Shown in pieces: positions 1 to 64,000 of a stretch of DNA of 64,000 nucleotides; position 1 is the stretch's first letter; each line of letters begins with the position of its first letter. Origin of the DNA: Acidimicrobiia bacterium (GTDB taxonomy: Bacteria > Actinomycetota > Acidimicrobiia > Spongiisociales > ZC4RG35). The notes beneath the pieces were generated by a model. That model saw only the letters and a list, made by a program, of their open reading frames with translations. It was not told the DNA's origin and made no database searches. Made by a program: the position numbers and the translations under genes. The stretch is from the NCBI GenBank assembly GCA_965220995.1, contig OZ244856.1, positions 450,928 to 514,927 of the forward strand. Reading direction: 5' to 3'.

Positions 1-817
1 AGGTGGCCAGCAGTTTGGCCAAAGAATGCACCGTGCGACCGTGTTTGAGGTCACCGACCATGGTTATGGCCAATCCGGCTATCTTCTCTTTGAACTCCAG
101 GATGGTGAACAGATCCAGCAAGGCCTGGGTGGGGTGTTCTCCCACTCCGTCACCGGCGCTGATCACCACTGATCTTCGGCCGATCTTTTCCGCCAGCAGA
201 TCCAGGTACCGCGCCGCCAGGTAGGAGGCCCCCACCGCCGGATGCCGCAACGCGATCACATCGGCATAGCAACCCGCTGCTCTGACCGTGTCGGGCAGGT
301 CTTCGCCCTTGTACACCGACGAGAACTGGATGCCGTTGGAGGCGCCGATCACCTTGCCGCCCAATCTGAGCATGGCGGCCTGAAAAGACATGTCGGTCCG
401 GGTGCTGGATTCAAAGAACAACAGCGCCAGGACCTGGCCGGTGGCGATCTCCACCACCCCCCGGTCACCCGACCGGATCCGTTTCTTCAGGGTGGAGGCG
501 ACCTCGAAGAGCGTCTTCAGGTCATCTCGGGCGAATTGCTCCACGGTTACGATGTGCTTTCCCCGAAAGTCACCGTCGATAGCCGCAGGAACGTATGAAC
601 CGACAAACTCCCTCGGATCGACCTCGACGAATCCCTCTTCGTTGTAGGAGGCCGCCTCCGGATCGGCATTGATCGTCTCTTCGGGGCCGCGGCGGGCCGA
701 CTCCGGTTCGATCAGACCGTCGGATTCGGAGCCAATGTCATCGGCGGGTTCGTCCTGGACCAGGACAAACAACTGTCTTTGGGAACTGGCCGACTCGGCG
801 GTCATTGTCTTTGACAT
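1..817 (-). CDS. pyrB: Aspartate carbamoyltransferase catalytic subunit; 3' end runs off the window; has an acidic N-terminal extension of about 75 aa.
   Basis: Reverse-strand translation from the ATG at 817 shows the carbamoyltransferase motifs STRTR, HPTQALLD and VGDLKHGRTVHS. The protein's C-terminus lies beyond position 1. Not in the ORF track because there is no stop in the window. Confidence 0.8.
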   Translation of the reverse strand, partial: MSKTMTAESASSQRQLFVLVQDEPADDIGSESDGLIEPESARRGPEETINADPEAASYNEEGFVEVDPREFVGSYVPAAIDGDFRGKHIVTVEQFARDDLKTLFEVASTLKKRIRSGDRGVVEIATGQVLALLFFESSTRTDMSFQAAMLRLGGKVIGASNGIQFSSVYKGEDLPDTVRAAGCYADVIALRHPAVGASYLAARYLDLLAEKIGRRSVVISAGDGVGEHPTQALLDLFTILEFKEKIAGLAITMVGDLKHGRTVHSLAKLLAT

Positions 818-1076
818 TCCATTCCCCGTCATCCCGCAATACCCCCTGAACAGAACCCCTCAGCCGCGGCTCGGCGGGGGTTGTCGGCTGGCGGCTGGCT
901 CCTCAAGTTGGCCTTTAGGTTATCACTTCCGAGACCCGCGGGTAAAGGACCCTCGGTCCCCTCACGCCCCCAAAGACGGGCGGATTCACGATAGGAGCAA
1001 AGACAACATAGGCTTCCCAAGGTGAGAGAAGCTTTGCCGCAGAATCCGGTCCGGGTCGGAAGGAGTTGAAACCTCA

Positions 1077-3680
1077 ATGAAAGCCATCGTAAAAGGTTTC
1101 CAGTTCATCGTGTCCAAGGCGCCTTGGGCGGTGGTCCTGGTCACCCTGGTCCTGTTCGGTATATTCATGGCTCTCTCCACCCAGGTGGTGATAGGCCAGG
1201 GAAACGAAGGTCTCTCGCCCGACAACCCGGAGTTGCTCGCCTCCGACCGGATCAGTGATCTGTTCGGCAGCGACGATGCCGAGGAAAGCATCATGCAGGT
1301 GATTGTCCGGGCCGAAGAAGGCGACATCTTCACCAAGGACGCTTACGACGTGGTGACGGCCATCGACTCCGTCCTGGCGAGCGAGGCCCTCTCCGACAAT
1401 CTTTCATTCGCTCCGGGAAGGGGCGCCTGGTTCACATACCTCGATCCGGCGATAAACCAGGCATCCAACAGTGGCGTCACGGTGCAAAGCGACCAGGACG
1501 TGAGAGATCTGTTCCTGCAGGCTACGTCCGGTCCGGCGGCCAACCCTCAATTCGCCTCCCTGATCAGCCAGAACGGCGACCCTTCCGTCCCCACGGCCCA
1601 GACCGGCCTGATACTGGTTTTCACCAGAGTGCCGGGAGGCATCGAGGAAGAGGCGCTCGATCTGGCCCTTGTCAACGACGCTGAGGTGGCGGACGCCTTG
1701 CGGGCCATACCCATCCCGGATGGGATGGAGGTCATTCCCTTCAGCTTCAACCTGCTGTTCGAGGACTCCGGGGATGTCAACAGCGAGATAGGACGACTGT
1801 TCGGAACGGCTTCGGGGATCATCCTTCTCATTCTTTGCTTCGTCTACTGGCTCAAACCGGCGGGCCGAGGCGCCCTGGTGCAGTCGGGGCGACGGACCCT
1901 GGCCGACACCCTCCTGACTCTCTTCACCATCTTCGCCGCAATCATCTTCATGCAGGGCATAGGGGTTTTGCTGGAAAGAGCCGGTGTCATCGCCTCGTTC
2001 AACAACATCACTCAGATCATCCCCATTCTCCTGATCGGATTGGGCGTCGACTACGGCATCCATCTGACTTCCCGCTACCGCGAGGAGGTAGGCCGCGGAC
2101 AGGATGTGGATGGCGCCGCCCACACTGCCATCGGCACCGTGGGAATAGCCTTGGCGCTGGCCACGGTGACCACCGCCATCGGATTCCTCACCAATATTCT
2201 GAGTCCTCTGCCGGCTTTGAAGGACTTCGGGGTGCTGGCCGCGGTGGGGATAGTGGTCTCCTTCATCCTCACGCTCACCTTCTTCCCGGCCGCCAGGACA
2301 CTCCTGGATCGGAGAACCGAGAAGGAAGGCCGCCTGGCCTGGGGACTGTTGCGGGTTCTGATCCTGGCCAGGAAGGTGGACCGCCAACTGAAACCCCGAC
2401 GCGCCCTGCCCACCGCGGGCATGAAGGCCTCGTCGGACCGCTTGCTTCCCCGCCTGATCGCCGGCACCTCGGTTCTGGCCGAGAAGGTCCCGGCCTTTGT
2501 GGTGATGGTCGCCCTTGTCCTGGGAGGCATGGGGGTATGGGGACTGAGTCAACTGGAGGTGCGGTTCTCGTTCATCGACTTTCTCCCCAGCGATTCTCCC
2601 GCGGTCCGGACGCTGGAGATTCTGCAGGATGACTTCGGGGGAGGACTGGGCGAGTCGACCCAGGTCCTGATCGAGGGAGAAGACCTTGCCACCCCCGAGG
2701 TTCACAACGCCCTGGTCACGGCCGGCATGGGCCTGGCGGAATTGGACGACATCGTGGTATTCGAGACGCCGGCCGGCAGGCGGCCCTCGGTCACTTCTCC
2801 CATCTCCGTACTGGGGGCGCTCAACAGGGGTGGTCCCCAGGGACCTCCCGACCAGGCTGTCTCCTCCGCCGCACAGGCCGCCAATCTGGGCCCCGATCTC
2901 CGGGCTGCATCCGATTCCGACGTAGGGGCTGTTTGGGACGCGGTTGTGGCTTCGGCGCCGGGGCAGGCCCGAAGAGTGCTCCACCGCGGCGACGGCGGCT
3001 ACGATGCCGTGCTGTTCGAGATAGGCACCCAGGCCGGAGAAACCGGGGCTCTGCAACTGCGGGAGAACCTGTTGGAGAACTTCTCCGAGGTATCCGACCT
3101 GGGAATAAGCGTCATCGCAACCTCGACGGAGATAATCACCAATCTGATCATCGTGGAGTTGGCGGACTCACAGACCAGATCACTGCTGTTCACCCTGGTG
3201 GTCGCCACCCTGGTGTTGATGATCAGCTTCTGGTTTGAGAATCGGAGGCCTTTTTTGGGGATCATCACCATGATCCCGGTGGCCCTGGTGGTGTTCTGGA
3301 CCTATGGTCTGATGTACGCCACCGGCATTCCCTTCGGGCCGGTGACGGCAACTTTGGCCGCCTTGGCGGTGGGGATCGGAGTGCCCTACACCATTCACAT
3401 CGCCCGCCGCTTCGGGGAGGACCGGATCCGCTTCGACGAACTCGACGACGCACTGCGTTCGACATCCCGCCACACCGGCGGGGCGTTGGCGGGATCCGCT
3501 TTTACCACGATGGCCGGATTCGGAATCCTCATCACCTCGAGCCTTACACCCTTCCAGCAGATGGGCCAGGTCACGGTATATGCGGTGGGACTGTCTCTTG
3601 TGGCAGCGACTCTGGTGTTGCCTTCGATGCTGGCGCTATGGGAAAAGTGGCACCGCCGTCGAGCCGCGGGCCGCGCCTGA
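1077..3680 (+). CDS. MMPL/RND-superfamily membrane exporter (MmpL-like).
   Basis: 867-aa ORF with two hydrophobic 6-TM blocks separated by large soluble loops, typical of the MMPL domain. N-terminal TM segment after MKAIVKGFQF. Confidence 0.7.
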   Translation: MKAIVKGFQFIVSKAPWAVVLVTLVLFGIFMALSTQVVIGQGNEGLSPDNPELLASDRISDLFGSDDAEESIMQVIVRAEEGDIFTKDAYDVVTAIDSVLASEALSDNLSFAPGRGAWFTYLDPAINQASNSGVTVQSDQDVRDLFLQATSGPAANPQFASLISQNGDPSVPTAQTGLILVFTRVPGGIEEEALDLALVNDAEVADALRAIPIPDGMEVIPFSFNLLFEDSGDVNSEIGRLFGTASGIILLILCFVYWLKPAGRGALVQSGRRTLADTLLTLFTIFAAIIFMQGIGVLLERAGVIASFNNITQIIPILLIGLGVDYGIHLTSRYREEVGRGQDVDGAAHTAIGTVGIALALATVTTAIGFLTNILSPLPALKDFGVLAAVGIVVSFILTLTFFPAARTLLDRRTEKEGRLAWGLLRVLILARKVDRQLKPRRALPTAGMKASSDRLLPRLIAGTSVLAEKVPAFVVMVALVLGGMGVWGLSQLEVRFSFIDFLPSDSPAVRTLEILQDDFGGGLGESTQVLIEGEDLATPEVHNALVTAGMGLAELDDIVVFETPAGRRPSVTSPISVLGALNRGGPQGPPDQAVSSAAQAANLGPDLRAASDSDVGAVWDAVVASAPGQARRVLHRGDGGYDAVLFEIGTQAGETGALQLRENLLENFSEVSDLGISVIATSTEIITNLIIVELADSQTRSLLFTLVVATLVLMISFWFENRRPFLGIITMIPVALVVFWTYGLMYATGIPFGPVTATLAALAVGIGVPYTIHIARRFGEDRIRFDELDDALRSTSRHTGGALAGSAFTTMAGFGILITSSLTPFQQMGQVTVYAVGLSLVAATLVLPSMLALWEKWHRRRAAGRA

Positions 3681-3700
3681 TCCAGTAAGCTTGAGATAGT

Positions 3701-3714
3701 CCTGAGCGCTCAGG
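3701..3714. terminator. Weak palindromic hairpin between the convergent MMPL and amidohydrolase genes.
   Basis: CCTGAGCGCTCAGG self-complementary 14-mer. No strong U-tract. Confidence 0.2.
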
Positions 3715-3778
3715 TCTGTGTTGCCCTCTCCCGCCGGGAGCAGGGACCTGGTGGCCGGCTGGGATGGACGATCGGCGT

Positions 3779-5143
3779 TCAGTTCACCAATTGTCCGGCC
3801 AGGCGCCGGTGGCGATCCAAGTGGGGCGCCAACTCGAATCCGATCGGTTGACCGTCCACCACCACGCTCCGGCCTTGGACGATCAAGCGATCCACCTGAT
3901 GCGGTCCGGTTAGCACCAACGCAGCCACCGGGTCGTGGGCTCCTGCCATGGATATCCCGTCGGTGCGAAAGCAGGCGAGATCGGCGGCTTTGCCTGTTTC
4001 GAGGGAACCGATGTCCTCTCTGCCCAGCACCTCTGCGCCGCCCAGGGTGGCCACTCTCAGAGCGGCCCGGGCGGTCAGCATGGGCTCATCCGACTGCTCC
4101 AAAGCTCTGGCCAATCGGGCGACCAGCAGCGCCTGGCGAGCTTCGGCCAGCATGTGGGAACTGTCGTTGGAGGCCGATCCGTCCACTCCCAGGCCCACGG
4201 GCACTCCATTCTTGAGAAACCGGGTCAGCGGCGCCGCACCCGATGCCAGCCGCATATTGGAAGTGGGACAGTGAGCGGCGCCGGTGCGGGTGGAAGCCAT
4301 GGTGCGGATGTCCTGTTCGGAGACATGCACGGCGTGAGCGAACCACACATCGTCACCCAACCAGTCCACCGATTCGGCATAGTCCACCGGCTTGCGACCG
4401 AAGAGTTCCTGGCAATACTCCTCCTCATCCAGGGTTTCGGCCAGGTGGGTATGAAGCCGAACCCCCAGGGAACGACCCAGGGCAGCCGACTGCCGCATCA
4501 GGTCGGGACTCACAGTGAAGGGTGAGCAGGGAGCAATCACTATGCGGGTCATGGCGCCCGGGGAAGGATCGTGATACCGGGACACGACGCGCTCGCAGTC
4601 GGCCAGGATTGCGTCTTCGCTCTCAACCCACTCGTCGGGGGGCAATCCACCCTGGGACCGCCCTACACTCATCGACCCCCGGGAGATGTGAAACCTGATG
4701 CCCACCTGCCGGGCCGCCTGTGCCTGGTCGTCCAAGGTCGAGCCGTCGGGCCAAAAGTAATGGTGATCGAATGCGGTTGTACAACCCGACAGGGCCAGTT
4801 CCGCAAGGGCCGTGACAGTGGATGCCCGCACGTGCTCGGGCGTCACACGGGACCACACCGGGTACAGAGTCACCAGCCAATCGAACAACTCCGAGTCTTG
4901 GGCCATGGTGCGGGTGAGGGTCTGGAAGAAGTGATGATGAGTGTTGACCAGACCCGGTATCACCACCTGTCCCTGACAGTCAATCACCTCGTCAGCCGTG
5001 TCCGGCAGTTCAGAGGTGGGACCCACCTGCTCGATCCACCCGCCCCGGGCATACAGTCCCCCGTCGGCTATCTCGGCGCCGGCGTCATCCATAGTGACCA
5101 ACCGGTCTGCGTTGCGGAGCAAGAGAGTCTGGGGCCGGCGCAT
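3779..5143 (-). CDS. Amidohydrolase-family deaminase (8-oxoguanine deaminase / SsnA / cytosine-deaminase-like).
   Basis: Metal-dependent hydrolase signature GLVNTHHHFFQ, with later HTHLAE and VGLGVDGSASND motifs. Start set at the internal Met (MRRPQTLLLRNA), which fits the family N-terminus; the track ORF extends to 5182. Confidence 0.7.
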   Translation of the reverse strand: MRRPQTLLLRNADRLVTMDDAGAEIADGGLYARGGWIEQVGPTSELPDTADEVIDCQGQVVIPGLVNTHHHFFQTLTRTMAQDSELFDWLVTLYPVWSRVTPEHVRASTVTALAELALSGCTTAFDHHYFWPDGSTLDDQAQAARQVGIRFHISRGSMSVGRSQGGLPPDEWVESEDAILADCERVVSRYHDPSPGAMTRIVIAPCSPFTVSPDLMRQSAALGRSLGVRLHTHLAETLDEEEYCQELFGRKPVDYAESVDWLGDDVWFAHAVHVSEQDIRTMASTRTGAAHCPTSNMRLASGAAPLTRFLKNGVPVGLGVDGSASNDSSHMLAEARQALLVARLARALEQSDEPMLTARAALRVATLGGAEVLGREDIGSLETGKAADLACFRTDGISMAGAHDPVAALVLTGPHQVDRLIVQGRSVVVDGQPIGFELAPHLDRHRRLAGQLVN

Positions 5144-5413
5144 GGTTGGGGAGTCTAATTTTTGCCGGAGAACCAAAGGCAAAGCAGTGAAAAGAGAGGC
5201 TAACCTGTGAAAACCGTGCTGGGTTTTCCCCCCAATGGGTTCCCTCCCCCGCCACCTCCTAACCGGGATCAGGGCGCGTTTGGGCTAGGCCTGGAATAGG
5301 CGCCTTTGCAGTTTATGATCCCCGGTGCGGTCCGAACGACGTCGGAGCGGGCCGCCCTGGTATTTCAGCTACCTACCAGTGTGCAACAGGGGTAGGACAG
5401 AATTCAACCCCGG

Positions 5414-6499
5414 TCAGCCGGGATTTTTCGCGGGCCGGGAAAGTTTCAGGGGCGACAGAAAACGATTGCGAGGCGCAGCCACCAGATCAACCGGCTCGGC
5501 CACCTTCTCCACGGTCACCCGATCGGCCCCGATCATCCCGCCGATGCGATGAGCCTGCGTTTCGACAGCATCCCAGCGACGGGATCGCCAAGCCGAAAAG
5601 GGCGCCACCTTAATCTCCAGCCGGCGGTCGGAGGCACCCAGATCCCAGACTCCCACCACTCTTCCACCGTCCAGCACCACCGAAGTTGCGTTGCCGAAGC
5701 GGTCGTAGGCAAAGGGATGGTGAGCGCTGTCAAGCAGGTGGTCCCGTTCCCGGTGGGCCACCATCAGGACATCCCAGACCGGCAGAAGGCGCAGACCCTG
5801 CTGCAGGCGCATCGAGCCCTCCCGGCCCCAATCCAGGCCATCTGAAGCGGCCCGGGTTTCGGCCACCGTCCACCCGGCCCACCAGCGCAGATCCGGCAAG
5901 GTAGCAGGTCCGTAGGCTGCCAGGTAGGACTCCGCCAATCGTCGCCGGGCTTCGACCTCATCAATCGCGTGGGGATCAATGTCCGGCAGCCAATCGGCCC
6001 AGCGGGCGTAGGTCAAACGGTTGGATCGCCACCCGCCGGTGGTGGCGGCCCGGACTATGCGGTACTCGGATGCCATCATGGCCAACAAGGCCCCGAAATA
6101 ACGTCCGATTCTGCGGTCCGGATCCACTCTCGCCCGCAACCCGGCGGCGGACCGCGGGCCATGGGCCAAAGATTCTTCCACCAAGGGGGCCCACCTTGAG
6201 TAGTCGTCCGCCAGGCGACGGCGATAGGCGGAACTCCAACTCTGGTTCTGACGGCGGGTGGCCGCCAGCACCACTTCCAGCAATCCCCGGGGCAAAGCAT
6301 GCACCGATCCCCGCATGGCTCGCACCCTGACCAGCGACCGGTCTGCATCCAGGGCGTGGTCGAGATAGACCATCCGGTACCCGTTCATTCTGGCCAGAGC
6401 GGAGAGGTGACAGGTCGGCGCCACGCCATAGATACCCACCGAACGACCCACCACCCTCAAGAGATCCGCCGTGCCCAATTTCAAACTGTCCACTGTCAT
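5414..6499 (-). CDS. Winged-helix DNA-binding domain protein of the YcaQ/AlkZ DNA-glycosylase-like family (DUF1006).
   Basis: 361 aa. The N-terminal region (VRAMRGSVHALPRGLL and surrounding) resembles the HTH_42/AlkZ-like fold. Family assignment is from sequence-pattern memory only. Confidence 0.5.
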   Translation of the reverse strand: MTVDSLKLGTADLLRVVGRSVGIYGVAPTCHLSALARMNGYRMVYLDHALDADRSLVRVRAMRGSVHALPRGLLEVVLAATRRQNQSWSSAYRRRLADDYSRWAPLVEESLAHGPRSAAGLRARVDPDRRIGRYFGALLAMMASEYRIVRAATTGGWRSNRLTYARWADWLPDIDPHAIDEVEARRRLAESYLAAYGPATLPDLRWWAGWTVAETRAASDGLDWGREGSMRLQQGLRLLPVWDVLMVAHRERDHLLDSAHHPFAYDRFGNATSVVLDGGRVVGVWDLGASDRRLEIKVAPFSAWRSRRWDAVETQAHRIGGMIGADRVTVEKVAEPVDLVAAPRNRFLSPLKLSRPAKNPG

Positions 6500-6670
6500 G
6501 CCTGGTCGTGGCGCCCCGGTCCCGCTCGCCGTCTACTCCCGACCGGCGCCCACCGACACCGGCCAAGCCCCCGACTCGGCCTTGCACCGCCCGGGCCCGG
6601 TCCGTCTGTTAATTTTGGCGCCATCATCGACCAGCCGATCATCGACCTCCAAAGGTACCCCAACTGGGTT

Positions 6671-7507
6671 GTGTGCGCCGACAATGCCGACATTCTGCCA
6701 AAGCTCCCCGACCAATCTTTCCGTCTGATCTACATCGACCCGCCGTTCAACCGCGGCCAGGTCCAACGCAAGGTAACCGTGCGAACCGAACGCTGCGACC
6801 AGGGGGACCGCACCGGATTCGGGGGAAGGCGCTACAGGACCGTCCAAGTCGGCTCCACTTCCTACGTGGACAACTTCGACAACTATCTGGAGTTCCTGGC
6901 GCCGAGACTTGAGCAGGCCCGTCGGCTGCTGACCCCGGACGGCACCCTCTACTTCCACATCGACTACCGGGAGGCCCATTACTGCAAAGTGCTGCTGGAT
7001 CAGATCTTCGGTCGGGAGTGCTTCCTGAATGAAATCATCTGGGCATACGACTATGGGGGTCGTTCCAAGAGCCGGTGGCCGGCCAAGCATGACACCATCC
7101 TGGTGTACGTCAAGGACCCCCACCGGTATTTCTTCGACCAGGACGCCATCGAAAGGATCCCCTACATGGCGCCCGGCCTGGTCTCCGCCCAAAAGGCGGC
7201 CCGGGGCAAGCTACCCACCGATGTCTGGTGGCACACCATCGTGCCCACCAACGGTCGGGAAAAGACCGGTTACCCCACCCAAAAGCCCGAAGGAATCTTA
7301 CGCAGAATCCTGATGGCCTCATCGCAGGAAGGCGACCGGGTGCTGGACTTTTTCGCCGGTTCCGGAACCACCGCGGCGGTGGCTCAGCAACTGCACCGCC
7401 GTTTCGTGATGATCGACAACAACCCGGCAGCCATGGCGGTTATGACCCAACGCCTGGGATCAGCCGGTATCAAGTTCGTTCATTCCTCCGACCTGCCGGA
7501 AGCCTGA
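6671..7507 (+). CDS. Site-specific DNA methyltransferase, beta class (N6-adenine or N4-cytosine). No adjacent restriction endonuclease.
   Basis: Motif IV DPPF (LIYIDPPFN) lies N-terminal to motif I (VLDFFAGSGTTAAVA), which is the beta-class order. The N-terminus resembles CcrM-like enzymes. Start set at in-frame GTG 6671; the track ORF begins at 6299 but would overlap the divergent upstream gene. Confidence 0.75.
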   Translation: MCADNADILPKLPDQSFRLIYIDPPFNRGQVQRKVTVRTERCDQGDRTGFGGRRYRTVQVGSTSYVDNFDNYLEFLAPRLEQARRLLTPDGTLYFHIDYREAHYCKVLLDQIFGRECFLNEIIWAYDYGGRSKSRWPAKHDTILVYVKDPHRYFFDQDAIERIPYMAPGLVSAQKAARGKLPTDVWWHTIVPTNGREKTGYPTQKPEGILRRILMASSQEGDRVLDFFAGSGTTAAVAQQLHRRFVMIDNNPAAMAVMTQRLGSAGIKFVHSSDLPEA

Positions 7508-7528
7508 CAAGCCGGGAACCACCCGGTT

Positions 7529-8077
7529 TCAGACAAAGTCCATGGCGGGGAGACCGTCCAGGCTGACGGTGTTGTTCTCCCTCTGGTATTCCCACATGGC
7601 GTCGGGTCCCTTGCGTTCCGCCCAGACCGGCAGGTAGTCCCGCTGTGCGACCATTTCCATCAGTGGCACGCCGCCCCCGCACGAGGTCCCCACCTTGTTG
7701 ATGTCCACCCGGATGATGGAACGGGACCCGGGAATCTCACTGAAGCTCTCCGACAGAACGGCATGCTCGGCCGTTCCCGGGTAGAGCGCCCGGCCTCCCC
7801 CCCAGATCCGCAGAATCCGGCGCGGCTGATCGAACCCGCAGAACATCACCACGATCCGGCCGTTCTGGCGCAGGTGGGCGATGGTCTCGGCGCCGCTTCC
7901 CACCAGATCCAGATAAGCCACCGTGTCAGGGTTGATGATCCGAAAGGTGTCCAACCCCTTGGGCGAGAGATTGATGTGCCCCTCCTCGCCCGAAGGGGCC
8001 GTCGCCACGAAAAACATGGGTTGGGCGCCGATCCAGGCAGCCAGATGCTTGGGAATGGATTCGTAGTAGGAAGCCAT
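7529..8077 (-). CDS. Pyridoxamine 5'-phosphate oxidase-family (FMN/F420-binding split-barrel) protein.
   Basis: 182-aa ORF with a PNPOx-like fold pattern (HINLSPKG...RIVVMFCGF). Convergent with the methyltransferase. Confidence 0.55.
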   Translation of the reverse strand: MASYYESIPKHLAAWIGAQPMFFVATAPSGEEGHINLSPKGLDTFRIINPDTVAYLDLVGSGAETIAHLRQNGRIVVMFCGFDQPRRILRIWGGGRALYPGTAEHAVLSESFSEIPGSRSIIRVDINKVGTSCGGGVPLMEMVAQRDYLPVWAERKGPDAMWEYQRENNTVSLDGLPAMDFV

Positions 8078-8109
8078 GGCCTATGGGGTTGACAAGCTCG
8101 GGACGGGCG

Positions 8110-9978
8110 TCAGGCCGTCAGACAGAGACGATACTCGGTGTCACGGCGGGCAACCGGTCGGTTGCGGTCCCGGGCGGTTCGCTCGAAGTCGGAAGGATCC
8201 ATCTCCTGCCCATGGGCGGCCCCCGCCGATCGGGTGATGATCTCTCCCATCAGGGTGCCCCCCAGGTCATTGCACCCCGCATCCAGAAGACGCCCGGCCC
8301 CCTCCAGCCCCAACTTCACCCATGACGCCTGGATATTGGGCACCAGCCCGTCCAGGGCGATCCGGCCCACCGCGTGGATCAGCACCACTTCATCCCAGGT
8401 GGGACCGGGTCGCGCCTTGCCGTTCAACCAGATGGGGGCCCCCATGTGGACAAACGGAAGCGGCACCAACTCGGTGAAGCCGCCGGTCTGCCTTTGAATC
8501 TGTCGGATCACCTCCAGGTGCCGGGCCCAGGAACGATGATGATCTATGTGCCCGAACATGATGGTGGCGGTGGACCTCAGACCCAGTTCGTGGGCGATGA
8601 GCATGACCCTCGCCCATTGGGAGGTGCGGATCTTGTCGGGGCAGAGAAACCGCCGGACATCGTCGTCCAGGATCTCGGCGGCGGTTCCGGGAAGGGTACC
8701 GAGGCCGGCGTCCTTGAGACGGACCAAGAACTCCCTGACAGACACACCCGCAGTTTCGGCGCCCTGCCAGACCTCCAGCGGGGTGAACCCGTGAATGTGC
8801 ATGTCGGGCAACTCCGCCTTGATCGCTTCCGTTACCGAAACATAGAAATCTCCGGTGAACTCGGGATGGATGCCTCCCTGCAGGGTCACCTCGGTGGCGC
8901 CCCGGTCCCAGGCCTCCCGGGACTTCTGCACGATGTCGGCAATCGACATCAGGTAGGGGTCCCCTCGCAGATTGAGGCTGCGGGGACCCTTGGAAAAGGC
9001 GCAGAACCCACACCGGAAGTAACACATGTTGGTGTAGTTGATGTTGCGGTTGATCACATAGGTGACCAGATCACCCACCACCCGTTGGCGCAACTGGTCG
9101 GCCGCCCACGCCACCGCCTCCACCTGATCGCCCCTTGCTCCGAACAGGGCCTCGGTTTCATCCACCGTGGGGGCGGCGCCGTCCAGGGAACGTTCCAGGA
9201 TGGGCCGCAGCTGCCCGGCGCCTTCCAATTCGGGCGGCCCGTCCGACCCCACCCACAGGGAATCAGGCCACTGGGCCGAGAAACGGCGGGGAGGAACCGG
9301 CGCCTCCTCGGCCCGGCCGGGCGCCCAACCGTAACGAGGGCGGGCCGCTGCACCGGCGTCCACCTGCTGGAGCCACGCCCGGAAGGCGCGGCGCGACAGC
9401 GTTGCGCGCACCTGGTCTATTTCCAAACCGGGCGGAAGGGCCGTTCGCTCCACCAGCGTCATCGGCGCCAACCGCCGGCGTAACTCGCCGATGCGTCCGG
9501 CATCCCAGTCTCTCAGCAACAAATCGCAAGCCCCTGCCCACACCGCTTCGGCGGCCTGGTCGACATCGTCCACAAACACCGAGACCCTCGCCTCCACCGA
9601 GGGCAGTCCGCACAGAGCCGCCGCGGCCTCCACCTCGCTTCGGGTGGTTCTCAGAAAAGACGCCTCGCTTCTGGCCAGGGCGTCCAGCACCAGATCCTCG
9701 TTGCCGGTATGCACCACCGTGATAAGCCAGCCCGGCAACCCGGCCTTCGCCAATTCCAACGCCCCGGAGGGATCGGCGATCCGAGGCGCCTCCGACACAT
9801 CCGCCTCACGGGCGGCGATCAAGACCCCGGCCCCGTGGGCGGCCCGCAGGTCGTGGGGGGTGGGAGCATCCATCTCCAAGGTGGTGGTGCCCTCCCGAAG
9901 ACGCGCATCCGCCACAGCCTCGGTGGCCTTCTCCGCCGGGCGGGTGCGCAAGAAAGTGATCATCGAAGCCCTGCCCAA
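8110..9978 (-). CDS. cofH: FO synthase subunit CofH (radical SAM) with a roughly 250-aa N-terminal extension of unknown function.
   Basis: CxxxCxxC radical-SAM motif CYFRCGFCAF at about aa 319-326, followed by a CofH/FbiC C-terminal-half-like sequence. GC3 is high across the N-terminal 250 aa, which suggests it is translated. Confidence 0.7.
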   Translation of the reverse strand: MGRASMITFLRTRPAEKATEAVADARLREGTTTLEMDAPTPHDLRAAHGAGVLIAAREADVSEAPRIADPSGALELAKAGLPGWLITVVHTGNEDLVLDALARSEASFLRTTRSEVEAAAALCGLPSVEARVSVFVDDVDQAAEAVWAGACDLLLRDWDAGRIGELRRRLAPMTLVERTALPPGLEIDQVRATLSRRAFRAWLQQVDAGAAARPRYGWAPGRAEEAPVPPRRFSAQWPDSLWVGSDGPPELEGAGQLRPILERSLDGAAPTVDETEALFGARGDQVEAVAWAADQLRQRVVGDLVTYVINRNINYTNMCYFRCGFCAFSKGPRSLNLRGDPYLMSIADIVQKSREAWDRGATEVTLQGGIHPEFTGDFYVSVTEAIKAELPDMHIHGFTPLEVWQGAETAGVSVREFLVRLKDAGLGTLPGTAAEILDDDVRRFLCPDKIRTSQWARVMLIAHELGLRSTATIMFGHIDHHRSWARHLEVIRQIQRQTGGFTELVPLPFVHMGAPIWLNGKARPGPTWDEVVLIHAVGRIALDGLVPNIQASWVKLGLEGAGRLLDAGCNDLGGTLMGEIITRSAGAAHGQEMDPSDFERTARDRNRPVARRDTEYRLCLTA

Positions 9979-10141
9979 CGAAGGCTCCCGGCGCCGGCCC
10001 TTTTCGCCGGCGACCTACCGGACCCGGGAGTCTTCACCGGGGAAACGGAGCCGGCTGACCCCGCTGCGGGATGCTGGCAGACAGACTTGCCGGACTGAAT
10101 GGACATTAAAAACCTCAGGCTACCGGTTGCGGACCGGCCCA

Positions 10142-11302
10142 TCAAACGGTCACCGCCACCGGGGCCGACCTTGATTCGGCCTGGGGCGCCCGGGCGTACC
10201 CCTGCGAGTCGACCGCTCCCAACACCTTGGGCAGCAGATCGGGATCTATCCAGCGCCGGGTCTGATATGACGGATAGACCGGCAGCCGGGGGAGAAGTCG
10301 AAATCCGGCGCTCTCGGTGCGGCGGCGCAGTTCCTCGAGATGAGGCCAGGGCGCCTCCGGATTCACCCAGTCGATCGTGAGCGGAGAAACCCCACCCCAA
10401 TCATTGATTCCCGCTCGAAGGTAAACCTCATAACTCTCGGTGAGGTTGGGAGGGACCTGAATGTTCATCTCGGGGCCCATTATCCACCGGGCCAGGGCCA
10501 CCACCCGCATGAACCAGGACGGAATCGGCTCGGCGTCGAGCCGCATGGGAGTGTTGTATTTGGCTCGAAAATTCTGGACTATGACTTCCTGGATTTGGCC
10601 ACCGCTGCGGGCCATCTCGGCCAGAGCCGCCAAAGAATCCACTATTTCTCCCGAGTTTTCCCCGATCCCCACCAGGATGCCGGTGGTGAAGGGAATCCGC
10701 AACCGCCCGGCGTCCTCTATAACCTGCACCCGCACCGACGGGACCTTGTCGGGGCAGTTGAAGTGCGGCATGCCGGGCTCCAAAAGACGGGGAGAGATGT
10801 TTTCGAGCATCAAACCCATCGACGGATTGGAAGGGCGAAGCTCCCGCAACTGGGACAGGGTCATGACACCCGGGTTGGCATGGGGAAACAGGGCCGTCTC
10901 CCGGTTGACCATCTCGGTCATCCGCCGGGTGTACTCCAAGGTCGTGTCACATTCCTGCTCGTCCAGGAACCTCCGCGCCGCCGGCCAGCGCTCCTCGGGC
11001 CGATCGCCCAGGGTGAACAGCGCCTCGGTGCAGTGGTGAGCCTCCCCGGCCCGGGCAACGGCCAGCACCTGTTCGGGAGGCATGAACATCCCGCCTCCGC
11101 CCGGCGGCTGAGCGAATGTGCAGTAGGTGCAGGAGTCACGGCACAAGGTGGTGAGAGGCACGAACACCTTGCGGCTGTAGGTGATGGTTCTGCCCTTGCC
11201 CTCATCCCGCAGTCGGCCGGCCTCGGCAAACAACGGTTCGGCCGACCGCCCCCCCTCCAAATAGGCAATCGCCAGGTCCCGATCAAACGCCGGATGGGTC
11301 AT
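10142..11302 (-). CDS. cofG: FO synthase subunit CofG (7,8-didemethyl-8-hydroxy-5-deazariboflavin synthase, radical SAM).
   Basis: CRDSCTYCTF radical-SAM motif near the N-terminus. 386 aa, similar to CofG and the FbiC N-terminal half. It sits 163 nt upstream of cofH on the same strand in a different frame. Confidence 0.75.
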   Translation of the reverse strand: MTHPAFDRDLAIAYLEGGRSAEPLFAEAGRLRDEGKGRTITYSRKVFVPLTTLCRDSCTYCTFAQPPGGGGMFMPPEQVLAVARAGEAHHCTEALFTLGDRPEERWPAARRFLDEQECDTTLEYTRRMTEMVNRETALFPHANPGVMTLSQLRELRPSNPSMGLMLENISPRLLEPGMPHFNCPDKVPSVRVQVIEDAGRLRIPFTTGILVGIGENSGEIVDSLAALAEMARSGGQIQEVIVQNFRAKYNTPMRLDAEPIPSWFMRVVALARWIMGPEMNIQVPPNLTESYEVYLRAGINDWGGVSPLTIDWVNPEAPWPHLEELRRRTESAGFRLLPRLPVYPSYQTRRWIDPDLLPKVLGAVDSQGYARAPQAESRSAPVAVTV

Positions 11303-11454
11303 GTGCGCCCCCCGTTGCGCGGCCCGTCATCCCGAGGCATCCCCCGGGGAGGGTGGTTGACCGTCGGGAGACTGCGCCCGAACCCACAACCACTATCCGG
11401 TGGCCGCCGGGGTGGATCGGGCGCCGGACCCGACACCCCGCAAGCTCGGAACAT

Positions 11455-12231
11455 CTATCCCATCCCCGGAGATGCGCCCAGCATGCCGCCGTCCACCGGC
11501 AGGATCGCCCCCGTGATCCAGGAAGACTCCTCCGAGCAGAGAAACGCCACTGCCGAAGCCACATCCTCGGGCTCTCCCAATCGTTGCAGCGGATGACGGC
11601 GGGCCGTTCCCTCCGGGTCCGACTGCCACAGCAAGGCCGACAGTCGGGTCTTCACCACCGCCGGGGCCACCGCATTCACCCGGACGCGGGGCGCCAACTC
11701 CATGGCCAATTGCTGGGTCATATAGATCAAGGCCGCCTTGGAGATGTTGTAGGCCCCGAGAATGGGAGTGGGACGCACTCCTCCCACCGAGGCCACGTTC
11801 ACCACACAGCCACCGTGCTCGCCCAACCACTGCGACCATGCCTCCCGGGTCCAAACCAACGGCGCCCGCAGATTCACCGCCCAGGTCTTGTCCACCGCCT
11901 CCTGGGAAACCCCCATGAGATCCCCGGCCCCCGGATTGGTGCCGGCGTTGTTCACCAGTATGTCACAACTGCCGTAGCTTTCAATGGTCCGCCCGATCGC
12001 CCGGTAAGCGTGTTCATCCCGATCCGCCCGGGCCACCACCGGGAGTATCCGTTCGGAATCAGCGCCCGCCTCCACCAAATCGGAGACGGCCCCGGCGAGA
12101 TTGTCGGCCTTGCGGGAGGTGATGGTTACTCCCGCCGCTCCGCGGTCAAGCAGGGTCTTGGCCACCGCCAGACCGATGCCTCTGCTGGCGCCGGTGATCA
12201 CCGCCGCCTTGCCTGATATGCCCACGCTCAA
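11455..12231 (-). CDS. SDR-family short-chain dehydrogenase/reductase.
   Basis: Rossmann motif GKAAVITGASRGIG. NNAG motif and YNISK catalytic Tyr/Lys. Start set at TTG 12231, which has a GGAGG Shine-Dalgarno about 10 nt upstream; the track ORF extends to 12318. Confidence 0.75.
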   Translation of the reverse strand: MSVGISGKAAVITGASRGIGLAVAKTLLDRGAAGVTITSRKADNLAGAVSDLVEAGADSERILPVVARADRDEHAYRAIGRTIESYGSCDILVNNAGTNPGAGDLMGVSQEAVDKTWAVNLRAPLVWTREAWSQWLGEHGGCVVNVASVGGVRPTPILGAYNISKAALIYMTQQLAMELAPRVRVNAVAPAVVKTRLSALLWQSDPEGTARRHPLQRLGEPEDVASAVAFLCSEESSWITGAILPVDGGMLGASPGMG

Positions 12232-12289
12232 AGAGTTCTTTTCCTCCGGAGCCGCCGTTCGGCCAGTGTACCCCTTGCGCCCCGGGGTC

Positions 12290-13531
12290 TCAGCCCGACG
12301 GCTTCTGTCCCCGGGCAACCAGCTTCACCTGTTGGCGGCGCGTCACGGCGGAATTGGGATCCGGGAGGATCTCGAGCAACCGCCGCCGGTCCTCCTCGGC
12401 CAGGGCGGCCGCGGAGTGATCGGCCGCCGCCAGACGGGCATCCACGCCTTCCTCCACCAGCCTACGACCCTCACTGACCAGCGCTTCCACCATCTCCGAT
12501 TCGGGCACCACCTTCACCACCTGCCCTTTGATAAACAGATGACCCCGGCCCCGACCGGCGGCTATCCCCAAGTCAGCCGACCGAGCCTCCCCTGGACCGT
12601 TCACCACGCAGCCCATCACCGCCACCTGAATGGGGAGATTCTCGGCCTCCAATGCCTTCTGCGCCACCTGCGCCACTTCTATCACATCGACCTCTGCTCT
12701 GCCACAGGAGGGACAGGCGATGAGATCGAGGCTGCGCCGCTGCCGAAGACCCAGATATTCCAACAGGCGTCGGCCCGATTCGGCTTCGGAAACCGGATCG
12801 GCGGTCAGGGAAAACCGAATGGTGTCTCCGATGCCTTCCATCAGAAGGGTGGCGATTCCCGCCACCGATTTGATCAAACCCCCCGGCGGGGGCCCCGCCT
12901 CGGTAACTCCCAGGTGAAGCGGGTATTCCACCCGGTCGGCCAGCAGCCGATAGGAGTCGACCATGCTGGGAACATGGGAGTGCTTGACCGAGATCTTTAT
13001 GTCCCGAAAATCGACCTCCTCCAGGTACCTGATCTCCAACAGCGCCGACTCCACCAGCGCCTCGGGAGTGGCGTTACCGTGCCGCGCCAGGATGTCCTTG
13101 TCCAGCGAACCGGCGTTCACCCCCACCCGAATCGGTATGCCCCGCTCGCCGGCCGCCCGCGCCACCTCCTTGATGTGGCTGGGCCGACGGATGTTGCCCG
13201 GATTGAGGCGCAACCCGGAAACGCCGCTCTCCAGGGCGGCCAAGGCCAGCCGATACTGAAAGTGGATGTCGGCAATAATGGGAACCGGGCTGCGGGGAAC
13301 GATCTCGGCCAAACCTTGGGCAGCCTCCACGGTGTTGCAGGTAATCCTCACCAGGTCGGCGCCCGCCGCAGCCAAGGCGTACACCTGCGCCAAGGTGCCA
13401 TCGACATCATGGGTCTTGGTGGTGGTCATCGACTGAACACTCACCGGGGCGTCGCCACCCACCTCCACCGATCCCACCTTAACCGGCCGGGTGACGCGGC
13501 GGGGATGCCGGGTGAGGCGCGCGTCTTTCAC
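12290..13531 (-). CDS. ispG: 4-hydroxy-3-methylbut-2-en-1-yl diphosphate synthase (flavodoxin), IspG/GcpE.
   Basis: GcpE family pattern throughout, with Cys ligands (CPSCGR...C). Overlaps rseP by 4 nt, matching the rseP-ispG order of actinobacteria. Confidence 0.85.
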   Translation of the reverse strand: MKDARLTRHPRRVTRPVKVGSVEVGGDAPVSVQSMTTTKTHDVDGTLAQVYALAAAGADLVRITCNTVEAAQGLAEIVPRSPVPIIADIHFQYRLALAALESGVSGLRLNPGNIRRPSHIKEVARAAGERGIPIRVGVNAGSLDKDILARHGNATPEALVESALLEIRYLEEVDFRDIKISVKHSHVPSMVDSYRLLADRVEYPLHLGVTEAGPPPGGLIKSVAGIATLLMEGIGDTIRFSLTADPVSEAESGRRLLEYLGLRQRRSLDLIACPSCGRAEVDVIEVAQVAQKALEAENLPIQVAVMGCVVNGPGEARSADLGIAAGRGRGHLFIKGQVVKVVPESEMVEALVSEGRRLVEEGVDARLAAADHSAAALAEEDRRRLLEILPDPNSAVTRRQQVKLVARGQKPSG

Positions 13532-14628
13532 AATCTGATGGGGCTGATCACATCCAACACCAAAGCAGCCACCCCCAAGAAGATAACCAACACGGTCACG
13601 CCCGCCGCGATAGATATCAGCACCGACGGCCGGGCCCGCCGGCGAAACACCTTCTCATACAGGGCCACCGCCACATGTCCCCCGTCCAGAGGGTAGGCGG
13701 GGATCAGGTTGAACACACCCAGAACAATATTCAGATAGGCCAGCAGGCGCATCACATCGGCCACTCCCCTTTCCCCGATCTGAGCGCCGATATTGGCCAG
13801 ACCGATCGGGCTGACCGGGCGATTATCCACCGACACCTCGCCACCGAACATCCCTCGGGCCAACTCACCCAGAGATGAGGGGTTCACCAACTGCCCCACG
13901 GCCCGGAACGTAATCAGAGCCGCCTCACCTATCTCGCCCGTGGCGGTAACCACCGCTTCCCCCAACCCCAGAGAACGAGACTCCCAGGTTGGTCCGATTC
14001 CCAAAAACCCCCGTTCGACCCCTCCATCCTGAGTGCGGGAGGACAGGACGGGCGTCACCACCATCACCTGCCCGTCCCGGCTGATTGTGATAGGCACCGG
14101 CTGATTGGGCCGGTCCCCGAGCAGAGCGGCGGTGTCCTCCCACTGATTGGTTGCAATCCCATCGACTCGCAGAATCACATCTCCCTCCTGGATACCCGCC
14201 GCTCTGGCCGGCGAAGTGGTCCCGTCGGCCATCTCCACCACCACCATCACCCGGTTGCTGAAATCGGCGTACCCGTTCACCATGTACAGTCCCACCAGGA
14301 TCACAAAGGCCATCAGGAAATTCAGCGCCACCCCGCTCAGGGCCACCACCACCTTCTGCCAGGTCTTTTTGTGCTGATAGGAACGTTCCGGCGGAGTCTC
14401 GTGGTCGGCCACGGGTCCCATTCCGGCGATCTTCACGAACCCCCCGAACGGCAGCAGACGAAAGCCGTATTCCGTCTCGCCTCTTTTCACCGACCACAAC
14501 CTCGGCCCGAATCCAAAAAACATCTCGGTGGCCTTCATTCCGGTGAAACGGGCAGCCAGAAAGTGCCCCAACTCGTGCACCGTGACGAAAAACACGATCC
14601 CGAGCACCACCGCCATGGCGCCCATCAT
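13528..14628 (-). CDS. rseP: Site-2 (M50) zinc metalloprotease RseP/Rip1.
   Basis: HELGH zinc motif within the N-terminal TM segment, an internal PDZ-like region, and a C-terminal LDGG motif. Confidence 0.8.
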   Translation of the reverse strand: MMGAMAVVLGIVFFVTVHELGHFLAARFTGMKATEMFFGFGPRLWSVKRGETEYGFRLLPFGGFVKIAGMGPVADHETPPERSYQHKKTWQKVVVALSGVALNFLMAFVILVGLYMVNGYADFSNRVMVVVEMADGTTSPARAAGIQEGDVILRVDGIATNQWEDTAALLGDRPNQPVPITISRDGQVMVVTPVLSSRTQDGGVERGFLGIGPTWESRSLGLGEAVVTATGEIGEAALITFRAVGQLVNPSSLGELARGMFGGEVSVDNRPVSPIGLANIGAQIGERGVADVMRLLAYLNIVLGVFNLIPAYPLDGGHVAVALYEKVFRRRARPSVLISIAAGVTVLVIFLGVAALVLDVISPIRL

Positions 14629-14770
14629 GTAACTACCTCCCGATCAGACAACCGAAAGCATAGCACCGGCCGGTGGGAAACAACCACCTAAAGCGCTATC
14701 CCCGCATTTCCCTCGCTCCAACCCCGGACACAGCGAGGCAGCCGCACCCAAAGAGCAGGAAACCCCTGCG

Positions 14771-15892
14771 CTACAGCACTTCGAGCAGGGAAAACAGGTA
14801 GTAGGCGCCGGGCATGACCAACAGCAACCCGTCTATGCGATCCAGGATGCCACCGTGTCCGGGAATGAAAGCGCTCATATCCTTGACGCCGATGGAACGC
14901 TTCACCACCGATTCAAAGGCATCCCCCAACGGCGCCAAAACCGACACCACCCCCGCCAGGTAGAGGGCCTGGGTCAGGGAAAGGGAGGAGAGGGGCGGGA
15001 GAGTTGAGAAGATGGCCGCCACAACCAGGGTGGCGACCACTCCACCCACCAGTCCCTGCACGGTCTTGTGTTCGGAAAGGGAGGGAGACAGCGGTCGGGA
15101 ACCGAAGGAACGACCCGCCACATAGGCCAAGGTGTCGAACACCGAGTTGAGGAGCAACACCCAAACCAACAGGGCGATGCCTTCCGGCGCCCCGGCGATC
15201 AGCACCCCGTAACCCAGAAGCGACACCCAAATCATTCCCAAGATGGTGAGAGACAGATTCTCGACCGGCAGACGGCGCGCCACCGCCGTATAGAAAAGCA
15301 GTGTGACACCACAAGCCCCCACCAGGACTCCTCCGGACGCGCCCAACCCCGACAGGTGCGACGCCAGCCCGGCGCCCAACACCCCCAACAGCCCCAACAA
15401 GGCCAAGGGACGGTATCCGGCCGAGCGAACCACCGTGTAGAACTCAACCAGCCCCACCACCATGGCCAGAATGATCAAACCGGTGACCCATGCTCCCCCC
15501 AGGTACAGGGCGATCACCACTGTGGCCACCATGACCACCGCGCTGATAATCCGTCTGACCAGATCCGAGGAGCGGGCCTGCTCGGCGGCCTCCACATCCT
15601 CGGTGGCCATTCCGGCCCGGCCGGTCACATCCTCAAAACCCAAAATGCCCGAATCCACTCCCGGAATGGCCGCCGAAACCGCCTGCTGACGATGTTCCCG
15701 GGCGTTGGCAGCCATCACCTCCTCAGCCAAGGCCTGATGCTGAGAGGTCCGGCTGTCCAGAACCTCCTCGCTTTCCAACTCCTCATCGGTGTCCGGCTCT
15801 TCGGGCGCCTCGCTCGGCAAGGCCGTCAACCGGGAAACCGCCCTTTCCTCCGGCTCCCATTCGGGAACCCAGGTCTTGTCCGACGGCGTCAT
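14771..15892 (-). CDS. cdsA: Phosphatidate cytidylyltransferase (CDP-diglyceride synthase) with an acidic N-terminal extension of about 90 aa.
   Basis: The C-terminal 280 aa is a polytopic membrane protein with a CTP_transf_1 pattern (SVFDTLAYVAGRSFG...). Position after frr matches conserved synteny. Confidence 0.75.
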   Translation of the reverse strand: MTPSDKTWVPEWEPEERAVSRLTALPSEAPEEPDTDEELESEEVLDSRTSQHQALAEEVMAANAREHRQQAVSAAIPGVDSGILGFEDVTGRAGMATEDVEAAEQARSSDLVRRIISAVVMVATVVIALYLGGAWVTGLIILAMVVGLVEFYTVVRSAGYRPLALLGLLGVLGAGLASHLSGLGASGGVLVGACGVTLLFYTAVARRLPVENLSLTILGMIWVSLLGYGVLIAGAPEGIALLVWVLLLNSVFDTLAYVAGRSFGSRPLSPSLSEHKTVQGLVGGVVATLVVAAIFSTLPPLSSLSLTQALYLAGVVSVLAPLGDAFESVVKRSIGVKDMSAFIPGHGGILDRIDGLLLVMPGAYYLFSLLEVL

Positions 15893-15895
15893 CCC

Positions 15896-16447
15896 CTAGA
15901 CCTCCAAGAGTTCCGTTTCTTTACGTTTCAACAACGTATCCACTTGCCGGATAACCCGGTTGGTCAAATCCTGCAGATCCCGCTCGGCTCGGCGCAACTC
16001 GTCATCGGAGCATACTCCCCGCAAGGCGTCGAGGTCCGACTTTGCCTTGCGTCGGGCGTTCCGAACCGAGATCCTGCCGCTTTCCGCCTGTTTTCGGACG
16101 ATACGAATCAACTCGACCCGCCGTTCCTCGGTGAGAGGAGGGAACGCCAGGCGGATCACCACCCCGTCGTTGCTGGGGTTGATGCCCAGGTCGGAAGCGT
16201 GGATGGCCTTTTCGATCTGCGCAATGGCATTGGGGTCGAAGGGGTGAATCACCAGGAGTCGAGGATCGGGAACCGTGAAGTTGGCCAACTGCTGCAGGGG
16301 CAGGGAAGCGCCGTAATAGTCCACCCTCAGGCCCTGCACGATCTGGGGATTGGCCCGACCGGTGCGAACAATGGCGAACTGCCCGGTGACGAATTCCACC
16401 GAGTCCTCCATCATCAAGGCGGCCTCATCCAAAACGTCCTGAATCAC
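15896..16447 (-). CDS. frr: Ribosome recycling factor.
   Basis: 183 aa with a full-length RRF pattern (MIQDVLDEA...VRNARRKAKSDL). Confidence 0.9.
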   Translation of the reverse strand: MIQDVLDEAALMMEDSVEFVTGQFAIVRTGRANPQIVQGLRVDYYGASLPLQQLANFTVPDPRLLVIHPFDPNAIAQIEKAIHASDLGINPSNDGVVIRLAFPPLTEERRVELIRIVRKQAESGRISVRNARRKAKSDLDALRGVCSDDELRRAERDLQDLTNRVIRQVDTLLKRKETELLEV

Positions 16448-16455
16448 TTTCGCCC

Positions 16456-17169
16456 CTAATTCACCCTGGTTCCCAGACGCTCCCCCATCAACGCCCGATA
16501 CACGTTGCCTGGCTTGGTCATGTCAAACACCACGATAGGAAGCTTGTGCTCCCGACACAGGGTAATGGCGGTCATATCCATGACTTTGAGGTCCCCGGAG
16601 ATGACCTCCATGTAGGAAGCCGATTCCAGAAGACGGGCAGAGTCATCGAGATTGGGGTCGGCGCTGTAGACGCCATCCACTTTGCTGGCCTTCAGCAGGA
16701 TCTGCCCCCCTGTCTCAATCGCCCGCAAAGCGGCGGTGGTGTCGGTGGTGAAGAACGGATTTCCGGTCCCCGCCACAAAGACCACCACCCTCCCCTTTTC
16801 CAGATGCCGAACCGCCCGCAGCCGAATATACGGTTCGCTGACCTGCCGCATGGTGATGGCGCTCATCACCCTGGTGGTGGTCCCGCACTTCTCCAGCGCA
16901 TCCCGCAACGCCAGTCCGTTCATAACCGTGGCCAGCATCCCCATGTAATCGGCGGTGGCCGGATCGAGCCCCCGCGCCGCCAGGGCGGTGCCCCTAAAAA
17001 AGTTCCCGCCTCCCACCACCACCGAGATTTCGGTTCCGTCCTCCCTTGCCCGGCTGATCTCCGCCGCCACCTCGGCCACCCTGCTCGGATCGATCCCGAA
17101 CCCGCCTTCCCGCTCGCAGAACGCCTCTCCGGACAGCTTCAGAAGGACCCGCGGGCGGGGGGGCGTCAT
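16456..17169 (-). CDS. pyrH: UMP kinase.
   Basis: RVLLKLSGEAF N-terminus and amino-acid-kinase fold. Lies in the tsf-pyrH-frr order. Confidence 0.9.
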   Translation of the reverse strand: MTPPRPRVLLKLSGEAFCEREGGFGIDPSRVAEVAAEISRAREDGTEISVVVGGGNFFRGTALAARGLDPATADYMGMLATVMNGLALRDALEKCGTTTRVMSAITMRQVSEPYIRLRAVRHLEKGRVVVFVAGTGNPFFTTDTTAALRAIETGGQILLKASKVDGVYSADPNLDDSARLLESASYMEVISGDLKVMDMTAITLCREHKLPIVVFDMTKPGNVYRALMGERLGTRVN

Positions 17170-17795
17170 GCCGAGTCCTGCTCGCCCACCGCCATTCGCG
17201 TCACCCGGCGTATCTTGATGTTCTCGCCCATCTTGGCCGCCAACCGCACCACCATCTCCCCCACCGTCCCTTCAAACTTCTGAGCATTGACGAAGGCCTG
17301 CTCGTTGAGGACATTCTCCTGATAGAACTTCTCCATGCGTCCTTCGACGATGCGCGGAACAATGTGGTCCGGTTTGCCCTCGGCGCGGGCCGCCCGGGCC
17401 GTCAGTTCCTCCTCATGGGCCACCACACCGGCGGGCACCTCGTCTCGGACGATCCATCGGGGAGCCGACCAGGAGACGTGCAGAGCGATGTCGTTGGCTA
17501 CTTCGTTGAACTCCGGAGTCTTGGCGACAAAGTCGGTTTCGCAGGCCAATTCCACCAACACCCCCATCACGGGATGCCCCGACTGATGGTGCAGGTAAAG
17601 CCCGATGGTGCCCTCGTTGGCATCCCGGTCGGCCCGCTTGGCGGCCTTGGCCAAACCCTTCTCCCGCAACAGGTCGTGGGCTTTGTCCATGTCGCCCCCG
17701 GACTCGACCAGGGCCTTTTTGGCATCCATCATCCCCACCCCGGCCCGACGGCGGAGCGCCTGTACATCCTTGGCCGTAAAGTCCGCCACGATCAC
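17166..17795 (-). CDS. tsf: Elongation factor Ts (short form).
   Basis: UBA-like N-terminus with GVGMMDAKKAL and a dimerisation-domain pattern. 4-nt overlaps with both rpsB and pyrH. Confidence 0.85.
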   Translation of the reverse strand: MIVADFTAKDVQALRRRAGVGMMDAKKALVESGGDMDKAHDLLREKGLAKAAKRADRDANEGTIGLYLHHQSGHPVMGVLVELACETDFVAKTPEFNEVANDIALHVSWSAPRWIVRDEVPAGVVAHEEELTARAARAEGKPDHIVPRIVEGRMEKFYQENVLNEQAFVNAQKFEGTVGEMVVRLAAKMGENIKIRRVTRMAVGEQDSA

Positions 17796-18532
17796 CTGCC
17801 TTCCTTCGCAGAAGCACTCTTCTTCTGCTTGTTCTGCTTCTTTTTCTTGGCCATCCGGGCGCCGGACCGGCAGGCGTCGGAGACTTGGGAACAGATCAAC
17901 TCGGCGGCTCGAATGGCGTCGTCGTTGCCGGGAATCACATAGGTGATGGGTTCGGGGTTGCAGTTGGAGTCGACCAGTCCCACGATGGGAATGCCCAGCC
18001 GGGTGGCCTCCCGCACGGCGGTTTCCTCGGCGTTCACATCTATCACGAAGACTCCGGAGGGGAGTTCCTCCAGGTCGCGCACTCCCCCCAGGCTCCGCCG
18101 GAGCTTCTCCAGATCTCTTCGGAGGCGGAGGCGTTCCTTCTTGGGACGAGATTGCATTTCTCCGCTGTTTTCCTCCGACTCCAGTTCCTTCATGTAGGAG
18201 ATCCGCTGCCGGATGGTTTGAAAGTTGGTGAGCATCCCGCCCAGCCAGCGAAAATTGACATAAGGCATCCCGACGGACTCGGCATGCTGGGCGATACTCT
18301 GGCGGGCCTGTTTCTTCGTGCCGATAAACAGGATTTTGCCCCCGCCGGCCACGGTCTCGCGGACGAAGGTCAGGGCCTCCTCCAACAAGACCACCGTCTG
18401 ACGAAGATCAATGATATGGATACCGTTGGACTGCGTGTAGAGATAAGGTTTCATCTTCGGGTTCCATCGGCGTGTTTCATGGCCGAAATGGAGACCCGCA
18501 TCGATCAGATCCCTCATTTTGGTGGACGTCAT
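17792..18532 (-). CDS. rpsB: 30S ribosomal protein S2.
   Basis: MRDLIDAGLHFGHETRRWNPKM hallmark and a lysine-rich C-terminus. Start set at the Met preceded by AGGAAGGAG; the track ORF extends to 18607. Confidence 0.9.
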   Translation of the reverse strand: MTSTKMRDLIDAGLHFGHETRRWNPKMKPYLYTQSNGIHIIDLRQTVVLLEEALTFVRETVAGGGKILFIGTKKQARQSIAQHAESVGMPYVNFRWLGGMLTNFQTIRQRISYMKELESEENSGEMQSRPKKERLRLRRDLEKLRRSLGGVRDLEELPSGVFVIDVNAEETAVREATRLGIPIVGLVDSNCNPEPITYVIPGNDDAIRAAELICSQVSDACRSGARMAKKKKQNKQKKSASAKEGR

Positions 18533-18757
18533 CACAGCTCCTTCCTGGTTTTTCCTCAGCCCGTTGACCGGTTCCCCGGCTCGGCGCCTCTCCGGCGCCC
18601 GCCCCACAGAATGACCCGAAGGTCAGTCCCGACCAGTGGACGGAACGGGCCTGCGACGTGGCGCTCCAGTCTACCGCCCAACCGGGGCCAGAGTGAAAAC
18701 TCCGAGCGGGCGTTACCTGTCACAGACCATCCCGTCGGGGTTGTGGCCCGGCCCGGT

Positions 18758-19660
18758 TCAGGCCCGGGGATGAGTCCTTTGATGAGTGGACCGCAGGTGG
18801 CGGCGACTGACGTTGGTGTAGACCTGGGTGGTGCCAAGATTGGCGTGTCCCAGCATCTCCTGCACACTGCGCAGGTCGGCCCCTCCTTCCAGCAAATGCG
18901 TGGCGAACGAGTGGCGAAGAGCGTGCGGAAAACTCCCCAGCCGCGATTGCACGATCCGCCTGATCTGACGAACTCCGATTCTTGCCCCTCGGATGCCCAC
19001 GAACAGGGCGTCTCCCGCTGCCGGGGTGGCCAGGACCGGACGCCCCTTCGCCAGCCATCTCGCCACAGCCCGCTGCGCGGGAACCCCGAGGGGGACCACC
19101 CGGTCCTTGCCGCCCTTGCCCGAGATGGTCGCCAGGTCCCTGTCCTCCACCACGAAGATGTTCAGGGAGGCCAACTCGGAGACTCGCAGACCCGAGCCGT
19201 AGGCCAGTTCCAGTATCGCTCGGTCTCGCAGATCCACCGGGTCGTTTCCATCCACCGCCTCGATGCCCTTGCTCAGTTGTCCTGCGGAAATCACCACCGG
19301 CAGCTTGCTCCGGGTCCCGGACATCGGAGAAGCCGCCACCGGGTTGGCGGAAATCTTCCCCTGTTCATGCAGACGCCCGAAGAACGAGTGAATCGCCGAG
19401 CGCTTGCGGACCACCGACGACCGCGCATACCGCCGGGTGTGCAGCCAAGCCGCGTATCGCCGAAAATCGGCGCGATCCACCTCCGGTATCGATCGGCGGT
19501 CCAGCCGGTCGCAGAAGTCCAGAAACTGGGTGATGTCTCTCCGGTAGGCCGCCACCGTGTGCTCCGACAGTCGTCGCACCCTTTCCAGCCAAGTCAAGTA
19601 CTCCGTCAAAGCGGAGTCGGCCCATTCGGGCGGGGATGGGATGGCCGCCACCCTGCACAT
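18758..19660 (-). CDS. xerC: Tyrosine recombinase XerC.
   Basis: Phage-integrase fold with the catalytic R...HxxR...Y set ([36 protein letters not shown]). Position upstream of dprA/comM matches mycobacteria. Confidence 0.85.
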
Positions 19661-19760
19661 GCTACGAAATCCCGGGCCCACGGAGTGGGAACAAGCCTCC
19701 ACCGGGAGTCAGACAGAGGGCGGCCCAGGATTGCGGGATGGTCGATCACCCAGGGCAAAC

Positions 19761-20825
19761 TCATCCCTTGGGACGAATCACACCACCCTCCTTGACCACC
19801 TTTCCTTCCGACTCCAGTTCGCCGATCCTCACCAACATTCGCGACAGCGGCCAACCCGTTTTTTCCATGAGTTCCTGTACCGCGACGCCGCTATCCCCGA
19901 TGGCCGCCAGCAGTTCATCCTGCCCCTGATCCTGCGACTCCCCGACGGTGGGCGCCACCACGCCCTCGGACTCCAGGAATTCCAGCAATTCCGAGGTGCT
20001 CAGCACCGGCAGGGCGCCGTCGCGGATCAGTTCGTTGCACCCCCGGGAGGTGGCCCGGTCGATGTCGCCAGGGATCGCCAACACTTCCCGTCCCTGTTCC
20101 AAACCCAACCGGGCGCTGATCAAGGCCCCGCCGCCGATGGCTGCCTCCACCACCAGCACCACCCGGGACAGACCGGTGATGATGCGGTTTCGGACCGGAA
20201 AGCGCCAAGGCTCCGGCACGGTTCCCGGAGGATATTCGGTGACCACCGCCCCACCACCCTGCAACAAAGCCTCCCCCAGGCTCCGATGAGAGACCGGATA
20301 CCAGCGATCGGGACCCGAGCCCAACACCGCGATCCCGCGGCCACCCGCTTCCACCACGCCGCGATGGGCGGACCCGTCCACCCCGCGGGCCAGTCCGCTG
20401 ATCACCGCCACGCCCCTTCGTCCCAGGGCGGCGCCCATCGTGCGAGCCAGATTGAGGCCGTAGCGGGTCGCTCGCCTTGATCCCACCACCGCCACTCCGG
20501 CCTCGGCGGGCAGATCTCCTCTGACAAACAGCACATCCGGGGGATCAGGAATGGCGGCCAGCCAGGGGGGATATTCCTCCGTCCCCAGCAACACCACTCC
20601 CACCCCCGCCGTCCGAAGTTCTTCCATCCGCCGGGAACTGGGGACCGAAACGGCCTTACGGGCGGCCGGCGGGCACTTGACCCGCCCGGTCTCGATCATC
20701 CGCACCGCTCCGGCCGGATCGCCGGCCTTCTGCACCAGGGAGTGGAGCCGACCGGGATGCAAACCCGAGTAGGCCAGCCTCACCCGGTGATCGAAGTAGG
20801 GGCAGGGCGGCCGGGGCGCGTTCAC
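19761..20825 (-). CDS. dprA: DNA-processing protein DprA (Smf).
   Basis: DprA Rossmann core (VAVVGSRRATRYG...VISGLARGVDGSAHRG...VLGSGPD) and a C-terminal winged-helix-like tail. Confidence 0.85.
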   Translation of the reverse strand: MNAPRPPCPYFDHRVRLAYSGLHPGRLHSLVQKAGDPAGAVRMIETGRVKCPPAARKAVSVPSSRRMEELRTAGVGVVLLGTEEYPPWLAAIPDPPDVLFVRGDLPAEAGVAVVGSRRATRYGLNLARTMGAALGRRGVAVISGLARGVDGSAHRGVVEAGGRGIAVLGSGPDRWYPVSHRSLGEALLQGGGAVVTEYPPGTVPEPWRFPVRNRIITGLSRVVLVVEAAIGGGALISARLGLEQGREVLAIPGDIDRATSRGCNELIRDGALPVLSTSELLEFLESEGVVAPTVGESQDQGQDELLAAIGDSGVAVQELMEKTGWPLSRMLVRIGELESEGKVVKEGGVIRPKG

Positions 20826-22288
20826 AAACCGGCCCGGTAGGCCAGCGCTTCCAGAACGTGGGCTTTGCGCACCGGCGTAGAACCTTCCAGATCGGCCAGG
20901 GTGCGGGAGACCCGCCGAACCCGATCGTATCCCCTGCCGGTCAAAAGGCCCTGGTCCAGATTGCGGGAAAGCGCCTTTTTGGCCGGTTCGCTCCAGGACA
21001 GGGCGTCCAGGCGCGAGGAAGTGAGATCACCGTTCAGGGCGCCGCGGGCCACTTGTCTCCGGCGAGCCTGCTCCACTCGGCCGCCCACCGCGGCGCTTGT
21101 TTCACCGGGCGCCCCGGTGAGTTCATCGGTCTCCATGCGTCCCAGGAACACCCGCACATCAAACCGATCCAGCAGTGGGCCCGACAGACGCCGCCGATAG
21201 CGATCCAAAGAGGCGGGTGAGCATCGGCACCGCTTCACGGTGTCGTTGCGCCATCCACACGGGCAGGGATTGGTGGCGGCCACCACCAGGGGGCGTCCCG
21301 GGAAGGTGGTGGAGATGCCCCGGCGGGTGATGGTCACGCAACCTTCTTCCAGCGGTTGGCGAAGAGCATCGATCAGGTGAGCCGGAAACTCCCCCAATTC
21401 ATCCAGAAAGAGCACCCCGTGGTGGGCCAGAGACAGATCCCCGGGCACCGGTATTCCGCTTCCCCCTCCCAGCAGGCCCACCAGGGAGACGGTGTGATGG
21501 GGAGCGCGGAAGGGTCGCCCAAAACCGGTCCGCCGGCGGTCCCCGGCCGCCCAAACCAGGGCCAGTTCCATTTCTTCGGACTTGGTCAGGGGAGGAAGAA
21601 TGCCCGGCAGGCGCTTGGCCAGCATGGTTTTTCCCATACCGGGAGGTCCCGACATCAGAAGATGGTGCCCGCCGGCGGCCGCGATTTCCATTCCCCGCCG
21701 TGCGAAGTCCTGACCCCTCACCTCCGCCAGGTCGAGCGCCGAAGAAGCGGGTGGCCGTTCGGCGTTCGGAACCACCGGTTCGACCTCCCCTTCCAGTACC
21801 CCGATGGCGTCCGACAATCTCTCCACCGCATACAGTTCCACCTCGGGCACCAGGGCCGCCTCCGACAGAGCCTCCCGGGGCGCCAGACAGGGAAGACCCT
21901 TCCGGGCAGCCACCAGGGCGGCGGCCAGGACGCCTTTGGACCGGCGCACCCGGCCATCCAGAGCCAATTCCCCAACCGCCACCACCCCCGGATGCCGGGG
22001 GGCGGCCTTGCCGTCGGCGATCAGCACCCCCAGGGCGATGGGAAGATCATATGCGGAACCGGCCTTGGGCAGGTCGGCCGGGGCCAGGTTGACGGTAACT
22101 TCGCTGCGGGGCATGTCATAACCCGACGACGCCATGGCGGCCTTCACCCGATAACGAGCCTCCCTCACGGCCGTGTCCGGCAGACCCACCAATCCGAACT
22201 TGGAGTTGGTCCTGCCCAGGTGCACCTCCACATTGACCGCCCGGGGATCGACCCCCACCATGGCAGCGGATAACATTGCACTGTTCAT
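20822..22288 (-). CDS. comM: YifB/ComM-family Mg-chelatase-like AAA+ ATPase.
   Basis: Lon-like N-domain, Walker A (MSGPPGMGKTMLAKRL) and a C-terminal ChlI/Mg-chelatase domain. Confidence 0.85.
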   Translation of the reverse strand: MNSAMLSAAMVGVDPRAVNVEVHLGRTNSKFGLVGLPDTAVREARYRVKAAMASSGYDMPRSEVTVNLAPADLPKAGSAYDLPIALGVLIADGKAAPRHPGVVAVGELALDGRVRRSKGVLAAALVAARKGLPCLAPREALSEAALVPEVELYAVERLSDAIGVLEGEVEPVVPNAERPPASSALDLAEVRGQDFARRGMEIAAAGGHHLLMSGPPGMGKTMLAKRLPGILPPLTKSEEMELALVWAAGDRRRTGFGRPFRAPHHTVSLVGLLGGGSGIPVPGDLSLAHHGVLFLDELGEFPAHLIDALRQPLEEGCVTITRRGISTTFPGRPLVVAATNPCPCGWRNDTVKRCRCSPASLDRYRRRLSGPLLDRFDVRVFLGRMETDELTGAPGETSAAVGGRVEQARRRQVARGALNGDLTSSRLDALSWSEPAKKALSRNLDQGLLTGRGYDRVRRVSRTLADLEGSTPVRKAHVLEALAYRAGL

Positions 22289-22396
22289 CCGGACATCGTG
22301 TGCCCGTCTGCCAGAGGATGTCCAGCGAACTTTCCTGGGTTTCCCCGCGACTCAGCGGATTAGTTCACACTCCGCGGCCCCGGAAGACGAGTCGGG

Positions 22397-23173
22397 TCAG
22401 GAGCCCTCGAAACGAGCAGGACGCTTCTCCAGGAAAGACTCCACTCCCTCCCGGTGATCGTCGGTGTGAAGACAAATCGCCTGAGCCTGACCCTCCCAGA
22501 CGGTCGCCTCCTCCAGAGAAAGCTCCCAGGACCGATTCAAGGCCTGCTTGATAAACATCTGCGCCACCGGAGCGCCCACAGAAAACCGCCCGGCGACCTC
22601 GGCGGCGCGTTCGGTCAGCGCCCCTTCGTCCACCACCTCCCACACCAACCCGTTTTGCAACGCCTCCTCCGCCGGGATCATCCGTCCCGACAGGGCCGCC
22701 TCCCGGGCGAATTGCGCCCCGGCCAGCCGGGGAAGCATCCAACTGAGTCCCATGTCCAGACTCAGTCCCCGACGCACAAAAATGGCCGAGAAGCGGGCTC
22801 GCCGGGTGGCGATCACCACGTCACAGCCCAACGCCAGGCTCATACCCGCCCCCACCGCCACGCCATCCACCGCCGCCACGGTCGGCTTGCTCAACCGGTG
22901 CAGAGCCAGGGCCGTCTCGCCCACCACCTTCAGGCGGTCCCGGGCATCAATGATCCCCGGAGAACGCAAACCGGCCTCCGGATCAAGATCGGCCCCCGCA
23001 CAAAAATCCCCACCGCGGCCCGAGATCACCAGCACCCGCTGGGGAGAGTCCTCGAAAACCTCCAAGGCGTCCCGCAGTTGCGACCACCCCTCCGGCGGGA
23101 TCGCATTCTTACGAGCAGGCCGGTTCAGCCACAACCACCGTACCGGCCCACGGTCCTCCGTTTGCAGCCACAT
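22397..23173 (-). CDS. Enoyl-CoA hydratase/isomerase (crotonase) family protein.
   Basis: Crotonase-fold signature (LNRPARKNA...GGDFCAGADL), 258 aa. Inserted between comM and yraN relative to mycobacterial synteny. Confidence 0.75.
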   Translation of the reverse strand: MWLQTEDRGPVRWLWLNRPARKNAIPPEGWSQLRDALEVFEDSPQRVLVISGRGGDFCAGADLDPEAGLRSPGIIDARDRLKVVGETALALHRLSKPTVAAVDGVAVGAGMSLALGCDVVIATRRARFSAIFVRRGLSLDMGLSWMLPRLAGAQFAREAALSGRMIPAEEALQNGLVWEVVDEGALTERAAEVAGRFSVGAPVAQMFIKQALNRSWELSLEEATVWEGQAQAICLHTDDHREGVESFLEKRPARFEGS

Positions 23174-23212
23174 TCTTTCGTAGGGTAGGCAAACGCGCTA
23201 GGTTCAACCCAC

Positions 23213-23326
23213 ATGGGATTCAATCCGTTTCGACCTCGGGAAAAAACGACGGGCGACGTGGTGATGGTGGCCGTGGCGTTGGCGGTGATCGCCGCGGCGG
23301 TGCTGTGGGCCCTCTTCTCCGGATAG
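23213..23326 (+). CDS. Hypothetical 37-aa small protein with a single hydrophobic (TM-like) helix. Below the ORF-track size cut-off.
   Basis: ATG...TAG ORF encoding MGFNPFRPREKTTGDVVMVAVALAVIAAAVLWALFSG, in a divergent intergenic gap. No other support. Confidence 0.25.
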   Translation: MGFNPFRPREKTTGDVVMVAVALAVIAAAVLWALFSG

Positions 23327-23330
23327 TTTT

Positions 23331-23672
23331 TCATACCAGCCTCGGCAGCCACAGGATATTCACTCCCCGATCATCAAAACCCACCGCGATCAGATCCACC
23401 CTCCGGGCGCGCACCAACGGGGAAGCCGCCAGTCTTGCCACCTGCCGCACCTTCGCATCGTCGAAATATCGGAGTGCGTCCCCGAACCCCGATGGGCCGC
23501 TCGCCCATCGACTCCTCACTTCCACGACGGCCCTCTCCCCGTCGATCCGGGCCAGGATGTCTATTTCCCCCCGGCCCACCACCATATTGCGGGCCAGCAC
23601 CCGGTGACCGCGGCGTTCCAAAAAGCGGGCGGCCAGACCTTCGGCCATCCGACCCGTTTCTCCCCGATCCAT
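23331..23672 (-). CDS. yraN: YraN-family (UPF0102) predicted endonuclease.
   Basis: GRGEIDILA...AVVEVRSR core of the UPF0102 family. Sits next to comM as in mycobacteria (Rv2898c). Start set at an internal Met (MDRGETG); the track ORF extends to 23753. Confidence 0.7.
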   Translation of the reverse strand: MDRGETGRMAEGLAARFLERRGHRVLARNMVVGRGEIDILARIDGERAVVEVRSRWASGPSGFGDALRYFDDAKVRQVARLAASPLVRARRVDLIAVGFDDRGVNILWLPRLV

Positions 23673-23846
23673 GTGCAGCCCGGTTCCTGTTTCCCCGATC
23701 TGTTCCTGTCCCATTCCCTGAATTAAGGAAAGCGGGTGTGACAGGTCAAGCACTCACCGGAGTTTCTCGGTGGAACGCATACCGGCGGCCACCGGCGCAA
23801 TCAGCCTTCTCCCCCCGACAGGGATACCGGATAGGGGCCGGGCGGC

Positions 23847-24113
23847 AATCTGTGAAATCAGACACTATGTCGCGAAACCGCCCCCGAAATTCCTGTCCCG
23901 AGGGCCCGCCCCCGCCACCACCTTTCCTGGGGTCGGGACGCGAATCCACCATACAGAACGAGGATTTCGTATTCCCAACAATATGGTCCCTGCGGCCGGT
24001 CTGGACGACGTCGGAACAGACCGGGAGGTGCTTGACTCCTATCACTATGTGACACCCGGGAGACAAAGTCAAGCCAAGAGCCACCCTGTTTTTCGCGACC
24101 CTCCCCAATCACC
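23847..24113. repeat. Copy A of a conserved ~268-nt intergenic structured element; candidate ncRNA or MITE-like repeat.
   Basis: About 90% identical to 63256..63524 in the same orientation. Shared ends: aatctgtgaaatcagacactat at the left and ccctccccaat at the right. Terminal inverted repeat GTCGCGAAA / TTTCGCGAC. Internal hairpin CCGGTCTG...CAGACCGG is identical in both copies. A second hairpin keeps its stem but has a different loop sequence in the two copies. Confidence 0.6.
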
Positions 24114-24168
24114 TATCCACGCAGTCTCTAAGAAACCCCGGCATGTCGGTTATCCGCTTGGCTCCCGG

Positions 24169-24801
24169 TCAAATACCGCCCAGGCGGCCCGGCGGCCAGA
24201 TCCGCAACACGGCTTTGCCCACCACATTGTCCCCGGGCACAACCCCGAACACCCGGCTGTCGGATGATCTTCCGCGATTGTCGCCCATGACGAAAAGATG
24301 ATCCTCCTCCACCACCACTATCAGGTTTTCCTCCGATGTGAAGGAGCCCAGATAAGGCTCGTTCAGCAGTTCTCCGTTCAGCCACACCTCATTGCCCCGG
24401 ATCTCGATTCGATCGCCTCCCGTGGCGATCACTCGCTTGATCAGGTCTGCCTCCGAGATGTCATACCACCCGAACGCTTCCCGAACCTCATGCCACACCA
24501 CCTGCACAAGATTGCGATCCGGTTCAACCCGTCCGGGGGGAGAGAACACCACCACATCCCCCCGACCGGGGTCGCCGAACAGATAGCTCACCTTGGAGAC
24601 CATCACTCGGTCTCCCACCTGCAAAGTGGGATGCATGGATTGTGACGGGATCTCAAAAGGCTGGATGAGAAGGGCTTTGATCAGCACGGCCAGGGCCACC
24701 GCCCCCAACAGCAGCACCGCCATCTCCACCACGGCCGAACGAATGGAGCGACCCCGGTGGCCCGAAGGCTCTGGAGAACTGTTCCCGGGCAGGTCGGTCA
24801 C
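24169..24801 (-). CDS. lepB: Signal peptidase I.
   Basis: N-terminal TM. Catalytic Ser box PSQSMHPTL, and GDNRGRSSDSR near the C-terminus. Confidence 0.85.
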   Translation of the reverse strand: MTDLPGNSSPEPSGHRGRSIRSAVVEMAVLLLGAVALAVLIKALLIQPFEIPSQSMHPTLQVGDRVMVSKVSYLFGDPGRGDVVVFSPPGRVEPDRNLVQVVWHEVREAFGWYDISEADLIKRVIATGGDRIEIRGNEVWLNGELLNEPYLGSFTSEENLIVVVEEDHLFVMGDNRGRSSDSRVFGVVPGDNVVGKAVLRIWPPGRLGGI

Positions 24802-24848
24802 CGGCCACTCCCCGGGGGCTGGGACAGGGCTTTCCGACGGCAGGTGGG

Positions 24849-25193
24849 TCAGTCGCGTCTCTCTTTGATGCGCGCCGACTTGCCGGAACGGCCCCGCAGA
24901 TAGTTGAGCTTGGCCCTGCGAACCAGTCCCTTGCGGAGAACCTCGATTCTGCTCACAATCGGAGCATGCACCGGGAATATTCGTTCGACGCCGACCCCGA
25001 AGCTGATCTTGCGAACGGTGAATGTCTCCTGCAAACCCCCTCCGCTGCGACCGATCACCACTCCTTCAAAAACCTGAATACGCTCGCGGCCCGCCTCCAT
25101 CACCCGCACGTGGACACGCACCGTGTCCCCCGGGCGGAAGTCGGGAAGGTCTTCCCTCAGATAATTCTGCTCGAGCAACTGGATATCGTTCAT
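24849..25193 (-). CDS. rplS: 50S ribosomal protein L19.
   Basis: 114 aa with a typical bL19 sequence ([13 protein letters not shown]...[11 protein letters not shown]). Confidence 0.9.
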
Positions 25194-25272
25194 GGGTCCA
25201 ACCTGTCGTGTCCGAAATATAAGGGGAGGGGTGACGGCGTCTGCCGGAACACCAGTGTACCACCCCCGACAG

Positions 25273-25944
25273 TCAGTGATCCTCTCCCCACAAGTCCGGC
25301 CGACGCCGACGGGTACGCTCCTGTCTTCGGGCAGTCCGCCAGCGGGCTATTTCCCGGTGGTTGCCCGATAAAAGTACCTCTGGGACCGACCACTCCCGGA
25401 AGGTGGCCGGGCGGGTATAGACCGGTTCCTCCAGCAGACCCTCCCGAAAGGACTCGAACACCACCGAGTCGGGGTTGCCGACTGCATTGGGCAGGAGCCG
25501 GACCATGCCCTCCAAGACCAGCAGGGCGGCCACCTCTCCGCCCGCCAGCACAAAATCCCCCACCGACACCTGTTCGTCGATGAAGTGCTCGGCGATTCGC
25601 TCATCCACTCCTTCGTAGCGCCCGCACACCAGGGTGAGATGATCAAGTTGCGCCCATCGATCCAAGGTGGCCTGATCCAGACGGTCCCCCGCCGGAGCAA
25701 AAAGCACCCGGTGAGTGTCCTCCAGGGGGTCGAGCGCCCGAGCCAGGGGTCCGGGCATCATGACCATCCCGGGGCCACCTCCGAAAGGGGCGTCGTCCAC
25801 CGCCCGATGAGCCCCCCGGGCATAGTCTCGCAGATCTATCAGGTCCACTTCGATCAGACTCGACTCCACGGCCCGGCCCACTACCCCCAACCCCATCGCC
25901 TGAGGGAAATAGGTGGGAAAGATGGTGATTATCGAGATCTTCAT
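25273..25944 (-). CDS. trmD: tRNA (guanine37-N1)-methyltransferase.
   Basis: [11 protein letters not shown]-terminus and a SPOUT-fold pattern. Start set at the Met 8 codons into the track ORF. Confidence 0.85.
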
Positions 25945-26076
25945 GTTCCGAACCGCCGGACCTTCCAAAAGCCCTGATCGCCCTCCACATTATCCTTCCC
26001 CACCATTGTGGTGGGCTGCATTTCTCGGGTTGTGACCAGGACCGTCGGCCCACGGTTTCGGTGCGGGTAAGGCGCG

Positions 26077-27009
26077 ATGTCGAAAACCGAACCCACCCAC
26101 CGGGAGGCCACTTCCGGGGATTCGCTCCCCGAGACCGCCCGCCGGGTGGGAGAACATCCCGGTGACCACGCTCGACTCGACGCCATCATGGCCCACGCCC
26201 CCCACGAGAACTTTCCCGTGGCGCTCTCGATCCTGCCGGGCCGCTACCGAACCCACCTGCGGGCCATCTACGGCTATGCCCGACTGGTCGACAATCTGGG
26301 CGATGAATACCCGGGTAATCGAACCGGGGCGCTGAACTGGCTGGAGAGTCAACTCGACGCCCTGTTCGCCGGGGCGGATTCCCACCCGGTTCTCCGGCGG
26401 TTGGCGCCCACGGTGGCGCAATTCGGGCTGTCGAGGACCCCGTTCGACCAGTTGCTGGCCGCCAATCGATGGGACCAGCGCCGCGCCGGCTATGCCAATT
26501 GGAACGAACTGATGGAATACTGCGAGCTGTCGGCCAACCCGGTGGGCCATCTCGTTCTGTCGGTGTTCGAGTCGGCCACCCCCGATCGCCTGGCTGCTTC
26601 CGACGCGGTGTGCAGCGGTTTACAGGTCCTGGAACATCTCCAGGACGTGGGGGAGGATGCCCGGGCGGGCCGGGTCTATCTGCCGGCGGACGACCTGGAG
26701 CGATTCGGATGCACAATCGAGGATCTGACCGCGGCCAACACCTCGCCGGGGCTGCGGCGGGTGGTGGAACGCCAGGCGATCCGGGCCGCGGAAATGATGA
26801 ACAAGGGTCGATGGCTGGTGGGGTCGCTTCGGGGTTGGGCCAGGGTGGCCGTCTCGGGGTACGTGGCGGGAGGATTGTCGGGACTGGCAGCTTTGAAAAC
26901 CTGCGAATACAACGTACTGCCAAGCGCCCGGCCGGCCGGCTCCGTTGCTGTGCTGCGCCGCTACCTCCCTTTGTATCTCCGATCTGCGCTCCGCCGCAGT
27001 GGAAACTGA
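26077..27009 (+). CDS. hpnC: Squalene/phytoene-synthase-family enzyme, HpnC-like (hydroxysqualene synthase).
   Basis: trans-isoprenyl-diphosphate-synthase head-to-head fold. ENFPVA motif and YARLVDNLGDE Asp-rich box, typical of HpnC. The true start may be the internal Met at about 26185. Confidence 0.6.
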   Translation: MSKTEPTHREATSGDSLPETARRVGEHPGDHARLDAIMAHAPHENFPVALSILPGRYRTHLRAIYGYARLVDNLGDEYPGNRTGALNWLESQLDALFAGADSHPVLRRLAPTVAQFGLSRTPFDQLLAANRWDQRRAGYANWNELMEYCELSANPVGHLVLSVFESATPDRLAASDAVCSGLQVLEHLQDVGEDARAGRVYLPADDLERFGCTIEDLTAANTSPGLRRVVERQAIRAAEMMNKGRWLVGSLRGWARVAVSGYVAGGLSGLAALKTCEYNVLPSARPAGSVAVLRRYLPLYLRSALRRSGN

Positions 27010-27028
27010 ATCGGGTTGGGAACGCGGA

Positions 27029-27898
27029 ATGGTCACTACCGAATCGGCATACCGGCAATGCCAGAAGATAACCTGGGCCGAGGCCCGGAATTTTGCTTAT
27101 GGCATCCGGCTTCTGCCTTCCGACAAAAGACGGGCGATGGCGGCGCTGTACGCCATGTCCCGGCGAATTGACGATATCGGTGACGGCGACTGGCCGTCCG
27201 ACCGGAAACTGCGAGCCCTGGACCACCTGCACGCCACGATCCGCGCACTGGAAGCCGGCCGGATTCCCGATCCCGATGATCCGGTGTTGGTGGGTCTGGG
27301 TGACGCCGCCCGCCGTTTTCCCATTCCCCTGGCGGCGCTGCATGAGATCGTGGAGGGTTGCGAACAGGACGTCCGGGGCAAGACTTATCAGACCATGCAG
27401 GACACGGTTGCCTACTGTCGCCTGGTGGCCGGGTCGGTGGGTCGGCTGTCGTTGGGTATCTTCGGTAGCCGGTCGGGCCCACCCCATCCCCGGCCGGAAC
27501 CCTCCGAGATGGCCGATGACCTGGGAGTAGCCCTGCAGCTCACCAATATGCTGCGCGACATCACAGAAGACCATCGGATGGGACGCATCTACCTCCCCGA
27601 GCAGGACCGGGACCGCTTCGGCATCGCTTCGGGCCAGTGGGCGCCGCCTGATCGGGTGGCGGCGCTGGTCGAGCATGTCGCCCGGCAGGCGACGACGTGG
27701 TTTGAACGGGGATTGCCCCTGTTGGACTACCTCGACCCGCGCAGCCGGGCCTGCACGGCGGCCATGGTTGGTATCTACCGACGGGTCCTGCACCGCATTC
27801 GATCCGAACCCACCCGTCCGCTTCACGAACGAGTGGGCCTTCCGGTGTGGGAAAAGATGCTGGTGGCGGGTCGCAGTCTTTCCGGTTTGCGGCCTTGA
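27029..27898 (+). CDS. hpnD: Presqualene diphosphate synthase HpnD-like (phytoene/squalene synthase family).
   Basis: ARNFAYGIRLLPSDKRRAMAALYAMSRRIDDIGDG and a second Asp-rich region NMLRDITEDHRMGRIYLP. Confidence 0.6.
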   Translation: MVTTESAYRQCQKITWAEARNFAYGIRLLPSDKRRAMAALYAMSRRIDDIGDGDWPSDRKLRALDHLHATIRALEAGRIPDPDDPVLVGLGDAARRFPIPLAALHEIVEGCEQDVRGKTYQTMQDTVAYCRLVAGSVGRLSLGIFGSRSGPPHPRPEPSEMADDLGVALQLTNMLRDITEDHRMGRIYLPEQDRDRFGIASGQWAPPDRVAALVEHVARQATTWFERGLPLLDYLDPRSRACTAAMVGIYRRVLHRIRSEPTRPLHERVGLPVWEKMLVAGRSLSGLRP

Positions 27899-27915
27899 GA
27901 CAAGACCGGCCGCGA

Positions 27916-29247
27916 GTGGTGGTGGTGGGGGGAGGACTGGCCGGTCTGGCGGCGGGGATTGAAGCCGCCGATCGGGGAGCGGCGGTGACCCTGTTGGAGC
28001 GGCGACCGCGTCTGGGAGGCGCCACGTGGTCCTTTCGACGCCGGGGAATCTGGTTCGACAACGGACAGCACGTCTTCCTACGCTGCTGCGACTCCTACCT
28101 GGCGTTCCTTCGGCGCATCGGCTCGGCCGACCAGGTGTTCCTTCAGGAGCGCCTGAAGATCCCCGTCCTGCGTCCCGGTGGACCGATCGGATCGATCCAC
28201 CGCACCGCCGGGCCCGCCCCGCTTCATCTGGCCCGGTCTCTGCTCTCCTATCCGCACCTGAGTCTCCGCCAGAGAGTCGGTGTGTTGCGAGCCGGCGGGG
28301 CTCTCCGTCGACTCGATCCCGACGATCCGTCGCTGGACAAAGTGACATTCGGCGACTGGCTGACCGCCCACCGACAGGACACCGAGGCCATCGACACGTT
28401 CTGGAACCTGGTGATATTGCCCACCGTCAACGTTTCGGCCTGGTCGGCCTCTCTCAAACTGGCCGCCAAGGTATTTGTGACGGGACTTCTGACCCAGGCT
28501 TCCGCCGCCGATATCGGCTGGGCCAAGGCACCGCTTTCGGTTCTTCACGCCGATGCCGCCCAACAAGCCTTGGAGAGGACCGGATCGCAGGTCAGGACCG
28601 GCGTCGGGGTCACCGGCGTCCGCCCAGGGCCTAGTGGTAAACCTCAGGTGCGGATCCAAAGCGATGTGATCGCTGCCGACTCGGTGGTGGTGGCGGTGCC
28701 TCACGACGAGGTCGGCGCCCTGTTGCCGCCCCGAAGCGTCCCCTCCCAGGACCGGCTGAAGAACCTGGGAGTCTCCCCCATTGTGAACGTTCACCTGGTG
28801 TACGATCGGACGGTGACGGAAAAGCCGATGTTCGCGGCGGTGGGAAGCGACGTGCAGTACGTATTCGACCGAACGGAAGGGGCCGGGTTGGACGATGGCC
28901 GCCAGTGTCTCACCATTTCCCTGTCCGCGGCCGATGCATACATCGGTCGCGGTTCGGCCGATCTGATCGAACACTTCAGCCGGGAGCTGACCCGCCTGCT
29001 GCCCGCCGCGGGGAGGGCCCGGATCACCGAGGCGATGGTCACCCGGGAAGGGTCCGCCACTTTCTTCGGCGCCCCGGGAACCAATGCCCTGCGGGCGGGC
29101 GTCCGGTCCGAAATACCCGGGATCTACCTGGCCGGGGCCTGGTGCGACACCGGATGGCCCGCCACCATGGAGGGAGCGGTCCGAAGTGGTGTCAAGGCCG
29201 GTCGACTGGCAGCGGAATTCGCGGCCGGCGGCCGGGCGGCAGCATGA
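27916..29247 (+). CDS. hpnE: FAD-dependent amine-oxidase-family desaturase, HpnE-like (hydroxysqualene dehydrogenase).
   Basis: GxGxxG dinucleotide fold VVVVGGGLAGLAAG immediately after a GTG start at 27916. A TTG at 27895 overlapping the hpnD stop is also possible. 440-450 aa as for HpnE; C-terminal amine-oxidase region. Confidence 0.6.
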   Translation: MVVVGGGLAGLAAGIEAADRGAAVTLLERRPRLGGATWSFRRRGIWFDNGQHVFLRCCDSYLAFLRRIGSADQVFLQERLKIPVLRPGGPIGSIHRTAGPAPLHLARSLLSYPHLSLRQRVGVLRAGGALRRLDPDDPSLDKVTFGDWLTAHRQDTEAIDTFWNLVILPTVNVSAWSASLKLAAKVFVTGLLTQASAADIGWAKAPLSVLHADAAQQALERTGSQVRTGVGVTGVRPGPSGKPQVRIQSDVIAADSVVVAVPHDEVGALLPPRSVPSQDRLKNLGVSPIVNVHLVYDRTVTEKPMFAAVGSDVQYVFDRTEGAGLDDGRQCLTISLSAADAYIGRGSADLIEHFSRELTRLLPAAGRARITEAMVTREGSATFFGAPGTNALRAGVRSEIPGIYLAGAWCDTGWPATMEGAVRSGVKAGRLAAEFAAGGRAAA

Positions 29248-30266
29248 ACCGACCCCGGTCGGCGCCCCTTATCCTGGAACGGACCGCTGTCCTGACCGAC
29301 CCTGCCCTCCGGGAAGCCGTGGATCGTCTGGCGGCGGATCTGGCCACACCGGCCCGCTATCACTTCGGGTGGGTGGACCACCAGGGTCATCCCGATCCCA
29401 ACAGCCGTCCCGGCAAGGGTGTGCGGCCCACTCTGGCTCTGCTGTCCGCCGAGGCGGTGGGCGCCGCGCCCGAGGTGGCCCTGCCCGGAGCGGTGGCCGT
29501 GGAATTGGTCCACAATTTTTCGCTCGTCCATGACGACATAGTGGACGACGATCACCAACGCCGACACCGGCCAACCCTGTGGAAGGTCTTCGGGGTGGGC
29601 GACGCCGTCATCGTGGGCGACGCACTGATGGGACTGGCTCTCCAGTTGCTCCTGGAGGAATCCACCTCGGTCGCCGCCAGGGCCGCCGCCGACCTGACCC
29701 GGGCCACCATGGACATGATCGCCGGGCAGTACATGGACATGTCCTTCCACGCCCGCCCCCGGGTGACGGTGGAAGAGTGCTGGGAGATGGTGTCGCTCAA
29801 GACGGGTGCCCTGCTGGCGCACGCCAGTGCGGTGGGGGCCATATTGGCCGGGGCGCCCCACCCGGTGGTGGAGGCGTTGCGTTGCTTCGGAAGTCAATTG
29901 GGCCTGGCCTTTCAAGCTCAGGACGACCTGCTGGGCATTTGGGGAGACCCGGCTGTAACCGGCAAACCGGTCGGCAATGACCTGCGGGAGAGAAAAAGGT
30001 CAATCCCCGTGACGGTCGCCCTATGTTCGGAAACCGCCGCCGGCGCCGAACTGGCCTCTCTCTATGCCCGGGACCACCTCACCGAAGACGACCTGGCCCG
30101 GGCAGCCTCCCTGGTCGAGGAGGCCGGAGGACGGGAAGCCACCGAGGCGGCCGCCCGTGATCGACTGCTCAGGGCCGCCGAGGCGCTGTCGACGGTGGAC
30201 TTGGACCCGGCCCCTGCCAGAGAAATGCTGGAACTGGCTCAGTTTGTGGTCAACCGGGAGTTCTGA
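29244..30266 (+). CDS. Polyprenyl diphosphate synthase (FPP/GGPP synthase family).
   Basis: First DDxxD box LVHDDIVDDD and second box FQAQDDLLG. ATG overlaps the hpnE stop (ATGA). The track ORF has 113 spurious upstream codons. Confidence 0.8.
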   Translation: MNRPRSAPLILERTAVLTDPALREAVDRLAADLATPARYHFGWVDHQGHPDPNSRPGKGVRPTLALLSAEAVGAAPEVALPGAVAVELVHNFSLVHDDIVDDDHQRRHRPTLWKVFGVGDAVIVGDALMGLALQLLLEESTSVAARAAADLTRATMDMIAGQYMDMSFHARPRVTVEECWEMVSLKTGALLAHASAVGAILAGAPHPVVEALRCFGSQLGLAFQAQDDLLGIWGDPAVTGKPVGNDLRERKRSIPVTVALCSETAAGAELASLYARDHLTEDDLARAASLVEEAGGREATEAAARDRLLRAAEALSTVDLDPAPAREMLELAQFVVNREF

Positions 30267-30283
30267 CCACCGGCACAGACCCG

Positions 30284-30667
30284 CTATTGGGCCGAGACTA
30301 TTTCTACCTGGTACTCGGCCAGATCACGATCGCAGGTCACCAACTCAAGGTCTTCCATTAGCGCCTGCGCCACCAGCATGTGGTCGAACGGATCCCGATG
30401 CAACCAAGGCAGTTCACCCACCCGGGCCGCGTGTTCCACGGTGATGGCCAGTAGGGCGAATCCGCAATCTCTCAACACCTGTTCGGCGCCATCGGGCACC
30501 GACAGTTTGCCGATGGAACTCTTGATGGCCATCTCCCATATGCTGACGGCGCTGACTGCCACATAGTTGTCCGGACTGGCGATCAGACGACGCGCCGTTT
30601 GGCCAAGCCGGCGGTCATCGGACAGCCACCACAACACCACATGAGTGTCCAGAAGAAGCCTTCGCAC
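30284..30667 (-). CDS. vapC: Type II toxin VapC (PIN-domain ribonuclease).
   Basis: PIN-domain pattern with conserved acidic residues (LLLDTHVVLWW...D). 127 aa, directly downstream of a small antitoxin gene. Confidence 0.75.
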   Translation of the reverse strand: MRRLLLDTHVVLWWLSDDRRLGQTARRLIASPDNYVAVSAVSIWEMAIKSSIGKLSVPDGAEQVLRDCGFALLAITVEHAARVGELPWLHRDPFDHMLVAQALMEDLELVTCDRDLAEYQVEIVSAQ

Positions 30668-30669
30668 CG

Positions 30670-30912
30670 TCAGGCGGGGTGCTTGACGCCCTCAAAAGCG
30701 GCAATTACCTCCGGAGACGTGGTGTCGAAATCGGGTGCCATCCACACCTTCCCCTTCCATGCACCAGGGAGGCGAGAGGCCGGTTCGTAGACGGCCAACC
30801 GCAGATAGGGCTCACCGTTGCGACAGATCACCACTTCTTCTCCCGCCCATACCAAACGACCCAGCCGCGACAACTGCGACTTGGCTTCGTGCATGTTCAC
30901 CCGAGTGGTCAT
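30670..30912 (-). CDS. vapB: Type II antitoxin (Phd/YefM-like VapB).
   Basis: 80 aa beginning MTTRVNMHEAKSQLSRL, a typical Phd/YefM antitoxin N-terminus. Lies 2 nt upstream of vapC. Confidence 0.7.
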   Translation of the reverse strand: MTTRVNMHEAKSQLSRLGRLVWAGEEVVICRNGEPYLRLAVYEPASRLPGAWKGKVWMAPDFDTTSPEVIAAFEGVKHPA

Positions 30913-30926
30913 AATCTTGAAAGCCT

Positions 30927-30937
30927 AGCTTAGCTAA
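30927..30937. promoter_or_regulatory. Perfect palindrome TAGCTtAGCTA upstream of vapB; candidate autoregulatory operator.
   Basis: 5-1-5 inverted repeat 15 nt upstream of the vapB start, in a locally AT-rich divergent region shared with chrA. Confidence 0.3.
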
Positions 30938-31025
30938 ACATATCAGACTAATCACTCCTGGGGGCCCCGGCGACCCACCACAGGATGCCCGACGGCCGAG
31001 GCGTGGCTGGTAAATTCGAGGACCG

Positions 31026-32243
31026 GTGAACGAACGCAGCCAGCCGACCCCCGGGGCTCTGAGCAGATTCCGGGAGGTCTTTTTAGTGGCGCTTCGGCTG
31101 GGTCTCACCTCCTTCGGAGGTCCGGTAGCCCACTTCGGATACTTCCACAGCGAATACGTTGAACGGCGCCGCTGGGTGAACGAAGGGGAATTCGCCGACC
31201 TTTTGGCGCTTTCCCAGGCCTCTCCCGGAGCAGCCAGTTCGCAGTTGGGGTTCGCCATCGGGATGGTGAGAGGAGGGTTGGCCGGCGGCCTGGGGGCGTG
31301 GCTGGGGTTCACACTGCCCTCAGCCATCATTTTGACCTTGCTGGGACTGGGCGCCGCCCAGATCGGCGAGGCGGCCGAGGGATGGATACACGGTCTGGTG
31401 GTGGTGGCGGTACCGGTGGTGGCCCTGGCGGTGTGGAGGCTTTGGTCCAAGCTGGCCCCCGACCCGGTCCGAAGTTCCATGGCGGTCGCATCGACGGTGG
31501 CTCTGATCGCTTTCCCGTCCTCCACCAGAATCACCGCCGTTTTGGTGATCGTGGCCGCAGGACTGCTGGGGTGGCTCTTGTACCGAAAGGACCGCACGGA
31601 ACAGGACGGGCCACGCTTTCCGTCATTCAGCAGACGCTCGGGGACCCTGGCGGCGGTGATCTTTTTCGGCCTGCTGATCATCCTTCCCGTTGCCCGACAC
31701 CTCACCAAGGCGCAGATTGTGGATGTCACCGACGCCTTCTACGGCGCCGGCGCCCTGGTGTTCGGGGGCGGCCCGGTGGTGCTTCCCCTGCTGGAGGCTG
31801 AGGTGGTGCAACCGGGATGGGTGGAGCCTGAATTGTTTGTGGCCGGATTCGGCGCGGCGCAGGCCATTCCCGGCCCGGTGTTCACGTTTTCCTCCTACCT
31901 GGGAGCGGTAATGACCCCCGAACCCAACGGCATCGGGGGCGCCGCCCTGGCGCTGGCCGCACTCTATCTCCCCTCCCTGCTGATGGTCCTGGCCGTCCTG
32001 CCGTTCTTCGCCGCCCTCCGCACCCACCGGGGAATCCAAGCAGCCCTGCGGGGAGTCAACGCGGCAGTGATAGGCATCCTGCTGTCTGCCCTCTACGACC
32101 CATTGTGGACCAACGCCATATTGCAACCCTCGGACCTGGCCCTGGCTCTGGGGGCATTCGGGCTGCTGGCCTTCTGGAAGCTCCCTCCCTGGCTGGTAGT
32201 GCTCCTCACGGCCGCCGGAGGCGGGCTCCTGGCTGCTGTTTGA
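31026..32243 (+). CDS. chrA: Chromate transporter ChrA (two-domain CHR family).
   Basis: Duplicated CHR domains with FGGPVAHFGY and FGGGPVVLPLL motifs. About 10-12 TM segments. 405 aa. Confidence 0.8.
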   Translation: MNERSQPTPGALSRFREVFLVALRLGLTSFGGPVAHFGYFHSEYVERRRWVNEGEFADLLALSQASPGAASSQLGFAIGMVRGGLAGGLGAWLGFTLPSAIILTLLGLGAAQIGEAAEGWIHGLVVVAVPVVALAVWRLWSKLAPDPVRSSMAVASTVALIAFPSSTRITAVLVIVAAGLLGWLLYRKDRTEQDGPRFPSFSRRSGTLAAVIFFGLLIILPVARHLTKAQIVDVTDAFYGAGALVFGGGPVVLPLLEAEVVQPGWVEPELFVAGFGAAQAIPGPVFTFSSYLGAVMTPEPNGIGGAALALAALYLPSLLMVLAVLPFFAALRTHRGIQAALRGVNAAVIGILLSALYDPLWTNAILQPSDLALALGAFGLLAFWKLPPWLVVLLTAAGGGLLAAV

Positions 32244-32297
32244 CATCCTTCTTGAGCGATGGCTCTCGGGGCTGAGCCCTTCCCTACATCCCCGGTG

Positions 32298-33269
32298 TCA
32301 GGCGGTTTTCCCAAACATTGAAAGCTGCTCCGGCCGGGAGGAATCACCTTCTGAGAGTCCTTTGCCATCCTGGTGCGGGGGATGCAGCATTGCCTCCAGT
32401 TCGTCGACGGATCGGATGGGTACCGCGCCCCGCTTTTCCAGCGTCTCATTTCCCGGGCCTTCTCCCGCTCCCCTCCAGACTCCGACCCGCAGACCTCCTT
32501 TGAGAGCCTCGGTCGCCCCCGACCATGTGCCTCCCTTGCCCGTCTCGCTGGCCACTGCCACCGTGAGGTTGGACAAGGCGTAGATAATCTTGTTCCGTCC
32601 CATGGCGTTCCATACCCGGAAAGGGGCCTTGGGACTGTAAGGAGTACACATGACGGCGCGCTCCTCGTGGATTGCTCTGCGCACATCGGGGCTTTGCAAC
32701 CCACGCATAAACGACCCCGCCAGGACGCCGATGATGGTTCCTCCTGCCTGTATGGCGGCGTTCATAGCCAGTTGATCCACCCCACGCGCTCCGCCGGAGA
32801 CCACCGGATAGCCGAGTTCCACTGCCTTCCCCGCGATGCCCCTGGCCGCTTCCGCCCCCTCGGGGGAGACATCACGGCTGCCCACCACCCCGATACCGGG
32901 CTGATCAAGCAATCCAAAAGCTCCGGCGGCGTAAATCAGGGCGGGGGCCTTGGGTCCGAGTCGACAAACCAGACGCTGGGGAAAATGGTCATCAAAATGG
33001 GTAACTGTCCGAATACCGGAATGTTCGAGTTGCTCCAATTCGAAAGCCATGACTCTCACCCGATCCAGCAACACCCATACCCGGTCCGCCAGCGCATCGG
33101 ACAATCCGTAATCCCTCACCATCTCTTTCCGGTCCTGCCCCAACAACGCGCCAGGCCGCGGGCAGGTCTCTAGAAGTCGCCAGTACTCCCGCGCCGAGAG
33201 AGGCCGTACCTCCTTGCCATGCATCCGGCTCACCAAGAGCACCGTGGCAGCCGAGTCGTCATTCCTCAC
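32298..33269 (-). CDS. DprA/Smf-like (SLOG/DNA_processg_A fold) protein; candidate PsyrA-like antitoxin partner.
   Basis: GIGVVGSRDVSPEGAEAARGIAGKAVELGYPVVSGGARGVDQLAMNAAIQAGGTIIGVLAG, the DprA Rossmann signature. Overlaps the upstream RecQ-PRTase gene by 4 nt. Confidence 0.6.
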   Translation of the reverse strand: MRNDDSAATVLLVSRMHGKEVRPLSAREYWRLLETCPRPGALLGQDRKEMVRDYGLSDALADRVWVLLDRVRVMAFELEQLEHSGIRTVTHFDDHFPQRLVCRLGPKAPALIYAAGAFGLLDQPGIGVVGSRDVSPEGAEAARGIAGKAVELGYPVVSGGARGVDQLAMNAAIQAGGTIIGVLAGSFMRGLQSPDVRRAIHEERAVMCTPYSPKAPFRVWNAMGRNKIIYALSNLTVAVASETGKGGTWSGATEALKGGLRVGVWRGAGEGPGNETLEKRGAVPIRSVDELEAMLHPPHQDGKGLSEGDSSRPEQLSMFGKTA

Positions 33270-35329
33270 CTGATTGATCTCCCGCTGGCATCAGCCAAGG
33301 CAAAGGGGTAAACCGAACCTGATCCGGCCAGAAGCAACTCACTACCCACGGCTGTCAGGGTCCACCTGGAATCAACGACATCATCCACGAGCAACACCGG
33401 ACCTCTGGGAACCGCCCCCACGATCCTAAATGCGTCTCGGACGTTCCGATGTTGTTGATGGCTGTTTTGCATAGTTTTCTGTGGCTCCGTGTCACGGACC
33501 TTTTCAACCACATTCTTATAAGGAACTCTCAGCAATGCCGCCAAACGAGCCGCAAAGTCCTCAACGAGGTCTGGATTTCTCAACGATGGAACAGAGGCAG
33601 CCCAGGCCGGAAAAGGCTGAGGCGCCCACCGATTTCTGATCAGATCGGCGGCGGCCGCCACCAATCGCTCATCAAAGCGCCCTTCCGATTGCTTGCCCGA
33701 ACGGACGAGAGTCCCCCAACCACCATCCTTCCAGACCGCCAGGGCCCGTCCTGGTTCGACGAGTTGGTCCTTGGCGATTCTCTTCCGGTTCGGCCATTGT
33801 TTGCGTGGTTCGATGTTCAGATCGACCCCTCGAAGGAACTCGATAACCCTTTGGACAACGGCGGGATCAAGACGAATTGCAAGGCTCAAACCAGTGCAGT
33901 TATCACAGATGCCACACGGATTTGCTATCAGGTCGTCGAGGTAGGAGCCCAAGAGTTGCATACGACAGGCGCCGGTTCGTATGTACTCGTTCATCTGCTT
34001 TTGCTCGACCCTCCGCTGAGCAGTAACCAACTCAACCCGGCGCCGATCGAATTTCCACCCTTTCAAAGTTCTTCGCCAGACAGAGCCTTCCTGTTCAACC
34101 GCCCCCTCAACCTCGAGATTCTTCAGCAGCTTCTCGAGTTGACCCCAACCGATATTCAACGACTGGAACAACTCGTCCCGAGACACCCCTTCCGTCTTCT
34201 CCTCCAGCAAGGCCACCACCTGCTCGGCTTGTGGTGCGGCCGGGAAGGCCCCCTGGATGAAGTAATCCTGAATGTCGGTGTCTTCTCCACCGCGCAACAG
34301 TATGCCCCAAGACTCGTTCAGTGAACGGCCCGCCCGGCCCACTTGTTGGTAATACGAGATCGGCGAACCGGGTGACTGGTAGTGAATTACAAAGGAGAGA
34401 TCAGGTTTGTCGAAACCCATACCGAGGGCTGAGGTTGCAACCACCACCTTCACCTGATTGGACAGGAGAGCCTGTTCAATCCCAACCCGGTCTTCAGAGT
34501 GCAAACGACCCCAGTATGAAACCGCCGAGATTCCAACTGATGACAGCCATTCCCCTACCCGCTGTGCATCTCTTACGGTGAGGCAATAGATCACCCCTGT
34601 TCCATCCAATCTTGACAGTTGGTCGGCCAGCCATGCCAGACGCTCCGCCTGTGATGGGATCTCGAGGACATGCAACCGTAGTCCGCGACGCGCCAAGGTT
34701 CCCCTGACAGTGGATAACCCTGAACCCAGTTGGTCAACGATGTCTCCTACGACGCGGTCATTGGCCGTCGCCGTGCAACACAGAATCGGGACACCGGGAA
34801 GGAGCCTCAGAACGCGGGTGATCCTCCGGTAGTCAGGCCGGAAATCGTGGCCCCAGTCGGAAATGCAATGTGCTTCGTCAATCACCAGCAGCCCGCTTCT
34901 CCGCAGGATGACCGGCAGGAGTTCGCCCCGGAACTTGCGATTGGCCAGCCGCTCCGGCGATATCAATAACAGGTCAACCGCATCGGCATATAGTTTCTCT
35001 TCCACCTCCGCCCACTGTGCCGGGTTAGAACTGTTGATAGTCTCAGCCCTGACACCCATTCGCTCTGCAGCTTCAATCTGATTGCGCATCAGGGCCAACA
35101 GAGGGGAAATCAGGAGGGTAGGCCCCGCACCTCGCGTCCGGAGCATTCGGGTTGCAATAAAGTACACCGCGCTTTTGCCCCACCCGGTTCGCTGAACCAG
35201 GAGAACCCGTCGGAGTTCTGCAACCAGTCCGCGGATCGCGTCGAGTTGACCCTCCCGGAAGTCAGTTGTCGGATCCCCGGTCAGCTTGCGCAGAGAATCC
35301 AGAGCTTCCGAAGCAAACTTGTCACTCAT
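33266..35329 (-). CDS. RecQ-family DNA helicase fused to a C-terminal ComF/GntX-type phosphoribosyltransferase domain; candidate PsyrT-like toxin/defense helicase.
   Basis: Helicase motifs: Walker A TGWGKS; motif II DEAHCISDWGHDFRPDY. RecQ Zn-finger CRMQ...CGICDNC. C-terminal PRTase signature RNVRDAFRIVGAVPRGPVLLVDDVVDSRWTLTAVGSEL. Local GC is clearly lower (about 48-55%) than the surrounding DNA. Confidence 0.65.
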   Translation of the reverse strand: MSDKFASEALDSLRKLTGDPTTDFREGQLDAIRGLVAELRRVLLVQRTGWGKSAVYFIATRMLRTRGAGPTLLISPLLALMRNQIEAAERMGVRAETINSSNPAQWAEVEEKLYADAVDLLLISPERLANRKFRGELLPVILRRSGLLVIDEAHCISDWGHDFRPDYRRITRVLRLLPGVPILCCTATANDRVVGDIVDQLGSGLSTVRGTLARRGLRLHVLEIPSQAERLAWLADQLSRLDGTGVIYCLTVRDAQRVGEWLSSVGISAVSYWGRLHSEDRVGIEQALLSNQVKVVVATSALGMGFDKPDLSFVIHYQSPGSPISYYQQVGRAGRSLNESWGILLRGGEDTDIQDYFIQGAFPAAPQAEQVVALLEEKTEGVSRDELFQSLNIGWGQLEKLLKNLEVEGAVEQEGSVWRRTLKGWKFDRRRVELVTAQRRVEQKQMNEYIRTGACRMQLLGSYLDDLIANPCGICDNCTGLSLAIRLDPAVVQRVIEFLRGVDLNIEPRKQWPNRKRIAKDQLVEPGRALAVWKDGGWGTLVRSGKQSEGRFDERLVAAAADLIRNRWAPQPFPAWAASVPSLRNPDLVEDFAARLAALLRVPYKNVVEKVRDTEPQKTMQNSHQQHRNVRDAFRIVGAVPRGPVLLVDDVVDSRWTLTAVGSELLLAGSGSVYPFALADASGRSIR

Positions 35330-35503
35330 TGATTGGGGACCCCCGGATAGCTGATTCTCAGTTGCTGTGTATAGGCAAGCCTATTTGAAGGGTGTGACAT
35401 CGAGCCCGGACCCGATAAGCACCCAGCACCTCCCAAGCACACCTGTATTACAAACGCGGCTTGCCGTCGGGGCTGCCGCAGCGCAGGGCCCGGGGCGCAA
35501 CTC

Positions 35504-36415
35504 CTACCAGAGGACCTGGTTGGTGGCGCTTTTCACCGCGTCGTCAATGGATCCGGTGTAGATCCCGGTGGAGAGATACTTCCAGCCCGCGTCGGGGAAG
35601 ATGGTGACCACGGTGCCCGATCGCATCTCGCCGGCTATCCGCAGAGCCACCGCCAGGGCCGCTCCGCAGGAAGGGCCGGCGAACATGCCTCCCACGGATA
35701 ACAGGCGGCGGGTGTGTTCGATGGTTGGGGCAAGCCGCACCAGTATCCGGCGATCGATCCGGTCGGCGTCGAAGATGGGAGGAACGTAACCGTCGTCTAT
35801 GGAACGCAGGCCGGTGATCAACTCCCCCATGGGAGGTTCGGCCGCCACCACCCGGGCCCCCGGGAAGGACTCGCGGATCGCCGCGCCTGCCCCCATCAAC
35901 GTTCCCCCGGTTCCCAGGCCGGCCACCAACGCATCCACCCGGTCGAGTTCCTCCACGATCTCCCGGCCGGTCCCCCGGTAGTGGGCCTCCACATTGGCCG
36001 GGTTTTCGTATTGGTTGAGCATCAGATAGTCGCCGCCGGCCGCCAGTTCCTCGGCCATGCGCACCGCACCGTTCGATCCCTCCTCTCCGGGAGAAAAGAC
36101 AATCTCGGCGCCGAAGGTTCTCAGGGTCTCGATCCGCTCGGCGCTGGCGCCTTCCGCCATCACCACCGTGAACGGCAATCCCTCCATCGCCGCCAGGCGA
36201 GCCAGGGCGATGCCGGTGTTCCCCGAGGAAGGTTCCAACAGACGTATCCCGGAGGTCAGAAGTCCCTCCGAGCGGGCCCCTTCCACCATCGCCACCGCAA
36301 TCCGGTCCTTGATCGATCCGGTGGGCAGTACCCACTCCAGTTTGGCAAATATGTCGACGCCCCCCTGCGAAAAGGCATCCAATCGGACCAGGGGAGTGGG
36401 AAACAGGCCCATCAT
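35504..36415 (-). CDS. cysM: Cysteine synthase CysM (uses the thiocarboxylated sulfur carrier CysO).
   Basis: PLP-dependent fold with Lys motif TGSIKDR and Gly-rich loop GLGTGGT. Position downstream of cysO and mec matches the mycobacterial pathway. Confidence 0.8.
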   Translation of the reverse strand: MMGLFPTPLVRLDAFSQGGVDIFAKLEWVLPTGSIKDRIAVAMVEGARSEGLLTSGIRLLEPSSGNTGIALARLAAMEGLPFTVVMAEGASAERIETLRTFGAEIVFSPGEEGSNGAVRMAEELAAGGDYLMLNQYENPANVEAHYRGTGREIVEELDRVDALVAGLGTGGTLMGAGAAIRESFPGARVVAAEPPMGELITGLRSIDDGYVPPIFDADRIDRRILVRLAPTIEHTRRLLSVGGMFAGPSCGAALAVALRIAGEMRSGTVVTIFPDAGWKYLSTGIYTGSIDDAVKSATNQVLW

Positions 36416-36431
36416 TGTGAAAAGACGGCGA

Positions 36432-36707
36432 TCAACCCCCGGCCACCGAGGGCAGAATAATTATCTCCGAGGGTTGGGAAATGGGAGTGTCGAGTCCCTG
36501 CAGGTAGCGGATGTCCTCGTCATTGAGGAAGACGTTGACGAACACGGGCACCGATCCGTCCGGATCCAGCAGTTGGCGGGCCAACCCCGGATACCGTTTT
36601 CCCAGGTCCGAGAAGGTTTCCGCCACCGTGGCGCCGCAGGCCGCCACCGAGGCCTCCCCTCCGGCGTGAACCCTGAGAATGGTGGGTAGGCGAATGGTGT
36701 GGGTCAT
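36432..36707 (-). CDS. cysO: ThiS/MoaD-family sulfur carrier protein CysO.
   Basis: 91-aa beta-grasp protein ending in the diglycine AGG. Confidence 0.75.
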   Translation of the reverse strand: MTHTIRLPTILRVHAGGEASVAACGATVAETFSDLGKRYPGLARQLLDPDGSVPVFVNVFLNDEDIRYLQGLDTPISQPSEIIILPSVAGG

Positions 36708-36721
36708 GGTTTGTGTTCCTC

Positions 36722-37150
36722 CTATGGGCGAGAGTCAAAGCTCAGGGCGGTCTCGGCGATCTGATCATCCCGGATCCGGAAGCCCCGCACCGCCAGGGTA
36801 TCCATTCTTTCCATCCCCACCAGTATGTACAGCCAGTCGGGATCGGGAGCCAGGGCCACGTCGGTGGGCGACGGATAGGCAGGTGAGTGGGTATGGGAGT
36901 GGAATACTCCCACCAGATCCCATCCCCGCAACCGGGCATGACGCATGGTCTTGAAGTGTTCGGCCGGGTCGATCACGTAGTTGACCCGGGAGTGGGCGAT
37001 GTTGGTGAGCGGGTAGGCCTTGGTCAGGACGCCGTCGGGACGGCCGGCCAGCAACCCGCATGCCTCTTCGGGGTAGCAGTCCCGGGCGTGATCCACCATT
37101 ACCCGGCGGATGGTTTCGGGAATGCGGATGGTTGCATGTTCGTCAGACAT
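36722..37150 (-). CDS. mec: JAMM/MPN+ metalloprotease Mec (cleaves the CysO-cysteine adduct).
   Basis: JAMM motif E...HSHTHSPAYPSPTD. 142 aa. Confidence 0.8.
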   Translation of the reverse strand: MSDEHATIRIPETIRRVMVDHARDCYPEEACGLLAGRPDGVLTKAYPLTNIAHSRVNYVIDPAEHFKTMRHARLRGWDLVGVFHSHTHSPAYPSPTDVALAPDPDWLYILVGMERMDTLAVRGFRIRDDQIAETALSFDSRP

Positions 37151-37185
37151 TGGAATACCCCGTCGGGCGGGGAAGGCCGAGTCGG

Positions 37186-38364
37186 TCAGACGGTCCTGGA
37201 AACCGACCCGGCGGGCATACAGTACTGGTCGTATTCGACGATCGCCGGTGGGCGGCTTTCGTCAGAGCATGCGACACAGTCGGGGTTCCTACGCAGCCGG
37301 AGAGTCCGGAACTCCTGGGTCAGAGCGTCGTAGGCCAAGAGCTTGCCGACCAGCGGTTCGCCAATCCCCAGCAGGATCTTGATGGCCTCCATGGCCTCGA
37401 TGGAACCGACAATTCCCGGCAGCACCCCCAACACCCCCGCCTCCGCACAGGACGGCGCCAGTTCGGGGGGAGGAGGTTGGGGAAACAGGCACCGATAGCA
37501 GGGCCCACGGTAAGGAGCAAAGACGCTGGCCTGGCCCTCGAAACGGAAGATTGCTCCGTGCACCACCGGGGTCCGGAGGTGAAGCGAGGCGTCGTTCACC
37601 AGGTAGCGGGTGGGGAAATTGTCGCCACCGTCCACCACCAGGTCGTATCCGGACATGATGTCCAGGGCGTTTTGAGCAGACAGCCGCTGCCCATAGGGCT
37701 CCACCTTCACGTCCGGATTGAGGGCGGTGAGGGTCTCCCGCGCCGAATCCACCTTGGGATGACCCAAGCGATCCATGTTGTGCAGTATTTGGCGCTGCAG
37801 GTTGGAGGCATCCACCACATCGAAGTCCACTATTCCCAGCGTCCCCACTCCCGCCGCCGCCAGGTAGAGAGCGGCAGGGGAACCCAATCCACCGGCTCCC
37901 ACCAGCAAGACCCGGGAATTGAGCAACTTGGCCTGGCCCTCCTCACCCACCTCCGGCAGCAGAGTGTGTCGGCTGTAGCGCATTTTCTGATCCGATGAAA
38001 GCGTGATCGGCTCAGACCAGGGACGACCCTCCGCCTTCCACAGGCCGAATCCCCCATCCATCGAAACAACGTTGCTGTATCCCAGATTCTGGAGGGAGAG
38101 GGCGGCCAACGCCGACCGCGCCCCGCCCGCGCAATAGACCACGATCTCGGTGTTGGGATCGGGCGCCTGCATGGAAATGGATGACTCCAACAGACCCCGG
38201 GGGATCAGTTGCGCGCCCGGAATGGCGCCCTGTTCGTACTCCTCGTGCTCCCGAACATCCAGCAACAGCATTCCGGCGTCTCCCAAACGCGGCTCCACAT
38301 CGGCAGGGGTCACTTCCCTGATCTGGGCTTTGGCTCGTCTGAGTAGATCCTGAAAAGTCAGCAT
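37186..38364 (-). CDS. moeZ: MoeZ/MoeB-like E1 sulfur-carrier adenylyltransferase with the rhodanese domain at the N-terminus (order reversed versus canonical MoeZ).
   Basis: aa 10-115 are rhodanese (Cys loop CAGGARS). aa 120-392 are ThiF/MoeB (GAGGLGSPAALYLAAAGVG, FEGQASVF, CYRC...CVAC zinc knuckle). Confidence 0.75.
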   Translation of the reverse strand: MLTFQDLLRRAKAQIREVTPADVEPRLGDAGMLLLDVREHEEYEQGAIPGAQLIPRGLLESSISMQAPDPNTEIVVYCAGGARSALAALSLQNLGYSNVVSMDGGFGLWKAEGRPWSEPITLSSDQKMRYSRHTLLPEVGEEGQAKLLNSRVLLVGAGGLGSPAALYLAAAGVGTLGIVDFDVVDASNLQRQILHNMDRLGHPKVDSARETLTALNPDVKVEPYGQRLSAQNALDIMSGYDLVVDGGDNFPTRYLVNDASLHLRTPVVHGAIFRFEGQASVFAPYRGPCYRCLFPQPPPPELAPSCAEAGVLGVLPGIVGSIEAMEAIKILLGIGEPLVGKLLAYDALTQEFRTLRLRRNPDCVACSDESRPPAIVEYDQYCMPAGSVSRTV

Positions 38365-38381
38365 GGGGTCCCGAATCGAGG

Positions 38382-39263
38382 TTATCTCCTCTGTAAAACC
38401 CCACCAAAACCGGAAATGTTCCCCCGGGCCGCCCTGACGGTGTTGGACATGAGCATCGCCCTGGTCATAACCCCCACTCCCCCGGGCACCGGAGTGATCG
38501 CCGAAGCAACCTCGCGGGCCTGCTCAAAGTCGACATCACCCACTAGGCCATGCTCGGTGCGGTTGATCCCCACATCGATCACCACCGCCCCGGGCTTCAC
38601 CCAGGAAGCCTTCACGATCTTGGGCCTTCCCACGGCCGCCACCAGGATGTCGGCTTCCCGAGCCAGGGACTCCAGCCCGACTGTCCGGGAATGGGCGATG
38701 GTCACCGTGGCGTCCGCTCCCTTGGTGGCCATCAGCAGGGCCAGGGGCTTTCCCACCAAAAAGCTGCGCCCGATCACCACCGCTCGGCGGCCTTCCACCC
38801 CAATCCCATAGTGGCTGAGGATGCGCATCACCCCCGCAGGCGTGCAGGGCCGCGGTCCGGGCGCCTCGGTCACCAGGCGACCGAGATTCTCCCGGTGCAG
38901 CCCGTCGACGTCCTTGCGGGGATCGATACATCCCACCACTCTCCCCTCGTCCAATCCCCCGGGAAGAGGCAGTTGCACCAGGATGCCGTCTATCTGCGGG
39001 TCGGCGCTCAAGGTTTTGACCAGGCCTTCCACCTCGTCCTGGGTGGCGGTTGCGTCCAGGGGATGGTGGACGGACCGAATCCCCACCCGGGCGGCGTCAC
39101 GCCGCTTGGCCCGGACATAGGTGTGTGATGCGGGATCGTCTCCCACCAGCACCGTGGCCAAGCCGGGCACATGGCCGGATTCGGTCAGCAACCGGACCTG
39201 GTCCGCCACTTCCTCCATTACGGCGGACGCCACCTCCTTGCCGCTCAGAATCAAAGCCGTCAT
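38382..39263 (-). CDS. folD: Bifunctional methylene-THF dehydrogenase/methenyl-THF cyclohydrolase.
   Basis: Full-length FolD pattern (LVGDDPASHTYVRAKRR; GKPLALLM). Start overlaps the purH stop by 1 nt. Confidence 0.9.
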   Translation of the reverse strand: MTALILSGKEVASAVMEEVADQVRLLTESGHVPGLATVLVGDDPASHTYVRAKRRDAARVGIRSVHHPLDATATQDEVEGLVKTLSADPQIDGILVQLPLPGGLDEGRVVGCIDPRKDVDGLHRENLGRLVTEAPGPRPCTPAGVMRILSHYGIGVEGRRAVVIGRSFLVGKPLALLMATKGADATVTIAHSRTVGLESLAREADILVAAVGRPKIVKASWVKPGAVVIDVGINRTEHGLVGDVDFEQAREVASAITPVPGGVGVMTRAMLMSNTVRAARGNISGFGGVLQRR

Positions 39264-40768
39264 CAGTGCCGAAAGTGCCTGCGACCGGTAAAGAGCAGGG
39301 CCATGTGATGCTGGTCGGCGGCGGCAATCACCTCGGCGTCCCGCACCGAGCCTCCGGGAGTAACCAATGCCGCCACACCCACAGATGCTAGGACATCCAA
39401 CCCGTCACGAAAAGGCAGGAACCCATCGGAAGCCGCCGACGCCCCCCGGGCGCGGTCTCCGGCTATTCGGATCGCTCGCTCCGCGGCGCCCACCCGACTC
39501 TGGTCACCGGCGCCCACCCCCACGGTCCGGCCCGGCCGGCAGATGGTCACCGCATTCGAGCGGGCATGAGCCGCCACTACCCAGGCCAGGCGCAGCGCGG
39601 CCAGTTGCCCGGAGTCGGGTCGCACCCGGGACACCACCTTCCACTCGGCAGGGTCCGCCGTGACACGATCGGGGGACTGGACAAGCACATCGGGACCCAG
39701 GGATCGCATCTCCCGTTGGGGGACCCTTCCGCCCGGGACCTCCAGGACCCGCAGATTGGGCTTGGCGGCCAAGCAAGCCGCCGCTTGAGGTTCCACCCGG
39801 GGGGCCGCCACCACTTCCACGAACACCCTGCTCAAAGCCTCCGCCGCTTCCCCATCAAGCGGGCGGTTGAAAGCCACCACCCCTCCGAAAGCCGACCGCG
39901 GATCGCCAGCCCAGGCGCGGGCGAACGCTTCCGCCGGGTAGCGCCCGTTCCCCACCCCGCACGGGTTGGCATGCTTGACGATCACACAGCCCGGTTCGTC
40001 CAGGTCGGCCGCCAGACGCACGGCCGCGTCCCCATCCGCATAGTTGTTGTAGGACATGGGCTTGCCCTGCAGGAACCGAACCTCCGAAGCCCAGAATCCG
40101 CCGCTCTCGGGGCTGTACAAGGCGCCCTGCTGATGAGGGTTCTCCCCATATCGGGTTTCTTGGCGGCGACGCAGAGTCATCACCAAAGGGTCGGGGAACG
40201 CCCCTGGGGGGGCAAGCCATTGGGCGATGGCGGCATCGTAGGCGGCGGTATGGGCAAACGCCTCGGCCGCCAACCGCCGGCGCAAATCCTCCCCCGTCCC
40301 CCCCGACCGCAGCGCTTCCAACACCTCTCCATACTGGCGGGGCGAGCAAACCACCGCCACCACAGCATGGTTCTTGGCCGCGGCTCGCAGCATGGCCACC
40401 CCTCCGATATCGATCTGATCTACTCCGGGCTCCTCATCAAAGGAATAGAGGTTGCATGCCACCAACTGGAAAGGGGTGATCCCGTGTCGGAGCAGATCCC
40501 GCTGGTGAGAGGGCCGATCGGGATCGGCCAGAATCCCCCCGTGTATGTGGGGATGCAGGGTCTTTACCCTTCCGTCCAGCATCTGGGGGAACCCGGTCAC
40601 TTCCTCCACCTCCGTCACCCCCAGACCCGCCTGTCGGAGAATGCGGGCGGTGCCCCCCGATGAGACGATATCCACCCCCAGTTCGGCCAGACCCTGGGCG
40701 AAATCCACGATTCCCGATTTGTCCGAAACTGAAAGAAGCGCCCTTTTGACCGGGACCTGGGCCACCAC
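39263..40768 (-). CDS. purH: Bifunctional AICAR formyltransferase/IMP cyclohydrolase.
   Basis: MGS-like N-domain (KRALLSVSDKSGIV) and AICARFT domain. GTG start. Confidence 0.9.
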   Translation of the reverse strand: MVAQVPVKRALLSVSDKSGIVDFAQGLAELGVDIVSSGGTARILRQAGLGVTEVEEVTGFPQMLDGRVKTLHPHIHGGILADPDRPSHQRDLLRHGITPFQLVACNLYSFDEEPGVDQIDIGGVAMLRAAAKNHAVVAVVCSPRQYGEVLEALRSGGTGEDLRRRLAAEAFAHTAAYDAAIAQWLAPPGAFPDPLVMTLRRRQETRYGENPHQQGALYSPESGGFWASEVRFLQGKPMSYNNYADGDAAVRLAADLDEPGCVIVKHANPCGVGNGRYPAEAFARAWAGDPRSAFGGVVAFNRPLDGEAAEALSRVFVEVVAAPRVEPQAAACLAAKPNLRVLEVPGGRVPQREMRSLGPDVLVQSPDRVTADPAEWKVVSRVRPDSGQLAALRLAWVVAAHARSNAVTICRPGRTVGVGAGDQSRVGAAERAIRIAGDRARGASAASDGFLPFRDGLDVLASVGVAALVTPGGSVRDAEVIAAADQHHMALLFTGRRHFRH

Positions 40769-41075
40769 AGAAAACCTCCCGAGGGTTCATATTTGGCGTG
40801 AGACAAAGGGTAGACCCCGAGGGGGTCGGACATGTTCCCCCGGGACCCCGGGGAATCCTCACCCCACCCGTGAGAGCACCCGCGCAAAACCCTGATACCT
40901 CGCGATGGTTTACATGGCGCTCCACTGCCGCGGGCCCCCGGGCGGTCATTAGCTTTTGCGGGGAGTCGGCGTCCCGGAAAGTCGATAGCCACCTGACGGA
41001 GTAAGAAAGGGGCAGGATGAGCCGCCAGGTGTTGTGGGGTCGCCAGTCGACTAGCCGGACGCCGACCCTCCCAAT
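40769..41075 (-). ncRNA. Candidate cis-regulatory leader RNA of purH-folD; possibly a ZTP (pfl)-class riboswitch.
   Basis: The 282-nt 5' UTR is structured. Its 5' end has GGGTCG...GACTGGCG. The distal part has ACCGCCCGGGGGC, reminiscent of the ZTP P3/pseudoknot region. A 10-bp long-range helix forms between GTCGGCGTCC and GGACGCCGAC. ZTP riboswitches classically control purH and folD. Not verified against the covariance model. Confidence 0.3.
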
Positions 41076-42247
41076 ATCTCCCGAAGCACCTCTTCGGTGT
41101 CCTGGCCAACCTGGGGAGCGGGCCGAGGAGGGAGACGGCCTTCTCCAAACTGAACAGGATGAGACGCGGACAGGTACTCGCCCACTCCGGGGTGGGCCAC
41201 CGGGCGGAGCAACGGATTGGCCTCCGAACCGCGGGGATCCTCGGTGACCAGTTGTCGGAAACTCTGGTAAGGCCCCCAGCACAATCTGTGCCGGCCCAGA
41301 ACCTCCCCCACCTCATCCAGGGTGCGGGAGGCGAACCAGGGGGCCAGCGCCGCCGAGATCTTATCCCGCGCCCGGAAGCGGTCGCCCTCGTTTTCCAGAT
41401 CGAGGCCGCATTCGGCTGCTATCCGTTTCATAGCCTCGGCCGAACCGGTGGCCTCCACCAAATCGCCCCACTGCCGATCGGTGATCACCACCACCATCAC
41501 TCTTCGGTGGTCGGCGGTGGCGAAATCCCGCCCGTAGGCGCCGAACACATAGTTGCCGTAGGAACCGCGTTCCTCCTGGTTGATCACCACCTCCCCCAAG
41601 TGACCCAGGGCAGAGACGGTGGCCAGAGCCACATCGAACAGCGAAAGCCGCACCAACTGCCCTTCCCCGGTGCGCAGACGGTGGCGGTCGGCTGCCAGGA
41701 CCGCGGAGGCCACCATGTTCCCGGCGATCACATCCCACGCCGGGAGGACGTGGTTGACCGGCCCGGCATCCGGGGATCCGGTGATCTCCGGATAGCCGAT
41801 CGCCGCGTTGACCGTGTAATCCACCGCCACCGAGCCGTCGGGATTTCCCCGCAGCGCCACCATGATCAGGTCGGGCCTTTTCTCGACCAGCCTTTGGTAG
41901 GACAGCCATCGGGGAGACAGGTTGGTTATGAGAATGCCGGCCTCCTCCCCCGGGGCGCAGATCAAATCGATCAGCGTCGATCGTCCCTCCGGGGATCGCA
42001 GGTCCAGGGCGACCGAGCGCTTACCGGCGTTGAGTCCGGCCCAGTAGAGACTCCGACCCTCGGCGGTGACCGGCCATCGACCGTAGTCGAGTCCCCCTCC
42101 GGGGGGATCCACGCGTATGACGTCCGCGCCCAGTGAGGAGAGGGTGAGGCCCGCCAACGGCACCGCCACAAAGGCGGACAATTCCACCACCCGCATGCCC
42201 CCGAGAATCCCTTCGGTCGGGTTGTGGAGGGTCTTTTGGGATCCCAT
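41051..42247 (-). CDS. Family III CoA-transferase (CaiB/BaiF).
   Basis: RVVELSAFVAVPLAG...LGADVIRVDPPGGG N-terminus and the CoA-transferase III interlocked-domain pattern. Start chosen at Met 19 of the track ORF. Confidence 0.7.
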   Translation of the reverse strand: MGSQKTLHNPTEGILGGMRVVELSAFVAVPLAGLTLSSLGADVIRVDPPGGGLDYGRWPVTAEGRSLYWAGLNAGKRSVALDLRSPEGRSTLIDLICAPGEEAGILITNLSPRWLSYQRLVEKRPDLIMVALRGNPDGSVAVDYTVNAAIGYPEITGSPDAGPVNHVLPAWDVIAGNMVASAVLAADRHRLRTGEGQLVRLSLFDVALATVSALGHLGEVVINQEERGSYGNYVFGAYGRDFATADHRRVMVVVITDRQWGDLVEATGSAEAMKRIAAECGLDLENEGDRFRARDKISAALAPWFASRTLDEVGEVLGRHRLCWGPYQSFRQLVTEDPRGSEANPLLRPVAHPGVGEYLSASHPVQFGEGRLPPRPAPQVGQDTEEVLREILGGSASG

Positions 42248-42276
42248 CCCCTCAAGCCTACGATTCGCAGGCGGAC

Positions 42277-43875
42277 TTGACAGAACACGACACCTCGGCA
42301 ACCGCGGTCTGCGCCGCGGCCCTGGAGAACACCGCCGGCACGGCGGTCGACCGGTTGAGGACGGTGGCCGATCGCCATCCCCAAGGCTTGGACGGTTGCC
42401 AGAGCCTCGCCTACCAGGTGGCCTTTCTGGCGTCGGAGGCAGCCGAAATGCAGGCCGTGAACCAGGCCGTCACCCTGGGACGGATAGGGCCGGCCACCGC
42501 CAACCTGGCCGCCTCTCTTCTGGCCCGATCGGCGCGGGAGCGAGTCGGTCGGTTCGAGGAGTTGGAGGGCATCTCCGAGCCTTGGCTGGACACCGCCGTG
42601 GTGCGGAAGGCAATCACCGCCTGGAGCCGACTGTCGGCGCCGACTCTGGCCGAAGCCGAGAATCCCCCCGATCCGGGACTGGGCGCCGAACTGCTCCTGG
42701 CCCGCCGGGAGTTCCGCAGATTCGGCCGGGAGGTCATCGCACCCCATGCCGAGCAGGTTCACCGCCAAGATCGCGACGTACCCGAGGAAGTGATATCGGG
42801 CCTGGCCGGCCTGGGGGTGTTCGGCTTGTCGATCCCGGTTCGCTACGGGGGTTTTCTGGACGAAGACCATCCTCCCCACCTGGGAATGGTGGTTGCCACC
42901 GAGGAACTGAGCCGCGCCTCCCTGGCTATCGGAGGCTCGCTCATCACCCGCCCGGAGATGCTGGCCCGCGCTCTTCGCCGGGGCGGGACCGAAGCCCAGA
43001 AGACCAGGTGGCTTCCGGCTATCGCGTCGGGCGAGAAGATGGTGGCTATCTGTGTCACCGAACCCGACTTCGGCTCGGATGTGGCTTCGATCACCACCGC
43101 CGCCCAGCGGGACGGAGACACCTGGGTCATCAATGGCGCCAAGATGTGGTCCACCTTTGCCGGGCGGGCCGAACTTCTCATGGTGCTGGTCCGCACCCAT
43201 CCCGATCCCGCCCGCGGCCATCGGGGCCTCTCCCTGTTCGTGGTGGAAAAACCCGCCTTCGGAGGCCACACCTTCACCTTCGCCCAGCCGGGCGGAGGGA
43301 GGCTTTCGGGACGGGCCATACCCACCATCGGCTACCGGGGCATGCACAGCTTTGAGTTGAAGTTCGAAGACTGGGTGGTTCCCTCGGACGCTTTAATCGG
43401 CGAGGAGGAGGGGGAGGGAAGGGGGTTTCACCTGCAGATGCAGGCCTTTTCCACCGGGCGGCTGCAAACCGCCGGAAGAGCCCTGGGTTTGATGGAAGCG
43501 GCCTTCGAGGAGGCGAGCAACTACGCGGCGGGACGCACAGTGTTCGGCCGGCCGCTGGGCGCCTTCCCGCTCACTCGGGATCGCCTGGCCGGGATGGCCG
43601 CCCGGATCGCCGCTCATCGGGCCTTCGCCTATCAGGTGGCCTCCTATCTCGACCGACCCCGTGGCCAGACCGAGGCCTCCATGGTGAAGGCCCTGGCCTG
43701 CCGGTCGGCGGAGACCATCACCCGCGACGCCATGCAGATGCTGGGAGGGTACGGGTACGCGGAGGAGTACCCGGTCTCCCGGCTGTTCCTCGACGCCCGG
43801 GTCCTCACCATTTTCGAAGGCGCCGAAGAGGTGTTGGCTCTGAAGGTGATCGCCCGCCGACTGCTGGGACCTTAA
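42277..43875 (+). CDS. Acyl-CoA dehydrogenase with an N-terminal extension of about 130 aa.
   Basis: ACAD core from about aa 135 (EVISGLAGLGVFGLSIPVRYGG...). Catalytic region MQMLGGYGYAEEYPVSRLFLDARVLTIFEGAEEV. Start is uncertain. Confidence 0.7.
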   Translation: MTEHDTSATAVCAAALENTAGTAVDRLRTVADRHPQGLDGCQSLAYQVAFLASEAAEMQAVNQAVTLGRIGPATANLAASLLARSARERVGRFEELEGISEPWLDTAVVRKAITAWSRLSAPTLAEAENPPDPGLGAELLLARREFRRFGREVIAPHAEQVHRQDRDVPEEVISGLAGLGVFGLSIPVRYGGFLDEDHPPHLGMVVATEELSRASLAIGGSLITRPEMLARALRRGGTEAQKTRWLPAIASGEKMVAICVTEPDFGSDVASITTAAQRDGDTWVINGAKMWSTFAGRAELLMVLVRTHPDPARGHRGLSLFVVEKPAFGGHTFTFAQPGGGRLSGRAIPTIGYRGMHSFELKFEDWVVPSDALIGEEEGEGRGFHLQMQAFSTGRLQTAGRALGLMEAAFEEASNYAAGRTVFGRPLGAFPLTRDRLAGMAARIAAHRAFAYQVASYLDRPRGQTEASMVKALACRSAETITRDAMQMLGGYGYAEEYPVSRLFLDARVLTIFEGAEEVLALKVIARRLLGP

Positions 43876-43912
43876 GGGGGCATGGGCAAACCCAACTAGC
43901 CTTGTCAGGACC

Positions 43913-44284
43913 ATGGTTGAAGTAATCGAAAAGGGCCATTTCCACACCGGAGATTTTTCCGGGGAACTGACCGCCGCCGAGCAGGGCAATCGGAACATCG
44001 GAACTCGACTGCTGTTCCAAAACGACGAGGTGGGGGTCTGGGAAGTTCGGCTGCAGCCGGGAGAGAGAGGCGGGTTCCATCTCCATGATCGTCACTACTT
44101 TTGGACGGTGGTGAAGGGCGGCATCGGCAAACAGCGCACCGCCGACGGGGTGTATCACATCCGCCGCTACGAGGAAGGCGATACCAGCTTTCTGCCGCAC
44201 AGCCCCGCAGAATCGGTGATCCACGATTTTGAGAACGCCGGAACGGGCGAGATCCGTTTTATAACGGTGGAACTCTACGACTGA
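43913..44284 (+). CDS. Cupin-domain protein.
   Basis: 123 aa with the two-His cupin motif (GGFHLHDRHYFW ... IHDFENAG). Confidence 0.55.
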   Translation: MVEVIEKGHFHTGDFSGELTAAEQGNRNIGTRLLFQNDEVGVWEVRLQPGERGGFHLHDRHYFWTVVKGGIGKQRTADGVYHIRRYEEGDTSFLPHSPAESVIHDFENAGTGEIRFITVELYD

Positions 44285-44327
44285 CCCCCTGAACGCCAAC
44301 CTGCCCACTCGGGTTGCCCGCCGGATC

Positions 44328-45869
44328 GTGGCAGGCCTCCGGGCCGCTGGGACCCGGCGTTTGTTCGGTGTGCCGGGAGGAGGCCCAAACCTGCTGAAGG
44401 TGGGCGCCGCCGCCGAGCAGGGCATTCCCTTTGTTCTCTGCCACAGCGAGACGGCCGCGTGCATCGCCGCCTCGACTTACGGGCTGTTGACCGACACGGT
44501 GGGGACGGCGGTGGTCACCCGGGGGCCGGGCGTGGCGTCGGCCGTGAACGGAGTTGCCCAGGCCACCTTGGACAAGCAGCCCCTGGTGCTGGTGGGAGAC
44601 ACCGTTTCGCAGGCCGACCGCACCTGGGTGGGACACCAGAAATTCGACCAACCGGCAGTGATGCAGCCGGTCACCAAATGGAGCGGCACGGTGGGCCGGG
44701 ACGGGACCGCCCGAGCGGCGGAAGCGGCCGGGCGGCTGGCCACGGCCCATCCCCAGGGCGGGGTACACATCGACATGGACAGCAATATCCCAGGGGACAT
44801 GCCTCCCGATGCCCCGGCTGTGACCGATGGCGGGGCCGTTCCGGAGGCGGTGCGGAAAATGGTGGCCCGATCCTCCTTTCCGCTGTTGATCCTGGGAACC
44901 GGGGCGCTTGGATGGATCGGGGAGGTGAGGAAGGTGGTGGCCGCCGCCGGATGCCCGGTTCTCACCACCTATCACGCCAAGGGCCTGATCGACGAGACCA
45001 CACCCCTTTTCGGAGGGCTGTTCACCAGTTCCTCCTTGGAGGCGCCGCTGCTGCGAGCCGCAGATCTGGTTTTGGCGGTGGGAGTCGATCCCGTGGAGCC
45101 GCTTCCCCGGCCTTTCCGATACGAGGCGCCGGTGGTGGAGATCAACCCCTGGCCCCAACCGCTCCGGTTTTTCCCCGGGCGGCGCCGGGTTGAGGGGCCG
45201 GTGGGTCCGATCCTCGGGTCTCTGGCCGCCGATCTGGCCGAACATCGATGGGACCCCGACGCCGGCCGAACGGCATGGCAGGCTGCCCGGCGGTCGCTGT
45301 GGGCCGACGGACCGGGTTTCACTCCCCACCAGGTGGTGCAGGAGGTGGCGAAATGGAGCGCCCGGCAAGAGGATGCCACGGTGACGCTGGATGCCGGCGC
45401 CCACTTTCTGGTGGCCATGCCTTACCTTCCGGCCACCCTGCCCCGCCGGATCCTGATCTCCAACGGTCTCTCCACCATGGGATACGCCCTCCCCGCCGCC
45501 CTGGGCGCCGCCCTGGCTCGTCCGGAGACACCGACCGTCTGCCTGACCGGCGACGGTGGGTTGAGCATGGTCCTGGCCGAGTTGGAGACGGTGGCCCGGG
45601 CCGGGGCGGACGTGACTGTGGTGGTGTTCAACGACGGGGCCCTGACCCTCATAGAACTCAAGCAACTGGCCGGCCAGGGGGGACCGCAGGCGGTGCGTTA
45701 TCAACCCATCGACTACGCCCGGGTGGCTCGATCCTGCGGAATGCCGGGGGTGATGGCCGAAAACCAATCGCAACTGGCGGCCGCCCTGCGCGGACCTCGA
45801 CCCCGCCTGATCGACGCCCGCATAGATCCAACCGCCTACCGAACCGTGATCGAAGCCGCCCGGGGATGA
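44328..45869 (+). CDS. Thiamine-pyrophosphate-dependent enzyme (acetolactate-synthase-like family).
   Basis: N-terminal pyrimidine-binding domain (LFGVPGGGPNLL...FVLCHSETAACIAAST), a middle domain, and a C-terminal TPP motif GDGGLSM...N. GTG start. Confidence 0.7.
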   Translation: MAGLRAAGTRRLFGVPGGGPNLLKVGAAAEQGIPFVLCHSETAACIAASTYGLLTDTVGTAVVTRGPGVASAVNGVAQATLDKQPLVLVGDTVSQADRTWVGHQKFDQPAVMQPVTKWSGTVGRDGTARAAEAAGRLATAHPQGGVHIDMDSNIPGDMPPDAPAVTDGGAVPEAVRKMVARSSFPLLILGTGALGWIGEVRKVVAAAGCPVLTTYHAKGLIDETTPLFGGLFTSSSLEAPLLRAADLVLAVGVDPVEPLPRPFRYEAPVVEINPWPQPLRFFPGRRRVEGPVGPILGSLAADLAEHRWDPDAGRTAWQAARRSLWADGPGFTPHQVVQEVAKWSARQEDATVTLDAGAHFLVAMPYLPATLPRRILISNGLSTMGYALPAALGAALARPETPTVCLTGDGGLSMVLAELETVARAGADVTVVVFNDGALTLIELKQLAGQGGPQAVRYQPIDYARVARSCGMPGVMAENQSQLAAALRGPRPRLIDARIDPTAYRTVIEAARG

Positions 45870-46205
45870 GGTTGGCCGAAACTCGCGAAAAATCCGCCGG
45901 TCCGTGGGTTGACTTCTGTCACACACCTGTTACATAGTGGTTGGATCAAACACCCAGGACGGTCCGCTCCGGCGTCGAGTGGACCGTCCGAAGGTCAGAC
46001 AACTCAGGAAGTCGCTGGTTCCGGCTGGACAAAGCCTTCCTGATCAACGGCAAGGTGGATGGTGGGGGAGGGGCCCGAAAGGGCGGGAAAGCTGGGAGTC
46101 AGTTTTCGCGAGATAGTGTGTGATTTCGCGGATGTTGGCCGTGACGGGACGCCACCGTCCCCGATGGGTAATCTCCCCTGCAAACCAATGAGAGGAGGTA
46201 TCTCC

Positions 46206-46736
46206 ATGTCTATAACGGTGGCTCAGTTCCTGGATGTCGCTGACGGACTGCAACCCAACCAGTTTTCCATTGGCAACCGAGTCCAGATTTCGGGACTGAA
46301 CGATGTCAATCCCGACCACAAGCAGTTGATGGATGACCAGGTGACCGCGGTGATGGCCGTGATGGGCGGAGACGGACGGCCCAACCTGTCCGCCATGTGG
46401 TTCGACTACGACGGAGAAACCAGCCGCGTTCTGGTCAACGTGGCCACCCACCGCAAGAAGACCGCCTGGATCAGGGCAAATCCCCAGATCACCGTCCTGT
46501 TGATGAATCCGGCCAACCCATACCACTGGATGAGCCTCAAGTGCACCGTGGAACGGGAAGTCCTGGAGGACGATCCCGACGAGGGAACGATGGTCACCGA
46601 CCAGTTGGACAAGATATGGACCAAGTACACCGGCGCCGAGCCTCCCTACGGACTGCGGGACCCCTCCATCGACGAACGGCGGGTGCTGTTCATCTGCAAG
46701 GTGGACCGGATCGCCACCTTCGGGAGATCTGCTTGA
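46206..46736 (+). CDS. PPOX-class F420-dependent / pyridoxamine-5'-phosphate-oxidase-like oxidoreductase.
   Basis: 176 aa with an FMN/F420 split-barrel pattern. ATG at 46206 is preceded by GAGAGGAGG; the track ORF begins 49 codons earlier. Confidence 0.65.
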   Translation: MSITVAQFLDVADGLQPNQFSIGNRVQISGLNDVNPDHKQLMDDQVTAVMAVMGGDGRPNLSAMWFDYDGETSRVLVNVATHRKKTAWIRANPQITVLLMNPANPYHWMSLKCTVEREVLEDDPDEGTMVTDQLDKIWTKYTGAEPPYGLRDPSIDERRVLFICKVDRIATFGRSA

Positions 46737-46737
46737 G

Positions 46738-47931
46738 TTGACCCCCAGCCGCTGGCCGAGGGTGGCAGTTATGGGAGGGTCGATCGGCGGGCTGACCGCC
46801 GGTCTGCTGTTGCGCGAACTGGGCTGTCGGGTTGACATCTACGAGCGATCCTCCTCCGCCCTGCAGGACCGGGGAGCGGGCATCATCCTGCTCCCCCACA
46901 CCTACCGCTATTTCGAGGAACTCAGCCCCCTCGACACAAAAGAGGTCTCCATCGCCCCCTACTGGTGGACGTTCCTCGACCGTCGGGGCGGGGTGTTGTC
47001 CCAAAAGCCCCTCGGGTCCCTGATCAGTTCCTGGAACACCATCTACCGGGGGCTGCTGTCCGACTTCGGGAAGGACCACTATCACCTGCGCAAGGAGGTG
47101 ATCGGCTTCTCGCAAACCGATGAGCAGGTGCAGGTGAGGTTTTCGGACGGAGAAGCAGTCAGCGCCGATCTGCTGGTGGCGGCCGATGGCATCACCTCCC
47201 TGGCTCGCTCGATTCTCAATCCCGGGGTTTCCCCGTCCTACGCCGGATACGTAGCCTGGCGAGGAACCATCCCCGAATCGGACCTGACACCCCAGGCCCG
47301 GGAACAACTGGCCGACGCCATGGTCTACTGCCTGATGCCCACCGGACATTCCCTGGCCTACGCCATTCCCAGTCAGTCAGGCAGCCTGGTGGTGGGAGAA
47401 CGGCTGATGAACCTGGTCTGGTACTACAACTGTCCCGGCGGCCCTCCCCTTGAGGCTCTATTGACCGACCGGGAGGGAGACCGGCGGTCTTGGTCCGTAC
47501 CGCCCGGCTTCGTCCGCCCCGAATTGCTGGACACGATCCGCCGTGAGGCCCGAGAAACCATGGCGCCGGTGGTGAGGGAGGTGGTGGACGGCGCCCAGGA
47601 CCTGTTCATCCAGGTGATATTCGATGTGGCGTCGGAGCGGATGGCCCGGGGACGGGTGTGCGTGATCGGCGACGCCGCCTTCGCAGTGCGCCCCCACGCC
47701 GCGGCGGGCACCGCCAAGGCCTGCGACGACGCCTTCGCGCTCAGAGACGCCCTGGCTGCCGAGCAGGGCGATGTGAAAGCGGCGCTCCGGCGTTGGGAAC
47801 CCGGTCGCCTCCTAGTGGGACACAACCTGATCAATCGGTCCCGGTGGATCGGGGAGGCCTATCAAACCCGATTCGATGCGGCGCCCGGTGACACCCGCCT
47901 GCGATACGGCCTGTACGGGCCGGGCAACTGA
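46738..47931 (+). CDS. FAD-dependent aromatic-ring monooxygenase family protein.
   Basis: N-terminal FAD fold RVAVMGGSIGGLTAGLLL, a DG motif (LLVAADGITSLAR), and a GD motif (VCVIGDAAF). Confidence 0.7.
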   Translation: MTPSRWPRVAVMGGSIGGLTAGLLLRELGCRVDIYERSSSALQDRGAGIILLPHTYRYFEELSPLDTKEVSIAPYWWTFLDRRGGVLSQKPLGSLISSWNTIYRGLLSDFGKDHYHLRKEVIGFSQTDEQVQVRFSDGEAVSADLLVAADGITSLARSILNPGVSPSYAGYVAWRGTIPESDLTPQAREQLADAMVYCLMPTGHSLAYAIPSQSGSLVVGERLMNLVWYYNCPGGPPLEALLTDREGDRRSWSVPPGFVRPELLDTIRREARETMAPVVREVVDGAQDLFIQVIFDVASERMARGRVCVIGDAAFAVRPHAAAGTAKACDDAFALRDALAAEQGDVKAALRRWEPGRLLVGHNLINRSRWIGEAYQTRFDAAPGDTRLRYGLYGPGN

Positions 47932-47962
47932 CGGAGGGTCCGCCCCGACTCCGAGCCGCTGA

Positions 47963-48895
47963 TTAACCCCGCAGGGCCGCCAGCATGGCCGAACCCATGT
48001 CGGGTGGAGTGGGGGCGATCTCGATTCCTGCCCGCCGAAACGCCTCTATCTTGCTTTGCGCGGTCCCCTGGCCTCCGGAAATGATCGCCCCGGCATGGCC
48101 CATGCGCTTTCCCGGCGGAGCGGTGAGCCCGGCGATGAACCCCGCCACCGGCTTGGTCATCTCCGAGCGAACGTATTCGGCTGCCTCCTCCTCGGCCGGT
48201 CCGCCGATCTCCCCGATTATCAGAACCCCCTCGGTGGCCGGATCGGCCTGAAACAGACGTAGTGCGTCCACGAAGCTGGTTCCGTTGACCGGATCTCCCC
48301 CGATGCCCAGCGCGGTGGTTTGCCCCAGTCCCAGGTTGGTCAGTTGGTACACCGCTTCGTAGGTGAGGGTCCCCGACCGGCTGATCACCCCCACCCTTCC
48401 CCGGGAGTGGATGTAGCCCGGCATTATCCCCAGCTTGCATTCGCCGGGAGTGATCACCCCCGGGCAGTTGGGACCCACCAGGCGGGAGGGGCGGGAACCC
48501 AGGTAGTTCTTCACGGTCACCATGTCGTTGACCGGCACTCCCTCGGTGATGCACACTATGAGCCCCACACCGGCTTCCGCCGCCTCCATGATGGAATCCG
48601 CCGCAAAGGGAGGCGGAACGAAGATCAGGGTGGCGTTGGCGCCGGTGGCGTCCACTGCTTCGCTTACGCCGGAAAACAAGGGCAGGTCCACCTCGAAGGT
48701 GTCGGACCTCCCCGGGACCCCGCTGTGATCAGTGGCGCCCGAGAACTGCTGGGTTTCGCCCGCTCGGCGGGGATGAACCCCGGCCACCACCCGGGTTCCG
48801 TAGGCGATGATCTGCCGGGTGTGGAACTGTCCGGCCCGGCCCAAACCCTGAACCAGCAGCCTGGTGTCCCGGTTGCAGAGAATGCTCACCGGCAC
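47963..48895 (-). CDS. sucD: Succinate--CoA ligase alpha subunit.
   Basis: CoA-binding and ligase-CoA domains. Phospho-His loop SRSGTLTYE. 10-nt overlap with sucC. Confidence 0.9.
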
Positions 48896-50106
48896 AACTC
48901 CACAATCCGGCGGGCGCCGTCCGCCATGTCGGTGGCCGAGATGACATCAAGCCCCGAGTCGGCGATCATCCTGCGGCCCAGGTCCACATTGGTTCCCTCC
49001 AGCCGGACCACCAGGGGCACCGACAGTCCCACCTCCTCGGTGGCGGACAGCACGCCCTGGGCAATCACGTCGCAGTGCACGATCCCCCCGAAGATATTCA
49101 CGAAGATCCCTTTGACGTTGGGATCGGCGGTGATGATCCGAAAGGCGGTGGCCACCCGTTCCGCATCGGTGTCGCCACCCACGTCCAGGAAGTTGGCGGG
49201 GGTGCCCCCATAGTGTTTCACGATGTCCATGGTGGCCATGGCCAGGCCGGCGCCGTTCACCATGCATCCGATCTCTCCGTCGAGTTTCACGTAGTTGAGG
49301 CCCGCTTTCCGGGAGGTGCTCTCGGCGGGATCCTCTTCGCTCTCGTCCCGCATCCGGGCCACCTGCGGGTGCCGGTAGAGGGCGTTGTCCTCGAACGAGA
49401 CCTTGGCGTCGAGCGCCACGGCCTGCCCCGCAGAATTGATCACCAAGGGGTTGATTTCCAACAGTTCGGTGTCAAGGCTGGTGGCTGCCGCCACCACTTT
49501 CTCCACCAGATCGGAGAACGAGGCGGCCACCTTCCCGGAAAGACGGAGGCGGCGGGCAAGGCGCCGCAACTGGAAGGGCCGAACTCCCACGCCCGGATCG
49601 ATGGTCTCGGTCACCAGTTTCTCGGGAGACTCGGCCGCCACCTGCTCGATCTCCACCCCTCCCTCCACCGAGGCCAGGATGACGGGACGGGAGACTTTGC
49701 GATCCAACTGCACGGCAAGGTAAAGCTCCTGGGATATGTCCACCCCCGCCTCCACCAACAGTCGATTCACCACCTTGCCCGATGGTCCGGTCTGAACGGT
49801 GACCAGCGTCGAACCGAGCATCTTCTCGGCCAAAGCCAACATTCTTTGGCGCATCAGGTGTTTCTGACCCGAGGCCACGATGTTCACCCCTCCGATTCCC
49901 GCTTCGGCGTGTTCCAGAAAGCGCCCCTTGCCGCGGCCGCCGGCATGGATCTGCGCCTTGACCACCACCAGGTACCCGCCGGTTTCCTCCAAGAGTTCCA
50001 CCGAGGCGTCGGCCGCATCCTCGGGAGTGAAGACCGCCCTCCCCGACGGCGTCGCCACGCCATGGGAGGCGAGTAGTTCCTTGGCCTGATGTTCGTGAAT
50101 GTTCAC
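48886..50106 (-). CDS. sucC: Succinate--CoA ligase beta subunit.
   Basis: ATP-grasp N-terminus [12 protein letters not shown] and ligase-CoA C-terminus. Confidence 0.9.
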
Positions 50107-50175
50107 CGCGCAGGATATGCTACCCGGCGCCCGGCCCGATCCTCCGCCCCCCGGGACCGGGGGCCGGGGAGATCT

Positions 50176-50559
50176 CTAAAGCTCGGCGGCCACCCATTCG
50201 ACGATCTCATCCAGCGAAGTCCCGGGTGTGAATATCGCGGCAACGCCCATCTCCAGCAGTCGCTCCACGTCGTCGGCCGGTATCACGCCTCCTCCGAATA
50301 CCTTGATGTGGTCGGCGCCGGATTCGGACACCAGCCGCAGGATCGGGGGAAAGATCGACATATACGCCCCGGACATCACCGACAGCCCGATGGCCGCCAC
50401 GTCCTCTTGGATCGCGGCCGCCACCACCTGTTCGGGAGTCTGATGTAGCCCGGTGTAGATCACCTCATGCCCACCGTCGCGCAACGCCCGGGCCACCACC
50501 TTGGCGCCGCGGTCATGCCCGTCCAGACCCGCTTTGGCAATCAACACCCGTCTTCGCAT
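50176..50559 (-). CDS. Stand-alone cobalamin (B12)-binding domain protein (methylmalonyl-CoA-mutase C-terminal-domain-like).
   Basis: 127 aa with the DxHxxG B12 motif ([13 protein letters not shown]) and a Rossmann-like pattern. No mutase large subunit is adjacent. Confidence 0.7.
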
Positions 50560-50598
50560 CCTGCCTTAAGAGTAAAGACCGTGGTTACCATCAAACCC

Positions 50599-51711
50599 AT
50601 GTCGATTTCTTCCCTTCGCGCCCTCACTTTGGCCGGCCAGAGCATCTGGGCCGATCAGATCTCCCGAGCAATGCTGGACAGCGGAGAACTGGAACGCCGG
50701 GTCCGCCAGCAACACATCACCGGAGTAACCTCCAACCCGTCCATTTTCGCCGCGGCCATCACCCAAAGCAGTGACTACGACCGGGCCATGGAGCGCCTGA
50801 TCGGCCACGGGGCGGACCTCGATGAGACCTACGCTTCCCTGATCACCCGGGACATCACCGACGCCTGCGATGTTCTGGCCCCGGTTCACCGGGAAACCGG
50901 CGGATCGGACGGCTTCGTCTCGGTGGAGGTTTCCCCCCAACTGGCGGATGACACCGACGCCACGGTGGCCGAGGCCCGCGAATGGGTCAAGCGGGTCAAT
51001 CGGCCCAACCTGTTGGTGAAGGTGCCGGCCACGCCCGAGGGAATCCCGGCCATCCGCCAGCTCACCGGAGAAGGCATCTCGGTGAACGTCACCCTGATCT
51101 TTTCTCTCCGGCGCTACCAAGAGGTCATGGAGGCGTACGTTGGGGGCCTGGAGGACTTTGCGGCGGTGGGAGGCAGTCTTCGGGAGGTGGCCTCGGTTGC
51201 CTCGTTTTTCGTGTCCAGGGTGGACACCGAAACGGATCGCCGCCTGGAGGAGATGGGCGGCGCCCACCGCCTGGCTCTGCGGGGCAAGGCGGCCGTGGCC
51301 AATGCCCGGGCGGCCTACGGGGAGTTCCTGGCGACGTTCACCGGGCCGAGGTGGGACCGTCTGGCCGCCCGGGGAGCACGAGTTCAGCGTCCCCTGTGGG
51401 CCTCAACCTCCACCAAGAATCCCGCCTATCCGGACACTCTGTACGTGGACACCCTGGTGGCGCCGCACACCGTCAACACCCTGCCCCTTTCCACCATCGA
51501 AGCCTACGCGGACCATGGATCAACCCAACCCGCCATCTTCGGCCCTGAAGAGATGGCCCGCGCCCGCGGTGTTCTGGCCAACCTGGAGAAAGCGGGAGTG
51601 GACTACGGAGATGTGGTGAAGACTCTGGAGATCCAGGGAGTAGACAGCTTCTCGAGGTCCTTTGTGGAACTGCAAGACCACATTCGGGCCAAGTACTCCG
51701 AACTGGCATAG
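50599..51711 (+). CDS. tal: Transaldolase (actinobacterial ~370-aa type).
   Basis: Schiff-base Lys region NLLVKVP and TSNPS near the N-terminus. Start at the Met 45 codons into the track ORF. Confidence 0.85.
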   Translation: MSISSLRALTLAGQSIWADQISRAMLDSGELERRVRQQHITGVTSNPSIFAAAITQSSDYDRAMERLIGHGADLDETYASLITRDITDACDVLAPVHRETGGSDGFVSVEVSPQLADDTDATVAEAREWVKRVNRPNLLVKVPATPEGIPAIRQLTGEGISVNVTLIFSLRRYQEVMEAYVGGLEDFAAVGGSLREVASVASFFVSRVDTETDRRLEEMGGAHRLALRGKAAVANARAAYGEFLATFTGPRWDRLAARGARVQRPLWASTSTKNPAYPDTLYVDTLVAPHTVNTLPLSTIEAYADHGSTQPAIFGPEEMARARGVLANLEKAGVDYGDVVKTLEIQGVDSFSRSFVELQDHIRAKYSELA

Positions 51712-51806
51712 CCGAGGGCAAACCCGTAGCCAGGTTGCCCGGCGGGGTTCCCCGGACACTCAGCGGCATCTCGAATCCAAGACCGGACCCCCTGATCAGG
51801 CTCGAA

Positions 51807-54026
51807 TCACCCGGCCTTCTCCACCGCCGAGAGCATTAATTCCCGTCTTTCTTTCAGGTTGGAGAAGAAGACGGTAGCCGAGGCTCTCCCGCCCTCCCCG
51901 GAGATGGTGAGAACCCGACCTAACCCCCAGTCGGGGTGGCGCACGCGATCTCCCACCTGCAAGCCGGCCTGGCGATTCACGGTCCTTCCCGAATAGGTCC
52001 CCGCCCGGGCCGACCGGCGGCCGACCCCCGAACCTCTCCGCCCCCGGCGGGCGCCCCGACCTGCCGGGCCGCCCACCTGCTTCACCAGGCGGTCGGGAAT
52101 CTCGCCCAGGAAGCGGCTGGGCGTCTGGGGATATGGGAACCCGCCCACCATGCGAAAGTCGTCCCAGCTAAGATGCAGTTTTTCCATGGAGCGGGTCATC
52201 GCCACATAAAAGAGCCTTCGCTCCTCCTCCAACTGATCAGGATCGGAGATGCTGCGTTCATGGGGAAACAGCCCGTCTTGCAGGCCCGCCACGAACACCA
52301 CCGGAAATTCCAGACCCTTGGCGCTGTGGACGGTCATCAGCGCCACCGCCCCCGCTCCTTCATCCAAATTGTCGGGATCCGAAACCAGCGACGCTCCCTC
52401 GAGGAAGCGCCCCAACCTGTCCATCGGAGACAAGTCCTCTTCCAGAGCGTTGTCGAACTCGTAGGCCACCCGGACAAGTTCCGCCAGGTTCTCGGTGCGG
52501 CCCTCCGCTTCGATACCCCCCTCGGCGGCGGCCATCTCGGCCAACCCGGTGTCGAATATGGCGCTCTCGGTGGCCCGACCCACCCCATCCGATTCCAGGT
52601 GCCCGCCAATCGAACCCAGCAGTCCCGCCAGTTCTTTCACTCCCTTCCGAGCCCGGGTGGAGATCCCGACAATGTCATCGGACCGATCCAAGGCATCCCG
52701 CAGACTGATCTCCTCGGTGGAGAGATAGCGTTCCAAGCGTCCCAGGGAGGTGCGACCGATACCCCGGCGGGGAGTGTTGATGATCCTTCGCAACGCCACC
52801 CCGTCGTCGGGATTGGACACCACCTGCAGATAGGCCACCACATCCTTTATCTCCCGCCGCTGGTAGAAAGCCACCGCCCCCACCACCTGGTAGGGCAGTT
52901 CGGCCCGCCGCAAGCCCTCCTCAAAGGCCCGCGACTGGGCGTTGGTGCGGTAGAACACCGCCATGTCCCCGGGGTTGTAACCATCAGACACCAGCTCCCG
53001 GGCGCGGTCGGCCACAAACCGGGACTCACGAGTGATGCCCGACCCCCGATGAACGATTATGCGGTCTCCCTCGCCCTGGTCGCACCACAGGTCCTTGGGA
53101 TCGGAGCGAAGATTGACGCTGATCACCTCGTTGGCGGCGTCCAGGATATTGGAGGTCGACCGGTAGTTGCGGTTGAGGATCACCCGGCGAGCCTCGGGGA
53201 AATCCTCATCGAAGCGATCAAAATTTCGGTAGTCGGCGCCTCGGAAAGCGTAAATGGACTGGTCGCTGTCACCCACCACGAACAAACTCCGATGGCGGCG
53301 GGCCAGGTACCTCACCAACAGATACTGGGCCCGGTTGGTGTCCTGGTATTCATCCACCAATACGTGACGGAACACCCCCTGATACTTCTCCAAGACCTCG
53401 GGGAGGGCGCCGAACAACTCCACGGCCACCATGAGCAGATCGTCGAAATCCATGGCTGACATCTGCAGAAGCCGCTGCTGGTAGAGCCGGTAGACCTCCG
53501 CCACCTCCATGGGGCCCTCCGCCCGGTCGGCCAGGGTGTCGTAATCCACCAGGTCGTTCTTGGCGGCGCTGATCCGGTTGAGCAGGCCCCGGGGAGAAAG
53601 CCTGTTCTGATCCAGACCCAGATCGTTCAAGCACTGCTTGGCCAACCGCAGGGAGTCCGCCCGGTCGTAGATCGAAAAGTTCGACCGGTACCCGAAGACA
53701 TGCGCCTCTCGGCGCAGGATCCGGGCACAAGCCGAGTGAAAAGTGGAGACCCACATGCTTCGGACCGTGGCGCCCACCAGACCGGCGACCCTTTCTCTCA
53801 TCTCCCGGGCCGCCTTGTTGGTGAAGGTGATGGCCAGAATGGATTGGGCCGGAACCCCCATCTCACCGATCAGGTAGGCGATGCGATGAGTGAGCACCCG
53901 GGTCTTGCCCGACCCGGCCCCCGCCACCACCATCACCGGGCCCGAAGCGATGGTCACCGCATCCGCCTGTTCGGAGTTGAGGTCTTCGATCAGTGGATGC
54001 GAACCGATCATCTCACTCCCATTCAA
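51807..54026 (-). CDS. pcrA: ATP-dependent DNA helicase PcrA/UvrD (UvrD1-like).
   Basis: SF1 motifs ([10 protein letters not shown] ...). 739 aa. Adjacent to sucC as in mycobacteria. Confidence 0.85.
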
Positions 54027-55551
54027 TAGTTGCGGGAGGCTTTGAGGAAACGTCGTAGAGGACCCGATTGATCCCCTCCACTTCGCCGATCACCCTCCGG
54101 GAGATGGCGGAAAGCACCTCATAGGGCAACCGAGCCCAGTCGGCCGTCATCGCTTCGGAACTCTCCACGGCGCGCACCACCAGGGGATAGGCGTAGGTCC
54201 GCCCGTCTCCCTGGACTCCCACCGAGCGGATGGCCGGCAGCACTCCGAACACCTGCCAGAGACTGCGATACAGCCCGGCCCGACGGATCTCGTCCAGCAC
54301 GATGGTGTCGGCCCTTCGCAGCAGGTCGAGCCGGTCGGGCGTCACCTCGCCGATGATGCGGATCGCCAGACCCGGCCCCGGGAAGGGATGGCGCCAGACG
54401 ACCTCCTCGGGAAGCCCCAACTGCTCCCCCACCGCCCGGACCTCGTCCTTGAACAGGTCGCGGAGCGGTTCCACCAACTCCAAGCGCATGTGGGCGGGGA
54501 GTCCACCCACATTGTGGTGGCTTTTGATCACCGCCGCATCTCCTCCTCCCGATTCGATCACATCGGGGTACAGGGTTCCCTGCACCAGAAATCGACATTC
54601 CGGGAGCCGATCGGACACCTCCTCGAAGACTTTGATGAAGGTCTCACCGATCAGTTTTCGTTTCTTTTCGGGATCGGTCACGCCCTCCAGAACACCCAGG
54701 AACCGGTCTTGGGCCTTGACATGGATCAGGTTGGTGTCAAAGTTCCGGCCGAACACCTCCTCGACCTGCTCTGCCTCGCCTTCCCGAAGGAGACCATGGT
54801 CCACGAACACACAGGTGAGGCGATCCCCGATAGCCCGATGCACCAACGCGGCGGCGACTGCCGAATCCACCCCGCCCGACAGCCCGCACACCGCCCGGGC
54901 CTCTCCGATCTGACGCCGTATGTTCTCCACCTCGGTCTCGATGATGGATTCGGCCGTCCAGGAACCGCGGGCGCCGCACGCCCCGTAGAGAAACCTCTGC
55001 AGCACTTCCATGCCTTGGGGGGTGTGGGTGACCTCGGGGTGGAATTGCACCCCGTAGAGACCTCGATCGGGGTTTTCCATGGCGGCCACCGCCGCTCCGG
55101 GGGTGCGGGCGGTGACCCGGAAACCCTCGGGCGCCTCCACCACCGCGTCGCGGTGGCTCATCCATACGTCTGCAGGGGAAGGAAGGTCCCTCAAAAGCAG
55201 TGAAGGGCCCAAAGTGTCCAGGACGGTGTTCCCAAACTCCCCGGCGCCGGTGGCCGACACCACCCCTCCTGTGTGTTTGGCGATCAGTTGATGTCCATAA
55301 CAGATGCCCAGCACCGGGATTCCCAGGGACAGCAGACCGGGATCGATGGACACGGCGTCCGGTGAGTAGACCGAGGCCGGCCCGCCCGAAAGAACAATTC
55401 CCGAAGGAGACCGCGCCATGGCCTGAGAAGCGGTGATCCGAGCCGGCACTATCTCCGAATGCACCCGGGCTTCCCGGATCCGCCGGGCGATCAGGCGGGC
55501 GTACTGCGCCCCCAGATCCACCACCAGCACATTGTCGGCGGAAGAGTTCAA
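54013..55551 (-). CDS. guaA: GMP synthase (glutamine-hydrolysing).
   Basis: GATase-1 (GICYGHQ), the ATP-PPase P-loop SGGVDS, and the C-terminal IEWE. Start set at TTG 55551 overlapping the guaB3 stop (TTGA). The 704-aa track ORF extends into guaB3. Confidence 0.85.
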
Positions 55552-56705
55552 TCCATCCCCGGCTGCCGGGCCCGTTGCATCCCTTTGCCCTCGTTCAGGA
55601 AGGAGGGGGCGATCGCAACTTCCGCCTTCTGGAATTCCAGGACATTGGAGTAGCCGGTGGTGGACATCGACCGCCGCAGCGCCCCGAAGAGATTGGTCAA
55701 CCCCTCGGATTCGGTGGCCGGCCCCAACATGATCTCCGCCAAGGTTCCCCGGGTGGGCGCATTGATCCTCACACCCCTCGGCAGGGAGGGATGAAACGAT
55801 GACATGCCCCAATGGAAACCTCGTCCGGGGGCTTCGGAGGCGGCGGCCAGGGGAGAACCCAGCATCACGGCATCCGCCCCACAGGCGATGGCCTTGGCGA
55901 TCTCGCCCCCGGTCCTCATCCCCCCGTCGGCGATCACATGCACGTATCGCCCCGTCTCCAACAGATAATGGACCCGCGCCCCCGCCGCGTCGGCTATCGC
56001 AGTGGCCTGTGAAACGCCCACCCCCAACACCCTCCGGGTGACACTGGCCGCTCCCGGACCCACTCCCACCAGCACCCCCACCGCCCCGGTGCGCATCAGA
56101 TGAAGGGCCATCGAGTAGGAGGAACACCCCCCCACCACCACCGGCGTGGAAGATTGCGCGATGAACTTCTTGAGGTTCAAGGGTTCGGTTCGTGTAGACA
56201 CATGCTCGGCGGAAACCACCGTTCCCTGGATCACCAGGAGGTCCAAACCCGCCTCCGTCGCCAGATGGGCGTATTCCAAGGTGTGCTGCGGGGTGAGACT
56301 GGCGGCCGAAACCACCCCGGCATCCCGGATCTGCCGGATGCGGTCGCCGATCAACGAATCCTTGATGGGCTCCCGGTAGACCTCCTGCAAGAGAGCCCTG
56401 GCCTCGGTGTCCGAGGCCGCGGCGATTTCTTCATAGATGGGATCGGGATCCTGATAGCGGGTCCACAGGCCCTCCAGGTTCAGCACCCCCAGGCCGCCCA
56501 GTCGCCCCACTTCAATCACCATTTCCGGACTCATCGTGGAATCCATGGCGGCGCCCATCATGGGAAGCGAAAACGGGTAGGCCTCCAGCTGCCATCCCAG
56601 ATCCACATCGTCGGAGTCCCGGGTGCGACGAGTAGGCACAATCGCAATGTCATCCAGCCCGTATACTCGCCGCGCCGTTTTTCCTATGCCTATGTCAACG
56701 GCCAT
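55548..56705 (-). CDS. guaB3: IMP-dehydrogenase-family protein lacking CBS domains (GuaB3-like).
   Basis: 385 aa. IMPDH TIM-barrel with the Cys loop (GVGPGA...). No CBS pair. N-terminus matches GuaB3-type proteins. Confidence 0.75.
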
Positions 56706-56977
56706 TCAATCCTTCTCCCGGTGTGGGTGCCCGACGGCTGAACCCGCTCGGCTGTCCCGGCTTCGGTTCGTTCGCCTCTGGCCACTGTTTCACTCTTTTG
56801 GGCCTGCCCAAAGGCTACCAAATCGCAGCGACAATTCCGGCGAGTCGGACGATGGACGCCGGGGCGGGGGCCATGTGCCGACCGTGACCGATTCCTATGC
56901 CTTGATTGGGAACACGAGCTCAATGGCCTCTTTGTGAACTGCATAAATGAAAGGGCCGGGACGCCGGCAAGCCTCCG

Positions 56978-57310
56978 TTATCCGACGCAGGTTATTAACA
57001 AACGAGCCACCATCTCCTCCGCAGTGAGACCGCGACGGGAGAGGGCAAAGACTTGGACGGGGTGAGCGGCCACCCTCTCCCGCTCAAGCCGGTTTTTTCT
57101 GATAGCCCCATCCTTGGTGAATACAATCCAACCCTCAGCCCCGGACTTCTCCAGCCAGTCGGTATCAAGAACCTTCTCATCAGCAGGCACTCCGTATACC
57201 TCGGCAAGAGTTACCAAATCCAGGCCCTCGGCGCGAAGTAGGTTGGGTACCTTACGGCGGCCCAGGCTGCGATCCAAAAAAATTCTAGGCAGCCCTGCGG
57301 GATGTGACAC
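56978..57310 (-). CDS. DUF5615-family PIN-like protein; putative toxin partner of the DUF433 protein.
   Basis: Pattern IFLDRSLGRRKVPNLLRAEGLDLVTL...WIVFTKDGAIR matches DUF5615/Mut7-C-like small PIN proteins. GTG start at 57310 overlaps the upstream gene by 26 nt. Confidence 0.5.
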   Translation of the reverse strand: MSHPAGLPRIFLDRSLGRRKVPNLLRAEGLDLVTLAEVYGVPADEKVLDTDWLEKSGAEGWIVFTKDGAIRKNRLERERVAAHPVQVFALSRRGLTAEEMVARLLITCVG

Positions 57311-58004
57311 GCACCACGTCTTCCAATTGATCCAGAGGCACGCCAAACTCCATGACAAGATCGCTCAAAGACTCACCCGCCCAGAACCGGTCCAGCACAT
57401 CTCCCACCCGGCACCCGCCCTTGGCAAAGATGGGAGATCCAAAAGACCTCTCAGGATCAACGATCACTTCCGCCTTGGCAAACGCCGGAACGGCAACCCT
57501 GATTGCGTAACCATCCGATGCATATTCGATCCCCTGCAGGAAGTCCATGACCGCTTCAGTAAAGACTCCCTGGCCGTTCCGAATGGAAACCAGCCTCATC
57601 ACCAACTGGGACTCGCGGGGGTCGTCCTGACTCTCGGCGTAGTCGTAGAGCAATTCTGCCCCATCTGTATACAGCCGTCGGGATGCCAGGGCATGGTCCA
57701 ACCCGATCTTTTGCTCCAATGCCTTGAGAGCCGGACGGATGCGTTGCATAGGAACGCCGCTACGTCGAACGGCTGCTATGACCACCGCCTCCACCAGCCC
57801 GACAAAGGGAATGCAGGGATAGCGGGGCCGTTCAGGGAACAAACGGGTAACTATGGGATCCACTGAAACCTGATGGTTGATGGCCTTCACTCGCCGGGGG
57901 CTTCCAACCCAGGTGGCGAGAGTAGACGAGGGAACATCAACAATGCCGGCAACCTGCTTTATGGTGTACAGGGGAACCTTGAACCGAAGCCGTTTGGATG
58001 TCAT
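57285..58004 (-). CDS. MerR-like HTH protein with a C-terminal DUF433 domain; putative antitoxin/regulator.
   Basis: N-terminal HTH YTIKQVAGIVDVPSSTLATW (MerR-like). C-terminal IVDPERSFGSPIFAKGGCRVGDVLDRFWAGESLSDLVMEFGVPLDQLEDVV matches DUF433. Confidence 0.55.
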   Translation of the reverse strand: MTSKRLRFKVPLYTIKQVAGIVDVPSSTLATWVGSPRRVKAINHQVSVDPIVTRLFPERPRYPCIPFVGLVEAVVIAAVRRSGVPMQRIRPALKALEQKIGLDHALASRRLYTDGAELLYDYAESQDDPRESQLVMRLVSIRNGQGVFTEAVMDFLQGIEYASDGYAIRVAVPAFAKAEVIVDPERSFGSPIFAKGGCRVGDVLDRFWAGESLSDLVMEFGVPLDQLEDVVRVTSRRAA

Positions 58005-58203
58005 TGGCGCAACCCCCTTTTCCCTTCTCGACTGCCCGTCCCAGATTAGCCGCCCATGTGGCCCTCCCCTGACAAGATACCGACAAGAAGCCTCATCTCG
58101 GCAGGCTGATATGTCCTGCTATATCTTATGCTCAAGTCTCGGGCGGCGGAGTCATAGTGCAGCGTCGGCGTAGTATGGCGGAGACATCCCACCCGGAGCC
58201 AGG

Positions 58204-59772
58204 ATTCGTCGACTAGTCATCATCATTGCCCTGTTCCTGTGGGCGTGCGGCAACGACGCTGCGCCACCCGCCTCCGTTGACGCTCCTTCCGTCCCGTCCA
58301 GCCCGACATCGCAGGCCCGGTCCTCCCCTTCCGAAGCGCCCGTCACTCCGCCATCTTCGGCGCCCACCACCTCTTCGTCTGCGGCGCCCTCCACCCAAGC
58401 CGTCCAGGACACCACCACCACCGTTCTCGCCCCCGAGCCAACTGCTCCTCCCCGTCCAGCCAATTTGGTGTCGAGTGAAGGCCAGGCCTTCCCACCATCA
58501 CCCGACTTTCCCGATGGCCCGATCTCAGAGCATTTACGGGCCGATCTCGACGCCTTTTTCGATCTGCTGGAAGCAGAGCGGAGAATCGGCCAGGACGAAC
58601 TGAAGGCGATGGCCTCTCATGGCGACATCCGCTCCGCCTGGATTCTCACCGACATACTTCGCTTCTCCAACAGCGTGGAGGTGTATGAACTGTTGGGAAG
58701 CCGTTTGCAGGACCTCTTGGGTGACGACGTTGTCATCGGTGGAGGTCCGGACCTGTGGAGGAAGGCGGTGGATTTGCTGATTGCCTGGGACTTGCCGGCA
58801 TTTCCTGAATACGCCCACTACAAGGGCCGGATATTCACCCTGGTGGAACCGGGCTGGGAGCCCTTCTTCGACGATCCCGACGCAACCATCGACTGGCGCT
58901 GGGTCAGTTGGGGCGGGGTTTTCATCGACGATCGCCCATTGGGGGTTACCACCGGTTGCCCCCGAGGATGCATTCCCGCCCTCGACGACCCTCCGGTGAC
59001 CCCCGCAGCCGAAGGCGACTGGTACCCCGAGGACGCGGTGGTGTTCGGAGTAACCATAAACGGGGAATCCCGCGCTTACCCAAAGAACCAGATGGAAGTC
59101 CATGAAATGGTCAACGACACGCTGGGCGGCAGGAGAATCGGAATGCCCTATTGCACCCTGTGCGGCTCCGCCCAGGTCTACTTCACCGACCAGGTCCCCG
59201 AAGGGGTCGAGACTCCGGTTCTCCGCACGTCGGGTCTTCTGAGCAGGTCGAACAAGGTCATGTACGATCTCAACACCCGGTCGGTGTTGGACACCTTCAC
59301 CGGAGAAGCGGTGTCCGGCCCCCTGCGGGAAGCGGGGGTTCGCCTTGCCCAGGCCACCGTGGTGTCCTCCACGTGGGGCGCCTGGAAGGAGGCCCACCCG
59401 GACACCACCATCATCGCGGAGGACGGCGGCCTCGGCCGACGCTACCCCCTCGATCCCCTGGGAGGTCGGGACGACGACGGTCCGATCTTCCCGGTGGGCG
59501 ACGTCGACCCTCGCTTGGAGGTGCAGGAATTGGTGGTGGGGGTGGAGTTGGAGGATGGGACGACCATCGCCTTTCCCCGCCAGGCCGCCCTGTCGGTGAT
59601 CAACTCGGGCGGAGAGGTGACCGCCGCAGGGGTGCGGGTGGTGGCAGACGGCGACGGACTGCGGGTTGTTTCGGCGACGGACGGGTCGGAAATCTCCTCT
59701 CACCAGGCCTTTTGGTTCGCCTGGAGCCAGTTTTGGCCCGACACGCTGCTTTGGGAACCCCCCTCTCGGTAA
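58204..59772 (+). CDS. DUF3179-family protein; probable lipoprotein with a Ser/Pro/Thr-rich linker.
   Basis: DUF3179 hallmark MPYCTLCGSAQVYF. The track ORF starts at 58465. The frame is open from 58174 and encodes a signal-peptide/lipobox-like RIRRLVIIIALFLWAC followed by a P/S/T-rich linker. No canonical start; possibly ATT 58204 (GGAG 6 nt upstream). Confidence 0.55.
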   Translation: MRRLVIIIALFLWACGNDAAPPASVDAPSVPSSPTSQARSSPSEAPVTPPSSAPTTSSSAAPSTQAVQDTTTTVLAPEPTAPPRPANLVSSEGQAFPPSPDFPDGPISEHLRADLDAFFDLLEAERRIGQDELKAMASHGDIRSAWILTDILRFSNSVEVYELLGSRLQDLLGDDVVIGGGPDLWRKAVDLLIAWDLPAFPEYAHYKGRIFTLVEPGWEPFFDDPDATIDWRWVSWGGVFIDDRPLGVTTGCPRGCIPALDDPPVTPAAEGDWYPEDAVVFGVTINGESRAYPKNQMEVHEMVNDTLGGRRIGMPYCTLCGSAQVYFTDQVPEGVETPVLRTSGLLSRSNKVMYDLNTRSVLDTFTGEAVSGPLREAGVRLAQATVVSSTWGAWKEAHPDTTIIAEDGGLGRRYPLDPLGGRDDDGPIFPVGDVDPRLEVQELVVGVELEDGTTIAFPRQAALSVINSGGEVTAAGVRVVADGDGLRVVSATDGSEISSHQAFWFAWSQFWPDTLLWEPPSR

Positions 59773-59930
59773 CTCCCTCCCCATTTTGGGCATGTGAGCT
59801 CTGCCGATCGGCCTCCTCAGAGGTCGCAGCTTCGGCAATTCCTGTTCGGATCCTCAAACCGCTGTGAATGGGAAAAACCATGGAGTTTAGCGGTTGACTT
59901 CAAACACAGAGTGTTATAGCCTGTCGAATT

Positions 59931-60140
59931 ATGAACCGAAGCATCATGTTCGATCTCGTTGACCTCGTTACCGAGAAACCTTGGATCAACCACGAGGAAG
60001 CTAGGGTGGAGATGGGCCTTTCCGAGGACGACTTCGCCACAGTCATGCAACTATTGGATGAACACCTCAAATCCGGGCGACCCTTCAGACCCCGGCCGCA
60101 GCCGAAACCCAGCCTGTTGGATTTGCTGACATATGAATGA
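59931..60140 (+). CDS. Hypothetical small protein (69 aa), first gene of a low-GC two-gene operon.
   Basis: About 50% GC versus about 68% background. Preceded by a sigma-70-like TTGACT...TATAGC region. Stop overlaps the next start (ATGA). Confidence 0.4.
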   Translation: MNRSIMFDLVDLVTEKPWINHEEARVEMGLSEDDFATVMQLLDEHLKSGRPFRPRPQPKPSLLDLLTYE

Positions 60141-60372
60141 ACCGTGGATGCTGGCGCTCTCAGCCGCGGTGGGGGCGGGGGTCGGGGTGATTGGAACCAT
60201 TCTCACCAACCTTTTCCTGATCGGACAAAGACGGGCCAAGACCACCCGCCAGATTGTCCAGGCTCAAAGAGTGGTGATCGAAGACCTCCGGGAAGCGTAT
60301 GAGAAGGCCGCTCAGAATTCCGGGCTGAACCGGTGGCGCGACTCCCCATCCCATGTAGGGACCCCCGACTGA
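60133..60372 (+). CDS. Hypothetical small membrane protein (79 aa, one predicted TM helix).
   Basis: MLALSAAVGAGVGVIGTILTNLFLIG hydrophobic helix followed by a charged tail. Translationally coupled to the upstream small ORF. Confidence 0.4.
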   Translation: MNEPWMLALSAAVGAGVGVIGTILTNLFLIGQRRAKTTRQIVQAQRVVIEDLREAYEKAAQNSGLNRWRDSPSHVGTPD

Positions 60373-60445
60373 GTGCCCACCGGACGTTGGAGCAGGCGGC
60401 CTCGTCAGAGCGATATAGCTATATATATCGCCGTTTTGCCGCCCG

Positions 60446-61432
60446 TCAGGTGGCGAGTCCGATCGCTTCCCACACGGTGGCCATGGACACCTCGGCCCGA
60501 CGCCGGGCCTCGGCCGCTCCCTCCGCCATCAGCCGTGACACTTCGGCGTCGTCCATGCCCTCGTACCGTTCTCTGACCGGCGTCAAATATTCAACCAGCG
60601 CCTCGGCCACGGCTATCTTGAACCGGCCGTAGCCACCATCCCGGTGTTCGGCGGCCAAGTCTTCCGCGGAACGACCGGTGGCCACCGCGAACAGCTCCAA
60701 CAGGTTGGAGATCCCCGGCTTGGATTCCCACTCGTAGTCAACGGTTCGCCCCGAATCGGTAACCGCCGCCCGGATCTTGCGCCGAATCTGATCCGCGGTG
60801 TCGGTGAGCAGCAGACGGGATCTAACGTCGGGATCGCTCTTGGACATTTTGGCGGTGGGATCCTGCAGGGACATCACCCGGGCGCCGATCTGAGGAGTGA
60901 TCCGTTCGGGCACGGGAAACACCGGGCCGAAACGATGGTTGAACCGCTCCACCAGATCGCGGGTCAACTCCAGATGCTGACGCTGATCCTCTCCCACCGG
61001 CACGGCATGCACCTTGTGGATCAGAATGTCGGCCGCCATCAGCACCGGATAGGACAAGAGCCCCAGATTCTGACCACTCCGATCGGCCTTCTCCTTGTAC
61101 TGGGTCATCCGGTTGAGCTGCCCGATGCCGGTGATGGTTGACAGGACCCAGGCCAGTTCGGCATGCTGAGGAACCTGTGACTGGAAGTAGAACACCGATC
61201 GCTTCGGGTCTATGCCCGACGCCATCACCAGCTTGGCGGTCTCCAAGCGGGCGACCTGAAAGGCGGCCGGATCGTAGGGAATGGTCATGGCATGCAGATC
61301 GACCACGCAGTAATAGGTCTCGTATTCCTCCTGCATCTGTGCCCAGTTGCGCAACGCTCCCACCAGATTGCCCAGATGCAACTCGCCGGTGGGCTGGATT
61401 CCCGAAAAGACCTTTTTCTTGCCTGTAGCCAT
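60446..61432 (-). CDS. trpS: Tryptophan--tRNA ligase.
   Basis: HIGH-class motif TGELHLGN and KMSKS. Start at the Met 6 codons into the track ORF. Confidence 0.9.
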   Translation of the reverse strand: MATGKKKVFSGIQPTGELHLGNLVGALRNWAQMQEEYETYYCVVDLHAMTIPYDPAAFQVARLETAKLVMASGIDPKRSVFYFQSQVPQHAELAWVLSTITGIGQLNRMTQYKEKADRSGQNLGLLSYPVLMAADILIHKVHAVPVGEDQRQHLELTRDLVERFNHRFGPVFPVPERITPQIGARVMSLQDPTAKMSKSDPDVRSRLLLTDTADQIRRKIRAAVTDSGRTVDYEWESKPGISNLLELFAVATGRSAEDLAAEHRDGGYGRFKIAVAEALVEYLTPVRERYEGMDDAEVSRLMAEGAAEARRRAEVSMATVWEAIGLAT

Positions 61433-61456
61433 TTGGACAGCGCCCATCCTAACCAG

Positions 61457-61485
61457 TTGACGAACATATTTGGTTGTGCCATAAT
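61457..61485 (+). promoter_or_regulatory. Sigma-70/SigA-like promoter for the cimA leader.
   Basis: TTGACG, a 17-nt spacer, then CATAAT. The predicted TSS is about 7 nt before the leader-peptide ATG, so the leader is near-leaderless. Confidence 0.5.
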
Positions 61486-61498
61486 GGGCGGTGTGACA

Positions 61499-61537
61499 AT
61501 GATCGACTTACGCCGCTCCATCATTATCGACCCATAG
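61499..61537 (+). CDS. Attenuator leader peptide MIDLRRSIIIDP (three consecutive Ile codons).
   Basis: 12-codon ORF between the promoter and the terminator hairpin. ATC-ATT-ATC run. A longer in-frame form starts at ATG 61484. Confidence 0.5.
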   Translation: MIDLRRSIIIDP

Positions 61538-61563
61538 GCGTCGGCCGCCCAAGCCTGCGCCAG

Positions 61564-61590
61564 AGCCCTCTGCCCGGCAGAGGGCTTTTT
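61564..61590 (+). terminator. Intrinsic terminator/attenuator hairpin upstream of cimA.
   Basis: GCCCTCTGCC(c)GGCAGAGGGC followed by TTTTT, ending 28 nt before the cimA ATG. Confidence 0.6.
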
Positions 61591-61617
61591 CATTGCCCCG
61601 ACCAATACCCACCAGAC

Positions 61618-63237
61618 ATGAGCAAAACCCTTCACTCCGATCTTGAGATTTATGACACGACCCTGCGTGACGGCGCCCAGCAGGAAGGCATTTCTCTCAC
61701 GGTTTCCGACAAACTGAGGATTGCCTCGCTGCTCGACTCGCTGGGCGTCCACTACATCGAAGGCGGATGGCCGGGCGCCCTTCCCAAGGACAACGAGTTC
61801 TTCGCCCGCGCCAAGACGGAACTTTCCCTCTCCAACAGCCGACTGACCGCTTTCGGGTCGACCAGGCGGCCGTCCCGGAGGGTTGACACCGATCCCCAGT
61901 TGCGCTACCTGCTGCAAGCCCAGACGGAGGTGATCTGCATCGTCGGAAAATCCTGGGATTATCACGTTCGAGAAGCACTGCGCTGTGACCTCGACGAGGG
62001 GATCCGCATGGCGGGGGAGTCGGTGGAGTTTCTGAAATCGCACAACCGGCGGGTGTTCTTCGACGCGGAGCACTTCTTTGACGGGTACCGGGCCAATCCC
62101 GAATACGCCCGGGCGGTGATCACCGCCGCCTGGGAAGCGGGCGCCGAGCGACTGGTGCTGTGTGACACCAACGGGGGCGCCCTGCCGTCGGAGATCAACC
62201 GCGTCATCGCCGAACTCGGTGAGACCCTGCCCGCCGACGCGCTGGGTGTGCATTTCCACAACGACGCCGGGTGCGCGGTCGCTTCCTCGTTGGCTGCGGT
62301 GGCGCAGGGGGTAAGACAGGTTCAGGGATGCATCAACGGCTACGGCGAGCGGACCGGTAACGCCGACCTCTCCACGGTCATACCCGATCTGGTTTTGAAA
62401 ATGGGCGTCCCGGTGGTGGACACCCGGCGCCTTTCCCGGATTTCTTCGGTTTCCCATCACATAGCCGAAGTGGTCAACATCACGCTCGACCCTCACCGGC
62501 CTTATGTGGGGGCGTCGGCCTTCACCCATAAAGCGGGTCTCCACACCTCCGCTTTGGCCCGCCGACCCGACGCCTACGAGCACGCCCGCCCGGAGTTGGT
62601 GGGCAACAGCACCCGAATGGTCATATCCGAACAAGCCGGAAGAGCCGCCGTGATCCGAAGAGCCGCCGCCCTCGGCCTGGACGTGGACCAGGACGCCGCC
62701 GCCTCGGTGCTGGAACAGGTGAAGGAAATGGAGCATCGCGGCTACCAGTTCGAAGCGGCGGACGGATCGTTCGAGTTACTGGTGAGACGGGTCCTCGGAC
62801 GGCGCCGGGACCTGTTTTCGGCCGCAGGCTTTTCGGTCTCCATTCACCGCCAAAAAGGTCAGGACGAGATTCGGTCTCAGGCCGAGGTGGAGGTGAAGGT
62901 GGGAGATGAGATTCACCGAACCACCGGAGCGGGAGTGGGGCCGGTCCACGCCCTGGACCAGGCCCTCAGGCAGGCTCTTGTGTCGGCCTTTCCGCAACTT
63001 GAGCGCCTGCGGCTGGTGGACTACCGGGTCCGGGTCCTTGATTCCTCCGACGGCACCAGCGCCACGGTGCGGGTCTTGATCGAGACCACCGACGGCGAAG
63101 AATCCTGGGGAACGGTGGGAGTTCACCCCAACATCATCGAAGCCTCCTGGGAAGCCCTGTCCGACGGCCTGACGGTGGGCCTGCTCCGGCTGGGAGATTC
63201 CAAAGAAGCCTCCGGTCCTCAGACGGACAGCGGGTAG
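61618..63237 (+). CDS. cimA: (R)-citramalate synthase (LeuA-family, CimA type).
   Basis: N-terminus IYDTTLRDGAQQEGISLTVSDKLRIASLLDSLGVHYIEGGWPGALPKDNEFF is typical of the citramalate-synthase/LeuA-related clade. 539 aa with a C-terminal regulatory domain. The Ile-codon attenuator upstream fits a role in isoleucine biosynthesis. Confidence 0.65.
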   Translation: MSKTLHSDLEIYDTTLRDGAQQEGISLTVSDKLRIASLLDSLGVHYIEGGWPGALPKDNEFFARAKTELSLSNSRLTAFGSTRRPSRRVDTDPQLRYLLQAQTEVICIVGKSWDYHVREALRCDLDEGIRMAGESVEFLKSHNRRVFFDAEHFFDGYRANPEYARAVITAAWEAGAERLVLCDTNGGALPSEINRVIAELGETLPADALGVHFHNDAGCAVASSLAAVAQGVRQVQGCINGYGERTGNADLSTVIPDLVLKMGVPVVDTRRLSRISSVSHHIAEVVNITLDPHRPYVGASAFTHKAGLHTSALARRPDAYEHARPELVGNSTRMVISEQAGRAAVIRRAAALGLDVDQDAAASVLEQVKEMEHRGYQFEAADGSFELLVRRVLGRRRDLFSAAGFSVSIHRQKGQDEIRSQAEVEVKVGDEIHRTTGAGVGPVHALDQALRQALVSAFPQLERLRLVDYRVRVLDSSDGTSATVRVLIETTDGEESWGTVGVHPNIIEASWEALSDGLTVGLLRLGDSKEASGPQTDSG

Positions 63238-63255
63238 GGGCCGTACGGCCAAGAG

Positions 63256-63524
63256 AATCTGTGAAATCAGACACTATCTCGCGAAAACACCCCTAAAATT
63301 CCTGTCCCGAGGGCCCTTCCCCCGCCACCACCTTTCCTGGGTCGGGACGCGAAATCCGTCATATATTGAACGGGATTTCGCTTTCCCGAGAGTATGGTCC
63401 CTGCGGCCGGTCTGGACGACGTCGGAACAGACCGGGAGGTGCTTGACACCTATCACTATGTGACACCACGGAGACAAAGTCAACCCATCGGCCACCCTGT
63501 TTTTCGCGACCCTCCCCAATAACC
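63256..63524. repeat. Copy B of the conserved ~268-nt structured element; candidate ncRNA or MITE-like repeat.
   Basis: Same orientation and ends as copy A. Perfect hairpin GCGAAATCCG...CGGGATTTCGC. Lies between the convergent 3' ends of cimA and an ABC ATPase gene. Confidence 0.6.
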
Positions 63525-63721
63525 CACCCTCGGCAGGCTTTGGCTGAGATGCAGGTTGAGGATGGGCGCCAACAGCCCGCTCAACCCGGGAAGACGGAAT
63601 GCATCACCATTCCCATAGCTGCGGCACTCTTGCCTTTCCCGTTACCGGTGTTGACTACCACTATGGAGGGTGCCCCGCTTGACATCACGACGGCGGGGAT
63701 CTTCTGTACGGGGCGCCTTGC

Positions 63722-64000
63722 TCATTGGGAACCGTTCCTGAACGGGACTATCGCCAGCCCTCCATTGACCCTGACCACCTCGACGTCGGCCTGGTAGAAG
63801 TCCCTGATGTAGTTGGCTGTCAATACATGCACAGGGGATCCGGCCACAACTATCCTGCCGCTCGCCATCATCAGCAGGCGATCGGCGAACTGCCCGGCCA
63901 GGGTCAGGTCATGCATGGCGGTGATGATGGTCATCGGACGCTCGGACCGAAGGTAGCCGATCAACCCGAGCGCCTTCTGGCCCTGGCCGATGTCCAGCCC
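63722..64000 (-). CDS. ABC transporter ATP-binding protein, C-terminal part (iron-siderophore/cobalamin FecE/BtuD-like); 5' end is beyond the window.
   Basis: LDIGQ (D-loop region), H-loop MHDL, and C-terminal pattern ADRLLMMASGRIVVAGSP. The reading frame is open to the window edge. Confidence 0.65.
   Translation of the reverse strand, partial: GLDIGQGQKALGLIGYLRSERPMTIITAMHDLTLAGQFADRLLMMASGRIVVAGSPVHVLTANYIRDFYQADVEVVRVNGGLAIVPFRNGSQ

Follow-up and report, generated by a model that had tools for sequence, protein, structure and literature searches.

The Correia repeat-enclosed elements of Neisseria are intergenic, bounded by inverted repeats and flanked by a TA-containing duplication; they measure 100–155 bp, occur in hundreds of copies, carry promoters inside, at their ends, and are co-transcribed with their neighbours as hairpin RNAs. 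A 3-bp TAA or TNA duplication is characteristic of Tourist-like MITEs and of PIF/Harbinger and IS5-family transposases, the Tourist and Harbinger elements being eukaryotic. REP units are GTAG-headed palindromes of 20–40 nt mobilised by RAYT, and their inverted doublets of ~100 nt are known as REPINs. Elements derived from IS200/IS605 have subterminal hairpins and no terminal inverted repeats, recognise a fixed left target of 4–5 nt, and produce no duplication. The MIRUs of mycobacteria are actinobacterial intergenic repeats located in operons and composed of 46–101-bp tandem units without inverted ends. MITEs originating from DDE insertion sequences have also been described in bacteria, and include the IS5-family-related BrickBuilt/MITE239 of Porphyromonas gingivalis and ATR of Neisseria (PMC4596501). 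The repeat described here can probably be considered a new family of MITE-type non-autonomous transposons, targeting TAA, in an uncultured Acidimicrobiia-like actinobacterium.

The initial annotation of the 64-kb window (the whole stretch of DNA that was analysed) reported two copies of ~268 nt, about 90% identical to each other, and proposed that they represent either a novel sRNA family or a MITE-like repeat. Both copies, A and B, are indeed present at the sites indicated and in the same orientation, but the repeat is larger (~310–320 bp) and more numerous than was then assumed. The similarity between A and B reaches ~28 nt further to the left and ~15–20 nt further to the right, and the full elements comprise 310 bp in A (23819..24128, plus strand; delimited by alignments, nhmmer E = 7e-97) and 321 bp in B (63220..63540, plus strand; BLAST, alignments, and nhmmer). 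The boundaries of A were set by its register with copy F, the ends of which are fixed by empty sites in related genomes. The identity of 90% holds for a gap-free block of 160 nt and falls to 83% in a block of 98 nt; by BLAST it is 86% over 310 nt with E = 4e-100, which excludes chance. Two more copies are located in the window, bringing their number there to four: copy C at ~45868-46163 on the minus strand (BLAST; nhmmer E = 6.5e-61), which represents a diverged subfamily, and copy E at ~5160-5445 on the plus strand (nhmmer E = 4e-53), the most diverged of all. Another three copies were found at other loci, fetched via their predicted ORFs: D (L007, 9972-10278), F (L009, 9972-10287, 316 bp), and G (L010, ~9850-10165). 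Copies A, B, D, F, and G, referred to below as A-type, show 83–91% mutual identity, whereas C is 57–61% and E ~52% identical to them; C and E share 60%.

Nine ORF clusters were returned by a protein-database search with the ORF translated from copy A, and every one of them originates from either of two assemblies belonging to a single species. When C and E are added, the ~2.7-Mb genome contains at least 11 distinct copies, four of which were inferred from ORFs on other contigs (P0002, P0007, P0008, and P0009). The genome is metagenome-assembled, and a 99.4%-identical strain is present in the ENA assembly ERZ25072299 (L001). Two short-read contigs from this organism (L002 and L003) end 83 nt past the lepB stop codon, within the right end of copy A, as is expected at a repeat. 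Outside this species the family was not encountered. When 1.84 billion representative proteins were searched exhaustively by HMMER with an ORF of the family (P0001), no copy in other organisms came to light, only the ORFs of the family itself and two low-complexity proteins. The exact-pattern scan of GTDB genomes retrieved nothing related, only three chance hairpin matches in unrelated phyla, and such scans of JGI metagenomes (two patterns) and of IMG/VR (one pattern) gave zero matches; plasmids and phages, searched by BLASTN, contained no match either. A 1765-aa concatenated six-frame query, covering other frames and subfamilies, yielded nothing significant among the best 8000 candidates, a result that is probably uninformative.

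Mobility is indicated by copy F, inserted in the sense orientation between recO and uppS. In three relatives (L014, L011, and L012), with RecO proteins 89%, 87%, and 83% identical, respectively, recO and uppS overlap by 4 nt, and the junctions read ...CGGTGACCGG, ...TCGTGACCGG, and ...CGATGACCGG. The RecO relatives are labelled Acidimicrobiia or Actinomycetia, and no copy of the repeat is present in the ~20 kb of their DNA searched. The occupied site at F has the structure GTGTCGAT[TAA]CAGGGATAGCGGGTAGG...CCTACCCACTCAGGCTC[TAA]GTGACCGG, in short GAT[TAA]CAGGG...GGCTC[TAA]GTGACC. The RecO protein encoded there has 243 aa and ends in ...RPLVSINRDSG*, its final residues and the TAG stop codon being provided by the element. 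In-silico removal of 316 bp together with one TAA gives ...GTG TCG ATT AAG TGA CCGG..., that is, a RecO of 239 aa, as in the relatives, with the TGA overlapping the GTG of uppS; the reconstructed junction is gap-free and colinear with that of the closest relative (...GTG GCT CTT CGG TGA CCGG). This comparison fixes the ends of the element, CAGGGATAGCGGGTAGG... on the left and ...CCTACCCACTCAGGCTC on the right, and limits the duplication to at most 3 bp (TAA, or TA).

As to the target-site duplication itself, F is flanked by TAA on both sides and G by TAA on the left and TCA on the right, and no duplication is seen at A, B, and D. The TAA directly following the right end of A (24129..24131, plus strand) occupies the same position as the duplicated TAA of F, but the left-flank triplet of A is CGA, so that no duplication exists there. 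Copy D is bracketed by a 19-bp direct repeat instead of a short duplication. Both the direct repeat at D and the finding of a perfect flanking duplication in only one of the five A-type copies, F, count against classification of the family among MITEs.

The termini of the element are inverted with respect to each other. In F the core of the terminal inverted repeat, AGCGGGTAGGTG / CACCTACCCACT, comprises 12 nt, is 92% complementary, and lies 7–8 nt from each end. The corresponding left core of A, ACCGGATAGGGG (consensus AGCGGGTAGGGG; 23826..23837, plus strand), pairs with the right core CACCTATCCACG at 24110..24121 (plus strand), identified by alignment and by comparison with the core of F; A carries GGATAGG at both ends, while F has GGGTAGG at both. 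These terminal repeats are imperfect, with ~11 of 17 terminal positions matching, and are not recognisable in C and E. Further inside is located a second, inner inverted repeat, TCGCGAAAA / TTTTCGCGA, which is perfect over 9 nt, includes the self-complementary hexamer TCGCGA, and is better conserved than the termini. This is the pair that was initially described as a terminal helix, GTCGCGAAA/TTTCGCGAC: it is present in A, with the left arm at 23869..23877 and the right arm at 24091..24099 (both plus strand), but it lies inside the true termini, and in B its outer G-C pair is replaced by a C.C mismatch, so that A and B have in common only TCGCGAAA(A)/(T)TTTCGCGA. The left arm is kept in all seven distinct copies. 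Related motifs, CGCGAAA(T/A)C, occur again at the left end as well as in each arm of the internal hairpin H2, and copy C has inverted repeats of its own, CTCGCGAAAA/TTTTCGCGAG and GGCCGAAACTCGCGAAA/TTTCGCGGATGTTGGCC, the latter being the C version of the inner repeat.

Within the left terminal core the sequence GTAG is followed by a GC-rich palindrome (GTAGGGGCCGTACGGCC in B), as in the heads of REP units, whereas the right end contains GTAG without a palindrome. This feature, along with the conservation of hairpins as structures, could point to the relic of a hairpin-dependent single-strand transposon, either REP/REPIN-like and mobilised via RAYT or of the IS200/IS605 type and mobilised via Y1 (HUH). 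Such an element would insert 3' of a TTAA/TAA motif with no true duplication: the sequence ...CTCTAA could belong to its right end and the left TAA be the target, which leads to the same empty-site reconstruction, and the right-flank triplets (TAA, TAA, TAT, TCA, and TGG) are in fact slightly better kept than the left ones. The inverted relationship between the two ends of the repeat, which the ends of IS200/IS605 do not show, nonetheless makes that origin improbable. In addition, TAA is found on the left flank of only two of the five A-type copies, the element is at least three times longer than REPINs, no match to HEARO or another IS605-associated RNA was obtained with Rfam, and neither a Y1 nor a RAYT gene was seen in the ~196 kb read.

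Copy A lies between lepB and yraN, as was initially proposed and as the Pfam domains of its neighbours confirm (Peptidase_S26 for lepB, UPF0102 for yraN), and is placed antisense within their operon (lepB 24169-24801, minus strand; yraN 23331-23714/23753, minus strand). Copy B separates a cimA/leuA-like gene on the plus strand (HMGL-like/LeuA_dimer) from a convergent ABC ATPase gene on the minus strand (ABC_tran), and D and G likewise reside between convergent genes. Copy C is antisense, between a TPP-enzyme gene, whose stop codon (45867-45869) falls within the element end, and a PNPOx-like gene starting at 46203. Copy E, also antisense, is located between an AlkZ-like gene (5414-6499, minus strand) and an amidohydrolase gene (3779-5143, minus strand), and carries the last ~10 codons and the stop codon of the former. 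At B the left terminal repeat supplies the TAG stop codon of the cimA/leuA-like gene (63235..63237, plus strand; tail ...TDSG*); this gene and recO at F end on the same element TAG, both with ...DSG* tails, and at G the stop codon of a DUF169 gene abuts the element. Five of the seven copies (B, C, E, F, and G) thus contain or adjoin the stop codon of a neighbour, and all seven lie within ~70 nt of a gene 3' end. Their orientation with respect to the genes is mixed. A cis-regulatory leader or riboswitch was considered and is ruled out by this mixed orientation and by the unrelated neighbours (yraN, the PNPOx-like gene, the amidohydrolase gene, uppS, and convergent gene ends).

The window has a GC content of 63.7%, and TAA/TTA occurs in it 3.6 times per kb. 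In a genome of 64% GC, TAA sites would be rare and clustered at stop codons and gene ends, and an element with a preference for TAA would thus be steered to the 3' ends of genes. According to the proposed mechanism, a transposase supplied in trans by another genomic locus, putatively of the DDE type and acting by cut-and-paste, would bind the ends of the element and insert it at TAA (or TA), duplicating the target. The TAG and TGA triplets that read inward in the inverted repeats would terminate an interrupted frame after a few extra codons, so that the insertion would be tolerated. A 3-bp duplication of TAA (TNA) resembles that of IS5-family and Harbinger-like elements, a resemblance that is treated here as a lead only.

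No autonomous element with matching ends was detected in the ~196 kb read of the ~2.7-Mb genome, which is a further point against the MITE assignment. The window contains no transposase genes. The only transposase gene seen, of the ISL3 type (in L008), was rejected as a parent since it shows no similarity to the element. A strain-specific segment of 2.2 kb at 33190-35375 was likewise discarded as a parent IS; it contains a DEAD/Helicase_C gene and no transposase.

Several copies have been mistaken for genes. Gene callers predict an ORF, MVPAAGLDDVGTDREVLD..., in the same frame in the five A-type copies and another four, and a stretch of 42 codons is free of indels among the A-type copies, as would be expected of a small protein-coding gene. 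The ORF in F begins 14 nt downstream of the recO stop codon and extends to the TGA overlapping the uppS start. Yet this frame is open in the A-type copies only; its upstream, N-terminal half lies in different frames in different copies, and in C and E all frames are interrupted by stops. Variable sites are spread over the three codon positions as 7/5/5, most changes being non-synonymous. No Pfam domain is recorded for the ORFs inside the copies, and the 1.84 billion representative proteins contain no homologue from outside the species. That the element encodes a small protein is accordingly a most improbable explanation, and the predicted ORFs within it, e.g., the 165-aa ORF at 23770-24267, are annotation artefacts.

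The interior of the element is composed of several blocks conserved to different degrees. From the left, the C-rich block CCCGCCCCCGCCACCACCTTTCC (23905..23927, plus strand), with a Shine–Dalgarno-like GGAAAGGTGGTGG on the other strand, is by its conservation profile among the best-conserved blocks in all subfamilies. Hairpin H2, GCGAATCC ... GGATTTCG (23940..23969, plus strand), has a hypervariable loop; in A and B it takes the form GCGAA(A)TCC(G)/(C)GGATTTCG(C) with differing loops, in agreement with the initial description of a second hairpin that keeps its stem, and in C it is swapped for a hairpin of unrelated sequence, CAGGAAG...CTTCCTG. Hairpin H3, CCGGTCTG-13 nt-CAGACCGG, is located at 23996..24024 in A and at 63407..63435 in B (both plus strand); it is identical in these two, as was noticed at the outset, and invariant in all A-type copies. 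One of its stem pairs, U-A in the A-type copies, is changed to C-G in C and E, and is thus compensated, and its outer pair is C-G in the A-type copies, A-U in C, and G-C in E. H3 is followed by the inverted repeat H4, GCTTGACT-29 nt-AGTCAAGC, which encloses CACTATGTGACA (24030..24074, plus strand). The blocks common to the A-type copies, C, and E are the left arm of the inner repeat, CCC.CCCCCGCCACC, H3, CACTATGT...GACA.AAGTCAA, and the right arm.

In the alignment of A-type copies a single column varies among 45 consecutive ones around H3, versus ~14 expected, variation being greatest in the H2 loop and at the termini. Across the subfamilies, at 52–61% identity, the termini are again the least conserved and the internal blocks the most. 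MITEs usually show the opposite distribution; the one seen here speaks against a plain MITE and suggests a function beyond transposition.

A promoter-like site is also situated in the interior, on the strand opposite to that considered initially. In A it is TTGACT-17 nt-CATAGT (24044..24072, minus strand), the sole site of this kind found, with 0.2 expected, and it reads leftwards through the element, towards yraN. Its counterparts are TTGACT-17-CATAGT in B (63455..63483, minus strand) and TTGACT-18-CATAGT in C (45909..45938, plus strand), the latter pointing at the PNPOx-like gene. A, B, and C retain both hexamers despite a diverged spacer of 17 or 18 nt. The site aims at the downstream gene in A, C, and E; in B, D, and G it is directed at a convergent gene's 3' end, and in F it runs against the operon. 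No terminator-like site was found in A, B, or C. The conserved TTGACT-N17-CATAGT may feed transcription into yraN at A and into the PNPOx-like gene at C.

The interior was originally taken to behave as a functional RNA on the grounds that a stem is conserved while its loop is free to vary. The part of this claim concerning the hairpins stands: they are maintained, as the compensation in H3 and the replacement of H2 in C demonstrate. Covariation is modest and shows no strand preference, and the argument for an RNA as it was stated does not follow. With the RNAalifold consensus of an eight-sequence alignment, which comprises only three effective lineages and thus has little power, 89.9% of cells are paired on the strand as given, with 15 pairs changed on both sides and 3–8 with slid partners; on the opposite strand 92.4% of cells are paired, with 12 pairs changed on both sides and 2–6 with slid partners. 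The asymmetry of G.U versus A.C pairs, used to call the strand, is mixed, G.U pairs falling on one strand in some helices and on the other strand in others. On both strands, A and B have minimum free energies within the range of dinucleotide-shuffled sequences (z = −0.25 to −1.65). Covariance models of Rfam 15 gave no match at the gathering score in the whole window; at E <= 10 there was none for A, F, and E, and four chance-level matches were obtained for C, so the view that the element corresponds to no known riboswitch or housekeeping RNA is upheld. A constraint acting at the level of RNA or single-stranded DNA inside a mobile element is possible, and the compensatory changes in the hairpins count against a simple MITE.

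These observations bear on another explanation, in which the TCGCGAAAA repeat delimits a core of ~230 nt that would itself be a functional module used by the host or by the element, and transposition merely spreads it. The module would consist of the inner TCGCGAAAA repeat, the C-rich, Shine–Dalgarno-like block in a hairpin loop, the covarying H3, and the internal sigma-70-like promoter; it could give rise to a small RNA transcribed from TTGACT-N17-CATAGT and starting just upstream of H3, or act as a portable promoter/operator, that is, a mobile sRNA or regulatory cassette selected in three subfamilies that are 52–61% identical. Internal blocks far better conserved than the termini at this level of divergence are consistent with such a module, as are the pairing of H3 preserved by compensatory substitutions (U-A to C-G, with C-G, A-U, or G-C as the outer pair), the replacement of H2 by a hairpin of different sequence in C, the promoter-like hexamers retained in A, B, and C, and their direction towards the downstream gene in A, C, and E. 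The same site, though, faces the wrong way for this purpose in B, D, G, and F, is followed by no terminator-like site, and lies in an element with ordinary folding z-scores and with covariation that is equal on both strands and drawn from three effective lineages only. A functional core of this kind is therefore regarded as unlikely.

The assignment to MITE-type transposons agrees best with the dispersed copies, the inverted ends, the insertion in either orientation, and the empty site of F with its TAA duplication. The element is 310–321 bp long, has no conserved coding capacity, and is represented by one pair of occupied and empty sites; of the two initial proposals it is thus the MITE-like repeat, with at least 11 copies, that is favoured over the novel sRNA family. 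If this assignment is right, a conspicuous structured intergenic element is explained as selfish mobile DNA and not as a new riboswitch or sRNA, and gene ends become the landing sites of a TAA-seeking element when the genome is rich in GC. Its insertions rewrite the last codons of the RecO, CimA-like, TPP-enzyme, and AlkZ-like proteins, and copy F splits the translationally coupled recO–uppS pair. Should the interior prove to be transcribed and functional, it would represent a regulatory RNA or promoter spread by a MITE in a poorly studied class of actinobacteria.

Compared with the systems described at the beginning, the family resembles the REP units and REPINs in the GTAG of the terminal core, the palindrome on the left, the location just after stop codons, and the pairing of inverted units, but it differs from them in its length of ~315 bp, its complex interior, and a right end in which GTAG lacks the palindrome, and it cannot be assigned to this group. 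Nor does it belong to the IS200/IS605-derived palindrome elements, from which it is distinguished by the inverted-repeat ends and by a left TAA in two of five A-type copies. It is similar to the HEARO/omega-RNA of IS200/IS605 (Rfam RF02033 and relatives) in being ~300 nt long, non-coding, multi-copy, and mobile, with conserved hairpins; unlike these, it has inverted ends, no IscB/TnpB-type ORF, and no Rfam match in four copies at E <= 10. With the MIRUs it shares a position between the genes of an operon and, in F, a reading frame touching the stop and start codons of the neighbours, but it is a single unit of ~315 bp with inverted ends. Inverted-repeat bounds are common to it and the Correia elements, from which it differs in size (~315 bp), in copy number (at least 11), and in the internal position of the promoter-like site. 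The 3-bp TAA duplication at F and the AT-rich insertion triplet are as in Tourist, Harbinger, and IS5 elements; but the ~196 kb read yielded neither an IS5-type transposase nor terminal repeats that match. From BrickBuilt/MITE239 and ATR the family is set apart by a lack of sequence similarity, by an interior more conserved than the termini, and by a clean duplication in one copy only. Like BrickBuilt/MITE239 and ATR, which are present in tens of copies per genome and have short flanking duplications at only some copies (PMC4596501), the element is small (50–1000 bp), non-coding, and intergenic, and has terminal inverted repeats. Like them, it is called as spurious hypothetical genes by annotation pipelines, and the promoter activity that BrickBuilt/MITE239 and ATR can carry may have its parallel in the predicted promoter-like site of the family described here (PMC4596501).

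The copies of the repeat are 97-98% identical between the two strains, against 99.4% for the surrounding genome, as seen when copy A (window 23819-24128) is compared with L001 11060-11373, a locus of the 99.4%-identical strain, and copy B (window 63220-63540) with the locus L008 (9832-10153). Since the patches changed between the strains look like other copies of the repeat, the sequences suggest gene conversion among the copies.

The repeat is traversed by long open reading frames on either strand: 165 aa at window 23770-24267 (+), 120 aa at 23746-24108 (-), and 81 aa at 63274-63519 (-); the first is present in a public protein collection (entry P0012). All three are annotation artefacts, the repeat being non-coding and rich in GC. 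Copy F, located between recO and uppS on L009, is likewise spanned by an ORF, of 97 aa (10001-10294), which starts 14 nt past the new stop of recO and terminates at the old recO TGA overlapping the uppS GTG; compared with copy A it carries two 1-nt indels that compensate each other and keep it open. Speculatively, this frame may preserve translational coupling to uppS.

Copy D is bordered on both sides by a 19-bp direct repeat, TGTCAGTGGCAG(A/T)TGAGCT (L007 9948-9966 and 10279-10297), much longer than the 3-bp duplication of copy F. Two copies, E and G, lie at the 3' ends of different AlkZ-like DNA glycosylase genes (window 5414-6499 and L010 8616-9797, respectively), in opposite relative orientations to them; this association is likely a coincidence. 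About 6-10 kb past the right end of the window, an ISL3-family transposase gene without similarity to the repeat family adjoins genes for a DNA cytosine methylase and a UvrD-like helicase (L008 16539-20405).

The 99.4%-identical ENA strain lacks a 2.2-kb segment (window 33190-35375) that encodes a 687-aa DEAD/Helicase_C (RecQ-like) protein; at that position it has 88 bp of unrelated sequence. Within this strain-specific helicase gene the terminal-repeat core, AGCGGGTAGGGG, has an exact 12-nt match (window 34552-34563, -), part of a 20-nt stretch matching the left end of copy B at 90%; with a BLAST E of 0.07 it is probably a chance match. The segment adjoins a second DprA/SLOG-like gene (window 32298-33269), and the strain-variable pair of helicase and SLOG genes possibly constitutes a defence or recombination module.

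Follow-up and report, generated by a model that had tools for sequence, protein, structure and literature searches.

The 9.4-kb block between trmD and cysM in an uncultured member of the Acidimicrobiia is probably an old, vertically inherited arrangement that is specific to one uncultured clade of this class and has its breakpoint upstream of trmD. The live part of the block is a 2-3 kb psyrTA cassette, which varies among close relatives through exchange or loss.

The window analysed here is a stretch of 64,000 nucleotides from a metagenome-assembled genome (MAG) of this organism, and all genomes compared with it are likewise MAGs or metagenome contigs. Gene identities were assigned with Pfam, NCBIfam and PADLOC (Table 1). 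Gene content and order, from trmD through hpnC-hpnD-hpnE-pps, vapBC, chrA and the RecQ-PRTase and DprA-like pair to cysM, agree with a preliminary description of this DNA. For cysM, the best NCBIfam matches are cysteine synthase models, all below their cutoffs (cysKM 294.3 vs 344.15).

Table 1. Features of the trmD-cysM block, in positions of the window.
Feature	Position	Strand	Length	Match	Remark
trmD	25273-25968	-		Pfam tRNA_m1G_MT 1.3e-49	left anchor; opens conserved trmD-rplS-lepB run
trmD-hpnC spacer, divergent	25969-26076		108 bp		clade-specific synteny breakpoint
hpnC, squalene synthase HpnC	26077-27009	+		TIGR03464 268.7 bits (cutoff 250.45); Pfam SQS_PSY
hpnD, presqualene diphosphate synthase	27029-27898	+		best match TIGR03465 255.3 bits (below 278.6 cutoff)
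hpnE, hydroxysqualene dehydroxylase	27895-29247	+		TIGR03467 397.2 bits (cutoff 283.05)
pps, polyprenyl (FPP/GGPP-type) diphosphate synthase	29244-30266	+		Pfam polyprenyl_synt 9.3e-58	hpn operon gene 4
vapC, PIN-domain toxin	30284-30667	-		Pfam PIN 5.3e-19
vapB-like antitoxin, 80-aa ORF	30670-30912	-			position upstream of vapC
chrA, chromate efflux transporter	31026-32243	+		TIGR00937 307.6 bits (cutoff 171.7)
psyrA (= rqlI), DprA-like antitoxin	32298-33269	-		PADLOC PsyrA 2.3e-80, 268.7 bits; Pfam DNA_processg_A
psyrT (= rqlH), RecQ-like helicase with C-terminal PRTase, toxin/effector	33266-35329	-		PADLOC PsyrT 1.4e-264
variable cassette	33145-35375	-			46 bp on the promoter side of psyrT, the whole of psyrT, and ~125 nt at the psyrA 5' end
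cysM	35504-36415	-		Pfam PALP	right anchor; opens conserved cysM-cysO-mec-moeZ-folD-purH run

The order cysM-(psyrT)-psyrA-chrA-(vapBC)-pps-hpnE-hpnD-hpnC-trmD-rplS-lepB was observed directly in all eight related loci (L003, L004, L164, L165, L167-169 and L172) and spans at least six species-level lineages, namely the window species, L003, L004, L164, L165/L172 and L167-169. Protein identities to the window are 62-84% in the block and 67-96% in the flanks, and trmD is 81-84% identical within the clade. In all clade members cysM adjoins either psyrT or psyrA, and L172 has two additional ORFs at the position of the trmD-hpnC spacer. The accessory character ascribed to the block earlier applies to psyrT and vapBC, which are present in some relatives and absent from others, but not to the rest, which is kept throughout.

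The preliminary description took the block for a composite genomic islet. Recent acquisition of the whole 9.4 kb at trmD would fit its mixed functions, which include two toxin-antitoxin or defence modules, its one strong GC dip, and the absence of rimM, rpsP and ffh beside trmD. The dip is real (56-57% GC vs a window mean of 63.7%) but extends over psyrT only (GC 57.0%, GC3 0.62) and not over the block; the tetranucleotide and GC anomaly is confined to psyrT (33.0-35.5 kb, z = 4.3-4.6), and the rest of the block is normal (z -0.7 to 1.4). Since psyrT is at ~57% GC in every lineage carrying the gene, its low GC is no sign of a recent arrival of the block. The borders are without tRNA, integrase or direct repeat: no tRNA was found in the 64-kb window, there was no Rfam match, and the flanking repeats are nothing beyond chance-like short matches. 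No empty site was found among the eight related loci. Because gene order is shared across the clade, divergence is like that of the flanks, marks of mobility are absent and composition is normal outside psyrT, we regard the block as old and clade-wide, and the recent islet as extremely improbable. Lineage-wide gene order with uniform composition, named beforehand as the pattern that speaks against an islet, is what was found, apart from the composition of psyrT. A xerC gene at 18758-19702, ~6 kb away, was considered as an island integrase and rejected, since it is the housekeeping copy in an rpsB-xerC-dprA-comM context conserved in all relatives.

The linkage rpsP-rimM-trmD-rplS is near-universal in bacteria. 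In the window clade trmD-rplS(-lepB) is intact but the rpsP-KH-rimM half is detached, and tblastn found no ffh, rpsP, KH protein or rimM in the whole 64 kb. The absence of these genes upstream of trmD had been pointed out against a mycobacterial-type order, which is the wrong reference for a host in the Acidimicrobiia; the break in linkage is nevertheless real, as distant Acidimicrobiia keep ffh-rpsP-KH-rimM there. In L006, L007, L008, L010, L014, L015, L017 and L050, ffh-rpsP-KH(-rimM) lies upstream of trmD with 1-3 genes between, and in these outgroups the intervening genes are thiolase or variable genes. Since rimM is already separated from trmD by 1-3 unrelated genes in other Acidimicrobiia, the junction can be called a recurrent soft spot. 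On its far side the block is followed by cysM-cysO-mec-moeZ-folD-purH and not by rimM-rpsP-ffh, so that, contrary to the earlier proposal and to any recent islet at trmD, it does not interrupt the old neighbourhood as an insert. We infer that the ancestral state was ffh-rpsP-KH-rimM...trmD, and that an old rearrangement, whether an inversion, a translocation or a series of steps, severed this linkage immediately upstream of trmD and left trmD beside four independent modules (hpnCDE-pps, vapBC, chrA and PsyrTA). The block would since have evolved with the genome, with vapBC lost in some lineages.

The same juxtaposition of modules, which is unique to the window clade, could also have arisen if all four had been transferred together into the clade ancestor as an island that has since adapted to host composition. 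The nearest hpnC-D-E-pps cassettes outside the clade (HpnC identity 60-62%) do have other neighbours, and psyrTA of Acidimicrobiaceae stands in a different context. The modules, however, are independent units on alternating strands, with no sign of mobility genes or repeats; hpnCDE-pps is self-contained as an operon and widespread as a four-gene cassette in other loci; and the breakpoint accounts for the data without transfer. We consider an ancient island unlikely, even though the age of the event makes it hard to separate from a vertically inherited rearrangement, which we prefer.

The helicase and DprA-like pair, previously recognized as a defence-like module, is the known PsyrTA (RqlHI) system, identified at full length by both PADLOC models; its function is predicted from the family. 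PsyrTA is known as a toxin-antitoxin pair that acts against phages (Sberro 2013; Russell & Mulvey 2015, PMC4670107; Millman 2022, 10.1101/2022.05.11.491447) in which a toxic PRTase domain on a RecQ-like helicase is restrained by a DprA-like antitoxin. Here, too, a two-gene operon encodes a ~690-aa RecQ-like helicase with C-terminal PRTase and then the DprA-like protein; psyrT is upstream of psyrA, co-oriented and with a 4-nt overlap (GTGA), in the same order as rqlH-rqlI. Residues 7-683 of 687 in PsyrT align with positions 6-686 of 689 in the PADLOC model (877.6 bits), and the protein carries Pfam DEAD, Helicase_C and RecQ_Zn_bind domains and an NCBIfam GntX/ComF-type PRTase at 593-677. The translation retains every catalytic motif in intact form (TGWGKS 48-53, DEAH 151-154 and the PRPP loop VLLVDDVVDS 645-654), as are the Zn cysteines C455/C472/C475/C478, and the PRPP-loop aspartates match residues whose mutation abolishes RqlH toxicity. 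In an AF2 model of PsyrA (pLDDT 75.8), helices at 4-83 form a five-helix N-terminal domain that is followed by a Rossmann fold, and the best Foldseek matches are SpDprA (3uqz) and ShosA (8zva). The ShosTA system (PMC11961720) likewise pairs a DprA-like antitoxin, with a SAM-like five-helix N-domain before its Rossmann domain, with a toxin that has a PRTase, and the PsyrA model aligns with ShosA 8zva over its full length. ShosT, however, is without the RecQ helicase module, and PsyrA scores 268.7 bits with the PADLOC PsyrA model vs 106.5 bits with that of ShosA.

In contrast to the known system, the pair is not on a mobile island but at a fixed cysM-chrA address across the clade, where it nevertheless appears to be turned over. 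The psyrT gene is missing and psyrA kept in three loci, namely the conspecific strain L001, the close relative L173 and L004, a different species. L001 is 99.4% identical to the window overall, but has 88 bp in place of 33190-35375, and identity, otherwise ~99%, is down to 61% over the opening 100-125 nt of psyrA. L173 carries the psyrT-less allele of L001 (99% identity there) in a background that differs by 4-8%, and in L004 the last 31 codons of psyrT remain, in frame. No locus among those compared here has psyrT without psyrA. This is the opposite of the orphan pattern reported by Russell & Mulvey (PMC4670107), in which rqlH without rqlI is common.

Where psyrT is present, its alleles are mosaic. 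The genomes of L165 and L172 are ~96% identical and their flanks 95-98%, but over a stretch that takes in the cysM-psyrT spacer, psyrT and ~195 nt at the start of psyrA identity is 34-85% (~75% over psyrT and the first ~65 codons of psyrA), with a patch of 96-100% at the 3' end of psyrT. The drop in identity over the cassette has sharp edges. The matrix of PsyrT identities is star-like (72-77%) and does not agree with that of the flanks; between L003 and L167 the flanks are 87.6% identical vs 75.8% for PsyrT, and dS is 1.26 in psyrT and 2.10 in psyrA vs 0.40-0.70 in ten flanking genes. The synonymous divergence of psyrT is 2-4 times that of the flanks, part of which excess could stem from weak codon bias (GC3 about 0.6). 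We infer homologous recombination as the mechanism, in which crossovers within psyrA and in the spacer between cysM and psyrT would exchange psyrT, together with ~40-65 N-terminal psyrA codons, for diverged alleles. Independent deletions would also have removed psyrT, with psyrA retained.

Faster evolution in place, whether through selection (relaxed or diversifying) or through local hypermutation, would produce divergence in psyrTA without replacement of alleles; in its favour, no protein of the block is less conserved than PsyrA (64-69%), and weak codon bias may inflate dS. Against it, dN/dS between L003 and L167 is the same (~0.1) in cassette and flanks, and PsyrT divergence is no greater in distant pairs than in close ones. 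Genomes that are 96% identical differ by 25% over the cassette, with abrupt borders and the internal 96-100% patch, and the junction segment of L001 is 99% identical to that of L173 in backgrounds 4-8% apart. Evolution in place is accordingly improbable. Still less credence is due to metagenome assembly artefacts, that is, strain chimeras behind the presence and absence of psyrT and the mosaic segments. Every sequence comes from a MAG or a metagenomic contig, so that any one genome might carry a local chimera, and the L002 contig ends inside psyrA, as contigs do where strains differ; but the psyrT-less state occurs independently in L001 (385-kb contig), L004 (3.1-Mb contig, with the in-frame remnant) and L173, the psyrT-plus state is on contigs of 1-3.3 Mb, and reading frames are intact across the junctions. 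Allele replacement at a fixed address remains the preferred explanation.

Defence hotspots between core genes, such as E. coli defence islands (10.1101/2022.06.09.495481), similarly show variable defence content between conserved flanks, with exchange apparently via the flanks. The cysM-chrA slot differs in that it always holds the same system, with variation in the allele and in the presence of the toxin gene, and in that one crossover point in the window clade lies inside the antitoxin gene. A tentative interpretation, which we put forward as somewhat less than an even prospect, is that psyrT makes up a matched specificity cassette with the five-helix (SAM-like) domain at the N terminus of PsyrA, and that homologous recombination moves the two as a unit at the fixed address. 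If so, the first ~65 residues of PsyrA would recognize the cognate toxin and the DprA/Rossmann body would be generic; alleles would circulate in a lower-GC gene pool common to the clade, under a phage arms race, and toxin-less strains would keep psyrA either to guard against the arrival of psyrT or because it has another function.

Among the other modules, chrA is found in every clade member and encodes a full-length two-repeat CHR protein with two Pfam Chromate_transp stretches. The vapBC pair has the layout of a type II toxin-antitoxin system, with a small antitoxin gene preceding that for a PIN-domain toxin. The vapB-like ORF is 73-84% identical among relatives; the window protein has no Pfam match and its orthologue in L169 has a weak one to PhdYeFM, so that the antitoxin family is weakly indicated. 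The pair is present in L001, L003, L004 and L167 and lost from L165/L172 and from L164, in which a vapC remnant persists.

HpnC, HpnD and HpnE are encoded together, with HpnC and HpnE above the NCBIfam cutoffs and HpnD below. The gene order, the translational coupling (hpnE has 4-nt overlaps with both hpnD and pps) and the adjoining polyprenyl diphosphate synthase resemble the HpnCDE operon, reportedly a three-step squalene pathway, as arranged in many metagenomic loci. The window differs in that no squalene-hopene cyclase or further hpn gene was found among the ORFs scanned. From family membership, the hpnC-hpnD-hpnE-pps operon is predicted to make squalene from FPP in three steps. Elsewhere in the window, an MMPL protein at 1077-3680 bears a weak resemblance to HpnN.

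The gene map of the block between trmD and cysM (window 25945-35330) and of its flanks was built from six-frame open reading frames with the local codon-position GC pattern and from Pfam, NCBIfam and PADLOC scans, and it confirms the gene list and coordinates of the preliminary description. A promoter and terminator scan of 25-36.6 kb gave counts that were not above those of shuffled sequence.

Genes of the block and its flanks, with window position and strand
Feature	Position	Strand	Remark
Left flank, in order: ispG, rip, cdsA, frr, pyrH, tsf, rpsB, xerC, dprA, comM, echA, UPF0102 gene, lepB, rplS, trmD		-	
trmD	25273-25968	-	
hpnC	26077-27009	+	divergent from trmD
hpnD	27029-27898	+	
hpnE	27895-29247	+	
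polyprenyl diphosphate synthase (pps)	29244-30266	+	
vapC/vapB	30284-30912	-	
chrA	31026-32243	+	
DprA-like gene (psyrA)	32298-33269	-	
RecQ-like helicase gene (psyrT)	33266-35329	-	687 aa; 4-nt overlap with DprA-like gene
Right flank, in order: cysM, cysO, mec, moeZ, folD, purH		-	

These roughly 9.4 kb had been read as a composite islet inserted into a mycobacterial-type trmD neighbourhood. In a TrmD scan of species-representative genomes the closest relatives were uncultured Acidimicrobiia only (82%, 81%, then 58-65% identity), so mycobacterial gene order is the wrong reference; the expected neighbourhood must be drawn from proper relatives. In more distant Acidimicrobiia (L006, L007, L008, L010, L014, L015, L017 and L050), ffh-rpsP-KH(-rimM) lies upstream of trmD, with one to three intervening genes (thiolase, Gmad2 protein, MFS or Na/H transporters) already before trmD. 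None of ffh, rpsP, KH, rimM and the outgroup thiolase was found in the whole 64-kb window. Since the outgroups keep ffh-rpsP-KH(-rimM) and the window is without these genes, gene order argues that the synteny break at trmD is real and derived. The far side of the block is cysM...purH, not rimM, and this is therefore the signature of a rearrangement breakpoint and not of an insert into a continuous neighbourhood. The rimM-trmD junction seems to have been broken more than once in the class, because ffh, rpsP, KH and rimM were also undetected upstream of trmD in two other Acidimicrobiia lineages, L009 and L011, for which 10 kb and 3.8 kb of upstream sequence were available.

The order of the block is the same in a contig of the same species (L001, 99.4% nucleotide identity), in two other species representatives (L003 and L004) and in four further lineages reached via PsyrT homologues (L164, L165, L167-169 and L172). 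In every case it reads purH-folD-moeZ-mec-cysO-cysM-(psyrT)-psyrA-chrA-(vapBC)-pps-hpnE-hpnD-hpnC-trmD-rplS-lepB. Identity to the window's proteins is 62-84% in the block, which we count as falling in the span of the housekeeping proteins on either side (67-96%). What had been observed in the preliminary description thus largely stands, but an inserted composite islet is not borne out as its explanation: the order is conserved clade-wide with flank-like divergence, the outcome that the description itself had named as refuting. Lipid, toxin-antitoxin, metal and defence genes found side by side at a disrupted ribosomal operon can reflect an arrangement that is old and shared by a whole lineage. 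The hpnC-D-E-pps genes form a common four-gene cassette, which has other neighbours outside the clade. The window, L001, L003, L004 and L167-169 all carry the vapBC pair, whose dS between L003 and L167 (0.51 and 0.70) is like that of the flanks; the pair is absent in L164, where a 14-codon vapC piece and the chrA-side spacer remain, and in L165/L172. This distribution and divergence place vapBC in the ancestor of the clade, with two losses since. Further small variable slots lie around the block: between hpnC and trmD, L172 has two ORFs that match no Pfam family (18997-20345), L004 has ~2.7 kb of additional DNA between lepB and the UPF0102 gene (11774-14471), and L165 has a cadherin-domain gene after lepB (20945-22064).

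Composition sets apart a single gene of the block. The GC dip noted at first is real, but a GC of 56-57% is confined to 33.0-35.5 kb, that is, to psyrT (57.0% GC, GC3 0.62); the remaining block genes, at 59-67% GC, are normal and comparable to rplS (59%) and lepB (61%). Tetranucleotide analysis likewise made psyrT the strongest outlier in the window, at z = 4.3-4.6 compared with -0.7 to 1.4 elsewhere in the block. In L003, L164, L165, L167 and L172 psyrT has a GC of 56.5-58.1% against surroundings of 64-65%, and in an Acidimicrobiaceae genome with psyrTA in another context the values are 62% versus 68%. As psyrT is low relative to its host in every genome, low GC is a standing property of the gene and not a mark of recent arrival. 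In Acidimicrobiaceae loci L170/L171 (8001-11059), psyrTA has an SCP2 gene on one side and a GFA gene on the other, a housekeeping-like context; PsyrT is 65% identical and a 113-bp gap, with no overlap, separates psyrT from psyrA. None of the border marks of an island was found inside the window: there was no tRNA in a tRNA scan, no Rfam family over the 64 kb at the gathering threshold and no credible flanking repeat over 24-37 kb, all matches there being short, low in identity and of the sort usual in GC-rich coding sequence, and the sole nearby recombinase is the conserved gene xerC. A second low-GC and tetranucleotide outlier (56978-58004, minus strand; 58-60% GC, z = 2.0) contains a pair of overlapping genes, one PIN_10 (126 aa) and one HTH_66 (239 aa), and looks like a further TA-type module.

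The helicase and DprA-like pair is identified by profile and motif as PsyrTA. The PADLOC model for PsyrT covers residues 7-683 (1.4e-264) and that for PsyrA matches at 2.3e-80. The PsyrT translation contains the helicase motifs TGWGKS (48-53) and DEAH (151-154), the four cysteines of the RecQ zinc cluster (C455, C472, C475 and C478) and, towards the C terminus, the PRPP-binding loop VLLVDDVVDS (645-654). In an AlphaFold model of PsyrA (pLDDT 75.8), residues 4-83 form an N-terminal domain of five helices and a Rossmann fold comes next, with full-length DprA (3uqz) and ShosA (8zva) as top structural matches; no PsyrT-PsyrA complex was among the matches of sequence searches of PDB. In the literature PsyrTA, or RqlHI, is described as a toxin-antitoxin system with anti-phage activity; the genotoxic part is the helicase's PRTase domain, which the DprA-like partner keeps in check. 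On the RqlHI model, PsyrA would bind and restrain PsyrT, freed PRTase activity would harm DNA metabolism, and the pair would be expected to act in abortive-infection-type defence.

At this fixed address a 2.2-3.1 kb PsyrTA cassette appears to be swapped or toxin-stripped between close relatives. Five PsyrT proteins are 72-77% identical in all pairs. The flanks are structured, with 87.6% identity for L003-L167, 83.0% for L003-L165 and 72-75% between the window and the four psyrT-bearing species. For L003-L167, nucleotide identity is 78-93% in the flanks; it drops abruptly to 61-79% where cysM ends and recovers as abruptly where psyrA ends. For this pair dS is 1.26 for psyrT, 2.10 for psyrA and 0.40-0.70 for ten flanking genes, with dN/dS ~0.1 throughout. 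High dS at equal dN/dS implies that the psyrT and psyrA alleles predate their host genomes and are under no weaker constraint. The clearest case of apparent in-place turnover is L165/L172. Over the 5 kb to either side of the cassette these two are 95-98% identical; across the cysM-psyrT spacer, psyrT and the initial ~195 nt of psyrA they are 34-85% identical (mean ~75%), although 190 nt at the 3' end of psyrT reach 96-100%. The diverged part of PsyrA stops at a conserved LLDRxRxMAFELEQLE motif inside the N-terminal helical domain, and in a 50-sequence alignment residues 15-73 vary more than the Rossmann core. These recombination borders hint that the N-terminal domain of PsyrA may be the toxin-matching part.

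The toxin gene has also been lost. In L001, 88 bp stand in place of window 33190-35375, psyrT and its 46 bp upstream being gone; psyrA is 61% identical to the window over its initial ~100-125 nt and ~99% over the rest, and a 4-nt deletion (window 32418) swaps out the conserved C-terminal tail. A close relative from a different sample (L173) is a third haplotype, in which psyrT is absent and psyrA intact; at the 5' end this psyrA is 99% identical to that of L001 and 75% to that of the window, on a background up to 8% different from both in adjacent segments. In L004, a different species, only the last 31 codons of psyrT remain in place (87% identical to those of L003, E = 1.8e-14). Because the end points in L001/L173 and L004 differ, psyrT was removed at least twice, with psyrA retained each time, and no psyrT without psyrA occurred among the related loci examined. 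We infer that this pattern fits a toxin-antitoxin relationship in which toxin loss would be tolerated and antitoxin-only loss would not. PsyrTA, held at one locus in several species, offers a clean natural example of in-place allele replacement and of repeated toxin loss with the antitoxin kept.

The four modules of the block are most likely functionally independent. The published HpnCDE pathway converts farnesyl diphosphate to squalene, and by family membership HpnD, HpnC and HpnE are predicted to do so with farnesyl diphosphate from the adjacent synthase; ChrA is a predicted chromate exporter and VapBC a predicted PIN-toxin module. The top NCBIfam match of pps is 'family 2 encapsulin cargo polyprenyl transferase' (404.7 bits, under the cutoff of 450), and no encapsulin gene was seen near it. 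Candidate hopanoid genes elsewhere in the window were rejected: an MMPL protein bears only weak resemblance to HpnN, and both radical-SAM genes are CofG/CofH, not HpnH. The latter adjoin ispG (8110-11302, minus strand) and are two distinct genes of F420 precursor synthesis, cofG and cofH, the 622-aa product of cofH being much extended at its N terminus; they have no relation to hopanoid side-chain synthesis.

A ~300-bp direct repeat of 86% identity lies in the lepB-UPF0102 spacer (23822-24121) and downstream of a leuA-like gene (63225-63532). It is limited to the window species, where L001 and L002 also have it, and absent from other clade members; a structured RNA was rejected, with folding z of -0.7 and -0.2, no better than shuffled, and no Rfam match. 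A CcrM-like adenine DNA methyltransferase gene (6299-7507, plus strand) overlaps the end of a 361-aa unannotated ORF (5414-6499, minus strand) and may be an orphan or a restriction-modification remnant.

Follow-up and report, generated by a model that had tools for sequence, protein, structure and literature searches.

A chromosomal PsyrTA operon, a module also named RqlHI, in an Acidimicrobiia (Actinomycetota) genome is the best overall explanation of the gene pair described here, and we consider it very probable. The pair lies on the reverse strand of the window, by which we mean the whole stretch of 64,000 nucleotides that was analysed. The gene psyrT (rqlH, 33266..35329) encodes a 687-residue RecQ-like helicase fused to a phosphoribosyltransferase (PRTase) domain, the predicted toxin, and psyrA (rqlI, 32298..33269) encodes a short form, 323 residues long, of a DprA-like protein, the predicted antitoxin. 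The operon is an intact copy of an already-described two-gene module and is ordinary as a kind, because this architecture has been published as RqlH in 2012, as PsyrTA in 2013, as RqlHI in 2015 and as an anti-phage system in 2022. PsyrTA itself was reported as a toxin-antitoxin system by Sberro et al. (2013) and as an anti-phage system by Millman et al. (2022). That the window copy is toxic, defends against phage, is regulated by its promoter and binds the clamp is in each case a prediction, drawn from homologues and from sequence features.

Both proteins match the PADLOC models of the family. PsyrT, whose reading frame begins with ATG, scores 877.6 bits (E=1.4e-264) against PDLC03928, with residues 7-683 aligned to model positions 6-686 of 689. 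PsyrA, which begins with GTG, scores 268.7 bits (E=2.3e-80) against PDLC03927 over model positions 5-310 of 398. This full-length PsyrT match and strong PsyrA match bear out the proposal of the first-pass annotation that the genes form a PsyrTA-like module. The same annotation had described the pairing as mechanistically unexplored, a view that is out of date given the published biochemistry of RqlH (PMC3378886), the genetics of RqlHI (PMC4670107), and the structures and mechanism of ShosTA (PMC11961720, PMC12961424).

The N-terminal part of PsyrT is an SF2 helicase core (residues ~22-347, 34289..35266; coordinates within the two genes and for the promoter-like element refer to the reverse strand). 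It is matched by Pfam DEAD (79 bits) and Helicase_C (61 bits), and the RecQ structure 4q47 aligns to residues 9-347 with E=7e-54. Walker A (GWGKS, residues 49-53, 35171..35185), the DEAH box (residues 151-154, 34868..34879) and motif VI (QQVGRAGR, 34325..34348) are all present. A linker follows (residues ~360-430, 34040..34252) that corresponds to the RqlH-specific linker described for M. smegmatis RqlH (PMC3378886) and gives weak, sub-threshold Pfam winged-helix matches (HTH_45, DprA_WH) at residues 362-427. Next comes a tetracysteine zinc module, C455-x16-C472-xx-C475-xx-C478 (33896..33967), which is supported by alignment with the zinc region of D. radiodurans RecQ and scores 24.9 bits on RecQ_Zn_bind, where the gathering score is 25. 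None of the libraries searched gave a match to an HRDC domain. PsyrT passes the RecQ-family subfamily model and fails the RecQ equivalog model, with 280.6 bits on TIGR01389 (cut-off 640) and 212 on NF008279 (cut-off 1015), and we reject it as a housekeeping RecQ on these failures and the missing HRDC domain. The helicase core, the four cysteines and the absence of HRDC are thus as first described, and the HMM searches place PsyrT apart from housekeeping RecQ.

The C-terminal domain (residues 485-687, 33269..33877) had been read as a ComF/GntX-type PRTase. Its sequence scores are weak (Pfam Pribosyltran 17 bits, below the cut-off; GntX 29 bits), and the support for the fold comes from the predicted structure. 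An AlphaFold2 model of this domain (pLDDT 82, pTM 0.81) matches PurF 1ecb (E=3e-5), H. pylori ComF 7p0h (E=6e-5) and also APRTs in Foldseek searches, and ShosT 8zvd aligns over 198 columns with a TMq of 0.51. The PRPP loop, LLVDDVVDSRWT, is found at residues 646-657 (33359..33394). The Walker A lysine, the DEAH aspartate and the PRPP-loop aspartate (LLVDDVVDS, residues 646-654) are all intact; the equivalent residues in studied homologues, K49, D148 and D663, have been examined. PsyrT is therefore best described as an intact RecQ-like motor with a tetracysteine zinc module and a C-terminal domain of predicted type-I PRTase/ComF fold, with its PRPP loop intact.

The start of psyrA overlaps the stop of psyrT by 4 nucleotides (GTGA, 33266..33269), as first noted, and this overlap couples the two genes translationally. 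The same overlap is found in the loci L001 and L060-L066 outside the window, and a DprA-like gene overlaps the end of psyrT in this way in six of six distinct contexts (L001, L062-L066). The DprA/SLOG assignment of PsyrA is likewise confirmed, by Pfam matches to DNA_processg_A (122 bits) and to SLOG cluster 4. In the AlphaFold2 model (pLDDT 90) a helical, SAM-like N-terminal domain of six helices (residues 1-83, 33021..33269) precedes a Rossmann domain (DprA/SLOG, residues 85-297, 32379..33017) that carries GGARGVD (32775..32795), and the protein ends in a disordered tail (residues 299-323, 32301..32375; pLDDT below 50). Foldseek ranks ShosA 8zva first (E=1e-16), followed by DprA 3maj and 3uqz, and the ShosA and DprA alignments run full length; the SAM domain of ShosA has been described (PMC11961720). 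By this model PsyrA is a ShosA/DprA-fold protein. No C-terminal HTH was found, either in the PADLOC match, which ends at position 310 of 398, or as an extra domain in the model. The 400-residue RqlI of E. coli has an HTH at 320-400 but can do without it (Russell and Mulvey 2015, PMC4670107), and for that reason we do not regard the HTH as a defining feature of the family. PsyrA was also correctly separated from the housekeeping dprA of the window (19761..20825), which scores 224 bits on TIGR00732 (cut-off 191), has DprA_WH, and adjoins a comM-like gene (dprA-comM pair, 19761..22288). PsyrA itself reaches 95.5 bits on TIGR00732, where the cut-off is 191.15, and is rejected as a housekeeping DprA.

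Upstream of psyrT there is a promoter-like element, TGTCACAC-N8-TAGGCT (35378..35399), with a -10-like hexamer at 35378..35383. Published PafBC/RecA-NDp motifs are tGTCgg(N10)tA(N3)T and tTGTCRgtg-8nt-TAnnnT, and the P1 promoter layout has TGTC at about -26, a fixed spacing and then a TAnnnT -10 element. The window instance, TGTCAC-N10-TAGGCT, is a bipartite element of 22 nucleotides with a geometry identical to that of tGTCgg(N10)tA(N3)T. In every instance the positions after TGTC read ACAC or ACAG and do not match the consensus gg or Rgtg; the consensus compared is mycobacterial, and these mismatches (CAC versus gg/gtg) fall at weakly conserved positions. The pattern TGTCACA-N9-TAnnnT occurs just once in the window, where chance would give 0.01 occurrences, and the sole other window match to the promoter element lies ahead of an IMPDH-like gene and can be expected by chance. 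Eight related loci keep TGTCACA-N9-TAnnnT while the remaining intergenic sequence has diverged, and four of five unrelated contexts have the same element ~30 nucleotides upstream of psyrT (chance about 3e-5 per 150 nucleotides). Overall, it is conserved in 12 further psyrT upstream regions. Deleting pafBC in M. smegmatis lowers RqlH (MSMEG_5935) 1.9-fold. These observations suggest that psyrTA has a PafBC/RecA-NDp-type promoter, responsive to ssDNA and DNA damage, that is part of the cassette. We did not find a DNA-damage-type promoter of psyrTA described in the literature searched.

The tail of PsyrA carries a second conserved element. The pentapeptide QLSMF (residues 315-319, 32313..32327) resembles a β-clamp-binding motif, for which the consensus is QL[S/D]LF or QxxLF in an exposed, usually C-terminal, disordered segment (PMC12309361); the window copy indeed lies in the C-terminal tail, where pLDDT is below 50. 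The QxxLF motif is found in all 14 PsyrA proteins of the fetched loci, in 101 of 120 close homologues (background 0.0014 per 25 residues) and in 40 of 150 diverse representatives. Such a tail occurs in just one of the 172 window ORFs, presumably PsyrA, and the housekeeping DprA of the same genome lacks it. PsyrA may therefore be tethered to the β sliding clamp via this motif, which we did not find described for PsyrA in the literature searched.

The operon sits between cysteine-biosynthesis genes and a chromate transporter gene, not in a defence island, and a vapBC pair is nearby. The GC content is 57.0% for psyrT, 61.9% for psyrA and 63.75% for the window. A dip across the helicase gene had been reported and is real, psyrT being the lowest-GC 2-kb stretch of the window with a GC3 of 0.62 versus 0.75-0.80 in its neighbours, but the figure of about 50% given for it was too low. 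We surveyed the slot between cysM and chrA in 16 syntenic relatives, or 17 clade genomes with that of the window. The full pair is found in three of the 16 (four of 17 intact with the window genome). Five relatives have an orphan psyrA with a 3′ stub of psyrT, each with a different breakpoint, two have IS-disrupted or fragmentary remains, five have an empty slot and one is rearranged. The pair is thus absent or degraded in most relatives, rather than present in all of them at normal GC. Four of the five orphan psyrA frames are full length, the copy in L002 being about 20 codons short at its 5′ end, and their dN/dS is 0.12-0.29. PsyrT is 73-76% identical among all carriers whatever the identity of the flanks, so the slot may have seen some lateral exchange. 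Taken together, the cassette in this clade appears to be old, costly and often inactivated by deletions that remove the toxin and spare the antitoxin. Repeated toxin loss in relatives was not found described in the literature searched. Elsewhere, the neighbours of the cassette include transposases, RES-Xre, Phd-PIN, PemK, a methylase and a CBASS E2 gene.

An earlier reading was that of a recently acquired island, autoregulated by its antitoxin acting on an inverted repeat, ATAGGC-nn-GCCTAT. This is largely refuted and we consider it very unlikely. The depressed GC and GC3 of psyrT speak for it, as does a divergence of PsyrA that does not track that of the flanks (r=0.09, Mantel p about 0.33). 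However, relatives whose PsyrT is only 74% identical have the cassette in the same slot, in the same orientation and at the same 57% GC, dS between cassette copies is saturated, and no att-like direct repeats, integrase or tRNA were found flanking the cassette. The low GC is therefore no sign that this genome gained the cassette recently. The inverted repeat is indeed present upstream of psyrT (35371..35384, its centre about 48 nucleotides from the ATG), but it is not conserved: the exact repeat occurs in the window and in none of the related loci. As its arms are just 6 nucleotides long and it is absent from all related loci, it is probably fortuitous. It overlaps the -10-like hexamer of the conserved promoter motif, which accounts for its left arm, and PsyrA does not have the C-terminal HTH of RqlI, so autoregulation through the repeat is unsupported. 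That the window copy is itself a decaying, non-functional remnant we regard as most improbable. Most relatives do carry degraded versions, and the closest by flanking genes (L002, L003, L005) have lost psyrT. Here, in contrast, both reading frames are full length and covered end to end by the family HMMs, every helicase, zinc and PRPP motif is preserved, and the promoter element and the coupling overlap are likewise unbroken.

A more substantial alternative, which overlaps with our explanation and does not strictly exclude it, is that psyrTA is mainly a DNA-damage-response repair module whose 'toxicity' is an artefact of unbalanced expression. RqlH would then serve as a helicase in repair, the role proposed for it in mycobacteria, with the DprA-like RqlI as its loader or partner. 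The PafBC/RecA-NDp-like promoter conserved with the cassette fits this well, as do the PafBC dependence of MSMEG_5935, a clamp-type QxxLF tail typical of replication and repair factors, and a chromosomal slot that is stable across the clade. Furthermore, RqlH-bearing mycobacteria are without classical RecQ (PMC3378886), Russell and Mulvey suggest that the two proteins cooperate on DNA to the benefit of the cell (PMC4670107), and no protection against phage was detected for a native E. coli PsyrTA. Against this, a pair intact in only four of 17 clade genomes, with psyrT repeatedly deleted and psyrA kept, follows the decay pattern of a toxin-antitoxin system and not that of a useful helicase. 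The company of the cassette elsewhere, with its transposases, toxin-antitoxin and defence-type genes, and its atypical composition for the genome point the same way, and another PsyrTA is reported to have anti-phage activity, with a psyrA deletion construct that could not be transformed (bioRxiv 10.1101/2022.05.11.491447). We therefore think a repair module possible but doubtful, and continue to favour a PsyrTA toxin-antitoxin operon.

In the mechanism we propose for this operon, the toxicity, its neutralisation and the defence against phage are extrapolated from homologues in proteobacteria and mycobacteria. By homology with M. smegmatis RqlH, PsyrT would translocate 3′-5′ on ssDNA. Its PRTase domain would use PRPP and, when unchecked, would be genotoxic, so that cells induce SOS and filament; the precedents for PRTase genotoxicity are E. 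coli RqlH (D663A) and ShosT. PsyrA would neutralise the toxin by binding it, as the co-immunoprecipitation of RqlI with RqlH suggests, or alternatively through ssDNA binding and RecA-dependent repair, as for ShosA. If the supply or function of the antitoxin failed, e.g. through phage shut-off of host transcription or phage ssDNA intermediates, the resulting DNA damage would abort the infection. Most Gram-positive RqlH proteins occur without RqlI and are evidently tolerated (Russell and Mulvey, PMC4670107), so toxicity may depend on the lineage. The operon would be transcribed from its cassette-borne PafBC/RecA-NDp-type promoter, and PsyrA held at the β sliding clamp by its QxxLF tail. Extending this, we tentatively suggest, as an idea that is rather improbable in its entirety, that Actinomycetota PsyrTA is wired into the replication and DNA-damage machinery through its own ssDNA-activated promoter and a clamp-tethered antitoxin. 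If true, the antitoxin patrols replication forks, displacement from the clamp or a flood of phage ssDNA unleashes the helicase-PRTase toxin, and the orphan psyrA genes that outlive the toxin are domesticated, clamp-bound DprA paralogues. Neither of these possible wirings was found described in the literature searched.

[quoted passage not shown] The differences are that the host is an uncultured Acidimicrobiia, that the pair lies in a housekeeping neighbourhood, and that the window PsyrA is a short form ending at model position 310 of 398. In E. coli F11 the same two families are found, with rqlH upstream and rqlI overlapping or adjacent, and the PRTase-dependent genotoxicity of RqlH is checked by the DprA-like RqlI (PMC4670107); the HTH at 320-400 of that RqlI is absent from the window PsyrA. 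The same paper found RqlI to be nearly confined to Gram-negatives and came across no Gram-positive with RqlI only, whereas this actinobacterial clade has both genes as well as RqlI-only derivatives.

M. smegmatis RqlH (MSMEG_5935; Ordonez et al. 2012, PMC3378886) is from the same phylum and has its domains in the same order (RecQ-like ATPase, RqlH-specific linker, tetracysteine zinc module, ComF-like PRTase), and it too lacks HRDC. The PafBC dependence of its level matches the promoter geometry upstream of the window psyrT. However, mycobacterial RqlH is solitary, without RqlI, while PsyrT here is paired and variably present. ShosTA (PMC11961720, PMC12961424; PDB 8zva, 8zvd, 9vzo) also combines a PRTase-domain toxin with a DprA-like antitoxin, and ShosA, which shares a disordered C-terminal tail with PsyrA, is its closest solved structure. 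ShosT has an N-terminal pyrophosphatase domain where PsyrT has the helicase. The window pair is rejected as ShosTA on this helicase N-terminus and on the score of the ShosA model, 106.5 bits versus 268.7 for PsyrA. ShosTA is reported as type IV, its two proteins not binding each other directly, whereas RqlI co-immunoprecipitates with RqlH. Finally, both proteins share folds with the competence proteins ComF(C) and DprA: H. pylori ComF is the second-best structural match to the C-terminal domain of PsyrT, and the matches ranked second and third for PsyrA are structures of DprA.

The two open reading frames lie on the minus strand at exactly the positions that the first-pass annotation had given. 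These are psyrT (rqlH, 33266..35329, ATG start, 687 aa), which encodes a RecQ-like helicase fused to a phosphoribosyltransferase (PRTase) domain and is the predicted toxin, and psyrA (rqlI, 32298..33269, GTG start, 323 aa), which encodes a DprA-like protein and is the predicted antitoxin. The two genes share 4 nt, GTGA. The PADLOC model of PsyrT is matched over its full length (877.6 bits, E=1.4e-264) and the model of PsyrA scores 268.7 bits, far more than the 106.5 bits of the related ShosA model, so the initial PsyrTA-like call was correct. The pair is a known system, PsyrTA/RqlHI, in an uncultured member of the Acidimicrobiia. It is already catalogued, standard defence finders would call it, and the gene pair as such adds little.

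PsyrT carries DEAD and Helicase_C domains, four cysteines (455/472/475/478) and a borderline RecQ_Zn_bind match (24.9 bits vs 25). It scores above the cut-off of the RecQ-family subfamily model (237.6 vs 219.8 bits) and below the RecQ equivalog models, and it has no HRDC domain. The C-terminus resembles PRTase models weakly by sequence (Pribosyltran 17 bits, GntX 29 bits), and a phmmer search of the PDB returned PRPP-loop matches alone, all insignificant (E of 0.04 or worse). Therefore, a structure-based search was used, with a model of residues 485-687 that was built from 31 homologues (pLDDT 82, pTM 0.81). Foldseek matched this model to PurF, H. pylori ComF (7p0h), APRTs and PyrR; the longest alignment was to ShosT (8zvd), with 198 columns and a TMq of 0.51. 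The predicted structure and these matches confirm the PRTase/ComF-type fold that had been proposed for this domain. In the window's proteins, all residues of Walker A, DEAH, motif VI, the zinc module and the PRPP loop are intact.

PsyrA was described as a DprA/SLOG-fold partner, and this holds by both family and structure. It matches DNA_processg_A/SLOG, and its model (pLDDT 90) shows a helical N-domain, then a Rossmann domain, and a tail that is disordered, with ShosA (8zva) as the best structural match and DprA structures next. The closest PsyrA in the protein collection is 86% identical, a figure that possibly reflects a GTG start called differently elsewhere; the exact PsyrT sequence is present there. 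The separate housekeeping dprA at 19761..20825 is genuine: it passes TIGR00732, has a DprA_WH domain and adjoins a comM-like gene.

Full-length homologues of PsyrT number in the thousands at 64-76% identity, and several carry the label Acidimicrobiia. We located syntenic loci by using the neighbouring CysM as query against GTDB species genomes, which yielded 16 loci in Acidimicrobiia (L002 to L017, CysM 76-89% identical) with the gene order purH-folD-moeZ-mec-cysO-cysM, a variable slot, and chrA. The content of this slot forms a decay series. Intact psyrT-psyrA is found in L007, L010 and L016 (PsyrT 74% and PsyrA 64-66% identical to those of the window). In L002 (11078..13258), L005 (11022..12085), L006 (2964..4081), L011 (10980..12142) and L013 (11047..12263) the slot holds psyrA with just the last 31-82 codons of psyrT. 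Fragments are found in L008, where a serine-recombinase-like ORF (11203..11814, plus strand, identified by eye from its translation) takes the place of psyrT together with the 5′ half of psyrA, of which the 3′ half is left, and in L004, which has the first 27 codons and then the contig end. The slot is empty in L003, L009, L012, L014 and L015, and rearranged in L017.

The psyrT breakpoints of the five orphan-psyrA loci fall at about residues 605 (L002), 657 (L005), 638 (L006), 624 (L011) and 613 (L013). As these differ, they imply that the helicase-PRTase gene was deleted several times independently, while the DprA-like gene was kept. In L002 the deletion is internal, and the first 19 psyrT codons are kept as well; a DDE-type transposase ORF (11395..12114, minus strand, again by eye from the translation) lies between the stub and an N-terminally truncated psyrA (304 aa). 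The orphan psyrA is a full-length ORF in four of the five loci. Its dN/dS of 0.12-0.29 hints at continued selection, weakly so because dS is saturated in most pairs. Judged from these sequences, loss of psyrT with retention of psyrA is how a toxin-antitoxin pair would be expected to decay.

The composition of the cassette was previously taken as a sign of horizontal acquisition. The GC dip is real, and the deepest in the window, although psyrT has 57.0% (psyrA 61.9%, whole window 63.75%) and not the "about 50%" first reported. All the clade's carriers have a cassette of about 57% GC and a GC3 of about 0.60, between flanks of about 65% and 0.78. The cassette has thus been low in GC for a long time in this lineage, and its composition does not mark it as a newcomer to this genome. 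A recent island insertion was also rejected because we found no flanking direct or att-like repeats, tRNA or integrase, and because the slot is common to the clade; scans of the whole window against Rfam and for tRNAs returned no matches. Simple vertical inheritance also lacks support, as the PsyrA identity matrix does not follow that of the flanks (r=0.09, Mantel p about 0.33). PsyrT identity is 73-76% between all carriers, and the psyrT GC3 of about 0.60 is kept in the window, L007, L010 and L016 despite saturated synonymous divergence between the copies. Allelic replacement, low expression or constraint are possible explanations for this lack of amelioration.

We also considered psyrTA in five other genomes, in unrelated contexts (L062 to L066). 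In all five, a DprA-like gene of 323-381 aa comes after psyrT and overlaps it by 4 nt. Their neighbours include transposases, RES-Xre, Phd-PIN, PemK, a DNA methylase, M78-HTH proteins and a CBASS E2 gene. The cassette matches the local GC in four of them (L062, L063, L065 and L066) and is a few points lower in L064.

Some features of the surrounding DNA are worth recording. The cysM-cysO-mec-moeZ cluster upstream of the slot (35504..38364, minus strand; ThiS-like CysO, JAB-domain Mec, MoeZ with ThiF plus rhodanese) is a sulfur-carrier-protein cysteine pathway like that of M. tuberculosis, and is strictly conserved in all relatives. Beyond chrA, a vapBC-like pair (30284..30912, minus strand; a PIN toxin and an 80-aa upstream gene, GC 0.59-0.60) is a second accessory toxin-antitoxin module beside the same conserved block; it is present in L005, L010, L013 and L016 and absent in the other relatives. 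A second low-GC patch (57.7% over 57001-58000) coincides with overlapping genes (56978..58004, minus strand) whose products are a PIN_10-domain and an HTH_66/DUF433 protein; they are probably another toxin-antitoxin-like pair.

The inverted repeat to which autoregulation had been attributed, ATAGGC-nn-GCCTAT, exists at 35371..35384. It is absent from all relatives, and the operator reading was rejected for that reason; TAGGCT, a hexamer that belongs to a conserved block, forms its left arm. In the aligned cysM-psyrT spacers almost nothing is conserved except this block, TGTCACAY-N8-TAnnnT, which, written as TGTCACA-N9-TAnnnT, lies at 35378..35399 on the minus strand of the window. This 22-nt pattern occurs once in the window (0.01 expected by chance). 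It is found upstream of psyrT or its stub in L002 (position 10995), L004 (10999), L006 (2852), L007 (10986), L008 (11000), L010 (11001), L013 (10984) and L016 (10983). In the unrelated contexts it lies about 30 nt 5′ of the start codon in four of five (L062, at 5899, L063, L065 and L066) and is not present upstream of psyrT in L064; the chance of a match is about 3e-5 per 150 nt. This spacing implies near-leaderless mRNAs in L063, L065 and L066, whereas the 5′ UTR in the window would be about 40 nt. In L062 a 24-nt sequence, GGTGCGTACAGTCCGGGCTCGATG, with a -10-like hexamer and start codon, occurs twice upstream of psyrT (5900..6003); possibly the start codon is annotated about 78 nt too far downstream, or else there are two copies of the promoter.

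The element has a geometry identical to that of the in-vivo PafBC motif, tGTCgg(N10)tA(N3)T (PMC8635444), and of the RecA-NDp/P1 consensus, tTGTCRgtg-8nt-TAnnnT (PMC5656591), from which it differs at weakly conserved positions only. In an M. smegmatis pafBC deletion mutant MSMEG_5935 (RqlH) is down 1.9-fold (PMC5656591), and PafBC is activated by ssDNA (PMC11804915). With moderate confidence, we suggest that the operon is driven by a cassette-owned PafBC-type promoter that responds to damage and ssDNA. Together with the PafBC dependence of mycobacterial RqlH, this makes a testable link between an anti-phage toxin-antitoxin module and an ssDNA-sensing damage response. Scans for consensus sigma-70 promoters and intrinsic terminators gave nothing above chance. 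The sole other TGTCR-N11-TAnnnT match in the window (56812..56833, minus strand) precedes by about 105 nt a gene of the IMPDH/GMP-reductase family (55548..56705), after which comes guaA; this match was rejected as independent support, being within chance (0.52 expected).

The PsyrA tail carries a further conserved signal. All 14 PsyrA proteins from the loci, among them those of L002-L016 and L062-L066, finish with a variable stretch rich in Pro/Glu/Ser and then Q-x-x-[LM]-F, which in the window is QLSMF (aa 315-319, 32313..32327) within the peptide SRPEQLSMFGKTA, in a region that the structure model predicts to be disordered. The motif occurs in the last 25 aa of 101 of 120 close homologues (background 0.0014 per 25 aa in the remainder of these proteins) and of 40 of 150 diverse 50%-cluster representatives (background about 0.003 per 25 aa), a set that includes PsyrA forms of ~400 aa with a C-terminal winged helix. 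Among the 172 window ORFs of 150 aa or more just one has it in the last 25 aa, presumably PsyrA, and it is absent from the housekeeping DprA. The motif matches the β-clamp-binding consensus, "QL[S/D]LF or more generally QxxLF", which is typically C-terminal (PMC12309361, PMC4549789), and the tail is a candidate clamp-binding peptide by sequence. The literature that we searched held no connection between this motif and DprA-like antitoxins, which does not in itself prove novelty. Alternatively, the tail could be a degron, as the disordered C-terminus of ShosA confers instability (PMC11961720). The conserved tail offers a concrete and cheap hypothesis, in which DnaN binding would position the antitoxin or let it be sensed.

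How might these parts work together? Sequence and structure prediction give an intact helicase motor, a zinc module, a PRTase fold with its PRPP loop and a ShosA/DprA-fold partner, as well as translational coupling, the conserved promoter element and the tail motif. By analogy with homologues, PsyrT would translocate 3′-5′ on ssDNA, and its PRTase domain would confer PRPP-dependent genotoxicity. PsyrA would neutralise it by direct binding and/or through ssDNA- and RecA-mediated repair, and depletion or diversion of the antitoxin would lead to abortive infection. To this our own results would add that a PafBC-like factor may make transcription inducible by damage or ssDNA, that PsyrA may be tethered to the clamp, and that a fitness cost of PsyrT may underlie its repeated loss. 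Most of these steps are shared by the main rival, in which the operon is a DNA-damage repair module and not a conflict system. The repeated deletion of psyrT while psyrA is kept counts against an indispensable repair helicase. We regard the repair reading as possible but less likely.

The first-pass annotation regarded this type of pairing as mechanistically unexplored. This is out of date, since published work already describes the kind, as one family that goes by several names. M. smegmatis RqlH was described in 2012 as a 3′-5′ helicase with the order ATPase, linker, zinc module and ComF/PRTase, without HRDC (PMC3378886); the window PsyrT has exactly this order, and HRDC is absent in both. 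PsyrTA was shown to be a toxin-antitoxin pair in 2013, and its anti-phage role was validated in 2022 (bioRxiv 10.1101/2022.05.11.491447). In E. coli RqlHI, genotoxicity requires the PRPP pocket of the PRTase (D663), and the DprA-like RqlI interacts with RqlH and restrains it (PMC4670107). For the sister system ShosTA structures and a mechanism are available: toxicity is PRPP-dependent, and the antitoxin binds ssDNA and RecA and has an unstable C-terminal tail (PMC11961720, PMC12961424). E. coli RqlI has 400 aa and a C-terminal HTH, whereas the window PsyrA lacks the HTH, given that its alignment to the PADLOC model ends at position 310/398; in E. coli this HTH is dispensable (PMC4670107). RqlI-only actinobacteria were not found by Russell and Mulvey 2015 (PMC4670107), and here there are five such relatives (L002, L005, L006, L011 and L013). 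Within one conserved slot, selection appears to remove the helicase-PRTase gene while the DprA-like gene persists. For a phylum in which RqlH was believed to be solitary, this comparative evidence independently backs the assignment of toxin and antitoxin.

Follow-up and report, generated by a model that had tools for sequence, protein, structure and literature searches.

The Correia elements of Neisseria, the ERIC sequences of enterobacteria, and the BOX elements of pneumococci are short repeats that lie between genes and have inverted ends. Mostly long imperfect palindromes of about 100–150 bp, they can fold as RNA, and promoters or terminators can be part of them. In Coxiella burnetii, the MITE family QMITE1 carries sigma-70 promoters and is the source of the small RNAs CbsR3 and CbsR13 (PMC5896051). 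And in Pseudomonas putida, the insertion sequence ISPpu9 (IS110 family) has an sRNA module, ssr9, which has short boxes on its flanks and whose mobilisation is attributed, tentatively, to the transposase of ISPpu9 (PMC12288879).

Here we analyse an interspersed element from a 64-kb stretch of Acidimicrobiia DNA (the window). A sequence-only reading of the window had flagged a 33-mer (GTTTTCGCGAGATAGTGTGTGATTTCGCGGATG, read at 46102–46134) upstream of a gene that it called PPOX, and had described it as the end of a third, partial copy of a repeated element. The likeness itself is real. Compared with the reverse complement of the left ends, the 33-mer has 29 of 32 positions in common with copy B (by repeat pairing) and 27 of 33 with copy A (by our own count), and the window contains no further match with three or fewer mismatches, where chance would also give none. 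The preceding ~50 nt, with a G-rich box and a GCCC-GAAA-GGGC hairpin, can be aligned with the adjacent part of A and B. TTTCGCG at 46104 and 46124 makes up the reported direct repeat with a 20-nt period (start to start). The ATG of PPOX, at 46206, is 72 nt downstream of the module, as against the reported 70 or so. That copy A has the matching position upstream of yraN is true only approximately, as 134 nt separate the end of its module from the start called for yraN (23713).

The third copy (copy C) is not partial, however. All ~265 nt of it align with A and B, and its far end is also present: the repeat finder pairs 45883–45915 with 63477–63509 of copy B. The flagged stretch (46053–46134) is the 3' third of this copy. 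Furthermore, the window has four copies instead of three, copy D having been overlooked; a profile built from the copies (nhmmer) found exactly four full-length members in the window (Table 1). In our proposal, the element is a small-RNA gene cassette, complete in itself, that is spreading, or once spread, as a MITE-like non-autonomous element, and the 33-mer is its 3' boundary. We give this proposal an even chance of being correct.

Table 1. Features of the element, with positions in the 64-kb window and the basis for each assignment.
Feature	Positions	Strand	Basis
Copy C, full-length element	45872..46136	+	nhmmer profile positions 6–269 of 269; four-copy alignment; ortholog L002 in a related MAG
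Copy A, between lepB and yraN	23847..24112	-	Repeat pairing, alignment, and profile; homology with B out to about 23819–24126
Copy B, between a convergent citramalate/isopropylmalate-synthase-like (LeuA/CimA-like) gene and an ABC ATPase gene	63254..63524	-	Homology with A out to about 63222–63538
Copy D, between an AlkZ-like (DNA glycosylase) gene and an amidohydrolase gene	5180..5445	-	Profile and alignment; ortholog L008
5' box TCGCGAAAAA, inverted relative to the 3' 9-mers; followed after 16 nt by the -35	45883..45892	+	Invariant in the four window copies
Sigma-70-like promoter TTGACT-18-CATAGT, then conserved TGTCAC	45909..45938	+	Promoter scan (0.1 expected); predicted start near 45945
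Structured core (P1, P2, P3, and G-rich box)	45945..46076	+	cmsearch with the full model, 53.4 bits, E = 4e-10
Hairpin P2, GGACGGTCC / GGACCGTCC, loop GCTCCGGCGTCGAGT; family loop TCCGACGTCG containing the palindrome CGACGTCG	45957..45989	+	91–94% of cells paired; 5–7 of 8 pairs changed on both sides
Long hairpin P3, closing stem TCAGGAAG / CTTCCTGA	46004..46043	+	Covariation of the closing stem across the family
G-rich box GGTGGATGGTGGGGGAGGGG (family consensus GGTGGnnGGCGGGGGnGGG)	46054..46073	+	14 invariant G columns in 26 copies
Variable 3' hairpins, GCCC-GAAA-GGGC and then GAAAGCTG-GGAGT-CAGTTTTC	46073..46107	+	Sequence reading and RNAfold
Box R1 TTTTCGCGA, part of the conserved core	46103..46111	+	Near-invariant in 24 of 26 copies; also kept in the MKWU01 subfamily
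Box R2 ATTTCGCGG, direct repeat of R1 at a distance of 20 nt; in the window-type element, the outermost 3' end	46123..46131	+	TTTCGCG in about half of the copies, TTTCACA in the rest
GTTGGCCG, left 8-nt direct repeat flanking C; possible target-site duplication	45871..45878	+	Flank-repeat search
GTTGGCCG, right copy of the flanking repeat	46134..46141	+	Not conserved in ortholog L002

All copies share one layout. From 5' to 3', it runs TCGCGAAAAA, a sigma-70-like promoter, P2, P3, the G-rich box, and TTTTCGCGA-N11-12-ATTTCGCGA, which is the module that had been flagged. In an alignment of 26 copies, read in the orientation of C, the 5' part consists of TCGCGAAAAA, 16 nt, TTGACTT, a near-invariant TGTCAC, and CAnnnTG, with 17–18 nt between the -35 and the -10. 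After the promoter come GTCAAACACCTCC, P2 (CGGTCYG / CRGACCG) with its loop TCCGACGTCG, an extra clean hairpin in some copies, and RGAGGTCATA. The 3' part consists of P3 (closed by GGGA...CGCGTCCC), the invariant GGTGGnnGGCGGGGGnGGG, a variable hairpin region, and TTTTCGCGA-gATAG-N5-gATTTCGCGA. Two of these parts have further properties that we noticed in passing. The 8-nt palindrome CGACGTCG in the loop of P2 could serve for loop-loop dimerisation or for protein binding. And the G-rich box has the form G2-N-G2-N1-2-G2-N-G5-N-G3 in all copies and could form a quadruplex.

Judging by its match to the consensus (TTGACT-17/18-CAnnnT), the element has its own predicted promoter. TTG, TGTC, and CA...T are invariant in all 26 aligned copies, and the promoter scan called the same site in copy B as in C. 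The apparent invariance of the -35 region and of the 5' box is biased, because our first search pattern demanded both. Our second pattern used only the hairpin loop, the G-rich box (part of which was required), and TTTCGCG, with the promoter and the 5' box left out, and a promoter-like site is recognisable in the copies that were found without requiring it. Among seven copies that were found without requiring the 5' box, it is present in four and is a variant (TGTGAAAA or CACGAAAA) in the other three. We also noticed that the promoter-like site of yraN and the promoter of the element share the arrangement TTGAC-N-TGTCAC; TGTCAC may be a general promoter feature in the source organism.

Members of the family are present in several metagenomes and in no fewer than four to five Acidimicrobiia MAGs. 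The pattern for the 5' part matched 14 loci in Acidimicrobiia MAGs, and the second pattern matched 29 metagenome loci. (Three matches of the first pattern in Clostridia, L006, L007, and L016, are due to chance, and there is no element there.) Neither pattern had a match in the viral contigs that we scanned. A covariance model of the core, which we describe below, had 47 matches in Acidimicrobiia MAGs and metagenome contigs, all of them on the promoter strand, and in the window it found just the four known copies. Rfam 15 (including HEARO, IS605-orfB, 6C, raiA, and 6S) had no match anywhere in the window at the gathering score, and with E up to 10, copies C and A gave only chance-level matches. 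We found no tRNA or tmRNA, and a search of the literature on the motif and on repeats in Acidimicrobiia turned up nothing relevant.

The core of the element folds into the helices P1, P2, and P3, as shown by covariation. RNAalifold on plain MAFFT alignments gave P2 alone; P3 was misaligned there, so a covariance model was needed. We built the model (P1, P2, and P3) from three seed copies, and because the alignment is fitted to this model, it is biased towards the model's structure. We computed covariation statistics on a de-redundant set of 26 copies alongside two kinds of controls: 500 shuffles and slid partners. Standard pairs fill 84.4% of cells (84–85% over two runs), as compared to 73.4% in the shuffles. 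Both sides have changed in 17 of 26 pairs (17–18 over two runs), which one of 500 shuffles equalled. The number of cells with a both-sided change (67) and the covariation score (0.248, versus 0.122 in the shuffles) were not reached by any of the 500 shuffles, and the maximum score with slid partners was 0.096. All five covariation measures exceed the shuffled and slid controls. The closing stem of P3, for instance, occurs as GGGA/TCCC, AAAA/TTTT, GAA/TTC, CGGA/TCCG, and CCGGAAC/GTTCCGG, and P3 segments have a mean folding z-score of -2.7. Some copies have clean hairpin insertions at one junction. Another helix that we considered, between the 5' CACCUCC and the G-rich box, has no covariation, as its 5' side varies and the box is invariant. 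From the strand on which mismatched pairs are tolerated, we infer that the folded molecule is RNA and not single-stranded DNA: in P2 and P3, which are the well-supported helices, G-U pairs outnumber A-C pairs by 32 to 8 on the promoter strand.

Two copies have orthologs in related genomes. L002 is syntenic with 42123–49596 of the window (82–87% identity) and contains the ortholog of copy C, while L008 is syntenic with 1087–9123 (76% identity) and contains the ortholog of copy D. Between C and L002, the motifs and the 33-mer are retained, and P2 has undergone a compensatory swap from G-C to C-G. L002 has also gained a 19-nt hairpin, and its P3 is swapped for a different hairpin. No reading frame is conserved in the element (~265–350 nt), and the indels are not in threes. 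We also found two copies elsewhere that are split in the region of P3. One (L010:848–4963) is split by 4.1 kb with an IS1-family transposase, that is, an IS1 inserted into the copy. The other (L001:858–2409) is split by 1.5 kb that contains a 241-amino-acid ORF with no Pfam match and a weakly PIN-like ORF. From these two splits, insertion may be preferred, or at least tolerated, in P3.

The two boxes of the 3' module differ in their conservation. In the MKWU01 subfamily (see below), R1 is kept even though the 5' box and R2 are both absent, and we assign R1 to the core for this reason. R2 and the 5' box are less conserved than R1: in about half of the copies, R2 is TTTCACA (and TGTGAAA is found at the 5' box). 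In copy D, R1 and R2 are both of the TTTTCAC type. As TCGCGA is self-complementary, R1 and R2 might have paired in a conserved hairpin, but the change from CGCG to CACA in R2 of half of the copies is never compensated in R1, so they do not form one. This double G-to-A change (TGTG on the other strand) always hits both CpGs together (46127–46130, 23853–23856, and 63263–63266 in the window), as might be expected if methylated cytosines in CGCG had been deaminated. The variable hairpins are followed by a near-invariant U-run, TTTT(T)CGCG, and R1 may be the 3' U-tract of an RNA. Stability does not support a canonical intrinsic terminator before the U-run, as the hairpin segment is no more stable than shuffled sequences across the family (z = -0.1).

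The sequence-only reading had also suggested that the module might be the recombinogenic end of a mobile element. This is supported in part: the element is discrete and interspersed, the module forms its conserved 3' end, a 9-mer of the module recurs inverted at the 5' end, an orthologous site occurs both filled and empty, and a sister subfamily has inverted ends and CTAG flanks. The role of the 9-mers and the mobilising enzyme are what we infer. Insertion polymorphism is one of the hallmarks of a MITE, and it is found between lepB and yraN. The spacer contains the element in two genomes (455 nt in the window and 582 nt in L051) and lacks it in three (128 nt in L050, 10 nt in L053, and 90 nt in L055). 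L050 is on the same 168,538-bp contig as the orthologs of C and D. The filled and empty spacers are too diverged to align, and they did not give the exact insertion junction. The element is also small, non-coding, and multicopy, as MITEs are (~265–350 nt, with four copies in the window and ~20 in MKWU01). The lepB–yraN neighbourhood is also remodelled in two other relatives (L054:10702–13119 and L052:10654–20567). One of these has an 805-amino-acid ORF with no Pfam match between lepB and yraN, and the other has a giant gene rich in cadherin and fn3 domains (its product is given as 6372 residues) adjoining lepB.

In the MKWU01 subfamily, the core lies inside a unit of ~350 nt, with ~20 copies at 90–96% identity. 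The unit has inverted ends (TGTCCYG...CRGGACA) and has CTAG on both flanks. This unit (L021:7165–7515 and ~20 other loci) often abuts a near-perfect palindromic repeat of ~105 nt (AGGGTGCTGA...TCAGCACCCT) that is itself flanked by CTAG, and the two look like MITE types with a common target. The window-type element has a putative terminal inverted repeat of 8–9 bp, TCGCGAAA...TTTCGCGA. Yet the homology of A and B continues for ~30–40 nt further out (23819–23846 and 24113–24126 in A; 63222–63253 and 63525–63538 in B), so the 9-mers are perhaps not the true termini. A second, outer inverted pair, GGRTRGG/CCYAYCC, is present in A and B, and it differs between them in a complementary way (GGATAGG...CCTATCC in one versus GGGTGGG...CCTACCC in the other). 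As for target sites, 8-nt flanking repeats occur in 2 of 19 copies (C and L025), and the longest repeat in 342 controls with mismatched flanks was 7 nt. That these repeats are target-site duplications is only suggestive, as their offsets from the ends of the element are inconsistent. Among ~50 copies, none has a matching transposase adjoining it.

We also considered that the element might act purely at the level of DNA, as a MITE whose hairpins and ends are there for a transposase (which might bind folded single-stranded DNA, for example), with an incidental promoter and no functional RNA. The inverted ends and CTAG duplications of one subfamily and the presence or absence of the element at lepB–yraN are what this predicts. 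Also, folding energy scores the hairpins alike on both strands, the preference for G-U over A-C, in what is a crude strand test, falls to just 44 to 35 if all pairs in the model are counted, and some transposases recognise single-stranded DNA, which would also lead to covarying hairpins. However, the promoter-like site is among the best-conserved parts of the element and is always directed into the structured core. Three helices with conserved single-stranded junctions and an invariant G-rich box go far beyond what transposases are known to need for recognising ends. Compensatory change has kept the structure at orthologous copies that are apparently immobile. And P2 and P3 have the strong G-U preference given above. 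Overall, we consider a purely DNA-level MITE to be unlikely.

Two of the remaining alternatives involve control of the neighbouring genes. All of the copies are intergenic, and by a crude gene call, the element occurs in either orientation with respect to the genes on its flanks. In the window, a co-oriented gene begins within 35–135 nt downstream of three of the four copies. But in ~40% of the family, the downstream gene is convergent (again by a crude gene call); this includes copy B, which faces the 3' end of the LeuA/CimA-like gene. The genes downstream of the other copies are functionally unrelated: they encode a PNPOx-like protein (PPOX is PNPOx_N by Pfam), a UPF0102 protein (YraN), and an amidohydrolase. 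If the upstream gene is co-oriented, then the element usually begins 3–30 nt past its stop codon (45869 versus 45872 in the window; also in L031, L014, L025, L012, and L004). This placement suggests insertion at gene ends or terminators, or else use as a 3' appendage.

One possibility is that the element is a cis-acting, riboswitch-like leader, with a promoter, an aptamer, and a terminator that adjust read-through to a shared signal. Copies A, C, and D do have the order promoter, structured domain, U-run, gene, and the invariant junctions and G-rich box would suit a ligand pocket. But the functions encoded downstream are unrelated, and copy B and ~40% of the family have no co-oriented gene to control. 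Also, we found neither a stable terminator nor an alternative pairing, and the MKWU01 copies act as a transposable unit. We regard a leader as quite improbable.

The sequence-only reading had favoured, as its other option, a promoter or operator: the 33-nt module, with two direct repeats 20 nt apart, would be bound by a regulator that controls PPOX and yraN. The 9-mers are indeed two helical turns apart and conserved between species, and the co-oriented genes near three of the four window copies would fit. However, the module never occurs apart from the whole element, its distance to the next start codon varies widely, and the downstream gene is convergent in ~40% of the copies. Half of the copies have a degenerate R2 (TTTCACA), and the alignment has no conserved -10 in or after the module on either strand; the only strong conserved promoter-like site is inside the element and points into the core. 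Furthermore, PPOX and yraN have promoter-like sites of their own between the module and the start codon. For PPOX, this is a -10-like TAATCT at 46169–46174 (+), ~30 nt before the ATG and downstream of the element, which is kept in L002. For yraN, it is TTGACC-17-TTAATT at 23721–23749 (-), also downstream of the element. Because of these sites, the module is not the promoter of either gene. An operator is very improbable, and in our reading, regulation of PPOX or yraN is not what the element is for. (In L002, TAATCT is conserved together with the Shine-Dalgarno region, and the sequence from the element to TAATCT is not conserved. The site of yraN is placed for a start at or beside the ATG at 23713, which would make yraN a leaderless gene.)

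Least probable of all is an orphan guide RNA of an RNA-guided recombinase or nuclease (similar to the bridge RNA of IS110 or the omega-RNA of IscB/TnpB) that is copied without its protein gene: it would be a ~200-nt structured RNA with its own promoter on a mobile element, for which IS110-linked sRNA modules are a precedent (PMC12288879), but there is no Rfam match (HEARO and IS605-orfB included) even at a permissive threshold, 0 of ~50 copies lie beside a recombinase, TnpB, or IscB gene (the sole transposase being the IS1 that inserted into a copy), and the variable inner segments match their own flanks over 7.5 nt, as compared to 7.7 nt for the flanks of other copies.

Returning to our proposal of a small-RNA gene cassette, the housekeeping RNA polymerase would start ~7 nt after the internal TTGACT-17/18-CAnnnT. 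The predicted transcript would have ~170–210 nt and would contain P2, with the short stem P1 closing it and CGACGUCG as its palindromic loop, followed by the long P3 and the invariant G-rich stretch. The RNA might end at or shortly after the U-run of TTTTCGCG. The box TTTTCGCGA, its direct copy 20 nt further on, and the inverted TCGCGAAAAA at the 5' edge would delimit the cassette. These 9-mers would be the likeliest recognition sites for a protein, supplied in trans, that copies the cassette into new intergenic sites. The RNA probably benefits either the cell or the element, because copies are long-lived at orthologous sites and their structure is preserved there.

More speculatively, the element might represent an undescribed class of structured RNA of ~200 nt, with a kissing-type loop (CGACGUCG), a long variable hairpin, and a G-rich box that possibly forms a quadruplex. 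Selected at orthologous loci, it would be a selfish sRNA gene that borrows vehicles, namely the TCGCGAAA boxes in one lineage and a CTAG-targeting shell with inverted repeats in another, and it would have a new cellular role such as protein sequestration or catalysis. We consider this larger claim possible but doubtful.

If the core is transcribed, then it is a new and sizeable structured RNA family, without an entry in Rfam, from an uncultivated class of actinobacteria. It would also offer a natural experiment, with one RNA module in two mobile shells: old copies have been fixed and have compensatory changes, and young copies are near-identical. Such a combination would allow questions about the spread and domestication of bacterial small-RNA genes to be asked directly. 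For annotation, the element accounts for four intergenic "mystery" blocks of the window, and the end of the repeat should not be mistaken for a regulatory site of PPOX or yraN.

Like QMITE1, the Acidimicrobiia element is a non-coding interspersed element of a few hundred bp, with tens of copies and sigma-70 promoters (predicted, in our case), that is conserved and linked between strains; QMITE1 is transcribed as sRNAs (PMC5896051). QMITE1 is from another phylum, has no sequence relationship to our element, often overlaps ORFs, and has direct repeats of 2–3 nt (PMC5896051). In contrast, all copies of our element are intergenic and have a multi-helix core that covaries across species, and their transcription is predicted. 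With ssr9, our element shares an sRNA gene (predicted, in our case) with its own promoter, short conserved boxes, stand-alone copies, and a spread that is thought to depend on a borrowed transposase (PMC12288879). But ssr9 is beside a transposase gene in five of its eight copies and inserts into REP sequences (PMC12288879), whereas we found no partner transposase for our element, its 9-mer boxes are both inverted and direct, and there is no sequence similarity. Compared with the Correia, ERIC, and BOX repeats as we know them, the Acidimicrobiia element is asymmetric and longer (~265 nt), with a directional promoter, three helices, and an invariant G-rich box. Unlike those repeats, it is kept at orthologous sites between species whose flanking sequences are just 76–87% identical.
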